A stretch of 64,000 bases of DNA from Haliotis rubra (Eukaryota), in assembly GCF_003918875.1 (NCBI RefSeq), contig NW_025767668.1, positions 1,984,001 through 2,048,000 of the forward strand. Reading direction: 5' to 3'. The notes under the pieces were generated by a model that was not told the origin of the DNA, searched no databases, and was given only the letters and a program-made list of their open reading frames with translations. Shown piece after piece: positions 1-64,000 of this stretch. A program made the position numbers and the translations under genes. Position 1 is the first letter of the stretch; the number at the start of each line of letters is the position of its first letter.

Positions 1-412
1 TATGTCGATGTGGTTGCCAGTGATAGATTGATATATCCATGTATGAATCCTACATGTAGAAGTAATATTTTTTGTGACAATTTGTAAAAATGGTGTACTG
101 ATTTCATCAAATTATTTTGTATATTTCAACAATTGTCCCTGTACAAAACCCATCACTTTCACCTGTAAACACATGTTGAGTTAGTCTGTCTCACAGTCCC
201 TGAACCACATTATTTCCCTTCCTTCCACTCAACCCTTTCTGCAAATGTTAAATCCCTAAATGAAGCTAGTCTAGATTTTCTCAGGTACAGGATTTCCCAT
301 ATCTCTTGGGCTCATTTTCATTTTAAAAGGAATAAAATGTTTGTACCAAAATTCTATATATTCAGAGACTTATGCTGAGTATTTATGTCAACCTTGATTG
401 TGATTCTTTCAG

Positions 413-617
413 GCTGACAGAAGTCAAACTGTTGCCAGTGATTCTGGTTCTGACTGGGACGATGAAAGCACTCTGGATTTCACATCACCACGGCAACAGA
501 AGAAAGTGCCCCTCCGATCCCCGTATCACACTGCCCAACAGGATGAAGAAGACAAGTCTGAGATGAGTGAAGCCAGACCCAAACCCAAGGAAAGGTCCGC
601 GGGGAAGCAAGTGAATG
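413..617 (+). CDS. Gene 1 (uncharacterised protein with hydrophobic C-terminus), first visible coding exon; gene starts upstream of window
   Basis: ttctttcAG acceptor, G|GTAAC donor; reads ADRSQTVASDSGSDWDDES...KQVN; phase 0->1, compatible with next exon. Confidence 0.75.
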
Positions 618-725
618 GTAACATTATATATTCATTCCTTGATGTGTGGCCTCGTCATCTGAGGTGGCATGGTCACCTTCACATCCAGGACCAGCATCGC
701 TTCTGCCTTTTTTTAACATCAAGCT

Positions 726-1199
726 GGGGCGGTGGGGTAGCCTAGTAGTTAAAGTGTTCGCTCGTCATGCCAAGGACCCGAGTTCGATTCCCCACATGGG
801 TACAATGTGTGAAGCCCATTTCTGGTGTTACCCGCCATGATATTGGTGGGGCACCGTGGTGTAGTGGTTAGCATACTGGCCTCTCACGCCAAAGGCCCGG
901 GTTCGAATCCCGATGGAGACATTAAAATTTGTGACCTGGGTCTCATACTGTGTTGTGTCCCTGGGCAAGGCACTTCGTCCACATTGCACTCAGTCCACCC
1001 AGCTGTTCAAAATGGGTACTTGAGAAGAGGTACGGACCTATTCGCGCTTAGTAGCGGCTTTGAAAGTACAATTCCATCAGGGTAATAATGTAACGCCAGA
1101 GAGCAGCATTGTGTTGGAGTCTAGGCACAAAAATTAGCATTATTATTATTATTGCTGGAATTTAGCTGAATCAGAGTAAACCATACTCACTCACTCACT
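726..1199 (+). mobile_element. tRNA-derived SINE family A, split by a nested SINE
   Basis: A box TAGCCTAGTAG, B box AGTTCGATTCC; tail gctggaat...(CTCA)n resumes at 1155. Confidence 0.85.
846..1154 (+). mobile_element. tRNA-derived SINE family C (CORE/Deu-like central domain), nested in family A
   Basis: TGGTGTAGTGG and GGTTCGAATCC boxes; gtgtccctgggcaaggcactt...cacccagctgt..aaatgggtac; (ATT)n tail; TATTG flanking repeat. Confidence 0.8.
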
Positions 1200-2824
1200 A
1201 ACATCCAGCTTACACATAAAGTTATATTATATTTCCTCTATCAGATGCCTGCGCCTGCCACTGCGTGATGCTGGGTCATGTGCCCATTTAAAAACATTCA
1301 TGTTGGGCCTCTATTAGTATTAGATGATGGCTGTCTAATACTGTGATATGTTGGTTGTTGATAATGACCCCCTTCCTGTGAATATAGCATTTGTATGATC
1401 ATAGTTACCAGTACTCAGTAAGAGTCTGTGGTATCACTGTAGAATTGGTATTTCATAATGATAAAGAGTTGTCACAGTGCCAGCATATATCAGACTAGAT
1501 TTTGGACCCCTATATACATGCTGGCCTCTAGCAGGCACAGGTCAGTGAAATACAGGAAGTTATCTTATAAAGGAAATACAGTAACTGAATTACTTTTTAG
1601 TGGCATTGAACAAGCCTCACTTGTTATAAAATGTTTGGAGACATAAAATACAGAAATTCAGATATTTACCTATTTGTTTGAAGGGTTTAAGTGATAGTAT
1701 TTGTGTGCATCCATCTCAGTCAGAGACATAAGGTGAGTGTGAAATGAATTACCGTCTCTTGAATGTGAGACGAGTTTCCTTTTGGTACTTAGTGAAGTGC
1801 TTGACCCTAATTAATTCAGTTACAATGAAACCAACATGATCAGGTGTGAATGTGAGAGTTTAGTTTTATGCCGCACTAAGCAATATTCCAGCTATATGGC
1901 GGCGGTCTGTAAATAATCGAGTCTGGACCAGACAATCCAGTGATGACAACATGAACATCGATCTACACAATTGGGATATGATGACATGTGTCAACCAAGT
2001 CAGCAAGCCTGACCATCCGATCCCGTTAGTCGCCTTTAAAGCGTCCCGTAACCCCCCCTAAGCATGATGGTTATTACCAGTTGTACATACACAGGTTTCT
2101 TGCTCATTGATTTCACAGTTTTGTATTTCTTCTAAAGTGATGACAAAGGATGACAATTATGTTCTGTAAGTTGTAAAGTTTACAGAGGTACAGATAAGCT
2201 GCGTATCTGCATAAATTACGCAAATATTTATGTGAAAACTCAATTCCTATTAAGTGTATTGCGTACACGTACGCTTCAATTTTTGTAAATACTCAATAAA
2301 TTTGATCTTACATGCGTACACACAAAATAGATAAAATAACTAAGGTATATTGAGAGGTTCTGTTTCAGCACCTGGACTTGGCAACTTGCAGTTTTCTGAT
2401 CGTTTGTCATATTACAGATCAAATATAAATAACAAACACGTAAACCAACATTTAAACTTTATTATATTTTTACAATTAATAGAAAAGGCAAAATACCCAA
2501 TTGAGTTTGAGTGAGGTGGGTACAATGTATTTGGTTACTCAAAGGAAAATTAGGATACCCAATTGAGTACATTACTCAATGACCCAAAATGTTATCTGTA
2601 GCTCGGAGTTTATGATTCAATTCTATCTAACATTAGTATGATTCCTCGATCAGTCTTTTGTTGGACAAAATATAGAAAATCCTCCACCATCCAATGTTGT
2701 GGTGGAAAGACTGGATAGTGATTTAAGCTACAATTACTCTCTATGGAACATGTGATGCTAAGTTAGCGACATACACATCGTCTCCCTGTTTGATGTATAT
2801 TGATGCTTGTGTGTATATTTTCAG

Positions 2825-2876
2825 ATAATGGAGAGACAGGCCAACGGAATTCAAACATAATCCCCAAACAAAGAAA
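2825..2876 (+). CDS. Gene 1 exon 2 (visible)
   Basis: ttttcAG acceptor, GTAGGT donor; DNGETGQRNSNIIPKQR; phase 1->2 bridges flanking exons. Confidence 0.65.
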
Positions 2877-3606
2877 GTAGGTTGTATTTCAAATACATAT
2901 TCTTTATCTGTCAGCACTTCACTGTTGTTGTCTAGTGGTAAAAGATTTGAATTTGCACCCTACTGAGGTGTCCCCCGCCGTGATGTTGCTGGAATATTGC
3001 TGAAAGCGGCGTAAAACCAAACTCAGTCAGTCAGTCAGTAGGCTACCCATCTTGTGGTAGAACTCTTTTAGGATTTTCAAGTTTTGATTATGAGTTAAAA
3101 TGGTTAATGTAAGAAACATCCTTGTGATTATGAGGTGAACTTTAAAATAATGTAGTGCCAATAAAATTATGTTTTTTATTGGTTTATAATTGTTTATGGA
3201 TGCACTGGCCCATATAATTAGTAAAGGTGAAACAAATTCCAATGGTTCATATTTTAAGTTTTAGGTTTTAACAGCTGGGCCTGATATTTACACTTTTGAA
3301 GTAGCCTCACTCTGATCCTTACAACCATCATGTTTTTACAACAAATATAATAATATTTTAATAGCCAGTTTGTAAATCAGCTAGTAACAGTAAAGTTTTC
3401 CAGATACAAAAAGCTGCTACCAGCAATTATAATTCACCACAAGGCCTAGGCTACTGTTTTCATTATTAGTCATGGTAATGTATAAAAGTTCTTGACTACC
3501 ATGAATGCTTTGCATGTGATTTGTGTAGTGCTTGTGATATTTTTGTGATGAATATTAGTTCTGTGCCAGTATTTTGTACAATTTTTCACCTGTCTTTGTG
3601 TGGCAG

Positions 3607-3683
3607 TCCAGCCGACACCTCACCTCTGATCCAGTCTCACCACCCAGACAACCCGCCTTATGACTTCAAGGGGGCACTTGAAG
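3607..3683 (+). CDS. Gene 1 exon 3
   Basis: tgtggcAG acceptor, AAG|GTAGAT donor; PADTSPLIQSHHPDNPPYDFKGALE; phase 2->1. Confidence 0.75.
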
Positions 3684-4170
3684 GTAGATGTCACATGTTA
3701 GTTTCACATGTCAGTAACCTTGGTAACTGTCACAAACAACCCACCTTATGACTTCAAGGGGGCACTTGAAGGTAGATATCACACATCAGTTTCACATGTC
3801 AGTAACCATGGTTACTGTCACAAACAACCCACGTTATGACTTCAAGGGGGCACTTGAAGGTAGATATCACACGTCAGTTTCACATGTCAGTAACCATGGT
3901 AACTGTCACAAACAACCCACTTTATGACTTCAAGGGGTCACTTAAAGGTAGATATCACACGTCAGTTTCACATGTCAGTAACCATTGTAACTGTCACAAA
4001 CAACCCACCTTTATGACTTCAAGGGGTCACTTGAGGGTAGATATCACACATCAGTTTCACATGTCAGTAACCATGGTTACTGTCACAAACAACCCACCTT
4101 ATGACTTCAAGGGGTCACTTGAGGGTAGATATCACACATCAGTTTCACATGTCAGTAACCATGGTAACTG
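3648..4170 (+). repeat. 88-bp tandem repeat, ~6 copies, spanning the exon 3 donor site
   Basis: Unit acaacccaccttatgacttcaagggggcacttgaag|gtagatatcacac...actgtcacaa at 3648, 3736, 3824... Confidence 0.95.
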
Positions 4171-4263
4171 GTTTATTGCCGTACCATGAAGTTATTATTC
4201 ACGGGGTGATCAAGGATGTTCCTCACAAAACTCCCATGTTTCCAAGGCCATCTATATTTTTGT

Positions 4264-4430
4264 GGGGGCGGTTGGGTAGCCTAATGGTTAAGGTGTCTGC
4301 TCATCATGCTGGAGACCTGGGTTCGATTCCCCACATGGGTACAATGTGTGAAGCCTATTTCTGGTGTCCCCTGCCGTGATATTGCTGCATTCTTGCTAAA
4401 AGCGGCGTAAAACCATACTCACTCACTCAC
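4264..4430 (+). mobile_element. SINE family A
   Basis: Full-length copy with A/B boxes and (ACTC)n tail. Confidence 0.9.
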
Positions 4431-4786
4431 TATATGAAAATATATTTCACTGATTGTATAGCATATTTTATGCAGTTATAAAATTTTGATCTCTAGGCCA
4501 TAGGCTTTGAATTAATTTATGTGGAGATCAAGTAATTTTGCATGAGAAACAATTTTATATTAGATATAGATGAAGAACGATCTAACTGACATGGATATTT
4601 TATGTGTGTGCAAGTTCAAGAATATATATTTCCAAAGTGGTGGGAAAACTGGGATAAGGAAACATTTTCTTGCTTCACATGGGAATGTCAGGGTTGGCAG
4701 GTCATGGGAAATACAGGAAGAAATAAGGAAACTCTGAGACAGTGGTCAACAAACATGAGCTGACCACTTGTCCTTGTGTTGTACAG

Positions 4787-4894
4787 ATGAGGGTAGACAG
4801 GAAGACATAGGTCAGCGGCCAGGTCGGGGCAGGAAGGGCAACACCTATGATGTCGCTCCAGCTCCACAACAGGTCAACCCAGCAGGGCAGGGAG
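4787..4894 (+). CDS. Gene 1 exon 4
   Basis: gtgttgtacAG acceptor, GAG|GTCAGT donor; DEGRQEDIGQRPGRGRKGNTYDVAPAPQQVNPAGQG; 108 nt, phase 1->1. Confidence 0.75.
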
Positions 4895-5882
4895 GTCAGT
4901 GTCTTTGTTTAATGGTGTGGCGACACAACCGAAACTCACCTACTTGTGTGTGAGGGGATGCATGGTACCAACATCTCTTAACAGCCTCAGTTCGAGTTGA
5001 GAACTGTATTCTTTATGTGTATGTGTTTTGGACTGTCTGAATGTCTGTAAATCTAGGACATTCTGAACAATGCCAAATGCTTAAAATAATGGCATTTACA
5101 GATGCCTTGTGATCAGGTTAAAAGATATATTTATATATTTCCGAAATAACATATTATGCACACATTTTGCAAGCATAAATATTGTTCTGTTATTATTTGA
5201 TTACTGAAATGGATGCTATGTCCTAACAGTTGAAATAACCCATTGCCGACGCCCGAGTCCAGTGTTTTTTTCTGTTGGGCAAGCAAGTTTGTATATCACA
5301 CTGTACCGGTGTCCAGTTGATATTCCAATGTTAATTATGTTGTTTATTTAAAAAATCAACAAGAAAACGGCCGGTATAGTGGAAAAATTATCAGGGCAAG
5401 TGATTTTACATTTGCCACTGTACCGGAGTACACTAGCAATTTTAAAGTTATTTCCACCCCTGTATTCGTGTGCCATGGCACAATAAATATTGAAATGGCA
5501 TGGAAGAATATGTTCACAGTCCCCTGGCAGTACACCTAAACTGATGCAAATAACATTCACCATGATACATTTAATGGAAAATGCAATTAATTTGACCAAC
5601 TCAAATGATTCAAAACCTAATTTTGTACCCCATCAAACTATTTATCAGTGGCATGTTCAATCTCACAGTTTAGCATGGGCATGGCAATTTTTACACTCCA
5701 TGAAACTTTTTATCAGTGGCACTTTCAATCTCTCTGTTTAACAAGGGCTTGGCCATTTTGAATGTTGGTGCAGATGACAGGAAATCTGGTTTCGGATGGC
5801 ATAGTTTCTGGGTTGACAGAAGGTAATATCTGTCAAACCAAATCAGTGACACAGACATGTTTTTGTTAAATGAGCATCTTGC

Positions 5883-6130
5883 TGATGTTCTTTCCTCGTC
5901 TGTACATCCGGGACCAGCATGTTGATTTCGCCCTGGATCTAGTTGTTAAATGTAGCTATGGTCCAGGGCCCCGTTTCACAAAGCTCTTGTAGCGCTATGA
6001 TGTTCTTTCCTCGTCTGTACATCCGGGACCAGCATGTTGATTTCGCCCTGGATCTAGTTGTTAAATGTAGCTATGGTCCAGGGCCCCGTTTCACAAAGCT
6101 CTCGTGGCGCTATGATGTTCTTTCCTCATC
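5883..6130 (+). repeat. 115-bp tandem duplication (~2.2 copies)
   Basis: tgatgttctttcctc at 5883, 5998, 6113. Confidence 0.85.
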
Positions 6131-6179
6131 TATCCGGAAAGCATGTTGATTTCTCCCCAGTCAATGTTACAGTATAGGA

Positions 6180-6289
6180 GGGCCCCGTTTCACAAATGCT
6201 CAGCCAATGAGAAAAGTCAATGTTACAGATCTTGGGCTACGAGAAAAGTTACAAGCTTAGGCTTACGAGAGCTTTGTGAAACGGGGCCC
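6180..6289. mobile_element. Short MITE
   Basis: TIRs gggccccgtttcacaaa / tttgtgaaacggggccc. Confidence 0.65.
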
Positions 6290-6328
6290 AGAGAGAGAAG
6301 TAGAGCTGAGATTGTCCATTTTATGCAG

Positions 6329-6457
6329 GTGGCGTGGGATCGTGGGATGACTCTGACGCCGAAGAGAGGACGTTGCGAGACCTGAACGCCACATTGAAGA
6401 AGGAGAAGAAACGGGAGACAGAGGAGAGAAATCGGGGGAAGAAAGAGCAGAGAGATG
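6329..6457 (+). CDS. Gene 1 exon 5 (charged, coiled-coil-like)
   Basis: ttttatgcAG acceptor, G|GTGAGA donor; GGVGSWDDSDAEERTLRDLNATLKKEKKRETEERNRGKKEQRD; 129 nt, phase 1->1. Confidence 0.8.
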
Positions 6458-7361
6458 GTGAGACACACAGCAGCATATATCCTGGTGAATCAATCATCAT
6501 GTTACACAGAGGTTTCATCATGCTACAGGAAGTGAATATGTTACAGATAGATACAGTGTTATAGTGACATAGCATGATGTAACTAAAAGGTTTAGGGGTT
6601 TTATTTATCACTTTCTTTTCTCTTGGGTACAGATTGAAATGTTATTGGATATTGCAGTTGTATGTTACATTTTGTAGGACAGTATGAATATTTGAAGTGA
6701 TACTCAGTAAATACATGTAGGATAGGCATACTGTACAATATAGTGTGACTATGTAAATACGCCGTGGCAGGATGACTAGAAGGTCACAAATTTCTTGTAT
6801 TCATGTCGTGTAGGAGACATAATTTTCTGCATAACATAGATTTAGAAAATGTTTTAGTTTGGTAGTATTAAGGAGAGAAGTGGAGCATACTGTTTTTCGA
6901 TGTAAATTAAATTCAAAACATCATTTTGTTTTTCTTTATGTCCCCCCAAAATGTGGTTCTCCTGTGCATTTAGTTTAGTATTAGTTCAGTTTACATGTCG
7001 TCAGGTTGTGACACAACATTTCTATATGTGTACATTCAAATAACAGATGAACAGGTGAGTAGGCTAATGGTTGTTTACAAAAGCGTTGGCTCGTCGCGTC
7101 GCTCGAATACATGGGCACAATGTGTGAAGCCCATTTCTGGGGTTGATGTTGCTGGAATATTGCTACAAAACCAAACTCAGTCAGTCAGTCAGTCAGTCAG
7201 TCAGTCAAATAACAGATGAGGGTATTACCACTTTCAATACTGCAGAACAAACATAGTGAAGAAGTAACAGTTGAATACTAGTATACATTAAAAAGTTCTG
7301 AAATGTTTCATAAGAAACAAATGTAACTCACAAGTTAAATAGAATTGTTGATTTTTTGTAG

Positions 7362-7465
7362 CGGACAGGTCCCAGGCCACAGATCTCCCCACCAGCAGGT
7401 CAGACAACATGAGAGGCAACCAAGCCTATAGCAGTGGCCGGAGTCAAGGGAGACAACTGGCACAG
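7362..7465 (+). CDS. Gene 1 exon 6
   Basis: ttttttgtAG acceptor, CAG|GTAGTT donor; ADRSQATDLPTSRSDNMRGNQAYSSGRSQGRQLAQ; phase 1->0. Confidence 0.75.
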
Positions 7466-7489
7466 GTAGTTCTTGATATGGGTGTGTTT

Positions 7490-8385
7490 GATATTGGTAC
7501 CGGTAGTCTTAATTATGTCCTTAATGCATTTAGTGCCTGATACTGGTAGTCTTAATTATATGTCCTTAATGCATTTAGTGCTTGATACTGGTAGTCTTAA
7601 TTATATGTCCTTAATGCATTTAGTGTTTGATACTGGTAGTCTTAATTATGTCCTTAATGCATTTAGTGCCTGATACTGGTAGTCTTAATTATGTCCTTAA
7701 TGCATTTAGTGCTTGATACTGGTAGTCTTGATTATGTCCGTAATGCATTTAGTGCTTGATACTGGTAGTCTTAATTATGTCCGTAATGCATTTAGTGCTT
7801 GATATTGGTAGTCTTAATTATGTCCTTAATGCATTCAGGGACCGTTCATATTTTATGGTGGGGGTGGGGTGGGATGGTGTGTGTGTGTGGATAATGATGA
7901 TTTTCATGGAGAAGCATGTACAATGTGAATGGCCCCCCCTAAAATCTATGTACAAAGTAAGTGACCCCGCCCTGCATGTCATGTACAAAATCAATGACCC
8001 TTCCCTTCCCATAATTGTTAAGCATATTTTTTAAATATTTCTATGTACAAAATTGCTGACCCCCTAGTACATTAGTGCTGGTATTGGCATACAACCTGCG
8101 ATACGATACATCATGATGATAACATTTTACTCGTGCCGATATATTGCCAAAGCATTGTTCACTGAAGCTGCGATACAATACGAATCCCGATATAAGGGTG
8201 GCGATATGATACGTATCACGATACTAAAATCCTTAATTTTAACACCAACTATAAAACACCTTAATATCAAAGCAAACCCCCCTTCCCTAAATCAGCATCA
8301 CCCCCTAGCCATAAATTATGAACGGTCTCTTTAGTGCTTGATATTGGTAGTCTTAATTATGTCCTTAATGCATTTAGTGCTTGAC
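7490..8385 (+). repeat. 43-bp minisatellite interrupted by a MITE
   Basis: Unit tgatactggtagtcttaattatgtccttaatgcatttagtgct; resumes at 8331. Confidence 0.9.
7837..8330. mobile_element. MITE with a nested element (~8072-8252); related copy at ~50200-50455
   Basis: TIRs agggaccgttcata.tttatgg / ccataaattatgaacggtctct; interrupts the 43-bp minisatellite. Confidence 0.75.
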
Positions 8386-9292
8386 ACAGGTGGGAAGTTG
8401 TTAACACAGCATAAGAAAAGGAAGATTTTTGGATGTCTACTTCTTTATTGCCAATAACACGATGTTTCGGGGTGTATACTTGCTCCTTCATCAGGTGGAT
8501 GGTAGGGAGTATGGAGGGAGATATATATACATACATGAGGCACTGCAAAGAAAACATGTATAACAGTCTTTAACAATGTTGAGGAAATAAATATGTAAAA
8601 CAAACATGAGGCCAGTGATACACTTAAACAACATTGTAATAGATGTGGTGGGATATAATACAAACACGATTCTTTATCCACAATAAAGAAGTTGACACCC
8701 AAAAATATTGCTCTTCTTATGCATTCCACTTCTAAATGCCCTTCAAAGATTTAGTCATTAAGGGAGGTTTGATGTGACAAAATGTGCCATTTCAGGTTTG
8801 ATTACCAGGCTTCTTTATCAGATGTAATGATTAAGTTTCATTATTAAGTTTCATTTTAAGGTTTCATCATCAGATTTCTTTGTGAAATTTCATTATCAAG
8901 TCCCCATTATCTGGCTTCATTGATAGGTGACATTATTGGGGCGTTGTATTTTTGTACTTAAGCAATAGTGATATGCCGTAACTGAACTTAAATGCAAGAA
9001 TATTTTCAGGTAGGATTCATAGGTAGATCCAGAGGGGGGATGCAAGGGTGTGCACCCCATCCCCACCCCTTGTCCTGAAAGTCTGAAAGTTTATTAAATG
9101 ATTGAAACTCCCGTGAAAACGGGTGAAGTTGAACTGTGAAAAAACAAACAACAACCCACCCCCCACACACACCGCCCCCTGGGAATTTCTTTTACTTTTA
9201 GAATTATGTGACTTAATCATTTTCAGTGGCTTCCAAAAATCCTGACTCCAGAAACAGGAAACACTCATTTTGAAATGTCGCCTATCTTCCAG

Positions 9293-9459
9293 CAATATGA
9301 CCAGCCTTATGAGCAAGATGTTCCCTATGAAGACGTGACACGACGAGAAGTCATGTCACCATACAGCGCTCGTGACGTCCTGGTGAACATGCCAGGCGAC
9401 AAACATCTGGATAACCCTGACCTTCTTCCTGTGGTCTTCCATGACGAGGAGGGAGCAAG
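9293..9459 (+). CDS. Gene 1 exon 7
   Basis: tcttccAG acceptor, AAG|GTCAGC donor; QYDQPYEQDVPYEDV...LLPVVFHDEEGA; phase 0->2. Confidence 0.8.
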
Positions 9460-9969
9460 GTCAGCTTCCTCTCAATTAATTTACAGTATTACCGTTGTAA
9501 CAAACTTAAAGGGACCTCTGATATTAGTTGGTTTAATTGCATAGAATTATTTACAGACTGCCACCATATAACTGGAATATTAGCTGAGTGCAACGTTAAA
9601 AGACAAACAGTCAATCGTTAGATGTATTTTGGCTAAAATATACAGCAACTGGCTACGACAAAAGATACATTGATATAGTCGTCAGTTCATTATACCATAA
9701 TTTACTGTATTTGTTATCAGTAAAATATTATGAATGCACTCAGTGAGGATTCTAAATTGGTCCCGAGCAACCTTTCAGAGGAGACCATATGGATCATTGC
9801 TCATGCTTGGTGTATGGATATTTTGGATGTGAACGAATGGATCGTTGGTCACAATATCAACCACAGAGTTTTCTGGTCCAGATTTGATTAATTTGCTGGT
9901 CATCATCTTTCAGCTGTAATATTGCTGAGTGTGTTGGCATACAACGATCATCAAACACATTGTAATTTT

Positions 9970-11712
9970 TTAATGTTTTAGTGTGACATGTTGTGTTGAC
10001 AGATGTTGTAGTGTGACATGTGTTGTAGGATGTTGTAGTGTGACATGCATTGTAGGATGTTGTAGTATGGGTTGTGTTGTAGGATGTTGTAGTATGGGTT
10101 GTTGTGTTGTAGGATGTTGTAGTGTGACATGTTGTGTTGTAGGATGTTGTAGTATGGGTTGTTGTGTTGTAGGATGTTGTAGTGTGACATGTTGTGTTGT
10201 AGGATGTTGTAGTATGGGTTGTTGTGTTGCAGGATGTTGTAGTGTGACATGTTGTGTTGACAGATGTAGTATGGGTTGTGTTGTAGGAAGTTGTAGTGTG
10301 ACATGTTGTGTTGACAGATGTTTTAGTATGGGTTGTTGTGTTGTGGGATGTTGTAGTGTGACGTGTTGTGTTGTAGGATGTTGTAGTATGGGGTTGTTGT
10401 GTTGTATGATGTTGTAGTGTGACATGTTTGTGTTGTAGGATGTTGTAGTATAGGTTGTTGTGTTGCAGGATGTTGTAGTGTGACATGTTGTGTTGACAGA
10501 TGTAGTATGGGTTGTGTTGTAGGAAGTTGTAGTGTGACATGTTGTGTTGACAGATGTTGTAGTATGGGTTGTTGTGTTGCAGGATGTTGTAGTGTGACAT
10601 GTGTTGACAGATGTAGTATGGGTTGTGTTGTAGGAAGTTGTAGTGTGACATGTTGTGTTGACAGATGTTTTAGTATGGGTTGTTGTGTTGTGGGATGTTG
10701 TAGTGTGACGTGTTGTGTTGTAGGATGTTGTAGTATGGGTTGTTGTGTTGTAGGATGTTGTAGTGTGACATGTTGTGTTGACAGATGTTTTAGTATGGGT
10801 TGTTGTGTTGTAGGATGTTGTAGTTTGACATGTTGTGTTGACAGATATTGTAGTATGGGTTGTGTTGTAGGATGTTGTAGTGTGATGTGTTGTATGATGT
10901 TGTAGTGTGACATGTTGTGTTGTAGGATGTTGTAGTATGGGTTGTTGTGTTGTAGGATGTTGTAGTGTGACATGTTGTGTTGTAGGATGTTGTAGTATGG
11001 GTTGTTGTGTTGTAGGATGTTGTAGTGTGACATGTGTTGTAGGATGTTGTAGTATGGGTTGTTGTGTTGCAGGATGTTGTAGTGTGACATGTTGTGTTGA
11101 CAGATGTAGTATGGGTTGTGTTGTAGGAAGTTGTAGTGTGACATGTTGTGTTGACAGATGTTGTAGTATGGGTTGTTGTGTTGCAGGATGTTGTAGTGTG
11201 ACATGTTGTGTTGACAGATGTAGTATGGGTTGTGTTGTAGGAAGTTGTAGTGTGACATGTTGTGTTGACAGATGTTTTAGTATGGGTTGTTGTGTTGTGG
11301 GATGTTGTAGTGTGGCGTGTTGTGTTGTAGGATGTTGTAGTATGGGTTGTTGTGTTGTAGGAAGTTGTAGTGTGACATGTTGTGTTGACAGATGTTTTAG
11401 TATGGGTTGTTGTGTTGTAGGATGTTGTAGTTTGACATGTTGTGTTGACAGATATTGTAGTATGGGTTGTGTTGTAGGATGTTGTAGTGTGATGTGTTGT
11501 ATGATGTTGTAGTGTGACATGTTGTGTTGTAGGATGTTGTAGTATGGGTTGTTGTGTTGTAGGATGTTGTAGTGTGACATGTTGGGTTGTAGGATGTTGT
11601 AGTATGGGTTGTTGTGTTGTAGGATGTTGTAGTATGGCTTGTGTTGTAGGATGTTGTAGTGTGACATGTGTTGACAGATATTGTAGTATGGGTTGTTGTG
11701 TTGTAGGATGTT
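9970..11712 (+). repeat. GT-rich ~30/60-bp minisatellite ending at the exon 8 acceptor (remnant at 30391-30768)
   Basis: Alternating gttgttgtgttgtaggatgttgtagtgtgacat / ...gtagtatgg units. Confidence 0.95.
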
Positions 11713-11796
11713 ATACCACTTCCACCCGTGCAACATGAAGATGTACGAAGTGCCTGACACCGAGGATGCAGCCATCATGCCTGGTGTGGCTGACAA
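11707..11796 (+). CDS. Gene 1 exon 8
   Basis: gtgttgtAG acceptor at end of satellite, AA|GTAAGT donor; RMLYHFHPCNMKMYEVPDTEDAAIMPGVAD; 90 nt, phase 2->2. Confidence 0.8.
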
Positions 11797-11983
11797 GTAA
11801 GTACATAAACATGACATGAATAAGTGCTTGTGCTACCAGGACCATGGGGTTCGATTCCCCACAAGGGTACAATGTGTGGAGCCCATATCTGGTGTCCCCT
11901 GCTGCGATATTGCTGGAATATTGCTAAAAGTGGCGTAAAACTAAATTCACTCACTCACTCGCTTGTGCTACCTCTGAAACCGA

Positions 11984-12474
11984 CTATAGTTTGTTTTCAG
12001 TGAAAACGTACCAACGAATTTCACTTTAAGCAAAAAAGTAAATCAAATAAAGTGAACTTCAGATTGCGAATCGTCATAATTTTACCTTGCCAGTTGAAAG
12101 TATATATCTCAAAATTTTATTCAACTTAGGATAAAAGTTGTTTAACAAACGATCATAGTTTCAAATCACTATTATTGGTTTGTATTACAAGGGGGTAAGC
12201 GCAGTAGTTGGAACAGTAAAACAAATGCATAATGTGCGGTACGTGATGAGCGTTAACTTAGACCAACCCTGCTTTTTCTCAGTGTTTCATTTAATGTGTA
12301 AACCCCCTTGTAATACAAACCAATCATAGCGATTTGATTAAACTATGATCATTTGTTCAACAACTTTTATCCCAAGTTGAATAAAATTCTGAGATTTAAA
12401 TGTTCAGTTGACAAGGTAAAATTATGAGGATTCGCAATCGCAATCGGTACGTTTTCACTGCAAACAGACTATAG
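11984..12474. mobile_element. Foldback MITE (duplicate at 31036-31514)
   Basis: Long inverted arms ctatagtttgttttcagtgaaaacgtacc / ggtacgttttcactgcaaacagactatag. Confidence 0.8.
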
Positions 12475-13248
12475 ATGCAATGCTTCTCACTTGTACTAAG
12501 ACAAGAGCAGCTTAGGCAGCCCTAACCAATTGCCACTAGGAAGAAAATTGGTTTTGTCTAGATTTGATCATCAGGACACTTTTCAGAAACCATGTGGTCT
12601 TTGGACATCACAGGGATGTTTTATCATGTGTATCTTGTTGATAACCCTGGTGTTATATTTTGACACATTAACTAATCATGTCAAGGTCAAGCTTAAGGTC
12701 ATATTCTGGTCATACTACAAAAGGATATTCTGAGGTTGATGAAATTGTTACATGTTCCTAACAAAGCAGAGATCCTGAAAGGTCATGAGTAATCGTCATG
12801 AAAGTTCAAGGTCACAGTAAAGGTCACTTTTAAAGTATGTTGGCCAAAACCTTTTGTGATGACATTACGTAGTGGTTATGTCTGAATTACCATGTTTGAC
12901 TAGTTATGACCATCTCATGGTGATCGTAGCAGGTCATTGTGACCCACATATTATTTTTCATTACCACAATGAATTCCACCCTGGGATGTTTATGTTTTAT
13001 GTGGTTGAAATGAGTCAAAGTGCTCATGTTAGAGGTGTTCATTGCTTATTCTCTGATATTTTGAACATGGGTAAGCAGCAGTGATTTCTTAAGAAATGTT
13101 CCTTCTGTTCTTGATCATGCAGATGTGTGAAGCATGCAAGTGAAAGAATGTTCTCAGTGAACTGAATTATAACTTTTCAGTATTAAAGTTGACATTTCCA
13201 GTGGACCAAAAGGGCTCTCATAATATGTCATCCTTTCAGTTGCAAGTC

Positions 13249-13408
13249 GGGGCAGTGGGGTAGCCTAGTGGTTAAAGCATTCGCTCATCATGCTGAAGAC
13301 CCGGGTTCGATTCCCCACATGGGTACAGTGTGTGAAGCCCATTTCTGGTGTTCCCCGCTGTGACATTGCTGGAATATTGCTAAAAGCGACGTAAACTCAC
13401 TCACTCAC
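13249..13408 (+). mobile_element. SINE family A with 13-bp TSD
   Basis: TSD tcagttgcaagtc at 13236-13248 and 13409-13421. Confidence 0.9.
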
Positions 13409-13714
13409 TCAGTTGCAAGTCTTAGGTGACATGACTGAAAAGACTTGTACATGATGTTACCTGATCTGTTAACCATTCTAAACAACATGTCTGTTAGCCA
13501 TATTTTGTATCTTATGCAACAAGAAAACCAACAATTGTCTGGTGAATGTAAACAATTCCTTGGAAAATATATGACAACATCCTGCACAAGCATCCCGATC
13601 AGTGACCAAGGGACATAACTCATGCTGACCTCTGCACCAAAGTCCAGACTTTAGATTTAAAGTCCAGACAAAACCATTATATCCAGACTCCATAATGCTA
13701 AATGTGTTAGTAAG

Positions 13715-15052
13715 AGTTATCCCATTAATAATGGCAATGGTTTTGTGTATTCCAGAGCAGAGAGACTTGCATGACACCTGTTATCCCATTATTCATAAAA
13801 GTTCATCAAATTGACTGATTCGCAATGTGTAAAGGCAGCATTGACTTTACACTGTACTTGTCTCAAACAAATGGCAATGGTTTGTGTATTCAGGGCAGAG
13901 AGAGTTGTATGAAGCCTGATATTGCATTAATAATGCCAATGGTTTTATTATTATTATTCAGAGCAGAAGAGAGGTTGTCACGCCTTATATCCATAATCAG
14001 TGGCAGTGGTTTTTGTGTATTCCAGAGAAGACAGAGTTGTATAAGAAGCCTGATATCCATAATCAGTGGCAATGGTTTCAATGTATTCAGAGCAAAGTGA
14101 GGAGTTGTCTGACGGCCTGATATCCCATAATCAGTGGCAATGGTTTTGTGTATTCAGAGCAGAGAGTGAGTTGTACGACGCCTGATATCCATTAATAATG
14201 GCAATGGTTTTGTGTATTCCAGAGCAGAGAGAGTTGTCCTGACGCCTGATATCCCATTAATAATGGCAATGGTTTTGTGTATTCCAGAGCAGAGAGTTGT
14301 ATACAGCCTGATATCCCATAATCAGTGGCAATGGTTTTGTGTATTCAGAGCAGAGAGTTGTCTGACGCCTGATATCCCATTAATAATGGCAATGGTTTTG
14401 TGTATTCCAGAGCAGAGAGAGTTGTCACGGTAGCCTGATATCCCATTAATAATGGCAATGGTTTTGTGTATTCCAGAGCAGAGAGAGTTGTAATACGGCC
14501 TGATATCCCATAATCAGTGGCAATGGTTTTGTGTATTCAGAGCAGAGAGAGTTGTCTGACGCCTGATATCCCATTAATAATGGCAATGGTTTTGTGTATT
14601 CAGAGCAAAGTGAGTTATGCGGCCTGATATCCCATAATCAGTGGCAATGGTTTTGTGTATTCAGAGAGAGAGAGTTGTACGACGCCTGATATCCCATTAA
14701 TAATGGCAATGGTTTTGTGTATTCAGAGCAGTTAATGCGGCCTGATATCCCATTAATAATGGCAATGGTTTTGTGTATTCCAGAGCGAAGAGTTGTTATG
14801 ACGGCCTGATATCCCATTAATAATGGCAATGGTTTTGTGTATTCCAGAGCAGAGAGTTGTCGACGCCTGATATCCCATAATCAGTGGCAATGGTTTTGTG
14901 TATTCCAGAGCAGAGAGAGTTGTCACGCCTGATATCCCATTAATAATGGCAATGGTTTGTGTATTCCAGAGCGAGTTGTACGGCGCCTGATATCCCATTA
15001 ATAATGGCAATGGTTTTGTGTATTCCAGAGCAGAGAGAGTTGTAACACGCCT
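13715..15052 (+). repeat. 63-64-bp tandem repeat spanning the terminal-exon acceptor, copy 1
   Basis: Unit cctgatatcccattaataatggcaatggttttgtgtattccag|agcagagagagttgtacgacg. Confidence 0.95.
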
Positions 15053-15400
15053 GTGGCAGGAAGTATTTGGAGGATTACGACTTGTCACTGGAATATTCAT
15101 CATTTTCATCATTAGAAGCTGAAATTTGTCTTCCACCATGTGGTTCAGCCAATCATCATTGGTCTACTGACTGGTGTTAGGGACTCCCTACTGAAGCCAC
15201 TTTTCTCTCTCACCTTCAGCCTCATCCTCCAACCAATCGTTGTTTCTTCTGGAACATCTTGACGGGTGTCGCCACCTGTCACAACCTGTGATCGACATTC
15301 TTCATGGAGTGCTAACACCAATTGCAATGGTTTTACGCTCATTCCGTCTTTTGGCGTCGCGTATCAAAATTCATTGAATCGACCCATTCGTAATGTGTAA
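15029..15400 (+). CDS. Gene 1 terminal exon, copy 1 (several small indels relative to intact copy 2; probably sequencing errors)
   Basis: tattccAG acceptor; near-identical to 33651-34026 but frameshifted; ends aatgtgTAA. Confidence 0.6.
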
Positions 15401-16609
15401 AGGCAGCATTGACTTTACATTGTATTTGTCTCAAACAGAATGTACCGAATGCATTTTAATCTGTGTTTTTTTGTATAGCAATACATCAAAAGAAATACTG
15501 ACATGCAAGTATTAGGTACTTAATTTATTCACGATGAACGATTTTATGTTCAAATGACATTTTTGTTTTCAAATGTTTTCAGTGAGCTTCATAATTATTT
15601 GTTTGTTATATTTGTTCAAATCCACTCTTAAATGTGGTCCGGCAATGCAATTTTATATTAAAATATGTCTGTGCATTAGTATCAGTGTCGAGTACAATGG
15701 TTCTACTTTTAATAGATGCTACTCTCCCAAACAGGTGACACAATCATTAAATGGGGAACTAGACATTGTGAAATTAGCTGTCCTAGCTAATCAGCTGATT
15801 TTTGTCGTTTTTGTTTTATTTGTTTTAATCATTTTTTAACACAAATGGCTTATTTATAACTGATATTACTTACATTATATAGATCTTCATCTTGTTTGTC
15901 AAATAGCTACAGCAACGATAATATCCTGAAACAGCTGATTTGTTTCTCAGCGTAATATGTTTGTTTGTTTTATGTTTGTTTCAAGCTGTGATAAAGGCGT
16001 TTGTTATTTTAGGAAATAATGAGATTGTACTGTTACCTGATGCATATATTTTTGACTGACATATTGACACATCACAAATTGATGTCTGACAATGCAGCCC
16101 ATTTTACTGAAGCATGTTTATGCTGCTTCAAAGTCGTGTTACAAAGTTTGGCAATAACCTGACGGATCACTGCAGGATCTAGATTACCTTACAAACTATC
16201 GCAATCACGAGGGGGTGGGAGCCTAGTGGTTAATCGTCCACTTGTCACACCGAAGACTTAAGTTTGAGTCCCTGCATGAGTACAATGAAGACATCTTCTG
16301 GTGATTCTCAAGGAAAATTGGGTAAAATTCATCAGTTTGTTCACAACTGGGATTTATTAGTTATTTTTTTAAATTCAGAGATATTCTATTTTTGCATTCA
16401 CATTCACTAAAATAAAGAAAAACAAAGTATTCTTGTTGGGTTATGACTGATGCAATGTTAAATTGATGCAAGTGTCTTCTCTGTTGGTCATGTTGGCAAT
16501 GATATACTTGTCATCTGTGCAAAATTCAAACATTTTGTGTTTCAAGTTTGGTTATATTTACAGACATTTTCTGCAAACTTGGTCCCACATATCAGCCTCT
16601 GAACATCTC

Positions 16610-16770
16610 TGGGCGATTGGGGTAGCCCTAATGGTTAAAGCGATTAAGCTCATCATGCTGAAGGCCTGGGTTTGATTCCCCACATGGGCACAATGTGTGA
16701 AGCCTATTTCTGGTGTCCCTTGCCGTGATATTGCTGAAAGTGGTGTGAAACTAAAGACATACTCACTCAT
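16610..16770 (+). mobile_element. SINE family A (duplicate at 35215-35376)
   Basis: A/B boxes, family body and tail. Confidence 0.85.
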
Positions 16771-17906
16771 TCTGAAATGATGTAGACAAATCCCAGTAGG
16801 TTGCATCCCAATGCTCTGTTCCACCAGTCACAAATGTAGCGCCAAACATCACTTTGAGATATGTGTCCAGGGCGTTTCCAAAATAATGAGGACATTTTGT
16901 AAGTGATTTATTATTTATTTTGATGTTTATAATCATAATTTGAAAATGATTTAATTTATTTGTTGTTTTATTAATGTTATTTCATTACATGCAAATTGAA
17001 ATTGTTGATGTTTAAGATTCCCAATCCTTTTAAGTAATTTCAATACGTTATTATGCTCATGTTAAAACTGTTGTGTTCAGCAATATGTTAATGCATAATG
17101 TGTTAAATGAGAATATTTGCTCATTTTATTATTTTACATTATTTGCGATTGTTTTTAATCTATCTGTCTGACTCATGGTTTATGCATGATATGCAAAGTT
17201 TGTTTGGAATATTACCATCTGTGTAACCAGTAACTCAGTAAACATAAAAATACTGTGGGTTTACATATTGCAGTAGCTTCCCATATGCAAGGTGTGCGCT
17301 CAAAGCTCTATCATTATTACCACAGTCATTGATCCAGTGTGCACTCAAGTACTATTCTCAACTCCCAGGGAGTATACAAGATGCCCAAAGGGAGACAGAA
17401 GTTTCACAGTTACAAGACCATATCATCCTATGGGTAGATTCATGTTGAGTAATGACTACCCTTTATCTGTGTATGGTATAAATTGTTGCCTGCTTCTCCA
17501 CCTCAACCTGACAGAATCTATATATACTACTCAAAATTAGTTAAGGATCGTGCAATGGCAGATTAACCATAGGAATGATTACATAGAAAGTGTCCCTTAG
17601 TATCTCTTGAGTAATATACAACAGTGTGACAATCCCAGTTATGTCTCAGTCACTGACTAGTTGTCACAAGTTTTAAGCCTGTTTGGTGAAAAACAGAATC
17701 TCTAACTTAGGACACATGTTTCTCTGGTTTTATCCTTTACTGATATTGGCTAATTCATTTGGATCATTTGAAAATAATATTATCTGATATGTGTAGCTGA
17801 ATATTATATTAAATGTGGAAGAAAGTTGTTTGGTTGGGTCAGGTTTATGTAAACACTGTATAAAGTGCGTGTATTCACCTATGAAACACTGTATAAAGTG
17901 CATGTA

Positions 17907-18352
17907 CGTATGCGAGGAAATTTTCGAGGGTATCTAATTTTGAGGTTTTCGAGGTTAGAAGCGCAACCTGAAAATATTATATCCATGAATTTTTCCGAAC
18001 TTCAAACCTTTGGGTTAGATTTCCTATCGATAAGCATTTCAACTGCTGGCAACCAATGACTTCCTGACATGCGCATTAACTCTTTAATGCCTGTCTACAA
18101 CTAATCTTAACGTTCAGTGACGTAACAGTCAGACGGCAGTTATCACTGGCTACTAGGTGTTTTGCCGATAGCTCAGTGAGTATTAATCCGGTAAGTCATG
18201 TTTCTGGCCACTTTCTTCTAACCGCGAAATTAAAATTGTCTAAAATATTTATATATTTTAGGCCCCCAAACCTCGAAATTTAAATCACCTCGAAAGCTCT
18301 GGGGGTCTCAAACCTCAAAATTTTAATACCTTGAAAATGTCCCGGTATACGG
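17907..18352. mobile_element. Tc1/mariner-type MITE, present in copy 1 only
   Basis: Imperfect TIRs cgtat..ggaaattttcgagg / ccttgaaaatgtcccggtatacgg; TA on both sides; empty site at ~36481. Confidence 0.8.
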
Positions 18353-20884
18353 TATTCACCTTTGGTCACATACAATGTTATTGCAATTATTATTTTAAAA
18401 CGTCATTAGTTACTTTCATTTTTTGTGTTTTTTTATTGCTTTTAGTATTTGTTAATACTTTGAAAGCATAAGGAATATTTCATTCATTTTATGATTTTGG
18501 TGTTTCTTTTGGTTCCTTTTGGTCAAACTTGAAAATTATGGAATTTTGCCTTTCATGGTAGTGTTAGATTTATTAATTCAAGGTTACAATTTAGGTAGAT
18601 ACATATGCGTGTATATTTAAATCAAATAGTTCCAAATTTTGTAAAGGACTACAAACATACAGCAAGTGAAATACATCAAAAGGTGCAAGCATCAGTGATG
18701 TGCATATTGTTATGGGAAAAAAATGCTTATTAGAAGTTCAAGTATATTTTACTTTTGTAACACATCATGTTTTGATGATTTTAAAAAGATCTAGTCATAT
18801 CATAAGTAATACATCAACATGGCTAGATGAAGTATGATTTACGATGTATTTGCATGGTGTTGGAAATTGTCAGTTATAATCATTGCAAGTTCAGAGTCAT
18901 TGTTTTAATGTTTCTGTAAAGTACAGGACAAGTTGATGTGTAGCAAGTATCGAATAGCTGTAAACCTGGCTGTGTACAATATACTGTCACACCTTGTCGA
19001 CACAAGCCTAGACTAACGCTTAGTCCTTGAATATATAGCATTTTGACAGTAACAAATAAATCCATTTAAATTGAAAAGGAGCTCCAGTGAGTTGGGAGAT
19101 TGAAATCCAGGCTTGCTTCAGTTAGGGCTTTAGCATTGCAGAGAGGGAGGGCTTGGCAGTAGGGGAAATAATGTGGTTCAGGGACTGTGAGAGAGACTAA
19201 CACAATCCATTTCTTCTGTATAGTCAAACACTATTGTGTCAAACATTGAAGTGTCAAACGTCACGCTTGTCTCAAAGTAAAAGGTTGGTCCTAGCATATT
19301 CCTTTATTCCTTTGTGCATTTGTGTTCAAACTCGGATAATTGAATCATTTTGGTCCCTTCAACTTGAACACAGAGGTTTTGACAGTATATAATTTAAGAT
19401 GCAGTCAGGTCCTGGGCAAGATCCTCACTGGCAATATTTGTGCTTGTTATTTGTTTGCATTTTATAATTGTTCAAGGAAATAAGAGAAAATTAAATGGTC
19501 TCAGGTTTCAGCACACAGACAAAATAAACAAAATTCTTCATCAGACATTGTGGTTGAGGATAAGTAAAAAGTATAATTGTTTGGCCTCATTACCATGGAA
19601 ATAAACAGTATTTTAAAGCATTTTAACATATTAGGTGTATATCTATGCAGATTACGTGATGTTGAATTTTTTTGTATATGTTGTCTATACCACATGGTGT
19701 TTGTATATCTGACCATTGGCTTAGAAATTTTATTTTTCAGAAACTCGAGGACTACTGGAAAAGTGTTTTGTAGTCCTTAGAGATTGTAGCTAATCTGAGT
19801 GGCACTATTGTAGCCTTGTGGCTAAAGTTGTAGCTCATCACGCTGAAAAACCGGGTTTGATGGGTACAATATGTGAAGTCCATTTCTGGTGTCCCCTTCT
19901 GTGATATTGCTGGAATATTGCTAAAAGCGGCTTAAACATATACTTACTTTAGCTAGTAAAATCACTTTTGACTCTTTTTACATTTTTCTCTCAGTTGTAT
20001 TCAGTTTATTAGCAAATATTGAAATATTTATTCGAATTTATAGCAAAATTGAGAATTGGTGACAGGGAAGACTGCTGTCTATTGTTAACATTGTTGTGCA
20101 ACAACAGGAGCCATAACATGTCCAGCAACGTCTGCCTCCAAATTTTGATTATCACTTTTTGTTGGTATTTTAATGCTGGTCCACAAAGATGCTGGTTATA
20201 TGAATCAGGAACATTAACTGTAAAATTATGAGTGAATCAAGTGGTTTTGGTATAACTGCAGTCTCTCCTGATTGTGGTTTCTATTTTATCAACAGTTATT
20301 GAAGAAGTGTTGTCAATAGAAACATATAAAAATGTTGAATATATTTCATTGTTTCAGATTGATGAGTTGCCTATCAAAGTCGCGTGATATTTCTGTCATT
20401 ACTGTTTCACAATGATTGTTGTAAGCTTATCTTAAGTCATCAGAGTTTGACAGTGTGGCTTTGTTGAACAGCCCTGTTGACAAACTAGAAATGTTTGTAG
20501 AAGAATGAAGTGCACGGGTGAATTTGTATCATTTCCACTTTGACAGGCTAGCCCGATGCCGGCACCATTCAAGTATTGCCTAGTGTAGACATACTAACTG
20601 AAGTTATACTGTAGTATACCCATTCACTTAAAAACTTCTTGTTACAAATGTTAAGTAAGCTGAACAATGACTTTGGGTGCTTTCCCTTGCATCCCCTCCG
20701 AACAACGAAGAACATAAAACTTCCAAATTAGGACTTGGAAATGCCTTTCTGGTAACCCTGCCTGAAACTTCCTGGATACCTGCTGACACTTCAGGGTCCA
20801 TCTCTCCAAGTTCAGGAGACACCAGGTCCATTTTGCCCGGAGTCTTCAGGTCTATTTACCTTCAAGATCTCAGATCCATCAGTT

Positions 20885-21347
20885 CCTGAGACTTCAGGTT
20901 TATTTCCCAGGGTTCCACCTGAGACTATAGGTTTATTTCCCAGGGTTCCACCAGGTGTATTTCCCAGGGTTCCACGGGTGACTTCAGGTTTATTTCCCAG
21001 GGTTCCACCAGGTGTATTTCCCAGGGTTCCACCTGAGACTTCAGGTTTATTTCCCAGGGTTCCACCAGGTGTATTTCCCAGGGTTCCACCTGAGACTTCA
21101 GGTTTATTTCCCAGGGTTCCACGAGGCTTCAGTTTATTTCCCAGGGTTCCACCAGGTTTATTTCCCAGGGTTCCACCTGAGAGACTTCAGGTTTATTTCC
21201 CAGGGTTCCACCTGAGACTTCAGGTTTATTTCCCAGGGTTCCACCTGAGACTTCAGGTTTATTTCCCAGGGTTCCCACACGGAGACTTCAGGTTTATTGT
21301 CCAGGGTCCACCAGGTTTATTTCCCAGGGTTCCACCTGACACTTCAG
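20885..21347 (+). repeat. 33-bp minisatellite with 21-bp deletion variants (copy 2 at 39090-39416)
   Basis: Unit cctgagacttcaggtttatttcccagggttcca. Confidence 0.95.
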
Positions 21348-23001
21348 GGTCATCATGTCAAGTTCATGTGTTATGAGATTATGAGATCATTGCCCTAAAT
21401 ATGACCCTCATGTTTGTTATATTGATTAGATATTCTCTTCCGTCCAATGTTTACAAACCTGTTTGTGCTTACTGTGACATTTCCATTGTATTTTTTGTAA
21501 ATAAACTACATATCATAATTTAACACAATGACATGTTTTATTCATTTTTTCCAACATGTCACAGACCAGGTGGAGAAAATGGACAATTATGTTTCTTCAT
21601 ATTCTCCAGCATACCAATCACACCCACAGATTTGTTTGTTGTTTGACAGTGCATCCGGTAATTTTTTATATGACAGTGATCTGTAAATAAACGTATAGAC
21701 CAGACAATCCAGTGATTGACATGAGCATTGATCCACACAGTTGAAATTCAATGACATGCATCAACCAAGTCAGCGAGCCTGACCTCATGATCCTGTTAGT
21801 TGCCTCTTCCACTGTGAGGGATGAGAATTTTTCAGCGGATCCGCTGAATTCGAGAATTTCATAAGGCCAAGGGCCATTTTTGTGAATCGTCTAAATCCAT
21901 TATAATTTGGCCTCGATTTGGCCCCGGCTAGTTTTCAGGTGGCCCCAGCTAGTTTTCAGAGTTTTTCTGAAAACTTCATTTCTCATCCTGCTTACAACAA
22001 GCATGAGTTTCTAAAGACCAATTGTGAATGGAATCACTACGGTAATGCTTGATAACGGTACTAGCATCTGTGATGCAACAACCCAAGTTGTAATCCCTAA
22101 TTCAACTCTTTCTTCAATGTGTTGGAATCGAAATGTTTCTATGGTATTTGGAGAAACTTCTGTTTTGAACATTTGGTTCTAATTAGTCTCTAACAGGAAT
22201 TAAAAGTTAAAAATTGTAACATGTGCCACATATTTCAACCATTATGAGTCAAGGACTGAACCAGGGCAACTATCTACCATAAAAACAAAGATGGGGAGAT
22301 ATTGAGCGACCTCTGTGATGGATGTTCTAAGCGTCTCAACACTGCTACATCAATACTTGCCTTTCTCATAATAACCTGGATCTATCTTGCAGTTGATGTG
22401 AAATAAAAAGTTTAATGTCACATTCAAAGGTCATTGCACTTATATAGGAATGTCCATGCATGAGTTAGTGTGACTGCTTGTACTGCTACAGACTAATGCC
22501 AGTTTGATAGTGCGAGCCCAATGAGACATCGATGTTGGAGACACAAGTCTCCTGACTCGAACCAACCTGTCCTTGTTCAGCCCCTTCAGCGATGAGAGCC
22601 AGGAATTTAACTATCGACTTTGGTTCTCAGAGCAAGCCATTTCATTGCAGAATGAATCTGATAAAGATTATCTTTCAAATGGGAAGGCTTTACTGGTAAA
22701 AGGTTTTTTAAAAGTGAGCGAGAGAGGACAATATTTTCTCAAAATTGTAAATATCTGTCATGAATATATATATGAAACTTGTTCTATGAATCTAAAAAAT
22801 ATAATAGTTTAAAGAATGAGAAACTATGAAAAGGAACTGGTTCAACACTAGACCTTTCAATGAACCAAATTTGGTGAAGAAATATTGTATGGTTTTCAGA
22901 AATGTAGTACGAAATACATCTTGCATGGACAGATGTGTCGATAAAAGACTGGAAAACTGTAGAATGCGTGCTTTAGCTTGTCACAAATATTCCTGTTCTA
23001 T

Positions 23002-23163
23002 TGGGCGGTGGTTTAGCCTAGTGGTTAAAGCGTCCGCTCGTCATGCTGAAGACCCGGCTTCGAATCCCCACATGGGTACAATGTGTGAAGCCCATTTCAG
23101 GTGTCCCCCGCCATGATAATGCTGGAAAATTGCTAAAAGCGGCGTAAAATCAAACTCACTCGC
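23002..23163 (+). mobile_element. SINE family A (duplicate at 41050-41215)
   Basis: A/B boxes, tail; flanking tcctgttct repeat. Confidence 0.85.
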
Positions 23164-23539
23164 TCCTGTTCTGTTAATTATAGAATGTCTTTTGACGTCA
23201 GCTGATCATGTGGTTATGTACTGAGGGGAAGAAAAAATTAGGGATCACATGAAAGCACAAGTATTCCTATATTATTTTCCAGGTTTCTTCACAAGCTATA
23301 CCATACAATGCTTTCCCTCAGTATATATTGGAACTACTAAATATAAGATATAAATTTATTGATATTTATTTAAGTTATGTTGACAGTTATATATCTGAAT
23401 GATCTTCATCTTCAATGTCAGCTAAACATGGACAGGTGGGTCAACGTGTGTGCTGGAAATACTTCCTGATACAAATCCATTTAGACTGAATACAAGGAGA
23501 AAGAGAATGATGGCAGGCTTTGTCATGTGATCAGGGCAC

Positions 23540-24191
23540 TTCTCATGAAGTCACCAGTAGGGTGAACACTATTCGCGCACTAAGTCACTGGCGATTTTGC
23601 TTTGAAGTTTCTAGTCCAATATGGATTAGCGGATTAGTCAGTTGGTCACTGAAATGAGAGGCGCTAATGAGCTGAACTAGTGTTCAGTTCAAGTCAAAGC
23701 AGCTAATGAGCTGAACTGGTGTTCACTTCAAGTCATTGTAAATTAATTGACATTTATTAGTGAACTCTGTTCAACAATTTTATGACAAATATAAATAGAG
23801 GTCCCGGACCACTTTCGTCACTAAGTCCTACCATGGCAAATGCACAGCTACATGTCAAGTTCATCCCAACTTTGAGAGGCGGCAGACATCTTTGTTCGGG
23901 TGGTTTCATGTACAGAGTCAACAAAGGAAACGTGATGAAACCTTAGTATGGAAGTGTACGACCAAGGATTGCCATATAACAGTGACGATGTATGTAACAT
24001 CAATGTACATGTGCAAATAAAACAGTTTTGCCATTTCCCCTAGTTCCAATTGTCTGTCGGTCCTAATCCGGATTAGTAAATTTAGTCTGACTATGTCCCG
24101 TAATTGCAATAAATGGCTATTTAGCGAAATTGCATGCTGAAGTCACCCAGTAGGGTTTAAGCGTTTCTCCAAGCTGGTGACTTCATGAGAA
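23540..24191 (+). mobile_element. TIR element carrying a decayed FLYWCH-like ORF (Mutator-like), copy 1 only
   Basis: TIRs ttctcatgaagtcaccag / ctggtgacttcatgagaa; MANAQLHVKFIPTLRGGRHL...WKCTTKDC from 23833 with frameshifts. Confidence 0.7.
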
Positions 24192-24466
24192 TAAACCAAA
24201 TCACAGTGGTGCTGACCCATTGTCTAAATGGGGACCTTGGTTTTAATGGGTGTTTTGTTTTGGCCAGCTAGAAACTTAGTTCTAAGGCATTTCAGCAAGG
24301 TGTACCCCCACTGTGCCACTTTTCTTAAAACAACAAAATGCAGTCATCCATAGAACAATAGGGGGATTATTATAGTCTGTTTCAAGGTAAAATCTGGTGA
24401 CACCTTGACCACAAGTCTGAACAAATTGGTGAACACTAACAAATATCCCACTTTTGATTCATCATC

Positions 24467-24640
24467 ATGGCTAATGCTCAAGTTGACGTTCAGTACATTG
24501 ATAATGAACAGGGTGGACAGAATATGATTTATAGCAACTGTAAGTTAAGGGTTAAGAACCGAAAGAATAATAGTGTGTACTGGAGATGCTGTGTCAAAGA
24601 CTGGCGAGCGACACTGAATATGACTGAAGGACTCATCATG
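24467..24640 (+). mobile_element. Second FLYWCH-like transposase N-terminal fragment
   Basis: MANAQVDVQYIDNEQGGQNMIYSNCKLRVKNRKNNSVYWRCCVKDWRATL; absent from copy 2. Confidence 0.6.
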
Positions 24641-26461
24641 CTATATAAGGACAGATCATGTGATGCATGTGAGCTGATCCTGAACACAAGACAAACATTA
24701 ACTATGAATGAAACATATTTTTATTTAGGATGTATACATGCTTTTTCTGTTTTACATGAATATTTACACACTTATTGCAAATTTTCGTCAGCCTTAGACA
24801 TCAGCTGGGTTTTACTATCTGTGGGTATGAAAGATTGTAGATGTTGCCATTCCTGAGGTGTAAACTTGGGAGTCAGTTTCACATTGTCGTAGTCGAAGTC
24901 CTCGTCCAGACAGAAGGGCTTCCACTTGGTCTGAACACACCTGCCAAACATGCCCATTCAGACATTAATTACAATGTATATTTTGCCGAAAATCAACCAC
25001 AATTGTTTTCTGGTAATGAAGATAAAAACATAAAAACTGGCTTGGAAGCGCTGTAAATCTGCATATCATATTTATGCTGCAAAGTGTACACATTGGATTG
25101 TTGGATAGCAGATTTTCTCCATAAATGCAAAACCATAATAAACTCAATTCTTCACAAAAGTACTTAAAAGAATAATTTCTCTGACTGCTTATTTAATTAA
25201 TATTGAAATAACATGTACTAAAATACAAAACCAGTGACCTCATTCAGTTCAATAATCTAAGGCAAGCTGCATCCACTTTATCATCAGCCAATCAGAGAAA
25301 GAGTAGTCTGATAGTATGCATGTTTTTTTTAAAGAAAATGTAAACACAGAAAATGCTTGTTTATTCAAATACCACAAAACCTTTCATCATGTTCCTATGT
25401 TTATTGTAAACACACCCTGTTTTAAAACTCCACATGTTGCCAGTTCAGAACAATCACTGCTGTTGTTTCTCACAAACTGTAGGACTGTAGTAATTATTGA
25501 AAACATCTGATCATGGCTACCATGGTTACCGAATGACAAATGAAGCATGAATCAGGATATGGTGTTACTTCATTAAATGAAAAAACGAGGCAATACTAAG
25601 AATACAAGAAACAGTTTTACAGCCTTCCTGCATCTAGTTGTTTACTGACACAGAAAAACATAAAAAATACAGACAAGATGCAGCAGTCTAAGTAAACTTA
25701 GGCTCAGAATTATTCGATCAGTATGCAGTGTAACGAATAATACTGAGCCTAAGTTTACTTTGACTTTGAACAAAAAGAAGTCAATGAGCTTGTTTAAAGG
25801 GAAGTTTTATGTCGATGTCAGACTGAATCAAGAGAGTCTACTCATTTCTGTTGCAGAGATTTGGTCTGGCAACAGAGCAACAACCACTAACAGGCAAGCC
25901 GACTAACTTGATCGAGTGTTCAGGCTCGCTAACTTTCGGGTTATGCATGTCATTGTATCCCAATTGTATTGATGCTCATGACACCTATCACTGGATTGTC
26001 TGGTCAGACTCAATTATTTACAGACCACACTTATATTGCTGGAATATTGCTGAGTGCGGTATTTAACAATAAACAGACAACCTGCATGGTGCTGACATGC
26101 TATCACTGGTGGACGAACTGGGAGGAAGGAAGAGCAGTGTCCATTTCGTTTAACTCCAGTATGTTGCTAAATGTCATACACTAACAACATGTGTATACAA
26201 GGATAAGAAACTCTTACAGAACACATATCTGTGTCAAGAGACAGGCGTAATTCCTGCTTCAGACACAACATTCAATTATTCGACTAATTTAAAGTATCTA
26301 TCTAACCGACAAGTAATGTTGATCTGTCATCTTGCTTTACAGTAATGAAAGAGCAATGTTACCAAACTTAAGTTAGATCACAGGCAAGGTATGCTGCACA
26401 GCGTCATGACATCGACCCATTATTATATAACTCAAAAGTGTACTTTTACGGACATAAAGTA

Positions 26462-26740
26462 CAGTAATAGTAATAGTAATAGTCCTTATATATGGCTCAT
26501 ATCCAGGCACATTGCCTGCTCACAGCCTTCACGTACATAATTATTCCCGGTAATAGGACACTTCTGTACTTTCCAATACTTTTCAACTCCCATGCTGCCT
26601 GTTAAGAGCAATGAACTTAACACTCACATTGCCAGCTCATCCTCATGGGTACCCATTTTACAGCTGGGTGAACTGAGACAATGTGGATCTAAGTATCTTG
26701 TCCAAGGATACTACGCAAATGTGCCCACCTTGGGACCCAA
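26462..26740 (-). mobile_element. 5'-truncated SINE related to family C (duplicate ~43991-44270)
   Basis: Minus strand reads tccttggacaagatactt...cacccagctgtaaaatgggtacc with (TTACTA)n tail. Confidence 0.7.
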
Positions 26741-26877
26741 ACCAAGGTGCCTTTGGTCTTTCAGTGAAGCATCCTAGAATCCCTGACATATACACTGAGT
26801 CTAGTGAAACCCATCTTGAATCCCAAAGAACCCATCAGAAAAAACCCTGAATGATTAAGATCATCAAATGTAAAATC

Positions 26878-27047
26878 AGTGAGTGAGTGAGTTAGGGTTT
26901 TCACGCGGCTTTTAGCAATATCCCAGTAATATCACAGCAGGGAACACCAGAAATGGGCTTCACACATTGTACCCATGCGTTATATTGAACACTTGTGTTC
27001 CGCATGACAAGCTTAAAGCTTTAACCACTAGGCTACCCCACCACCCC
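26878..27047 (-). mobile_element. SINE family A, minus strand (duplicate at 44418-44588)
   Basis: Reverse complement of family consensus with (GAGT)n tail. Confidence 0.85.
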
Positions 27048-30000
27048 AAATGTAAAATGACAGAAAAACGAAATAATGCAGGTACCTGATCCTCGGACTG
27101 CGGTGTGTGTCCTCACTGCTGGTTTTTCAGTCGTGGCTAAGTCAAGACTTGTAACCTGAAGCAGTTCTAACTCTGTAAGAGCGTTCTCGGAGGAACCTCA
27201 ACCTCTCCAGGGTTAAGGTGAGCAGCAACATCATCATCATCATCATAATCATCAACACAGTCCGCATCATAGCCTGCTGGTCCACTAACATACTCAGGTC
27301 ACACTCTGTAGCTTGCTCTGTTGCATGGGGCAACTGCTGTTCTTTATCAAAGAGAAACTCTTCCTTGGGCTGAGTTATCTCCCCTTCAGTGACAGATTTA
27401 CCTCGGAGTGTTACACAGAAGAATTTCAGATATTAACCATGCCATCAGCAGGGATTTACATGGAGTCCTGTATTTGTTGGTCCCTGGGGCATATACTTAA
27501 TTTTCAGGGGTCCTGGACAACAAAATGAGGGTCCCAGACACTTAAAATATTATTATTAATACTGTTGTTGTATTGTGTATCATGATCATAACATTGTTAC
27601 AGTAATTAAATAATGCCATAACCCAGCTAGTAGCAGACTCAGTGGTAACTTATTGTCACTTTATTGGAGTTTTACAAAAGTATTTGGACTTTTTCAAGCG
27701 TCCTGTGAATGGCAGCTAATAAATTTTGTTGCATCCATTGTCAAATTTTATGATATTATGGGGCCTTGGGATTTCGCGTCCTGTTAATCCCTCATCAGTG
27801 ACCAAGTTCCTCCAATAAAATAATCTATAAGATAAGACACAGTTGACGAATATTTCACAACTGATTTATTCAATACAAATCTCTCAACATTTACAATAGC
27901 TTTGGAAGAATTCATAGCAGTATGGGAAATAGTTTGATTGGCATTTGTTGATAAAGGCAAGATATAAGGATGACAACTTCTTAATTCTACTATGATGTGA
28001 TGTTTAGGTATAGATCATTACACTTTGTCAAACAAGCGAGTGAAAGGCGAGAGTTGGATTTTACACCGTTTTTAGCAATATTCCAGCAATAACAGTAGGG
28101 GACACCAGAAATGGGCTTCACACATTGTACCCGATGTGGGGAATCGAACCAGACCTCAAGAGTGAAGTAAGACAGAACAGTACAGACTTATAAACATTTA
28201 ACATAGTTGTTGTTAATCCCTCTCATGCATACCCTTATGATGTTTTGTTAACCCTAGTAGATGTATATATAAGTGTGAGCTGTGCTCGAGTATTTCATTT
28301 CATAAATCTATTTTTCACCTCGATGTATTCTTTATGCATGGCTTCAAAACAAGGCATTTCCCTTGATAATCTATCAATGAATATGGCAGGGGTGATCATA
28401 TGAATATATCCCATTTACCTGTCTCAGAAAAAAGCTTGCACTGTATCCTCCACCTGATAAATCATCATCATCATCGCCATCACTACCAGCATCATCAACA
28501 AAGTTGTCAAACTGCAATATAACATTTCACAAACCTATCTCTTTGAACAAAACATGAGCACAAGAGTTTTTCACATAGTGATAAAAACTTTCTCTTTGAC
28601 ATGTAAATTAATAGAAGATTCACAAATAATGAGAAACTGATCACATGGTATACACAATTACGAAACACTGATGTGATGATACTCTTATGTACCAGTGAGA
28701 ATCCTACATCAACAGATATGTAGCTGGAGCTCCACAGAGTATCAGTTGACATAAATATCTTAAACCCTTCATACCCTACATTAAAACTAGACAAACTGGA
28801 ATCACTGGGCTGTGAATTTGGGAATTGTAATAATAAAACTGAATATTGCAGAGTTAAGTTACTGCACCAAATGTTCATTACAATATCACTTCTAGAAACT
28901 GAGAAAACCCTAAGCCTAACACTTAATACTATTTCATGATTTTGTTTGTCCGTTGTTTAGTGCCACACTCAGCAGTATTCCAGCACCTTGTCCATAAGTA
29001 ATTGAGTTCAGACCAGACAATTCAGTGATTGACACCATGAGCACGGATCTACACAATTTGGTTGCAATGACATGTGTCAACCAAGTGATTATGTCTGAGC
29101 ACCTGATCCTGTTATTCGCTCTTATGACAAGCATGGGTTGCTGAAGATAAATTCTAACCCGGATCTTCACAGGTATACTGATATAAATGTATGACTAGGT
29201 AAATACATCATGTAGTTCAAATGCAATTATCAGATTAGCTTATCACATCATGCAATACTGAAGAGAATACATACTTTTCTCTGTGGACGGCTGCCTCGGT
29301 GAACGGCTCCATCAGTCATCGTGCCAGACTTGGTTCCTTCATCCAGAGTCTGCAACAAAGCAGTGTCATCACATCACAAAATCTACAGTGTAAATCTTGC
29401 ATTGACTTTTAGGAAACCTATGAATGTATTGTTTCTTGAAAAATTTAATTTCACGAAATTTGAATGTGATCTTTTACTGTCTACAGAACTATACATCAAT
29501 CAAGCAATTGCAGAGAGAATTTAACAGTTTAACAATTTAATAGGGCAATATTTTTGTGTGTAGTAAGTTTGTATTAACGTGCCAGTAGGGGTAATTCAAT
29601 TATGTCATTGCTTATCAAGTACAATGTTTGCATATGGTTGCGGTCTGTAAATAATCAAGTTTGAACCAGACAATCCAGTGATTAACATGGATATAGATAT
29701 ATTCTACAGTATTATAAACATGTTTTAAGCTAGTCCAGATATAATAGCTTCCAACCTCCAACTGTAACAGGGAGGCATAATACACTGTACTGTAATAGAC
29801 TCTGTTTATATTGCTTTCTAAGATGCCTAGCCGGTTAGAACAATCGAAAAAAAATACATTATCAGACAATAAAGGTACAGTTTTTGATGGACGTAACAAT
29901 TGAATGACATTATCCGTCACTTGCGCCATTCTAGTGTGCCCCTCGTGAATTGAACCATTTTACATTACGTCACAATGTAAGCTGGCGTCCACGCGATGCA

Positions 30001-30762
30001 TGTCAGTTGTCATCGCCTATAAATGCGACCTCCTACAGTAAACTACGCCCGTTGCATCCAGCGTCCTCGTGCTTTAACTATAATAGTTCAGGGCAAAAGT
30101 GTGTTTTATTACACACTATACATGGTGGTAGAAGCCGGGCGTATTTCTTAAATACCAGTAGTTGAAGAGGAATACCATTTAATTGTCAATGTTTAAAAAT
30201 GCATAAGATAGAATGTTTTCCACCTTACCTATATATTGGTAGTCCATGTAAAGATGGTCTTGTTAGACTTGTGTCATCTAAGGATGATGTTTTGATAAAG
30301 TATTGCTACTTTTTTTTTCTTTAGAAGGGGTATGTTATGCCTGTACATTGTGCAAAAATGGTTCCATAGCTTTCAGAGGCAATAATGTATGATTGTAGTA
30401 TGGGTTGTTGTGTTGCAGGATGTTGTAGTGTGACATGCTGTGCTGACAGATGTAGTATGGGTTGTGTTGTAGGAAGTTGTAGTGACATGTTGTGTTGACA
30501 CAGATGTTTTAGCATGGGTTGTTGTGTTGCAGGATGTTGTAGCTTGACATGTTGTGCTGGACATATTGCAGTATGGGTTGTGTTGCAGGATGTTGTAGTG
30601 TGATGCTGTATGATGCTGTAGTGTGACATGTTGTGTTGTAGGATGTTGTAGCATGGGCTTGCTGTGTTGCAGGATGTGCTGTAGTGCATGGCTTGTAGTT
30701 GGTGGGATGTTGTAGTGTGACATGTGTTGACAGATACTGTGGTATGGGTTGTTGTGTTGTAG

Positions 30763-30850
30763 GATGTTATACCACTTCCACCCGCGCAACATGAAGATGT
30801 ATCGGTGCCTGACACCAGGATGCAGCCATCATGCCTGGTGTGGCTGACAA
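30763..30850 (+). pseudogene. Duplicate of gene 1 exon 8 (88 vs 90 nt, frameshifted)
   Basis: Matches 11707-11796 with small deletions; same splice sites. Confidence 0.6.
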
Positions 30851-32819
30851 GTAAGTACATAAACATGAGCATGAATAAGCGTTGTGCTACCAGGACCATG
30901 GGGTTCGACTTCATTAAGGGTACAATGTGTGGAGCCCATATCTGGTGTCCCTGCCGCGATATTGCTGAATAATATTGCTAGTGGCGTGAAACTAAATTCA
31001 CTCACTCACTGGGCTTGTGCCAATTCTGAAACCGACTATAGTCTGTTTTCAGTGAAAACGCACCGATTTAAATCACTTAAACAAAAGTAAATCAAATAAA
31101 GTGGAAATGAGACGAACTTATATTTCTGTTTCGCCAAATCAAAACATACAAATCCCCAGAATTTTATTCAACTTAGATGGTGTTGTTTAACAAACCATCA
31201 TAGTTTCCAAATCACTATTATTGGTTTGTATTACAAGGTGTTTAGTATTGGAACAGTAAAAACAAAATGCATGTGCGTACGTGATGAGCGTAAGTAACTT
31301 AGACCAACCCTGCTTTTCAGTGTTTCATTTAATGTAAACCCTCTCTGTTTAACACAAACCAATCATAGCGATTTTTGAAACTATGATCATTTGTTCAACA
31401 ACTTTTTATCCCAAGTTGAATAAAAATTCTGAGATTTAAATGTTCAGCTGACAAGGTAAAATTTATGAGGATTCGCAATCGCAATCGCACGCTTTCACTG
31501 CAAACAGACTATAGATGCAATGCTTCTCACTTGTACTAAGACAAGAGCAGCTTAGGGCAGCCCTAACCAATCTGCCACTAGGAAGAAAATTGGTTTTGCC
31601 TAGGGATTTGGATCACTCTGTGACACTTTTCAGAAACCATGTGGGTCTTTGGATCACAGGGATGTTTTATCATGTATCTGTTGATAACCCTGGTGTTGTT
31701 TTGACACATTAACTAATCATGTCAAGGTCAAGCTTAAGGTCATATATTCTGGTCATACTACAAAAGGATATTCTGAGGTTGATGAAATTGTTACATGTTC
31801 CTAACAAAGAGATCCTGAAAGGTCATGAGTAATCGCCATGAAAGTTCAAGGTCACAGTAAAGGTCACTTTTAAAGTATGTTGGCTAAAACTTTGTGAAGA
31901 TGACATACGTAGTGGAACAGCAGCTTATATCCTGGTGAATTACCATGATGTTTGACTAGTTATGAAGAGTTTCATGGTGATCGTACTGAAGTATAATAGA
32001 CCATTATTATGAAGTGAATATTTTCATTACCACAATGAATTCCACCTGGATGTTTATGTTTTACAGATAATGTGGTGTTACAGTGAATTAGTGCTTCGCG
32101 TTAGAGGTGTTCAGGGTTTATTCTCTGATATTTTCTTTTTGAACATGGGTACAGCAGGATTAAGAAATGTTATTGATGTTCCTTCTGTTCTTGATCATAT
32201 TTACATTTTGTGTGAAGCATGCAAGTATGGACGGAAAGAATGTTCAGTGAACTGAATTATAACTTTCAGTACATTAAAGCTGATACATTCCAGTGGACCG
32301 GGATAGGCATACTGTACATTAATATGATGTCATCCCCAGCCGTGCCGGGCCGGGTGGGGTAGCCTAGTGGTTAAAGCGTTAGCCTGGTCTTCTTCATGCC
32401 AAAGACCCGGTTCAATCCCCACATGGGTACAATGTGAAGCCCATTTCTGGTGTCCCCCGGCCAGACATAATATTGCTGTAAAAGTGACGTGAAACTCACT
32501 CACTCACTCAGTTGCAAGTCTTAGGTGACATGACTGAAAAGACTTGTACATGATGTTACCTGATCTGTTAACCATTCTAAACAACATGTCTGTTAGCCAT
32601 ATTTTGTATCTTATGCAACAACAAAACCAAAAATTGTCTGGTGAATGTAAACAATTCCCTTGGAAAATAATTGACAACATCCTCACACAAGCTTTTCCCA
32701 TGAGTGACCAAGGGACATAACTCATGCTGACCTCTGCACCAAAGTCCAGACATTAGATTTAAAGCCCAGAAAAAACCATTATATCCAGACTTCATAATGC
32801 TAAATGTGTTAGTAACAGT

Positions 32820-33675
32820 TGTCCCATTAATAATGGCAATGGTTTTGTGTATTCCAGAGCAGAGTGAGTTGTATGAAGCCTGTTATCCCATTAATAAAAG
32901 TTGGCAATGGTTTGATTGTATTAAAGGCAGAGTGAGTTGTACTGAAGCCCGATATCCAATTAATAATGGCAGTGGTTTTGTGTATTCAGGGCAGAGAGAG
33001 TTGTATGAAGCCTGATATTGCATTAATAATGGCAATGGTTTAGTGTATTCAGAACAATGGAAAAATACATTATCGATATCCCATTAATAATGGTATAGTT
33101 TTTGATGACGCAACAATTGTATGAAGCCCGTCCTCGTAATAATGGCAAATGGTTAACTGTAATCAGTTCAGGCAAAAGTGTGTTTTATTATGGCAATGGT
33201 TTTGTGGTTCAGCATAGAGTATGAAGCCTGTATATCTAATTAATAATGGCAATGGTTTTGTGTATTCAGCGCAGAGTGAGTTGTACGACGTCTGTTATAC
33301 CATTAATATTGGCAGTGGTTTTGTGTATTCCAGAGCCGAGAGAGTTGTATAAAGCCTGATATCCCATAATCAGTGGCAATGGTTTTGTGTATTCAGAGCA
33401 GAGAGAGTTGTACGACGCCTGATATGGCATTAATAATGGCAATGGTTTTGTGTATTCAGAGCAGAGTGAGTTGTACGACGCCTGATATCCCATAATCAGT
33501 GGCAATGGTTTTGTGTATTCAGAGCAGAGTGAGTTGTATGACGCCTGATATCCCATAATCAGTGACAATGGTTTTGTGTATTCCAGAGCAGAGAGAGTTG
33601 TACGATGCCTGATATCCCATTAATAATGGCAATGGTTTTGTGTATTCCAGAGCAGAGAGAGTTGTACGACGCCTG
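32820..33675 (+). repeat. 63-64-bp acceptor-spanning repeat, copy 2 (shorter)
   Basis: Same unit as 13715-15052. Confidence 0.9.
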
Positions 33676-34026
33676 TGGCAGGAAGTATTTGGAGGATTAC
33701 GACTTGTCACTGGAATATTCATCATTTTCATCGTAGAAGCGCTGAAATTTGTCTTCCACCATGTGGTTCAGCCTATCATCATTGGTCTACTGACTGGTGT
33801 TGGGGACTCCTTACTGAAGCCACTGTTCTCTCTCACCTTCAGCCTCATCCTCCAACCAATCATTGTGTTCTTCTGGAACATCTTGACAGGTGTACGCCAC
33901 CTGTCACAACCTGTGATCGACATTCTTCATGGAGTGCTAACGCCAATTGCAATGGTTTTACGCTCATTCCGTCTTTTTGACGTCACGTATCAAAATTCAT
34001 TGAATCGACCCATTCGTAATGTGTAA
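33651..34026 (+). CDS. Gene 1 terminal exon, intact copy 2: hydrophobic/amphipathic membrane-associated C-terminus
   Basis: Open frame AERVVRRLWQEVFGGLRLVTGIFIIFIVEALKF...RSFRLFDVTYQNSLNRPIRNV*; phase-2 acceptor; with exons 1-8 it sums to 1308 nt = 435 aa + stop. Confidence 0.8.
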
Positions 34027-36832
34027 AGGCAGCATTGACTGTACATTGTATTTGTCTCAAACAGAATGTACCGAATGCATTTTAATCTGGGTTTTGTTTG
34101 TATAGCAATACATCAAAAGAAATACTGACATGCAAGTATTAGGTACTTAATTTATTCGCGATGAACGATTTTATGTTCAAATTATGTGCATAATTATTTG
34201 CTTGTTATATTTGTTCAAATCCACTCTTAAATGTCCTCCAGCAATGCAATTTATATTAAAATATGTCTGTGGTTATATCAGTGTCGTACAATGGTTCTAC
34301 TTTTAATAGATGCTACTCTCCCAAACAGGTGACAGAATCATTAAAGGGGATCTAGACATTGTGAAATTAGCTGTCCTAGCTAATCAGCTGATTTTTGTCG
34401 TTTTTGTTTTATTTGTTTTTAATCGTTTTTAACACAAATGGCTTATTTATAAACTGATATTATTTTGCATTATATAGATCTTCTTCTTGTTTGTCAAATG
34501 GCTACAGCAACAATAATATCCTGAAACAGCTGATTTGTTTCTCACAATTGTTTCAAGCTGTGATAAAGATGTTTGTTATATAAGGGAAAAAATGAGTTTG
34601 TACTGTTACCTGATGCATATATTTTTGACTGTCATATTGAGACATCACAAATTGATGTCTGACAATGCCGTCCATTTTACTGATTCATGTTTATGCTGCT
34701 TCAAAGTAGTGTTACAAAGTTTGGCAATAACCTGACCGGATCACTGCAGGATCTAGCATTACCTTAAACTATCGCAACACGGGGGGGTGGGTAACCTAGT
34801 GGTTAACGCGTCCACTTGTCACACCGAAGACTTAAGTTTGAGTCCCTGCATGAGTACAATGAAGACATCTTCTGGTGATTCTCGAGGAAAATTGGGTAAA
34901 ATTCATCAGTTTGTTCACAACTGGGATTTATGAGTTATTTTTTTTAAATTCAGACCTATTCTATTTTTGCATTCACATTCACTAAAATAAAGAAAAACAA
35001 AGTATTCTTGTTGGGTTATGACTGATACAATGTTAAGTTGATGCAAGTGTCCTCTGTTGGTCATGTTGTCAATGATATACTTGTCATCTGTGCAAAATCC
35101 AAACATAGTTGTATCTATATTGACATGAATTGTGAATTTGGTGTTTCAAATTTAGTTATATTTACTGACATTTTCTGCAAACTTGATCCCACATATCAGC
35201 CTCTGAACATCTCTGGGCGGTGGGGTAGCCTAGTGGTTAAAGTGGTCGCTCATCATGCTGAAGGCCTGGGTTCGATTCCCCACATGGGCACAATGTGTGA
35301 AGCCCATTTCTGGTGTCCCTCGCCGTGATATTGCTGGAATATTGCTAAAAGCGGTGTAAAACTAGACACACTCACTTATTCTGAAATGATGTAGACAAAT
35401 CCCACCGTAGGTTGCATCCCAATGTTCTGTTCCACCAGTCACAAATGTAACGCCAAACATCACTTTGAGATATGTGTCCAGGGCGTTTCCAAAATAATGA
35501 GGACATTTTGTAAGTGATTTGTTATTTCATTTTGATGTTTATAATCATAATTTGTAAATGATTTAATTTATTTGTCTCAAGTTGTTTTATTAATGTTATT
35601 TCATTACATGCATATTGAAATTGTTGATATTTAAGATCCCCAATCCTTTTAAGTAATTTCAGTACTTTATTATGCTCATGTTAAAACTGTTGTGTTTGGC
35701 AATATGTTAATGCATAATGTGTTAAATGAGAATATTTGCTCATTTTATTATTTTACATTGTTTGCGATTGTTTTTAATCTATCTGTCTGACGCATGGTAT
35801 ATGCATGATATGCAAAGTTTGTTTGGAATATTACCATCTGTGTAATCAGTAACTCAGTAAACATAAAACTACTGTGGGTATATATTGCAGTAGCTTTGAT
35901 ATGCAAGTACGCTCAAAGCACTATCATTATTACCACAGTCATTGATCCAGTGTGCACTCAGTACTATTCTCAACTCCCAGGGGAGTATACAAGTTGCCCA
36001 AAGGGAGACAGAAGTTTCACGGGTACAAGACTATATCATCCTATGGATAGGTTCGTATTAAGTAATGACTACCCTTTATCTCTGTATGGTATAAATTGTT
36101 GCCTGCTTCTCCACCTCAACCTGTCAGAATTTATATATACTCCACAAAATTATTTAAGGATCATGCCATGGCAGATTAACCATAGGAATGATTACATCCA
36201 AAGTGTCCCTTAGTATCTCTTGAGTAATATATAACAGTGTGACAATCCCAGTTATGTCTCAGTCACTGACTAGTTGTCAAAAGTTTTAAGCCTGTTGGGT
36301 GAAAAAGCAGAATCTCTAACTTGGGACACATGTTTCTCTGGTTTTATCCTTTACAGATATTGGCTAAATCATTTGGATCATTTGAAAATAATATTATCAG
36401 TGTAGCTCAATATTATATTAAATTGGGAATAAAGTTGTTTGGTTGGGTCAGGTTTATGTAAACACTGTATAAAGTGCATGTATTCACCTTTGGTGGTCAC
36501 ATACAATGTAATTGCAATTATTATTTTAAAAAGTCATTAGTTACTTTAATTTTTTTGTGTTTTTTTATTGCTTTTAGTATTTTTTGATACTTTGAAAGCA
36601 TCAGGAATATTTCATTCATTTTATGATTTTGGTGTTTCTTTTGGTTCCTTTTGGTCAAACTTGAAAATTATGGAATTTTGCCTATCATGGTAGTGTTAGA
36701 TTTATTTAAAATTCTGGTAGATACATGTATATTTAAATCAAATAGTTCCAAATCTTGTCAAGAACTACAAACATACAGCAAGTCAAATACATGAAAAGGT
36801 GCAAGCATCAATGATGTGCATATTGTTATGGA

Positions 36833-36889
36833 ACACACACGTGCGTGCGCGCGCACGCACGCACGCACACGCACACACACACACACACA
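36833..36889 (+). repeat. Compound (GCAC)n/(CA)n microsatellite, present only in copy 2
   Basis: cacacacgtgcgtgcgcgcgcacgcacgcac...cacacac; copy 1 has a short A-run at ~18717. Confidence 0.85.
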
Positions 36890-39800
36890 TCCTGCATATT
36901 AAAAGTTCAAGTATATTTTACTTTTCGTAGCACATCATGTTTTGATATTTTTAAAAAGATCTAGTCATATCATAAGTAGTGCATCAACATGGCTAGATGA
37001 AGTATGATTTAAGTGTAGTTGCATGGTGTTTGGAAATTCATTACAAGTTCAGAGTCATTAAGATGATGTGTAGCAAGTATCGAATAGCTGTAAACCTGGC
37101 TGTGTACAATATACTGTCACACCTTGTCAACACAAGCCTAAACTAACGCTTAGTCCCTGAAATATATATAACTTTGACAGTAACAAATAAACCCATTTAA
37201 ATTGAAAAGGAGCCCCAGTGAGTTGGGAGATTGATATCCAGGCTTGCTTCATTTAGGGCTTTAACACTACAGGGAGGGCTAGGGTGTAGGGGAAATAATG
37301 TGGTTCAGGGACTGTGAGACAGACTAACACAATCCATTTATTCTGTATAGTCAAACACTATTGTGTCAAACATTGAAGTGTCAAATGTACGTTTGTCTCA
37401 AAGTAAAAGGTTGGTCCCTGCGTATTCCTTTATTCCTTTGTGCATTTGTGTCCAAACTCCGATAATTGAATTATTTTGGTCCCTTCAACTCGAACACAGA
37501 GGTTTTTGACTGTATATAATTTAAGACGCAGTCAGGTCCTGGGCAAGATCCTCACTGGCAATATTTGTGCTTGTTATTTGTTTGCATTTTATAATTGTTC
37601 AAGGAAATAAGAGAAAATTAAATGGTCTCAGGTTTCAGCACACAGACAAAATAGACAAACTTCTTCATCAGACATTGTGGTTCAGGATAAGTAAAGTATA
37701 ATTGTTTGGCGCTTCCTACCATGGAAATAAACAGTATTTTAAAGCATTTTAACATATTAGGTGTATATCTATGCAGATTACGTGATGTTGAATTTTTTTG
37801 TATATGTTGTTTATACCACATGATGTTTGTATATCTGACCATTGGCTTAGAAATTTATTTTTTCAGAGACTCGGGGACTACTGGAAAAGTGTTTTTGTAG
37901 TCCTTAGAGATTGTAGCTAATCTTAGGAGCACTATTGTAGCTTTGTGGCTAAAGTTGTAGCTCATCACGCTGAAAAACCGGGTTTGATGGGTACAATATG
38001 TGAAGTCCATTTCTGGTGTCCCCTTCTGTGATATTGCTGGAATATTGCTAAAAGTGGCATAAACATATACTTACTTTAGCTAGTATAATCACTTTTGACT
38101 CTTTTTCCATTTTCTCTCAGTTGTATTCAGTTTTATTAGCAAATATTGAAATATTTATTCGAGTTTATAGCAAAATTGAGAATTGGTGACAGGGAGGACT
38201 GCTGTCTACTGTTAACATTAATGTGCAACAACAGGAGCCATAGCATGTCCAGCAACATCTGCCTCCAAATTTTGAGTATCACTTTTGTTAGTATTTTAAT
38301 GCTGGTGCACAAAGATGCTGGTTATATGAATCAGGAACATTAACTGTAAAATTATGAGTGAATCAAGTGGTTTATGGTATAACTGCAGTCTCTCCTGATT
38401 GTGGTTTCTATTTTATCAACAGTTATTGAAGAAGTGTTGTCAATAGAAACATATAAAAATGTTGAATATATTTCATTGTTTAAGATTGATGAGTTGCCTA
38501 TCAAAGTGCGTGATATTTCTGTCGTACTGTTTCTCAATACGGCTATGATTGTTGTAAGCTTATCTTAAGTCATCAGAGTTATGACAGTGTGGCTTTGTTG
38601 AACAGCGCCCTGTTGACAAACTAGAAATGTTTGTAGAGGAATGAAGTGCACGGGTGAATTTGTATCATTTCCACTTGACAGGCTAGCCCGATGCCGGCAA
38701 CATTCAAGTATTGCCTAGTGTAGACATACTAACTGGCCTGATGCCGGCAACAACCAAGTATTGCCTAGTGTAGACATACTAACTGAAGTTATACTGTAGT
38801 ATACCCATTCACTTAAAAACTTCTTGTTACAAATGTTACGTAAGCTGAACAATGACTTTGGGTGTTTTCCCTTGCATCCCCCTCCCGGAACAACGAAGAA
38901 CATAATACTTCCAAATTAGGACTTGGAAATGCCTTTCTGGTAACCCTGCCTGAAACTTCCTGTCCATCTTCCTGGATACCTGATGACACTTCAGGTCCAT
39001 CAGGCCATCTCTCCAAGTTCAGGAGACATCAGGTCCATTTTTGCCGAGTCTTCAGGTCTACTTACCTTCAAGATCTCAGATCCATCAGTTCCTGAGACTT
39101 CAGGTTTATTTCCCAGGGTTCTACCTGAGACTTCAGGTTTATTTCCCAGGGTTCCACCTGACACTTACGGTTCATTTCCCAGGGTTCCACCTGAGACTTC
39201 AGGTTTATTTCCCAGGGTTCCACCTGACACTTCAGGTTTATTTCCCAGTGTTCCACCAGGTTTATTTCCCAGGGTTCCACCTGAGACTTCAGGTTAATTT
39301 CCCAGGGTTCCACCTGAGACTTCAGGTTTATTTCCCAGGGTTCCACCTGAGACTTCAGGTTTATTTCCCAGGGTTCCACCAGGTTTATTTCCCAGGGTTC
39401 CACCTGACACTTCAGGGTCATCCTGTCAAGTTCATGTGTTATGAGATTATGAGATCATTGTACTAAATATGACCCTCATGTTTGTTATATTGATTAGATA
39501 TTCTCTTCCGTCCAATGTTTACAAACCTGTTTGTGCTTACTGTGACATTTCCATTGTATTTTTGTAAATAAACTACATATTATAATTTAACACAATGACA
39601 TGTTTTTATTCATATTCCGACATGTCACAGACCAGGTGGAAAAAATGGGCAATTATATTTTCTTCATATTCTCCAGCATACCAATCACACCCACAATATT
39701 TGTTTGTTGTTTAACAGTGCATCCGGTAATTTTTTATATGGCAGTGATCTGTAAATAGACATGTATAGACCAGACAATCCAGTGATTGACACGAGCATTG

Positions 39801-41272
39801 ATCCACACAGTTGAAATTAAATGACATGCATCAACCAAGTAAGCGAGCCTGACCTCACGATCCTGTTAGTTGCCTCTAAAACTGTGAGGGATGAAAATTT
39901 TCTGCGGATCCGCGGAATTCCGAGAATTTCATAAGGCCAAGGACCATTTTTGTCAATCGTCTAAATCCATATAATTTGGCCTCGATTTGGCCCCCGGCTA
40001 GTTTTCAGGTGGCCCCCGGCTAGTTTTCGGAGTTTTTCTCAAAACTTTATTCTCATCCCTGCTTACAACAAGCATGAGTTTCTAAAGACCAATTGTGAAT
40101 GGAATCACTACGGTAATGCTTGATAAAGGTACTAGCATCTGTGTTGCAACAACACCAGTTGTAATCCCTAATTCAACTCAATCTTCAATGTGTTGGAATC
40201 TGAATGTTTCTATGGTATTTGGAGAAACTTCTGTTTTGAACATTTGGTTCTAATTGGTCTCGAACAGGAATTAAGGAAGTTAAAAATTGTCACATGTGCC
40301 ACATATTTCAGCCATTTTGAGTCAAGGACTGAACCAGGGCAACTATCTACATAACAGAGATATTGAACGACCTCTGTGATGGATGTTCTAGCGTGTCAAC
40401 ACTGCTACATCAATACTTGCCTTTCTCATAATAACCTGGATCTATCTTGCAGTTGATGTGAAATAAAGTTTAATGTCACATTCAAGGTTTATTGCACTTA
40501 TATAGGAATGTCCATGCATGAGTTACTGCTTGTACTGCTACAGACTAATGCCAGTTTGATAGTGCGAGCCCAATGAGACACGATGTTGGAGACACAGTCT
40601 CCTGACTCAGAACCAACCAGTCCTTGTTCAGTCCCTTCAGCGATGACAGCCAGGAATTTAATTATCGACTTTGGTTCTCAGAGCAAGCCGTTTCATTGCA
40701 GAATGAATCTGATAAAGATTATCTTTCAAATAGGAAGGCTTTACCTGGTAAAAGGTTTTCAAAATTGAATGCGAGGACAATATTTTCTCAAAATTGTAAA
40801 TATCCGTCATGAATATATATATGAAACTTGTTCAATGAATCTAAAAAATATAATAGTTTAAAGAATGACAAACTATGAAAAGGAACTGGTTCAACACTAG
40901 ACCTTTCAATGAACCAAATTTGATGAAGAAATATTGTATGGTTTTCAGAAATGCTACGAAATACATCTTGCATGGACAGATGTGTCGATAAAAGACTGGA
41001 AAACTGTAGAATGCGTGCTTTAGCTTGTCACAAATATTCCTGTTCTATTGGGCGGTGGTTTAGCCTAGTGGTTAAAGCGTCCGCTATCAAATCATGCACT
41101 GAAGACCCGGCTTGAATCCCCCACATGGGTACAATGTGTGAAGCCCATTTCAGGTGTCCCCGCCATGATAATGCTGGAAAATTGCTAAAGCTGGCGTAAA
41201 ATCAAACTCACTCGCTCCTGTTCTGTTAATTATAGAATGTCTTTTGACGTCAGCTGATCATGTAGTTATATA

Positions 41273-41432
41273 CTGAGGGGAAAAAATAAAGGGATCACAT
41301 GAGAAGCACAAGTGTTCCTTTATTTTTTTTCCAGGTTTCTTCACAAGGGTTGTCATCGCATTGTGTGAAGGAACCTGGAAAAAAATAAAGGAACACTTGT
41401 GCTTTCATGTGATCCCTTATTTTTTCCCTCAG
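41273..41432. mobile_element. Palindromic MITE (internally deleted version at ~23221-23321)
   Basis: ~70-bp inverted arms ctgagggg...ccctcag flanked by TA. Confidence 0.75.
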
Positions 41433-41934
41433 TATATATTGGAACTACTAAATATAAGATATAAATTTGTTGATATTTATATTAGTTATTTTGACAGTTA
41501 TATATTTTAATTATCTTCATCTTCAATGTCAGCTAAACATGGACAGATGGGTCAACGTGTGTGCTGGAAATACTTCCTGATACAAATCCATTTAGACTGA
41601 ATACAATGAGAAAGAGAATGATGGTAGGGTTAGTCATGTGATCTTTGCACACAGGGACTAATCACAGTGGTGCTGACCCATTGTCTAAATGGGGACCATG
41701 GTATTGTGGGTGTTTGGCCAATTGTTTTGTTTTGTCGCTAAAACTTAGTTCTAAGGCATTTCAGCACAAGGATCAAAGAAAAGTAAAGAAATGCTTAGCA
41801 TGAGATAGGATAATTTTAAAAACATAACAATAAATATAGCCAAAGTGACACAGTGGTTGTCCATGCTAGATAAGGACAGATCATGTGAGATGATCCTGAA
41901 CACAAGACAAACATTAACTATGAATGAAACATAT

Positions 41935-41940
41935 TTTATT
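41935..41940 (-). terminator. Candidate polyadenylation signal (AATAAA) for IFTAP
   Basis: tttatt on + strand ~80 nt past the stop; also present in the duplicate near 24720. Confidence 0.4.
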
Positions 41941-42016
41941 TAGGATGTATACATGATTTTTCTGTTTTTACATGAATATTTACACACTTATTGCAAATTT
42001 TCGTCAGCCTTAGACA

Positions 42017-42154
42017 TCAGCTGGGTTTACTATCTGCGGGTATGAAAGATTGTAGATGTTGCCATTCCTGAGGTGTAAACTTGGGAGTCAGTTTCACATT
42101 GTCGTAGTCAAAGTCCTCGTCTAAACAGAAGGCCTCCACCTGGTCAGAACACAC
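42017..42154 (-). CDS. IFTAP: IFTAP terminal exon
   Basis: VCSDQVEAFCLDEDFDYDNVKLTPKFTPQEW...PS*; F-x-LDE-x-FDYDNV-x-LT-x-KF is the hallmark IFTAP/C11orf74 C-terminal motif. Confidence 0.9.
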   Translation of the reverse strand: MCSDQVEAFCLDEDFDYDNVKLTPKFTPQEWQHLQSFIPADSKPS

Positions 42155-43671
42155 CTGCCAAAGTCAAACATGTTCATTCACTATGATTCAGACATTTAAC
42201 ACTATGTATATTTTAAACAAAATCAACTAAATTTCTGTTGTGTTTATTAAAATAAAAATCTAGCAATTTGCATGAACACTCTGTAAATCTGCATAACAGA
42301 TATATGCAGTGTGCTCACAGGATTGTAGATTTACTCCATAAATGCAAAAATATAATGACCTCAATTTATATTTAAAAAATGCCTGAAAAATAACTTGTCG
42401 GACTGCTTATCTAATTGATGAAATAAAAACATGGACAAAACTACAAAACCATTGACATCATTCAGTGCTATAACCCAAGACAAGCTGCATCAACCAATCA
42501 GAAAAGAGTAGGGAGCGTTTGTTTGTTTAAGAAAACATAAACACAGGAAATTGCTTGGTTAGTCAATGGAAAACTACAAAACCTTTCATCATATTTTTAA
42601 TGTAAACACACCCTGTTTTAAACATTCCAAATGTTGCCAGCTCTGAACAATCACTACTGTTGTTTCTCACAAACTGTAGGGCTTAGTAATAATTATTGAA
42701 AACATCTGATCATGGTTACCATGGTTACCGAATGACAAATGAAGCATGAATCAGCATATGGTGTTATTTCATCAAATGAAAAAAACGAGACAATACTAAG
42801 AAAACAAGAAACAATTTAACAGCCTTCCAGCTTCTAACAGCTGTTTACTGACTCAGAAAGACATAAAAATATAGCCAAGATGCAGCAGTCTAAGTAAACT
42901 TAGGCTCAGAATTATTCTATAAGTATAACGAATAATAGTGAGCCTAAGTTTACTTAGACTGAGACAAGAAGTCAATAAGCTTGTTTAAAGAAAAGTTTTA
43001 TGTCGATGTCCGACTGAATCAAGAGAGTCTACTCATTTCAGTTGCAGAGATTTAGGCTGGCAACAGAGCAACAGCCACTAACAGGCAAGCCGACTAACTT
43101 GATCGAGTGTTCAGGCTCGCTGACTCGGGTTATGCATGTCATTGTATCCCAATTGTATTGATGCTCATGACACCTATCACTGGATTGTCTGGTCCAGACT
43201 CATTTGTTTAGAGACTGCCATCATATAGCTGGAATATTGCAGAGTGTGGCATTAAACAACAAACAAACAAAAACATGACATGACAACCTGCATGGCGCTG
43301 AAATGCTATCACTGGTGGACGAACTAGGAGGAGGAAGAGCAACAGTGTCCGTTTCGTTTGACTCCAGTATGTTGCTAAATGTCGTACACTAACAACTTGT
43401 GTATACAAGGATAAGAAACTCTTTACAGAACACTTATATCTGTGTCAAGAGACAGACGTAATTCCTGCTTCAGACACAACATTCAATTATTCGACTAATT
43501 TAAAGTATCTATCTCACCGACAAGTATTGTTGATCTGCCATCTTGCTTTACAGTAATGAAACAACAATGTTACCAAAAATAAGTCAGATCACAGGAGATG
43601 TATGCTGCACAGAGTCATGAGGTCGACCCATTATTATTTAACTCAAAAAGTGTACTTTACCAGAGTATAAA

Positions 43672-43990
43672 GTACATTATTACTCGCCCGTGGAAGATAC
43701 TGCAGTGTGATATTTTTACGGCAATATTACACTAGTGTAATACCGCTAGACGTATGACGTCATACAGCTTGACTCGCGGAAAGCTGAGAGTCATCACACT
43801 ACGTAGGCAGTTTCTATCAATTTATGTTGGAGAGTAATAAACAGAATACTAAACTCACTTCCGTGAAATACCATTTTTATTAAACTCGTGAAAGATTTAG
43901 TATCAAACTCGCTTTCGTTCATATGATATCAAATCATTAACTCGTTTAATAAAAATAGTATTACACGGAAGGTCGTTTAGTATCCACTTT
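43672..43990. mobile_element. Copy-2-specific insertion with a long terminal hairpin
   Basis: Absent at ~26462; arms atactaaac..ttccgtg..tttttattaaac / gtttaataaaaa..cacggaag..gtttagtat. Confidence 0.65.
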
Positions 43991-44626
43991 GTAATAGTAA
44001 TAGTCCGCTTATATGGCGCCCATATCCAGGCACATTGCCTTCTCACGGCGCTACGTACATTACTATCCCTGGTCATAGGACACTATCGTACTTTCCAATA
44101 CTTTTTCAACTCCCTGGGGATCATACAGCAATGTTGCCTATTAGGCGCAATGAACTTAACACTCACATTGCCAGCAAATCCTCACGGGTACCCATTTTAC
44201 AGCTGAGTGAACTGAGACAATGTGGATCTAAGTATCTTGTCCAAGGACACAACGCAAATGTGCCCACTTTGGGACCCAAACCTAGATGCCTTTGGTCTTT
44301 CAGGGAAGCATCTTAGAATCCCTGACATATAAACTGAGTCTAGTGAACCCCATCTTGAATCCCAAAGAACCCATCAGAAAAAACCCTGAATGATTAAGAT
44401 CATCAAATGTAAAATCAGTGAGTGAGTGAGTTTTGGTATTACGCCGCTTTTAGCAATATTCCAGTAATATCACAGCAAAAGGGCACCAGAAATGGTTTTC
44501 ACACATTGTACCCATGCGTTATATTGAACGCTTGTGTTCCGCATGACAAGCAAACGCTTTAACCACTAGGCTACCCAACCACCACCCCAAATGTAACATG
44601 ACAGGAAAAGGAAAGAATGCAGTTAC

Positions 44627-44931
44627 CTGATCCTCGGACTGCGGTGTGTTCTCACTGCTGGTTTTCCGAGTCGTGGCTAAGTCAAGACTTGTAACCTGAA
44701 GCAGTTCTAACTCTGTAGGAACATTCTCCGGAGGAACCTCGACCTCTCCAGGGTTAAGATGAGCAGCAACATCATCATCATCATCATCTACACAGTCCGC
44801 ATCATACTGCTGGTCCACTAACATACTCAGGTCACACTCTGTAGCTTGCTGTGTTGCATGGGGCAACTGCTGTTCTTTTATCAAAAACTCTTCCTTGGGC
44901 TGAGTTATCTCCCCTTCAGTTACAGATTTAC
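44627..44931 (-). CDS. IFTAP: IFTAP exon 5
   Basis: GKSVTEGEITQPKEEFLIKEQQ...HLNPGEVEVPP...PQSEDQ; contains conserved PGEVE motif; phase 1->0. Confidence 0.8.
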
Positions 44932-45913
44932 CTGAGTGTTACGCAGAAAGAATTTCAGATATTAACCATGCCATCAGCAGGGATTTACATGGAGTCCTGT
45001 ATTTGTGGGTCCCTGGGGCATATACTTAATTTTCAGGGGTCCTGGACAACAAAATGAGGGTCCCAGACACTTAAAATATTATTATTAATACTGTTGTTGT
45101 ATTGTGTATCATGATCATAACATTGTTACAGTAATTAAATAATACCATAACCCAGCTAGTAGCAGACTCAGTGATAACTTATTGTCACTTTATTGGAGTT
45201 TTTACAAAAAGTATTTGGACTTTTTCAGCGTCCCTGTGGACGCGCTAATAAATTTTGTTGCATCCATTGTCAAATTTTATGCGTATAGGACGCAGGATTT
45301 CGCGTCCTGTTAATCCCTGCATCAGTGACCAAGTTCCTCCAATAAAATAATCTATAAGATAAGACACAGTTGACGAATATTTCACAACTGATTTATTCAA
45401 TACAAATCTCTCAACATTTACAATAGATTTGGAAGAATTAATAGCAGTATGGGAAACTGTTCGATTGGCATTTGTTGATAAAGGCAAGATATAAGGATGA
45501 CTTAATTCTTCTTAATTCTACTATGACGTGATGTTTAGGTATAGATCATTACACTTTGTCAAGCAAGCGAGTGAGTGAGCGAGTTGGATTTTACACCGTT
45601 TTTAGCAATATTCCAGCACATTGTACCAATGTGGGGAATCGAACCCGGGCCTCAAGAGTGAAGTAAGACAGAACAGTACAGACTTATAAACATTTAACAT
45701 AGTTGTTGTTAATCCCTCTCATGCATACCCTTATGATGTTTTTGTGAACCCTAGTAGATGTACATAAGTGTGAGCTGTGCTCGAGTATTTCATTCCATAA
45801 GTCTATAATTCACCTCGATGTATTCTTTATGCATGGCTTCAAAACAAGGCATTTCCCTTGATAATCTATCAATGAATATGGCAGGGGTGATCATATGAAT
45901 ATATCCCATTTAC

Positions 45914-46010
45914 CTGTCTCAGAAAAGCTTGCACTGTATCCTCCACCTGATAAATCATCATCATCATCATCATCGCCATCACTACCAGCATCATCAACAA
46001 AGTTGTCAAA
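45914..46010 (-). CDS. IFTAP: IFTAP exon 4
   Basis: FDNFVDDAGSDGDDD...SFSET (cf. vertebrate VDNFLD motif); AG acceptor, CAG|GTAAAT donor; phase 0->1. Confidence 0.75.
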
Positions 46011-46774
46011 CTGCAATATAACATTTCACAAACCTATCTCTTTGAACAAAACATGAGCACAAGAGTTTTTCACATAGTGATAAAAACTTTCTCTTTGACA
46101 TGTAAATTAATAGAAGATTCACAAATAATGAGAAACTGATCACATGGTATACACAATTATTAGAAACACTGATGTGATGATACTGTTATGTACCAGTGAG
46201 AATCCTACATCAATAGATATGTAGCTGGAGATCCACAAATAACAGTTGTCCTAAATATCTTAAACCCTTCATACCCTACATTAAAACTAGACAAACTGAA
46301 ATCACTGGGCTGTGAATTTGGTGTAATTATAAAACTGAATATTGCAAGTTAAGTTACTGCACCAAATGTTCATTACAATATCACTTCTAGAAACTGAAAA
46401 AAAAACAACCTAAGCCTAACACTTAATACTATTTCATGATTTTGTTTGTCCGTTGTTTAATGCCACACTCAGCAGTATTCCAGCACCTTGTCCATAAGTA
46501 ATTGAGTTCGGACCAGACAATTCAGTGATTGACACCATGAGCACGGATCTACACAATTTGGTTGCAATGACATGTGTCAACCAAGTGAGTGTGTCTGAGC
46601 ATTTGATCCTGTTAGTCGCCTCTTACGACATGCATGGGTTGCTGAAGATCAATTCTAACCCGGATCTTCACAGGTATACTATATAAATGTATGACTAGGT
46701 AAATACATCATGTAGTTCAAATGCAATTATCAGATTAGCTTATCACATCATGCAATACTGAAGAGGATAGATAC

Positions 46775-46849
46775 TTTTCTCTGTGGACGGCTGCCACGGT
46801 GAACGGCTCCATCAGTCATCGTGCCAGACTTGGTTCCTTCATCTAGAGC
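46775..46849 (-). CDS. IFTAP: IFTAP exon 3
   Basis: gttgcAG acceptor, GT donor; ALDEGTKSGTMTDGAVHRGSRPQRK; 75 nt, phase 0->0; conserved in duplicate 29275-29349. Confidence 0.7.
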
Positions 46850-48242
46850 CTGCAACAAAGCAGTGTCATCACATCACAAAATCTACAGTGTAAATCTTGC
46901 ATTGACTCCCAGGAAACCTATGTATGTATTGTTTCTTAAAAATTTATTTTCAGGAAATTTGAATGTGATCTTTTTACTGTCTACAGAACTATACATCAAT
47001 CAAGCAATTGCAGAGAATTTAACAGTTTAACAATTTAATAGGGCAATATTTTGTGTGTAGTAAGTTTGTATTAACGTGCCAGTAGGGGTAATTCAATTGT
47101 CATTGCTTATCAGTACAATGTTTGCATATGGTTGCGGTCTGTAAATAATCAAGTTTGAACCAGACAATCCAGTGATTAATATGGATATAGATATATTCTA
47201 CAGTATTATAAACATGTTTTAAGCTAGTCCAGATATAATAGCTTCCAACCTCCAACTGTAACAGGGAGGCATAATACACTGTACTGTAATAGACTCTGTT
47301 TATATTGCTTTCTAAGATGCCTAGCGGTTAGAAGAATCGAAAAAAAAATACATTATCAGACAATAAAGGTACAGTTTTTTGATGACGTAACAATTGAATG
47401 ACATTATCCCGTCACCGCACCATTCTAGTGTGCCCCCTCGTAATCGAACCATTTTACATTACGTCACAATGTAAGCGACGTCACGATGCATGTCAGTTGT
47501 CATCGCCTCATACGGCCTCCTACAGTAAACTACACCGTTGCATCCAGCGTCCTCGTGCTTTAACTATAATAGTTCAGGGCAAAGGTGTGTTTTATTACAC
47601 TATACATGGTGGTAGAGCGAAGTGTATTTCTTAAATACCAGTAGTTGAAGAGGAATACCATTTAATTGTCAATGTTTAAAAAATGCATAAGATAGAATGT
47701 TTTCCACCTTACCTATATATTGGTAATCCGTGTAAAGATGGTCTTGTTAGACTTGTGTCATCTAAGGATGATGTTTTGATAAGTATTGCTACTTTTTCTT
47801 TAGAAGGGTATGTTATGCCTGTACATTGTGCAAAAATGGTTCCATAGCTTTCAGAGGCAATAATGTGTGATTATTAGTGGTTTTACCAGCATCAAACAAA
47901 ATGTAAAATTATTCTGTAATGTGGGCCATGGCCTTGTATACTGAAATAAAACTGTCTGTCTGACATCAGGAGCATCAACTGCCACAGCAGGGATACAAAG
48001 ACATGTGCCAACCAAGTCAGCAAGTCATTCGATCTTGTTAGTCGTCTCTTACAACAAGCATGGGTTGCTGAAGACCTATGACCACAGGGATCTTCACAGG
48101 TTTGATCCCTTGAGTATGAGTATACCAAGATTCTGAGTTAACTTTACTCTCCACCAACAAAGACATCTGAATGTAGTGGTGGATGTCAGATTCCAGACTC
48201 TGCTGGATGGCATCAGTTGATTACACTGTTTCTTCCTCTCAC

Positions 48243-48405
48243 CTGTTCTTCTATACCATCATCATCTGTCTGTGTATCATGTCTGTGTGAAGGAGTTGCC
48301 TCGTTATCTCCTGTGCTGTGGAGAGACAGACAGGTTTCTCCTTACTGTTGACAACAGGAGAGACAGTTGCTTTATTTTTCTTGGATTCAGCTTCCAGTAC
48401 ATGAT
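48243..48405 (-). CDS. IFTAP: IFTAP exon 2 (1 nt short; probable sequencing indel)
   Basis: ttgcAG acceptor, CAG|GTGAGA donor; starts DHVLEAESK and ends DDDGIEEQ in another frame; 163 nt where 164 would be needed. Confidence 0.65.
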
Positions 48406-48464
48406 CTGCAATATATTGACATCATCATCACCACAGGTTTTCACTTCAAAAGTATGTTACATTA

Positions 48465-48878
48465 TGTAGCGGCCATAAAATTTAGGAGTCCCGTGCTGGG
48501 ACTCGAACCACGGACCTTCTGATCCGAAGTCGGACGCCTTGTCCACATGACCAAAGAGGTTAACCCCATCAGCAAGCTGACAAGGTAAGGATGTCATCTG
48601 TGGGATGACTCCACGCCCTGCTACATACTCCCCCATCAACAGAAGGCATAGTTGGGTACTGAGACTTATTTTGCTCAAATTTCATATGAACGTGCTTAGC
48701 CCCACGTTGGGCCCCAATGTAGCGGCCCTAAAATTTCCGAGTCCCGTGCTGGGATTCGAACCATGGACCTTCTGATCTGAAGTCGGACACCTTGTCCACA
48801 TGACCAAAGAGGTTAGCCCCGTCAGCAAGCTGACAAGGTAAGGATGTCATCTGTGGGATGACACCACGCCCTGCTACA
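48465..48878 (-). mobile_element. Miniature non-autonomous LTR retrotransposon (TRIM) with tRNA-derived LTRs
   Basis: Two 161-bp LTRs (48465-48625, 48718-48878), TGTAGC...GCTACA ends; ATTA TSD; PBS TGGGGCCCAACGTGGGGC; PPT GATGGGGGAGTA. Confidence 0.9.
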
Positions 48879-48940
48879 ATTACATGAAAATCACTGTTTG
48901 GTATGGACATTAACCATACAGTGCTAGTCCAAGACTAGTT

Positions 48941-49137
48941 CCCAGATAGCATCCGGACGTTGGTTCCAACGTTGGCAATGTTGGCAAAACCATTGCCAAC
49001 GTTAGGCTAACGTCTGAATGCTATCTGGGTTAAAGTCTCAAAAGGCTCAACCCAGATAGCATTCAGGCGTTATTCAACGTTGGCAATTGTTTTGCCAACA
49101 TTGCCAACGTTGGGCCAACGTCCGAATGCTATCTGGG
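48941..49137. mobile_element. Two ~88-bp palindromic MITE-like units in inverted orientation
   Basis: Each unit runs CCCAGATAGCAT...ATGCTATCTGGG (48941-49029, 49051-49137). Confidence 0.75.
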
Positions 49138-49548
49138 AAGGGGCTTGTTGTATGTATTATACTGGCTACTGTTCTGAAGTGAGCTGTGGACTAAATGGAT
49201 TAGATTAGGTTTCTGGGAGTGGCATATTTTCAAATTCAGATCTGAATGTATTTAACACTGGCTTGGTGAAAGCAGTTGTATGAATAATGCCCTTCCAAAC
49301 ATGTCGATTTAGTCAACTGATGCAGCTGTTTACAGTGAAGTATCCAACTACCACCTATAATTCATCATTCATGCTGATTTACATACTTTATCACACTACT
49401 GCTTTGGACATATTGTCTTGACACAGGCTTGTAACTGTTTTGTTTTCGTTTTTTCATTACAAACCCATGTGTGACTATGTGTCTCTCTCACATTCAGTAA
49501 TAATTTTAACAGACTGTTCCAAAACAATATTTAACTGGAAATAATTAC

Positions 49549-49690
49549 CCATCGTGAGATAGGTGAACGATTTGACCAGCGATTCTGTGGTCTCTTGAGA
49601 TTTGTTCACGAAGCCGTCAATCACCTGCCGAATCCCCTCGTCAATATTTTGATTGATTGCATTTTGTCGTTCAGGGCTTGGCTCATTCAT
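49549..49690 (-). CDS. IFTAP: IFTAP (C11orf74/NWC) exon 1
   Basis: MNEPS...IRQVIDGFVNKSQETTESLVKSFTYLTM resembles the vertebrate IFTAP N-terminal helix (IKDVLDKFLNCHEQTY..FLNTFTHL, from memory); G|GTAATT donor. Confidence 0.8.
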
Positions 49691-49859
49691 ATTCGGGCTT
49701 TATTTATTAGCCTTCTTTTTTCATACAGTTTTACACATCTGTCGGTGACAACACTTCTACGTATGCATTCAGATTTTACACATCTAAAACATGTGACCGA
49801 ACGGATAAAGTAACATGCACTAAAAGTATAATTCTTGCTTGCCAGTTTTCAATGCGTCT

Positions 49860-49935
49860 TTGACGACGGGCGGAAGAAGGAATGTTCACCCGGAAGAGGT
49901 TAAAAAGTTGAATCCACGTACGGATCGGGATTAGG
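49860..49935. promoter_or_regulatory. Probable IFTAP promoter region
   Basis: CpG-richer patch ~170-240 nt upstream of the ATG with two CGGAAG (ETS-type) motifs. Confidence 0.4.
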
Positions 49936-51353
49936 TTAACTTTCTTAGATTTTAATCAAGATTGTGTATTGCATTCAGACATCCGTATGCTGAGTTCTGT
50001 AGGGGCGGCGGGGAAGCCTACTCAGTTGTGGTTACATCGTTCCCTTGTCACGCCCAAGACCCGGGTTCGATTCCCCACATGGGTACAATCATATATTTAT
50101 AAGCATGACTCTGATCTTATATATATAGGCATGACTATATATCTTACAAAATGTATGTATGATTCGCACTGAAAACACTTACCAGGCATATCTGTACTCA
50201 GGGACCGTTCATAATTTATGGCTCGGGGAGGTGATTATGATTTTAGAAAAAAAAAAAAGTGGGGTGGTGGTGTGTGTGTTGTTGTTCTGGGGAGGTAGGG
50301 TGGTCATCAATTTTGTACACGTTTCTAAAGTGGTATTGTGGGGGTCAGCAATTTTTTCATAACAATAATATTTAAAATTATGCTTAAAGATATTGGAAGG
50401 GGGGGTCATTGATATTGTACATGACATGCAGGGGTTGTCACTTACTTTGTACATAAAATGGGGAGAGAAAGGTTGTCAAAATTTCTTATGAGAAGGTCTG
50501 ACCAAATAAATACACCTGCCGATTGTGCCATTGTTGATCTGTTGTTATATAAAATGTGAGTAAAATGTCATTTTTCATCACTTAATTGTCAACCATGGAA
50601 AGTTTAGCCAAATCCATTCAAGATATGAAGGTCTTGAAAAGCCCGATTGGCTTGTTAATCTGTTGTTACATAATATGATTACCAGGAAATCGTGGGTAAA
50701 ATTCATTATTCGGTTACATAATATGGGGCTTAAATAACGGAGTATGGTAATCAGTACGGTAATCAGTGTAGTGTAACATATGTTGGGATTACATTCTTAG
50801 TAACACAGATTCTAGTACTCGTGTTGGTTTGAGTCCCATCCGGGATTCGAACCCACACCCTCAGTCGTAACAATGTGGTGTTGTCGACAAGAACCCGCCT
50901 GAGTGGGACGCTGCTGTATGCCGACACAAGGTAGACCGAGTGTTGAGCTTCATCTGCAGGGTAAACAGAAGCCCCGCAACACAGGGGAGCGGAGTGCACA
51001 TCCAGATAGACAATATTGAGTTACATTTCATTCCTGTAGATAACGACTGGAATGTGAATTTACTTACGTCAGAAAAACCCTGGAAAACAGGTGAAACTAT
51101 CTCAGGAGACAGAAACCTCTGCAGCTCAATAACAGCTCAGGCCCGGATACCGAGGTCAACAACGGAAGGTAGAATACATGTAACTATGTATTTGTTATCA
51201 AGGAAGCCACATTTTTCATTTTCTCAGGAAACGGGTAATTCATAGAGCTCGGGATTACGGAATATGTTCCTCATGATTAATTCCTCGAACAAGTTACAAA
51301 GTCAATGGAATTTATTATTTTGGGATCGACAATGCCCATATATAGAGTAAGGG

Positions 51354-51506
51354 GTGAGTGAGTTTAGTTTTGCGCCGCTTTAACTAGCAATATTCCAGCA
51401 ATATTATACAAGAAATGGGCTTCACACACTGTATGCCCATGTGGGGAATCGAACCCTTGTCTTAGGCGTGACGAGCAAAGGCTTTAACCACTAGATTACC
51501 CCACCG
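51354..51506 (-). mobile_element. SINE family A, minus strand
   Basis: Reverse complement of consensus. Confidence 0.8.
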
Positions 51507-51739
51507 GTCCCTGGTTGCAGAGATCAACAACAGACGGAGTATGTATTTGGTATCAAGGATATCCGATTTTCTACATTTTCTCAGAAAATGGGTAACATAG
51601 AATAGCCTATTCTCAACGCAGATTATGTCCCTCATAATAATTGCTGTAAATTCCTCGAACATCAACTTACAAATATAATGGAATTTATTATTTTGGTAAC
51701 GATAATACCCGTAGAACAGAGGCGATTATCCAAACGTGG

Positions 51740-51978
51740 GACCCGTGAAGATCCGGGTTAGAATTGGTCTTCAGCAACCCATGCTTGTCGTAAGAGGCGA
51801 CTAACGGGATCGGGTGTTCAGGCTCGCTAACTTGGTCGACACATGCCATTGTATCCCAATTGCGTAGATCGATGCTCATGATGTTGATCAATGGATTGTC
51901 TGGTCCAGACTCGATTATTTACAGACCGCTGCCATATAGCTGGAATATTGCTGAGTGCAGCAAACAAAACAACAAACA
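51740..51978 (+). mobile_element. SINE-like family B (~235 bp), full copy
   Basis: gacccgtgaagatccgggttagaat...ccatatagctggaatattgctgagtgc + (CAAA)n; other copies at ~1852-2036(-), 21630-22025(-), 25890-26075, 28940-29173(-), 43100-43270, 46440-46674(-), 47950-48100(-). Confidence 0.85.
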
Positions 51979-52003
51979 ATCGTGACGCAAAACACAAACT
52001 ATC

Positions 52004-52156
52004 GGGGGCGGTGGGGGCTAATGGATAAAAGTTGGCTCGTCACGCCGAAGACGGAGGTTCGCATGGGTACCAAGCCCATTCCTGGTGTCCCCCGCCGTGA
52101 TGTTGCTGGAATATTGCTAAAAGCTGCGTAAAGCCAAACTCAGTCAGTCAGTCAGT
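52004..52156 (+). mobile_element. SINE family A
   Basis: Head, body and (CAGT)n tail. Confidence 0.8.
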
Positions 52157-52164
52157 TACAAGCC

Positions 52165-52693
52165 TAGGGCTGGGACGGGTAGGAAAAAATGGAATCAAGT
52201 ACCCGCATGGACTTACCCGAATTGGAATCGAGTACCCGTAAATGTAAGGAATAAAACGCTTCTGTCAACTTTCTGAATATCCAATCACGAGTTGACAGAG
52301 ATTTTATAGAAAAACTTGAAATGATGTCAATAAGACACTGAAACTGAACATGGGCTATTTATTTTACGTCTGTTTAACCAGGGAGACTATATGTGTTGTA
52401 GATTATCCCTGGTTTAACCAATATAGAGAGTAACACCATTGCCGCTGTTACTGCAACTTGACTCCTCACTGCTCATGCTCAGATATATTACAGTCGTTAA
52501 TAATAACCTCCATTAATCGGACAATGCCAATGATGCAAATGTGTGTTACGTCAATAATGAAAAAGACAAGTTATTGTCTGCCCTTGCCATTACAGAGTTC
52601 TCTCTTTTTCCGGGTACTCGATTCCTAGAAATAGGACTCGGTTCCAGCTCTACCCGACCCGGATTCGAGTACCCGAGTCCCGTCCCAGCCCTA
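52165..52693. mobile_element. Non-autonomous hAT-type DNA transposon (MITE)
   Basis: TIRs TAGGGCTGGGACGGG / CCCGTCCCAGCCCTA; perfect 8-bp TSD TACAAGCC; subterminal TACCCG repeats. Confidence 0.9.
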
Positions 52694-55099
52694 TACAAGC
52701 CCAGTATTGTTGTTACGCGAGATAACGTTCTTATCAACGTTCAGCCAGTATTGTGATCATATGCATTCGTGTATTAAATGTATTCATGTCTGTACATATA
52801 TGAGAATCGTCCATGAATCATTGACTGATCTGGGGCTCGTTCCATAAAACGATCCCAGTGCTACGATGGTCGTGAGCCTTTGTTAAGATATATGGAGTCA
52901 CCTTAGCGCCAAGATCATTTTGTGCCACCGGGCCCTGGCTCTGCAAGTAGTTATGTTACAAGCCGTGTATATATACTACTAAAGGAGAACCTAAACATTC
53001 CATTCATATGCGATGTTAGCAAAAGTTCAATTTAAATTGTGTTAAAGATCAGCAGTAATATACACGAGGGTAAATCGAAAAGGGTTTAGTCTTGTAGTTA
53101 TTTCTTTGTGAAATGTAAACACCTAAGATTCAGGTGAGAGAAACAGCGAACATTAAGAAAACAGACTAACCAGCTGTGGTTAGTGTCTGCACAAGCAGAC
53201 ATGTTACCAAAGGACGGATACTTGAAGGATTGGGTATGAATACCCTTCAACTGTCTCGGAAATAGGCAAATGAATTTAAGAGGCAGGGCACAAATTACCC
53301 AGAGTCTGGCGGCCCTAAAGATGCTAAAAGTCAAGCGGAAGCTGTCAATCGGTGTCCGACTAGCTCGTTGCAATTCATCACGTCGCTGAGGTGATGGGGA
53401 AGAATTTTGTCATGGGGATCAGTTTTAGGTCAGTGCCGTCCATCGTAACTGACACACGACACATGAGCCAACTGTCACCAGGATTGTACGTGTTGACATC
53501 AGGTCAGCTGACTCAACATATCCAGGGAACCTTTGACCATCAGTATATAAATCTTATAAAATTCTCATGTGAACTTGTAACTCATGATGCTACCGGACTC
53601 CATCGCTTTGATACATCCTCTCTCACACGCACGCACACACTTACATTGTTACTGTACCAGGCTCGACAAGGTGTCTCATTTAGCAAACATAAGGTGACGT
53701 ATGTACGTACGTATGTACGCATGTATGTGTCTGTCTGTACGTGCGTGAGTACGAAGCAATACGTAGGAGTATATAATATGTCAATATGCATGTGCTTGCG
53801 TGCGTATGTATGTGCTTGCGTGACCACGCTGGTTGTCCATGCACGTGTTTATACCACGTTGTGGTAGATAGGGCGTGCGTGCATGTGTCGTACGAGTATG
53901 TATGTGTGCGTGCGTGTGTGTGTTTGTGTTTATGCCTCGTCGGCGTTGATGGTGTCGGGTATAATTGGATTGTATGACCAAGGTGATTGTCCATGTGTGT
54001 TTTCACGCACGCAATGGGTGGCTCGTTCTGGCGCAAGGTGTCGTACCCTCACTACAACCATGCAGGCTGTCGCCATAACGCTGGAATCTTGCTCAACAGC
54101 AGGTACAAAATAATTATCTATGGACTATTCAAAAGCAATTTGTGTTAGAAAAGGTGGACTTATTTCTGTAATAGTTAGCGAACAAATATACAATATACCG
54201 TATTTACCATAATGAGAGCCCTTGGTGCACATAAAATTGACTAAGAATGGAAGTTATTATTCCTCCGGTGATTCAACAATGCCACCAATATCATTCGTTT
54301 TTTTATATTTTAGTGCAGAGAAGGAAAAATATTAATTTGTTACTATCAATTTTACAAAAAAAACCCATTAATCTAGTCGTGTAACTTGGCTGTGTGTCTA
54401 TATAAAATGTGTACTACGCAAGATGGGACAGGATGCCGTGTAATGTTTCGGGACTGGCACTGGGCGTTAATAAAGAGTACTTGCGCAGTACTATCAAGAA
54501 GTAGATATATTAGCATTACGGTAACTTTACACTCTGCCATGCAGTTTTCAAGCCATTATCAACAGTCTGCTCACAGTTTGATGTTATCATTGCCCAGCAT
54601 ATTTTATCCGCCATATGGTGTCTAATATTGTGATGAGTTCATTGTAAACCTGGCACATCTGTTTGAAGAGTGGGAAAATGTACTAAATGGACCAAACTGA
54701 TGGCTGGTGTATAATTGAGACTGTAGCGAAGTAAGGTTCGTTCGATATTGTATGAATCCGTTGGAATGGATTCCATTTTAGAAATCATTACGAGTTATAT
54801 ATATCCATTTAATATTGGGATGACATCAATATAATTCAGATTTATTTGTATAGCGATGTACCTGTTGCATGTCACTGAATATCCACGTGCAATTTTGTTC
54901 ACATACCGAGAGACCTCCTTTTTGAAACTTTAAGAAAGAACTTATATACACCTGGAAAAGGTTAAGCACACTGGCATTTTTACAATTTTACAAAGTTGTA
55001 TGTTTCGGCTAACATCAGTGGTGTGCACGCACCGTACGTTGGTAAATCTGCATGTAATGAGGAAAATAAATATATTTGTAACCTGGTGCACCTGCTTGT

Positions 55100-55410
55100 A
55101 CCCAGGTGCACCAGATAAAGTTCTAAACGTGCTCCAGTAGGTTGAGGTCTGGACTCTTGGCGGGCCACGGAAGGTGTCACAGCGTTATTCCGAATGAAAT
55201 ATGTCACTGCACAAGAACGGTGGCCTCCACATGTACAGGTTATGTAGCAAGAAGATGCCAACAAATTAAATGAGGGACAATAACTGAATCCACCACTTCC
55301 TGGATATACTGAACACCCGTCAAATTTCCACGTATTGTCAAGTAAACACGAGAGACACACCCCCTCCGACCACATCATGATGGAATCTCCACCAAACTCT
55401 CAAGCGTCCA
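55100..55410 (-). mobile_element. Decayed Tc1-family transposase fragment
   Basis: Minus-strand pieces EFGGDSIMMW and LPWPAKSPDLNLLEHV* match Tc1 motifs GGGSVMVW and WPxxSPDLNPIE. Confidence 0.75.
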
Positions 55411-58400
55411 TCAGTTCCATGAAGAGGTCCTCTTTCGACAAGCATATTTTGTTGAAGACCAATTCTAAAACGGCTCTTCACTGGATACACTGTATGAATC
55501 CGTTGGAATGGAATCCATTTTAGAAATCCTTACGAGTTATCATCAGATAACTTTATCATGACCAAAATGAAAATATTGCAACAAAAAAGTAGCCCCAGAA
55601 CTAACTACACCTCAACGATGTCTACTGATTGTCATTACATTTTGAACTAAAGTGGATAAACAATGGCAATAAAATATACTGGGCAAAAATAGTTAGGGAT
55701 ATATGTAAATTTTGAAATTATGAATAAAGATGTATTTATTCATTGACACATTGATAAAATATCAATCATAAATATACAAATATCCCTAACTTATTTTGTC
55801 CAGAATAAGTATTTTTCAATATGGCTTTCGTGGCAGCCATATTGAAATTCTGATTAAAATGTCTTGACCTCGTTGCGATGTCATTTACGGGGGTAACAAG
55901 TTCTAATATGTGGAATTTCAGATTCATAACGGACAGGGCACTGCATAATCTCACGTGACTTTTTGTACAATGAGCTAAAAGCATGTGCAAGACTTGTCTG
56001 TTGGTGTAACGAACTACATCACTAGGGTTGAAATGGTGGCCTTTCGGAATATCAATGCACTGTGGGTTCAACTTTTTTTTCTGTACCTAAACAAAACGAT
56101 ATATTGCTCAAATGTTTTATTTACCCTCGTTTACTGATGCCTAAGCGTAGCAAAATATGATGGGAACTAACGGTTTAAATTCACTCGAATGAAAGCTAAT
56201 ACGAACGAGAGTATTGAGCTTGCTCTTCCCCTGGAACCCGTAATATTTGAAGTTAAGACGTTCCACTACATTATGACCTGAAAATCGGTATCGCGACGAG
56301 CATCGTATCCTGACTTTGCTGTATCGTTTCACCCAAGACATTAACACTGGTATTCTGTTCAGGATCTTCAGACAAGATCTGAAAACAGACTGGTTGACAA
56401 CTCTTATCAGATTCTTCAAGCATGTTAATAACTTGAGAGTTATGTGAAACTTTGGTACTGATATTCAGTTACATATTCATATACCCATGACTAAACACGT
56501 GAGTTCATTTTCCTGAGATTATAGTACCTCAAACTTCTACGACTGTGATTAGATATTCACTTCTTCAGTTCAGCCCTGTCTGAGCGACTTTGATTACCCT
56601 TGTACACAAATAATTGTATACTTCTGTGTTTTATGATGAAATTGTTATCTTTCCATATTGCCCAAAACCGATTCTCAATTCAAGTATGTATTTAAACAGA
56701 ATATCTGATTGAATAATTTAGTTTACATTGTCACAATATCATGATTTCATACAAACCATATACTTCTAAGCACTCATCAGTGATTTCTCATAACTCATAA
56801 CATAAAGTAGACTAATTGTAAAACTTGGTTTATGAATCGATCCACCACAAAATATAAATAAATAAGTAACATCCCAAAACTTTCCATCTACATGAAATAA
56901 GTAAATAATCTTGAAAGGATAATAACATGCCAACCATTGGTTCCTTGGTTTATATGTTTATAAAAAAGTATAAATTTTCTCAATTATCACATTCAAAATG
57001 TCAATAATTACTAGAGTTTATTTGAAGTTTGTTGTTGTCTCTAATCCTTCACAAAATAAGGAGCAGGAACAGCATTCCAAGGGCTGAATTCATAAAAAAG
57101 AACTTGAATCTCTTTTTAAAAAAAAATAAAACTTTTTCAAGTGTTTGATAGTCAAAGTAGGAAAGACAAAGTTTTTTACTTTTTCAGACTTTAATTTTGA
57201 GATTTTACTAGAGTCATATTCATAATGCAGCAAAGGCATAAGATTTGTCAATTTCTGACTCAAACTAGTCAAACTAGAAGGTGTTTGACTTAAGTCAGTA
57301 AACAGCATGGCTGCCGTCTTTCGCCAAAGGAGGCAAAGTCTCCATGAATACAATGATGTAGACTTTAATATGGTGATATCTTCTAGATGGGAATGCATTA
57401 GTTTCGTCACAGCCTAATAGCACCAGATGTTGAGCCCACAACCATTCGTAACCATGACTACATGCCACACTAAAGACACTTATCACATTGAGGTACTTTG
57501 CCACTGGAAAGTTTCAGTTAGCTTAGCCGTATTTCCAAAACTTCATTTTTGATTACAGAAAACCATAGTTTCTTCATGAATACGGCTATAGTCATATCAT
57601 AGCATACTAGTATCAGGTTTAACTGGGAGGAAAGTCTGATATAATGCAGGTCAGACATTTCCACTTCGCTGAAACCCATGAGCACAGGAATGGTGCTGAC
57701 AAACATGATAAGGACATTCAGATTCAAACCAACAATCATAGGTTCCTGGCAAATCCAAGGGATGTAAGTTTGTAACTCTGCAGAGCAAACATCAACGCAT
57801 CAGATGCTGGGGCACCTACGTCTCCTCAGAGAAGAAGTTAGACTCATATTATACAACTATAAAACATATTAGTTTATCATGCTGATTGTTGTTTAAGGCT
57901 CTAAATGGCTCAAACTGTATAAAAAACAAATGTGTGACCCTCAGGACACATCCTTGTCATCAATATTACAAACAAACATGACAAACTAGGGCATTTTATA
58001 AAACAGGTTTATTACCATTCTCATAAAATATATCTTCATTCATAAAACATGTCAAAATTGGAAGATTCATTAAAGCTCTTCAACATGATAATTTGATAAA
58101 CAAAAAGTTTTATAAAATGAAATTTGTGACACATATCTTCACATTGTTAAAATGTTTTTGAGTTTCTATACTCCTGATGTAGGTTTTGTTTACAAGCAAT
58201 GAAAGAACACACGACATGATACTGAAGATGTTACCATGAAATAAAAATATACGACATAAAAAGCATAATGGTTTAGTTAAACCTAATAAAATATATTTCT
58301 TGTTGCATGCTACCAATCTACTCTTAAAATTGCACCTGCCCCTAATACAAATAACATATTTGTTAGCACTATTAAAAACTACCTTTTAAATTCAAATCCT

Positions 58401-59103
58401 GTTTTGGCACCAGATCATAAAAGTTTAAACTGGCTATTCATCCTGTTCCTAGTGTAACGAAGGACCAGTCTCATTATTCATTATTGTCATTACTAAGGGT
58501 TATTAGGATCTGTAGACTTTCCAATTTGGAACTTCTCAAATGAACTTCGACCATGATAGGTGCATCAGTGTGCATTTTATTCTCTACTCCCTGGGAAGTG
58601 TACATCAAGCAGAAGAGGGCGGGACCAAAAGGGGTCAAGTGGTACCTTAAAATCAAGTTCACTTTAAAAGATCTGTGACCTACTTAGGAAATACAGTAGA
58701 AAAATAAATCCATCCTTCCCTACCTGTTTCTAAAACATCAACAGAAATAATACATATTTAAAAAGTGACCTTATCATTATCTTTTTGACAAGGAGTCTGC
58801 ATACATCTTTGAATAAGCTACAACCATAAAAAGGAGGCAAATAGAATAACTATTTTTAACATGTTTAACAAGGTTCATATAAGTATGTAAGCTATAGTGG
58901 GGAGAAGCTTTGAGTGATATATACAGGTCTGAAAATTAGCATTGATTAACAGTATTAATACTTGATATATTCATATTCTGCACAGCCTGGATACATGAGG
59001 CATGAGGTTGATAAACATGATTAATATTGCCCTTGGAGACATTTCCACAAGTATAACCATTAAAACACCAACAAAACATAATGTTTTAACTTACAAACAT
59101 AAC

Positions 59104-60059
59104 TTATTGAACATTGTTCTGTGAATAGTTTTGTAAATACCATTCATGATCTTCGGGCTGCAAGCACCATGGGGTTGACTTGACATCACACGTTAATTTC
59201 ACATTTAGTATGGTCACTGGAGCATTGTCTATAGTCAGTTCTCTTCTACTGGCGATGTTATATTCAACTGTTGACATCCCAGTCTCCCTGTCCAGCCTTC
59301 TTGTCTTGTTCCGTTGGTCAAAGTAACGCTTGTTATCCCTGGGCCTTCTCTTCCTGTCATGGACATGTCGGAAGGTTTTGTTTCCTGTCGTTATATTTTG
59401 AGGTCTTTGAACAATAATCCCAGCTTTCCTCATTCTAACGTAGAATTCATCATCCTCACGACCCCAACCCCAGTATCGGTTTGACAAACCATTCAGCAAT
59501 TTGAAATCGGATGATTTCAGGAGAAGTATTCCCCTACGAATGTTTTATAGTGATATAGAGGATGGAGATTAGGTGCAGCAATATGAAAAGGTCCGTTTTC
59601 TGGATAGGAATAGCTGAGAGCTGGGTTTAGAGGCAAAAGATCCACATCATGCATGGCAATATAATCAGACACTTCACTGCTTTCACGAAAACCAACATTT
59701 ATAAGAGATGCTCGGTTGAACCTAAAATTATCAACCTGGTTCACAGCATAAATCTTGTGACGAACGTTTTGATTGTTAAGAAATGAATGCATGTGAGGTA
59801 CAAATTCCATCAATTCTTCAAACCTGTCTCTCAGAGGCACAACAACTGCCAGGGTGTGGTTGGATTTGTACCGGTCAACTGTAGCTGGTGTCTGGACAGT
59901 TCGAACATCCGTCTGCACGGAGTCGCTTTCTTTGGGTGGGCATTGGCACTGTGTAGAATCTGGTAACGGATATCGGGCAAGGTAGAGACAAAACACCAGC
60001 GTCAGAGCCAAGCACACTAGAAGAATGTGCGAGGTTGATAACCGCCTCCTGTTGGCCAT
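59104..60059 (-). CDS. B4GALT7: Beta-1,4-galactosyltransferase 7 (xylosylprotein 4-beta-galactosyltransferase); single coding exon; 1-nt frameshift at G-run 59531-59534
   Basis: Type II TM anchor; motifs [58 protein letters not shown]; one added G restores GGILLL and a 318-aa ORF. Confidence 0.93.
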
Positions 60060-60927
60060 CCATCAAGTTTAAAACAAAAGTCAACAAATTATACGGAATC
60101 CCGTAGCTGAGCGGCGTGTGTTCTTGTGAGAGACAAGGGGCTACTGTTCAGCTCAACTCCAAACCGACAAACGTCATCATTTCGGACTTCTGACATATGG
60201 CTCACACATGGGCTGGTCGACTACGAATTGAATGCTACCGAGTGTAACGTACCAGGAAGGTTGATGGCAAGCAGGGGAAGGCGATTCTGTCCCGACAATC
60301 TCCGTCAGCTATATGACACATGTAGCCACACAAAATGTCTCTGGAAACGCCTTTTTTCATGTTTTCGATACGACCACTGACTGTGCCTCTCCCAAAAAAA
60401 TTGACTGACCCATGACAGGTCGTACTCGGCTCTCAACAGCCAAACCACAACAAACGTGCTGCGGTGGAGTTTACGTACTTAAATTGCGGAATGGGTTGAC
60501 CAAATACGAAAATAGAGTCAACCTGAAACAGCATTGCACATTCTACTTGGAGTGTTTGCAAATCTCCTCATCTTATTTGGAGATTTTATTATCTGGAGAT
60601 TACCAAAATCGTAAAACATGCTTTGTATGTCTGTAACATTGTTAAATCAGGCATGCAGCTATCTATCAGAAAGTGCTTCGTCTGATACGGATTCAGCATG
60701 ACAGCATTAAATGACCGACATCTTTTACAATAAAACAACCGTTCATGTACCGTATTAATTAGTGCCAGTCTTAAAATATAGAGATCTAAATAGATAATGC
60801 TTCAATCTACTCGGATAATACTCTCATCTATGTAGATGATACATATATTTACATAAATAATAATTGCTTCTGAGTAAAAGATACAGACTACATCTATGCA
60901 GATGATACTTAAATTACGTATATGATA

Positions 60928-61089
60928 GGGGGAGATAGGGTAGCTAAGTGGTTAAAGTATTCGCTCGTCACGCCGAAGACCCGGGTTCGATTCCCCACAT
61001 GGGTACAGTGTGTGAAGTGCATTTCTGGTGTTCCCCGCCGTGATATTGCTGGAATATTGCTAAATGCGGCGTAAAACTGAATCACTCAA
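60928..61089 (+). mobile_element. SINE family A with 10-bp TSD
   Basis: TSD gtatatgata at 60918-60927 and 61090-61099; intact A/B boxes. Confidence 0.9.
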
Positions 61090-61271
61090 GTATATGATAT
61101 TATATGAATATAGATCATTCAGTATCGAATTATCGCCCTTGTAACCATATTTTCTCGAGTTATCGACAATAGTTTCTGCTTGTTTTATGTAACTTCATTT
61201 ATGAATAATGGCCGAATTATTTGACTTTCAACCTTGGTGTTTGTGTTTAGTAGAAATGATCAGATTCTTTA

Positions 61272-61495
61272 GTTTGTTGTTTAACGCCGCTCTCAGCAAT
61301 ATTCCAGCTATATGGCGTCGGTAATTAAATAATCTAGTCTGGACAAGACAATCCCGTGATCAACATCATGAGCATCGATCTACGCAATTGGGAACCGATG
61401 ATATGTGTCAACCAAATCAGCGAGCCTGACCACACGATCCCTTTAGCCGACAAGTATGGATTACTGAAGACCAATTCTAACCCGGATCTTCACGG
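61272..61495 (-). mobile_element. SINE-like family B, minus strand
   Basis: Reverse complement of 51740-51978. Confidence 0.85.
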
Positions 61496-61861
61496 ATGAG
61501 CTATGACCGGAACATTCAATAAAATAACTCTTCGTTTAATGTGTCGAAGTTTTGTTAAATGAGTTGGTATGAGTTTTTATTTTCATTTTAACGCTGATAC
61601 ATGAAATGGTTTCAGTTGTGAAAATTAAATACAAAAAGGCCAAATGAAAATACATGACCAACATACTGCCAAACAAATTATATATCATCCTGGAAATGTT
61701 TTTTATCCAATGTTTGTTGGAACTGCACCCATCTAGGGTGTAACTTCATAGCGCCAATAACCGTCTTAGTAACAATACGCACGATTATAATATCATATAT
61801 GGAGATGAATGCAACTTCTACGTAGACGAAATTATTATCAATGTAGATGAATTTATAAATC

Positions 61862-64000
61862 TACGTAGATGAAAGTATGTTGTATGTTGATAATAAGAAC
61901 ATTGTAGACTGTGGCCTAAATACGCTTCCATATGGATGTTCCTGACGTAGATGAAAGTATGTTGTATGTTGATAATAAGAACATTTCAGACTGTGGCCTA
62001 AATACGCTTCCATATGGATGTTCCTGACGTAGATGAAAGTATGTTGTATGTTGATAATAAGAACATTTTAGACTGTGGCCTAAATACGCTTCCATATGGA
62101 TGTTCCTGACGTAGATGAAAGTATGTTGTATGTTGATAATAAGAACATTTTAGACTATGGCCTAAATACGCTTCAATATGGATGTTCCTGACGTAGATGA
62201 AAGTATGTTGTATGTTGATAATAAGAACATTTTAGACTGTGGCCTAAATACGCTTCCATATGGATGTTCCTGACGTAGATGAAAGTATGTTGTATGTTGA
62301 TAATAAGAACATTTTAGACTGTGGCCTAAATACGCTTCCATATGGATGTTCCTGACGTAGATGAAAGTATGTTGTATGTTGATAATAAGAACATTTCAGA
62401 CTGTGGCCTAAATACGCTTCCATATGGATGTTCCTGACGTAGATGAAAGTATGTTGTATGTTGATAATAAGAACATTTTAGACTGTGGCCTAAATACGCT
62501 TCCATATGGATGTTCCTGACGTAGATGAAAGTATGTTGTATGTTGATAATAAGAACATTTTAGACTGTGGCCTAAATACGCTTCCATATGGATGTTCCTG
62601 ACGTAGATGAAAGTATGTTGTATGTTGATAATAAGAACATTTTAGACTATGGCCTAAATACGCTTCCATATGGATGTTCCTGACGTAGATGAAAGTATGT
62701 TGTATGTTGATAATAAGAACATTTTAGACTATGGCCTAAATACGTTCCTCCATATGGATGTTCCTGACGTAGATGAATGGAGTATGTTGTATGTTGATAA
62801 TAAGAACATTTTAGACTGTGGCCTAAATACGCTTCCATATGGATGTTCCTGACGTAGATGAAAGTATGTTGTATGTTGATAATAAGAACATTTCAGACTG
62901 TGGCCTAAATACGCTTCCATATGGATGTTCCTGACGTAGATGAAAGTATGTTGTATGTTGATAATAAGAACATTTTAGACTGTGGCCTAAATACGCTTCC
63001 ATATGGATGTTCCTGACGTAGATGAAAGTATGTTGTATGTTGATAATAAGAACATTTTAGACTATGGCCTAAATACGCTTCCATATGGATGTTCCTGACG
63101 ATAGATGAAAGTATGTTGTATGTTGATAATAAGAACATTTTAGACTGTGGCCTAAATACGCTTCCATATGGATGTTCCTGACGTAGATGAAAGTATGTTG
63201 TATGTTGATAATAAGAACATTTTAGACTGTGGCCTAAATACGCTTCCATATGGATGTTCCTGACGTAGATGAAAGTATGTTGTATGTTGATAATAAGAAC
63301 ATTTTAGACTATGGCCTAAATACGCTTCCATATGGATGTTCCTGACGTAGATGAAAGTATGTTGTATGTTGATAATAAGAACATTTTAGACTATGGCCTA
63401 AATACGCTTCCATATGGATGTTCCTGACGTAGATGAAAGTATGTTGTATGTTGATGATAAGAACATTTTAGACCGTGGCCTTATTACGCTTCCATATGGA
63501 TGTTCCTGACGTAGATGAAAGTATGTTCTATGTTGACAACAAGAACATTTTAGACTATGGCCTAAATACGCTTCCATATGGATGTTCCTGACGTAGATGA
63601 AAGTATGTTGTATGTTGATAATAAGAACATTTTAGACTATGGCCTAAATACGCTTCCATATGGATGTTCCTGACGTAGATGAAAGTATGTTGTATGTTGA
63701 TAATAAGAACATGTTTTTAGACTATGGCCTAAATACGCTTCCATATGGATGTTCCTGACGTAGATGAAAGTATGTTGTATGTTGATAATAAGAACATTTT
63801 AGACTATGGCCTAAATACGCTTCCATATGGATGTTCCTGACGTAGATGAAAGTATGTTGTATGTTGATAATAAGAACATTTTAGACTATGGCCTAAATAC
63901 GCTTCCATATGGATGTTCCTGACGTAGATGAAAGTATGTTGTATGTTGATAATAAGAACATTTCAGACTATGGCTAAATACGCTTCCATATGGATGTTCC
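61862..64000 (+). repeat. 82-bp satellite, ~26 near-identical copies, runs off the window
   Basis: Unit cctgacgtagatgaaagtatgttgtatgttgataataagaacattttagactrtggcctaaatacgcttccatatggatgtt at 61941, 62023... Confidence 0.97.

What the first reader, a model, noticed from the sequence alone, without database searches (positions are those of the whole stretch)
48465..48878. Complete 414-bp TRIM whose LTRs embed a tRNA-Arg(TCG)-derived Pol III promoter
Seen: 161-bp LTRs with TGTAGC/GCTACA ends, a 4-bp ATTA TSD and only 92 bp of internal sequence. The PBS (48699-48716) matches the tRNA-Lys(CUU) PBS TGGCGCCCAACGTGGGGC at 17/18, and a PPT abuts the other LTR. In the element's sense orientation the left LTR reads TGGTCATGTGGACAAGGCGTCCGACTTCGGATCAGAAGGTCCGTGGTTCGAGTCCC (A box, TCG anticodon arm, B box); the right LTR is a slightly diverged copy. 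Known analogues: plant Cassandra TRIMs carry 5S rRNA in their LTRs, and I recall tRNA-bearing 'Helenus' elements being described. This family may be uncatalogued.
Basis: partly seen in the sequence, partly recalled or inferred. Interest (0 to 1): 0.7.

Follow-up and report, generated by a model that had tools for sequence, protein, structure and literature searches.

The report
Abalone tRNA-bearing mini retrotransposon (Helenus)
This is one worn copy of a small, gene-less jumping element that has spread to hundreds of places in an abalone genome and carries a tRNA look-alike in each end repeat; it belongs to the Helenus type described in 2024, is likely transcribed by RNA polymerase III and likely copied by a Gypsy retrotransposon of the same genome, and the first 49 bases of its end repeat also occur as tandem arrays at scattered sites.

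Summary
Confirmed. 48465-48878 (sense on the minus strand) is a TRIM: 161-bp LTRs (10 differences), tRNA-Lys(CUU) PBS, PPT and ATTA TSD. It belongs to a dispersed family: 377 exact LTR-motif and 85 internal-motif hits, exact 4-bp TSDs in 35 of 49 paired copies, solo LTRs, and an empty site in a related organism. Typical copies are 428 bp; this one has a private 14-bp deletion. The LTR core matches a host tRNA-Arg(UCG) gene at 28 of 31 nt, but the cloverleaf is broken and the anticodon varies, so it is likely a promoter, not a tRNA. This is Helenus (Kojima 2024). The host is an abalone, and that paper lists no gastropod. A PNMA-gag Gypsy family with the same LTR-end/PBS junction and 4-bp TSDs is the likely helper. 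Pol III transcription was not shown. Extra: LTR bases 1-49 form tandem arrays (739 exact junctions), some inside TSD-flanked solo LTRs. The scan has noted Helenus-type elements in other genomes, but not this sequence. New member of a known kind.

The parts
48461..48464 (.). Target-site duplication, left copy (ATTA)
   Evidence: the contig of organism D that lacks the element stops matching at 48464
48465..48625 (-). 3' LTR, 161 bp, TG...CA ends
48477..48480 (-). T4 run of the 3' LTR (LTR 146-149), candidate Pol III terminator (inferred); the only run of 4 or more T in each LTR
48488..48560 (-). tRNA-Arg(UCG)-derived segment of the 3' LTR (A box 48543-48553, anticodon TCG 48525-48527, B box 48499-48509)
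   Evidence: 28 of 31 nt identical to host tRNA-Arg gene L041 in the core; coordinates
48568..48581 (-). Short inverted repeat upstream of the A box (LTR 45-58)
   Evidence: sequence; folds; similar hairpins seen by eye in bivalve, nemertean and fish Helenus LTRs
48577..48625 (-). LTR head (bases 1-49), the unit of dispersed 49-bp tandem arrays elsewhere in the genome; single here
48626..48637 (-). Polypurine tract abutting the 3' LTR
48626..48717 (-). Internal region, 92 bp (105-107 bp in most copies; 14-bp deletion at the TGC at 48646-48648)
48699..48716 (-). Primer-binding site for tRNA-Lys(CUU), 17 of 18 in this copy
48718..48878 (-). 5' LTR, 161 bp (A box 48796-48806, anticodon position reads TCA at 48778-48780, B box 48752-48762, T4 48730-48733)
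48879..48882 (.). Target-site duplication, right copy (ATTA)

Best explanation
The stretch is an aged copy of a non-coding LTR retrotransposon of the Helenus type that has inserted at many sites with 4-bp duplications; it is likely transcribed by RNA polymerase III from the tRNA-Arg-derived A and B boxes in its 5' LTR, likely primed by host tRNA-Lys(CUU), and likely reverse-transcribed and integrated in trans by a Gypsy element. Shown: structure, dispersion, TSDs, solo LTRs, three-LTR tandems, an empty orthologous site, the match of the PBS to host tRNA-Lys genes, the tRNA-Arg source, loss of the cloverleaf, and a resident Gypsy family with the same primer junction and TSD length. Inferred: Pol III would start just upstream of the A box (about LTR 50-66). 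It would read through the single T4 run of the 5' LTR part of the time and stop at the T4 of the 3' LTR; that a T4 next to AA is a weak terminator is recalled knowledge, not tested. The Gypsy family found is the best candidate helper, not a proven one. This copy is probably no longer mobile (6% LTR divergence, a PBS mismatch, and a deletion that removes a motif shared with other animal Helenus).
For: Family and TSDs: (exact 4-bp TSD in 35 of 49 paired and 7 of 16 solo copies with clean ends; 5-bp in 1 of 65). Target preference typical of an integrase: T at -2 in 61 of 82 half-sites, pyrimidine at the first TSD base in 65 of 82. Empty site: one contig of organism D runs from 48464 to 49138 with about 73 letters in place of 673. 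Primer: 97 matches to the tRNA-Lys 3' end, all with the common PBS sequence; 11 of 11 ARAGORN calls in three of these loci are tRNA-Lys(CTT). tRNA-Arg source. Not a tRNA: stems pair 4/7, 3/4, 4/5, 3/5 against 7/7, 4/4, 5/5, 5/5 in the gene; anticodon TCG in only 54 of 100 LTRs. Variants shared by both LTRs of a copy (inherited): 0 in the B box, 2 singletons in the A box, 36 occurrences of 9 alleles in the anticodon arm. Helper: 18 of 23 other hits to the 18-nt PBS are one Gypsy family with PNMA gag, RT, RNase H and integrase in Gypsy order, LTR pairs mostly 95-99.8% identical, the same 23-nt LTR-end/PBS junction in 13 of 13 loci, and 4-bp TSDs.
Against: No direct evidence of transcription. Small-RNA runs of a related organism gave 0, 8 and 6 reads from 17-22 million each, on both strands, with no shared start; contigs of a guessed RNA run covered the LTRs but not 48638-48700. 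The excess of inherited variants outside the A/B boxes is not significant when alleles are counted (2 vs 35 private against 9 vs 66, p=0.33; against the rest of the LTR p=0.76). It is significant only when occurrences are counted (p=2e-4), and these are not independent. The T4 lies in both LTRs, so full-length RNA needs read-through. The Gypsy family shares no DNA with the TRIM beyond the 23-nt junction, its half-site profile has less C at +1 (21 of 82 against 58 of 128), and Gypsy families with a shorter Lys PBS were not searched. In six internal regions (five distinct insertions) the PBS has AC for GT, for which no tRNA gene was found.
Confidence: 0.85

Rival explanations
1. An ordinary Pol II-driven or read-through TRIM in which the tRNA-derived segment is a passenger left by an old SINE or tRNA insertion.
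For: No Pol III transcript was seen. The allele-level test for A/B-box constraint is not significant. A T4 in the 5' LTR could stop Pol III before the PBS.
Against: The B box is intact and has no inherited variant in 50 elements while the anticodon arm has many. A and B boxes are the conserved part across Helenus families (PMC10886601). Only about 65 bp lie upstream of the tRNA-like part.
Confidence: 0.1
2. The LTRs are functional tRNA-Arg genes spread by the element.
For: The anticodon loop is nearly identical to the host gene (28 of 31). The commonest inherited anticodon change, TCG to TCT (both LTRs in 9 elements), still reads Arg.
Against: Acceptor and T stems are broken (4/7, 3/5). Rfam gives 18.6 bits against 29. 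Default ARAGORN makes no call. Four of nine possible single changes of TCG keep Arg, so TCT is not telling.
Confidence: 0.02
3. A retrozyme-like element whose RNA is cut to unit length by a ribozyme in the LTR and copied from a circle.
For: Three-LTR tandems occur (6 of 125 loci). There is a sharp, recurrent boundary at LTR 49/50. Earlier scan notes describe tRNA-plus-twister LTRs in other genomes (unchecked).
Against: Rfam finds no ribozyme at E<=10 on an intact copy or at E<=1 in window 46000-51000. The predicted transcript folds only slightly better than shuffles (z -2.2, 3 of 100). Tandems are common in ordinary TRIMs (PMC13570524, PMC7215508).
Confidence: 0.02
4. A local duplication of a tRNA-derived SINE, or an assembly artefact.
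For: The assembly looks error-prone (frameshift in B4GALT7 near 59530; broken Gypsy frames).
Against: Hundreds of copies with the same termini and different TSDs. The family is held in runs of eight coded organisms. An empty site exists.
Confidence: 0.01

Closest known systems
Helenus TRIMs (TRIMp3), Kojima 2024, PMC10886601; bivalve families with a tRNA-Lys PBS such as Helenus-1_PiIm, Helenus-1_CGi, Helenus-2_CVi, Helenus-3_SaGl, Helenus-3_CGi
   Same: Size (bivalve families 325-580 bp), two LTRs with tRNA-like A and B boxes, tRNA-Lys PBS, PPT, 4-bp TSD, solo LTRs and tandems, proposed Gypsy helper. Short motifs are shared: 'gggttaacc' occurs in 3 oyster families, 'ctctttgg' and 'atcagaaggt' once each (both in Helenus-1_PiIm), 'gggggagta' 12 times in the supplement. 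A hairpin before the A box and a CG-GGACG-like motif before the PPT recur by eye.
   Different: The host is a gastropod; Table S1 lists molluscs only from Pteriomorphia bivalves. Two motifs from this element's D and anticodon arms have 0 hits in the supplement (line breaks can hide a match). The source tRNA is still recognisable (Arg-UCG), and the PBS pairs over the full 18 nt where the bivalve Lys families in Fig. S2 pair over roughly 10-15. Arrays of the LTR head are not mentioned in the paper's main text. No alignment to the published consensus sequences was run, so relatedness to a given family rests on motifs.
Cassandra (plants) and Ajax (nemerteans)
   Same: TRIM with a small-RNA-derived Pol III promoter in the LTR; tandem arrays of LTR plus internal region (PMC7215508).
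   Different: 5S rRNA-derived rather than tRNA-derived. Ajax makes 5-bp TSDs. Cassandra is the only one with shown Pol III transcripts (as stated in PMC10886601; the original paper was not held).
biv-TRIM (Satovic et al. 2019, PMC6934838)
   Same: TRIM in molluscs.
   Different: No canonical PBS; tRNA similarity lies in the inner domain, not the LTR; the word gastropod does not occur in the text (passages only).
tRNA-Arg-headed mollusc SINEs (MESC Lsa_1 head; PMC4758252)
   Same: A tRNA-Arg-derived head is reported for a gastropod SINE and could be a donor under the 'SINE into LTR' origin model.
   Different: Non-LTR elements without PBS, PPT or fixed 4-bp TSD. No sequence comparison was made (passages only).

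Membership tests
Helenus (TRIMp3) | TRIM under 1 kb with two LTRs and no coding capacity | tested here: met
   414 bp here, about 428 bp typical. One frame is open across copy L002, but in only 9 of 44 two-LTR copies, and 633 of 5000 shuffles have an open frame.
Helenus (TRIMp3) | tRNA-derived sequence with A and B boxes inside the LTR | tested here: met
   28 of 31 nt core and 46 of 73 overall identity to host tRNA-Arg(TCG) gene L041; Rfam tRNA model positions 8-63 at 18.6 bits.
Helenus (TRIMp3) | PBS complementary to the 3' end of a host tRNA other than the LTR's own tRNA-like part | tested here: met
   tRNA-Lys(CTT) genes; exact 18 nt in 19 of 56 internal regions, most others 1-2 changes.
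Helenus (TRIMp3) | PPT before the 3' LTR | tested here: met
Helenus (animal families) | 4-bp TSD | tested here: met
   Exact 4 bp in 35 of 49 paired and 7 of 16 solo copies; 5 bp in 1 of 65.
Helenus (animal families) | Gypsy element with the same primer as putative helper | tested here: met
   PNMA-gag Gypsy family with the same 23-nt junction and 4-bp TSDs. As in the paper, this shows a candidate, not mobilisation.
Helenus (TRIMp3) | Transcription by RNA polymerase III (untested for Helenus in the paper too) | tested here: inconclusive
   14 small-RNA reads in three runs, no shared start; constraint on boxes suggestive only.
Named Helenus family in Repbase or Dfam | Identity to a catalogued consensus | not testable with these tools
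   No Repbase or Dfam access. Motif searches of the whole supplement and reading of parts 1, 5, 6, 7, 10 and 11 of 11 showed no close match.
Functional tRNA gene | Intact cloverleaf above tRNA thresholds | tested here: not met
Retrozyme | Self-cleaving ribozyme in the LTR | tested here: not met
   No ribozyme family in Rfam matches at E<=10; an undescribed fold is not excluded.
Cassandra / Ajax | 5S rRNA-derived sequence in the LTR | tested here: not met
   Only the tRNA model matches.

The most novel reading that the evidence does not exclude
The fixed unit of the tandem arrays (LTR bases 1-49) marks the U3/R boundary, that is, the Pol III start 23 nt upstream of the A box. Reverse transcriptase would re-copy U3 by jumping at that boundary, giving (U3)n-R-U5 insertions with normal TSDs that then expand in place. 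This Helenus family would thus be a recurrent, dispersed source of a 49-bp minisatellite in abalones, and the arrays would give the first sequence-level map of a Helenus transcription start. The motifs shared with oyster, scallop, nemertean and coelacanth families would also point to one old animal Helenus lineage rather than separate origins.
Probability: 0.25. Interest if true: 0.6.

Novelty: new member of a known kind. Interest (0 to 1): 0.38.

Why it matters
It extends Helenus from bivalves to gastropods, which bears on whether molluscan Helenus is older than the more than 470 million years proposed for Pteriomorphia or arose again. It is a convenient system for the two open points about Helenus, Pol III transcription and the identity of the helper: the source tRNA, the primer tRNA, young copies (LTR pairs with 0-1 differences) and a young candidate Gypsy are all in one genome. 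It also warns that relaxed tRNA scans in abalone will report false Arg genes. The 49-bp arrays link a TRIM LTR to a minisatellite whose junctions (739) outnumber the exact LTR-motif hits (377).

Tried and rejected
Empty site in the window: an 18-kb tandem duplication (about 11.3-30.4 kb against 30.4-47.9 kb) ends about 600 bp before the element, so there is none. A second primer tRNA for the AC variant of the PBS: 0 matches, and all 97 tRNA-Lys 3' ends carry the common form; it is treated as a subfamily mutation. A longer PBS (22 nt) in other elements: 0 matches. A genome-wide Rfam tRNA search scored only 63 of 321,282 candidates and returned SINE-like heads, so it was of no use. Small-RNA and RNA contigs: no start or end mapped, no verdict. 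Coding potential: chance level. Ribozyme: none. Neighbouring ORF 50871-51242: no homologue among longer proteins and no Pfam match, so a host gene around the insertion was not identified. A formal site-by-site test of TRIM against Gypsy target sites was not made; only the half-site tallies are available, and they include a few flanks that are PBS variants. Self-insertion as the seed of the 49-bp arrays: LTR 46-49 ranks 4th of 152 positions as a target, so it is plausible, but 0 of 125 loci show the nested intermediate; unresolved. One search used a start coordinate 2 bases off for its LTR comparison; one search replaces it. Literature: five searches ran; none listed a gastropod Helenus or arrays of a TRIM LTR head, but only the top 15-25 rows of each were seen. 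The original Cassandra paper was not held.

Full report
1. Observation. The element occupies 48465-48878 and reads on the minus strand. The two LTRs are 161 bp with 10 mismatches, the internal part is 92 bp, and ATTA is duplicated on both sides. The PBS at 48699-48716 differs at one base from the complement of host tRNA-Lys(CUU) plus CCA, and a purine tract abuts the left (3') LTR.

2. It is a dispersed family. A genome search gave 1576 first-look candidates; 40 were scored and gave 43 matches, 42 of them near full length at 86-100%, the window's own copy included. Exact motifs give lower bounds: 377 hits for a 22-nt LTR motif, 432 for the first 24 nt and 85 for a 20-nt internal motif, with 0 for each reversed control. 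Of 125 distinct loci, I dropped 48 with an incomplete LTR end and 12 that run on into internal sequence. Of the remaining 65, 35 of 49 paired copies and 7 of 16 solo LTRs have an exact 4-bp TSD, 11 more have one mismatch, and one has a 5-bp match; the 35 show 27 different TSDs, and two of them are one duplicated locus. Six of 125 loci have three LTRs. Among 44 loci picked by LTR motif, 26 lack an internal region. Typical copies are about 428 bp; the window copy has lost 14 internal bases between two TGC triplets. LTR pairs differ at 0-17 sites (median 4.4%, 50 elements), so the family has young members and the window copy (6.2%) is older than the median. Assembly errors probably inflate these figures. 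Insertion sites are palindromically biased: in 82 half-sites from 41 sites, T at -2 in 61, A/T at -3 in 68, G at -1 in 41, and a pyrimidine at the first TSD base in 65.

3. Host and distribution. An intronless B4GALT7 at 59104-60062 is 86% identical over the query to a Haliotis cracherodii protein; the next mollusc hit is 58%. The host is therefore an abalone, a gastropod. Twenty of 24 listed runs hold part of the element, from eight coded organisms and one marine metagenome with a small share. In organism D one 1217-nt contig matches 48262-48464 and then 49138-49500 with about 73 letters between, so it lacks this element and the neighbouring palindromic element: an empty orthologous site, seen in one contig.

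4. The tRNA-like part. A pattern search gave 3 matches: one genuine tRNA-Arg(TCG) gene (L041) and two family copies. The window's 3' LTR matches the gene at 28 of 31 nt from the D arm through the anticodon arm. A young copy matches at 46 of 73 overall, and its stems pair 4/7, 3/4, 4/5 and 3/5 against full pairing in the gene. The anticodon is TCG in 54 and TCT in 26 of 100 LTRs. Differences shared by both LTRs of a copy passed through transposition: there are none in the B box, two singletons in the A box, and 36 occurrences of 9 alleles in the anticodon arm. This fits a promoter kept and a tRNA fold abandoned. The test is not significant per allele (p=0.33) and only looks strong per occurrence (p=2e-4), where subfamily members are not independent. 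RNA data do not help: 0, 8 and 6 small-RNA reads in three runs of a related organism, on both strands, and RNA-guess contigs that cover LTRs but not 48638-48700.

5. Primer and helper. The genome has 97 matches to the tRNA-Lys 3' end, nearly all in tandem arrays and all with the common PBS sequence. A search for the 18-nt PBS with other downstream letters gave 23 hits: 4 TRIM copies, one antisense tRNA-Lys copy, and 18 copies of one autonomous-type family. Two copies scanned carry PNMA gag, RT and integrase domains, with RNase H between them detected in one, in Gypsy order; relatives are Gypsy polyproteins. The LTRs are mostly about 1.92-1.93 kb, and 12 solo-LTR rows (11 distinct) show an exact 4-bp TSD (read by eye). 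LTR pairs were 95-99.8% identical in 11 of 13 loci, 87% in one and absent in one. The only DNA shared with the TRIM is the 23-nt LTR-end/PBS junction, in 13 of 13 loci. Half-site tallies are alike (pyrimidine at the TSD base next to the element: 71 of 82 Gypsy, 97 of 128 TRIM; A at +2: 44 of 82 and 83 of 128) but differ at +1 (C: 21 of 82 and 58 of 128). No formal comparison was made. Pol frames are interrupted in the copies examined; decay and assembly error cannot be told apart here. The family is a candidate helper; other Gypsy families with a shorter Lys PBS were not searched.

6. Mechanism. Shown: integration products with TG...CA ends and 4-bp TSDs, a PBS for an abundant host tRNA, a PPT, solo LTRs and tandems. 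Inferred: TFIIIC binds the A and B boxes of the 5' LTR and Pol III starts just upstream. The only T4 of each LTR lies after the B box, so the RNA would have to read through it once and stop at the second; its AA context would make it leaky (recalled knowledge). The RNA would be packaged by a Gypsy Gag, primed by tRNA-Lys(CUU), and integrated by the Gypsy integrase. The window copy is probably dead.

7. An unexpected by-product. Contigs of four organisms show a joint from 48625 back to 48577 (13, 11, 8 and 14 contigs), that is, head-to-tail repeats of LTR bases 1-49. The junction 20-mer has 739 exact matches here, control 0. The first 100 matches fall at 12 loci, and I examined all 12. Five end in the rest of the LTR (50-161), none has an internal region, two have exact TSDs around the whole array plus LTR (about 27 units in L319, 2 units in L320), and one has a TSD with one mismatch. 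The commonest period is 49 in 11 of 11 arrays measured, and several arrays have their own fixed changes, so expansion happened in place after insertion. The seed is unexplained. Its boundary may be the U3/R border re-copied during reverse transcription; or it may come from self-insertion at LTR 46-49, which ranks 4th of 152 positions as a target although no nested intermediate was seen in 125 loci; or it may go back to a single old variant LTR. The 639 unlisted matches were not examined.

8. Comparison with what is known. I read the whole main text of Kojima 2024 (PMC10886601) and parts 1, 5, 6, 7, 10 and 11 of 11 of its supplement, with two motif searches over all of it. Helenus is defined as a TRIM with a tRNA-like sequence in the LTR, PBS and PPT, and 4-bp TSDs in animals; all are met. 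The paper states that Pol III activity is unvalidated. Its molluscan families are all from Pteriomorphia bivalves; 'Haliotis' and 'Gastropoda' do not occur in the supplement. Short motifs link this LTR to oyster and pearl-oyster families, which hints at shared ancestry, but no alignment was run. For PMC6934838, PMC12859917, PMC4758252, PMC7215508 and PMC13570524 I saw passages only and no supplements. Five literature searches (listings only) showed no gastropod Helenus; Repbase and Dfam could not be searched and may hold the family under another name. Earlier scan notes report Helenus-type elements in other genomes (81 findings hold the search words), none with this sequence and none in this genome.

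9. Verdict. A real TRIM and a new member of a known kind: a Helenus family in a gastropod, with an identifiable source tRNA, primer and candidate helper, and with a minisatellite made from its LTR head. Interest 0.38.

Noticed in passing
L319:1-2201 (G000:C392), L320, L369-L378; unit = window 48577-48625: Dispersed tandem arrays of LTR bases 1-49 (2 to at least 99 units), some followed by the rest of the LTR and flanked by a TSD; 739 exact junctions in the genome; the joint is also seen in contigs of four organisms.
   Followed up: partly
L323 and L324 (G000:C337): A lone LTR 1-49 piece with 4-bp flanks that differ at one base, in a duplicated region.
   Followed up: no
window 48939-49139: Palindromic element of about 200 bp (MITE-like), highly repeated in sequencing runs and missing, with the TRIM, from the organism D contig.
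   Followed up: no
window 11332-30394 and 30389-47872: Tandem segmental duplication of about 18 kb at 84-95% identity, with an exon-like ORF at 33613-34026.
   Followed up: no
window 59104-60062, minus strand: Intronless B4GALT7 with a frameshift near 59530, possibly an assembly error; used to place the host.
   Followed up: partly
window 61700-64000; 9950-11800; 850-921: 82-bp satellite; 27-30-bp minisatellite; an ARAGORN tRNA-Glu(CTC) call that may be a SINE head.
   Followed up: no
window 48000-48110: Fragment of a very abundant repeat, by depth in four runs.
   Followed up: no
G000:C2098:1021659-1048991 and C692:22607-28030: Tandem arrays of tRNA-Lys(CTT) genes with a period of about 300 bp, about 87 matches in one array.
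   Followed up: partly
L131:1500-1560 (G000:C2413): A long antisense copy of tRNA-Lys with CCA, followed by Gypsy pol-like sequence; it looks like over-copied primer tRNA.
   Followed up: no
L177-L189, L231-L288: Young PNMA-gag Gypsy family with LTRs of about 1.9 kb, a Lys PBS and 4-bp TSDs; 82 LTR-end motif hits, control 2.
   Followed up: partly
L003:1490-2004: A young TRIM copy inserted into an older LTR of the same family at LTR 37-40.
   Followed up: partly
L004, L007, L008, L019, L029 (PBS): Subfamily with AC for GT in the PBS; no matching tRNA gene was found. Garbled PBS sequences also recur in several TRIM and Gypsy copies, possibly base-calling errors.
   Followed up: partly
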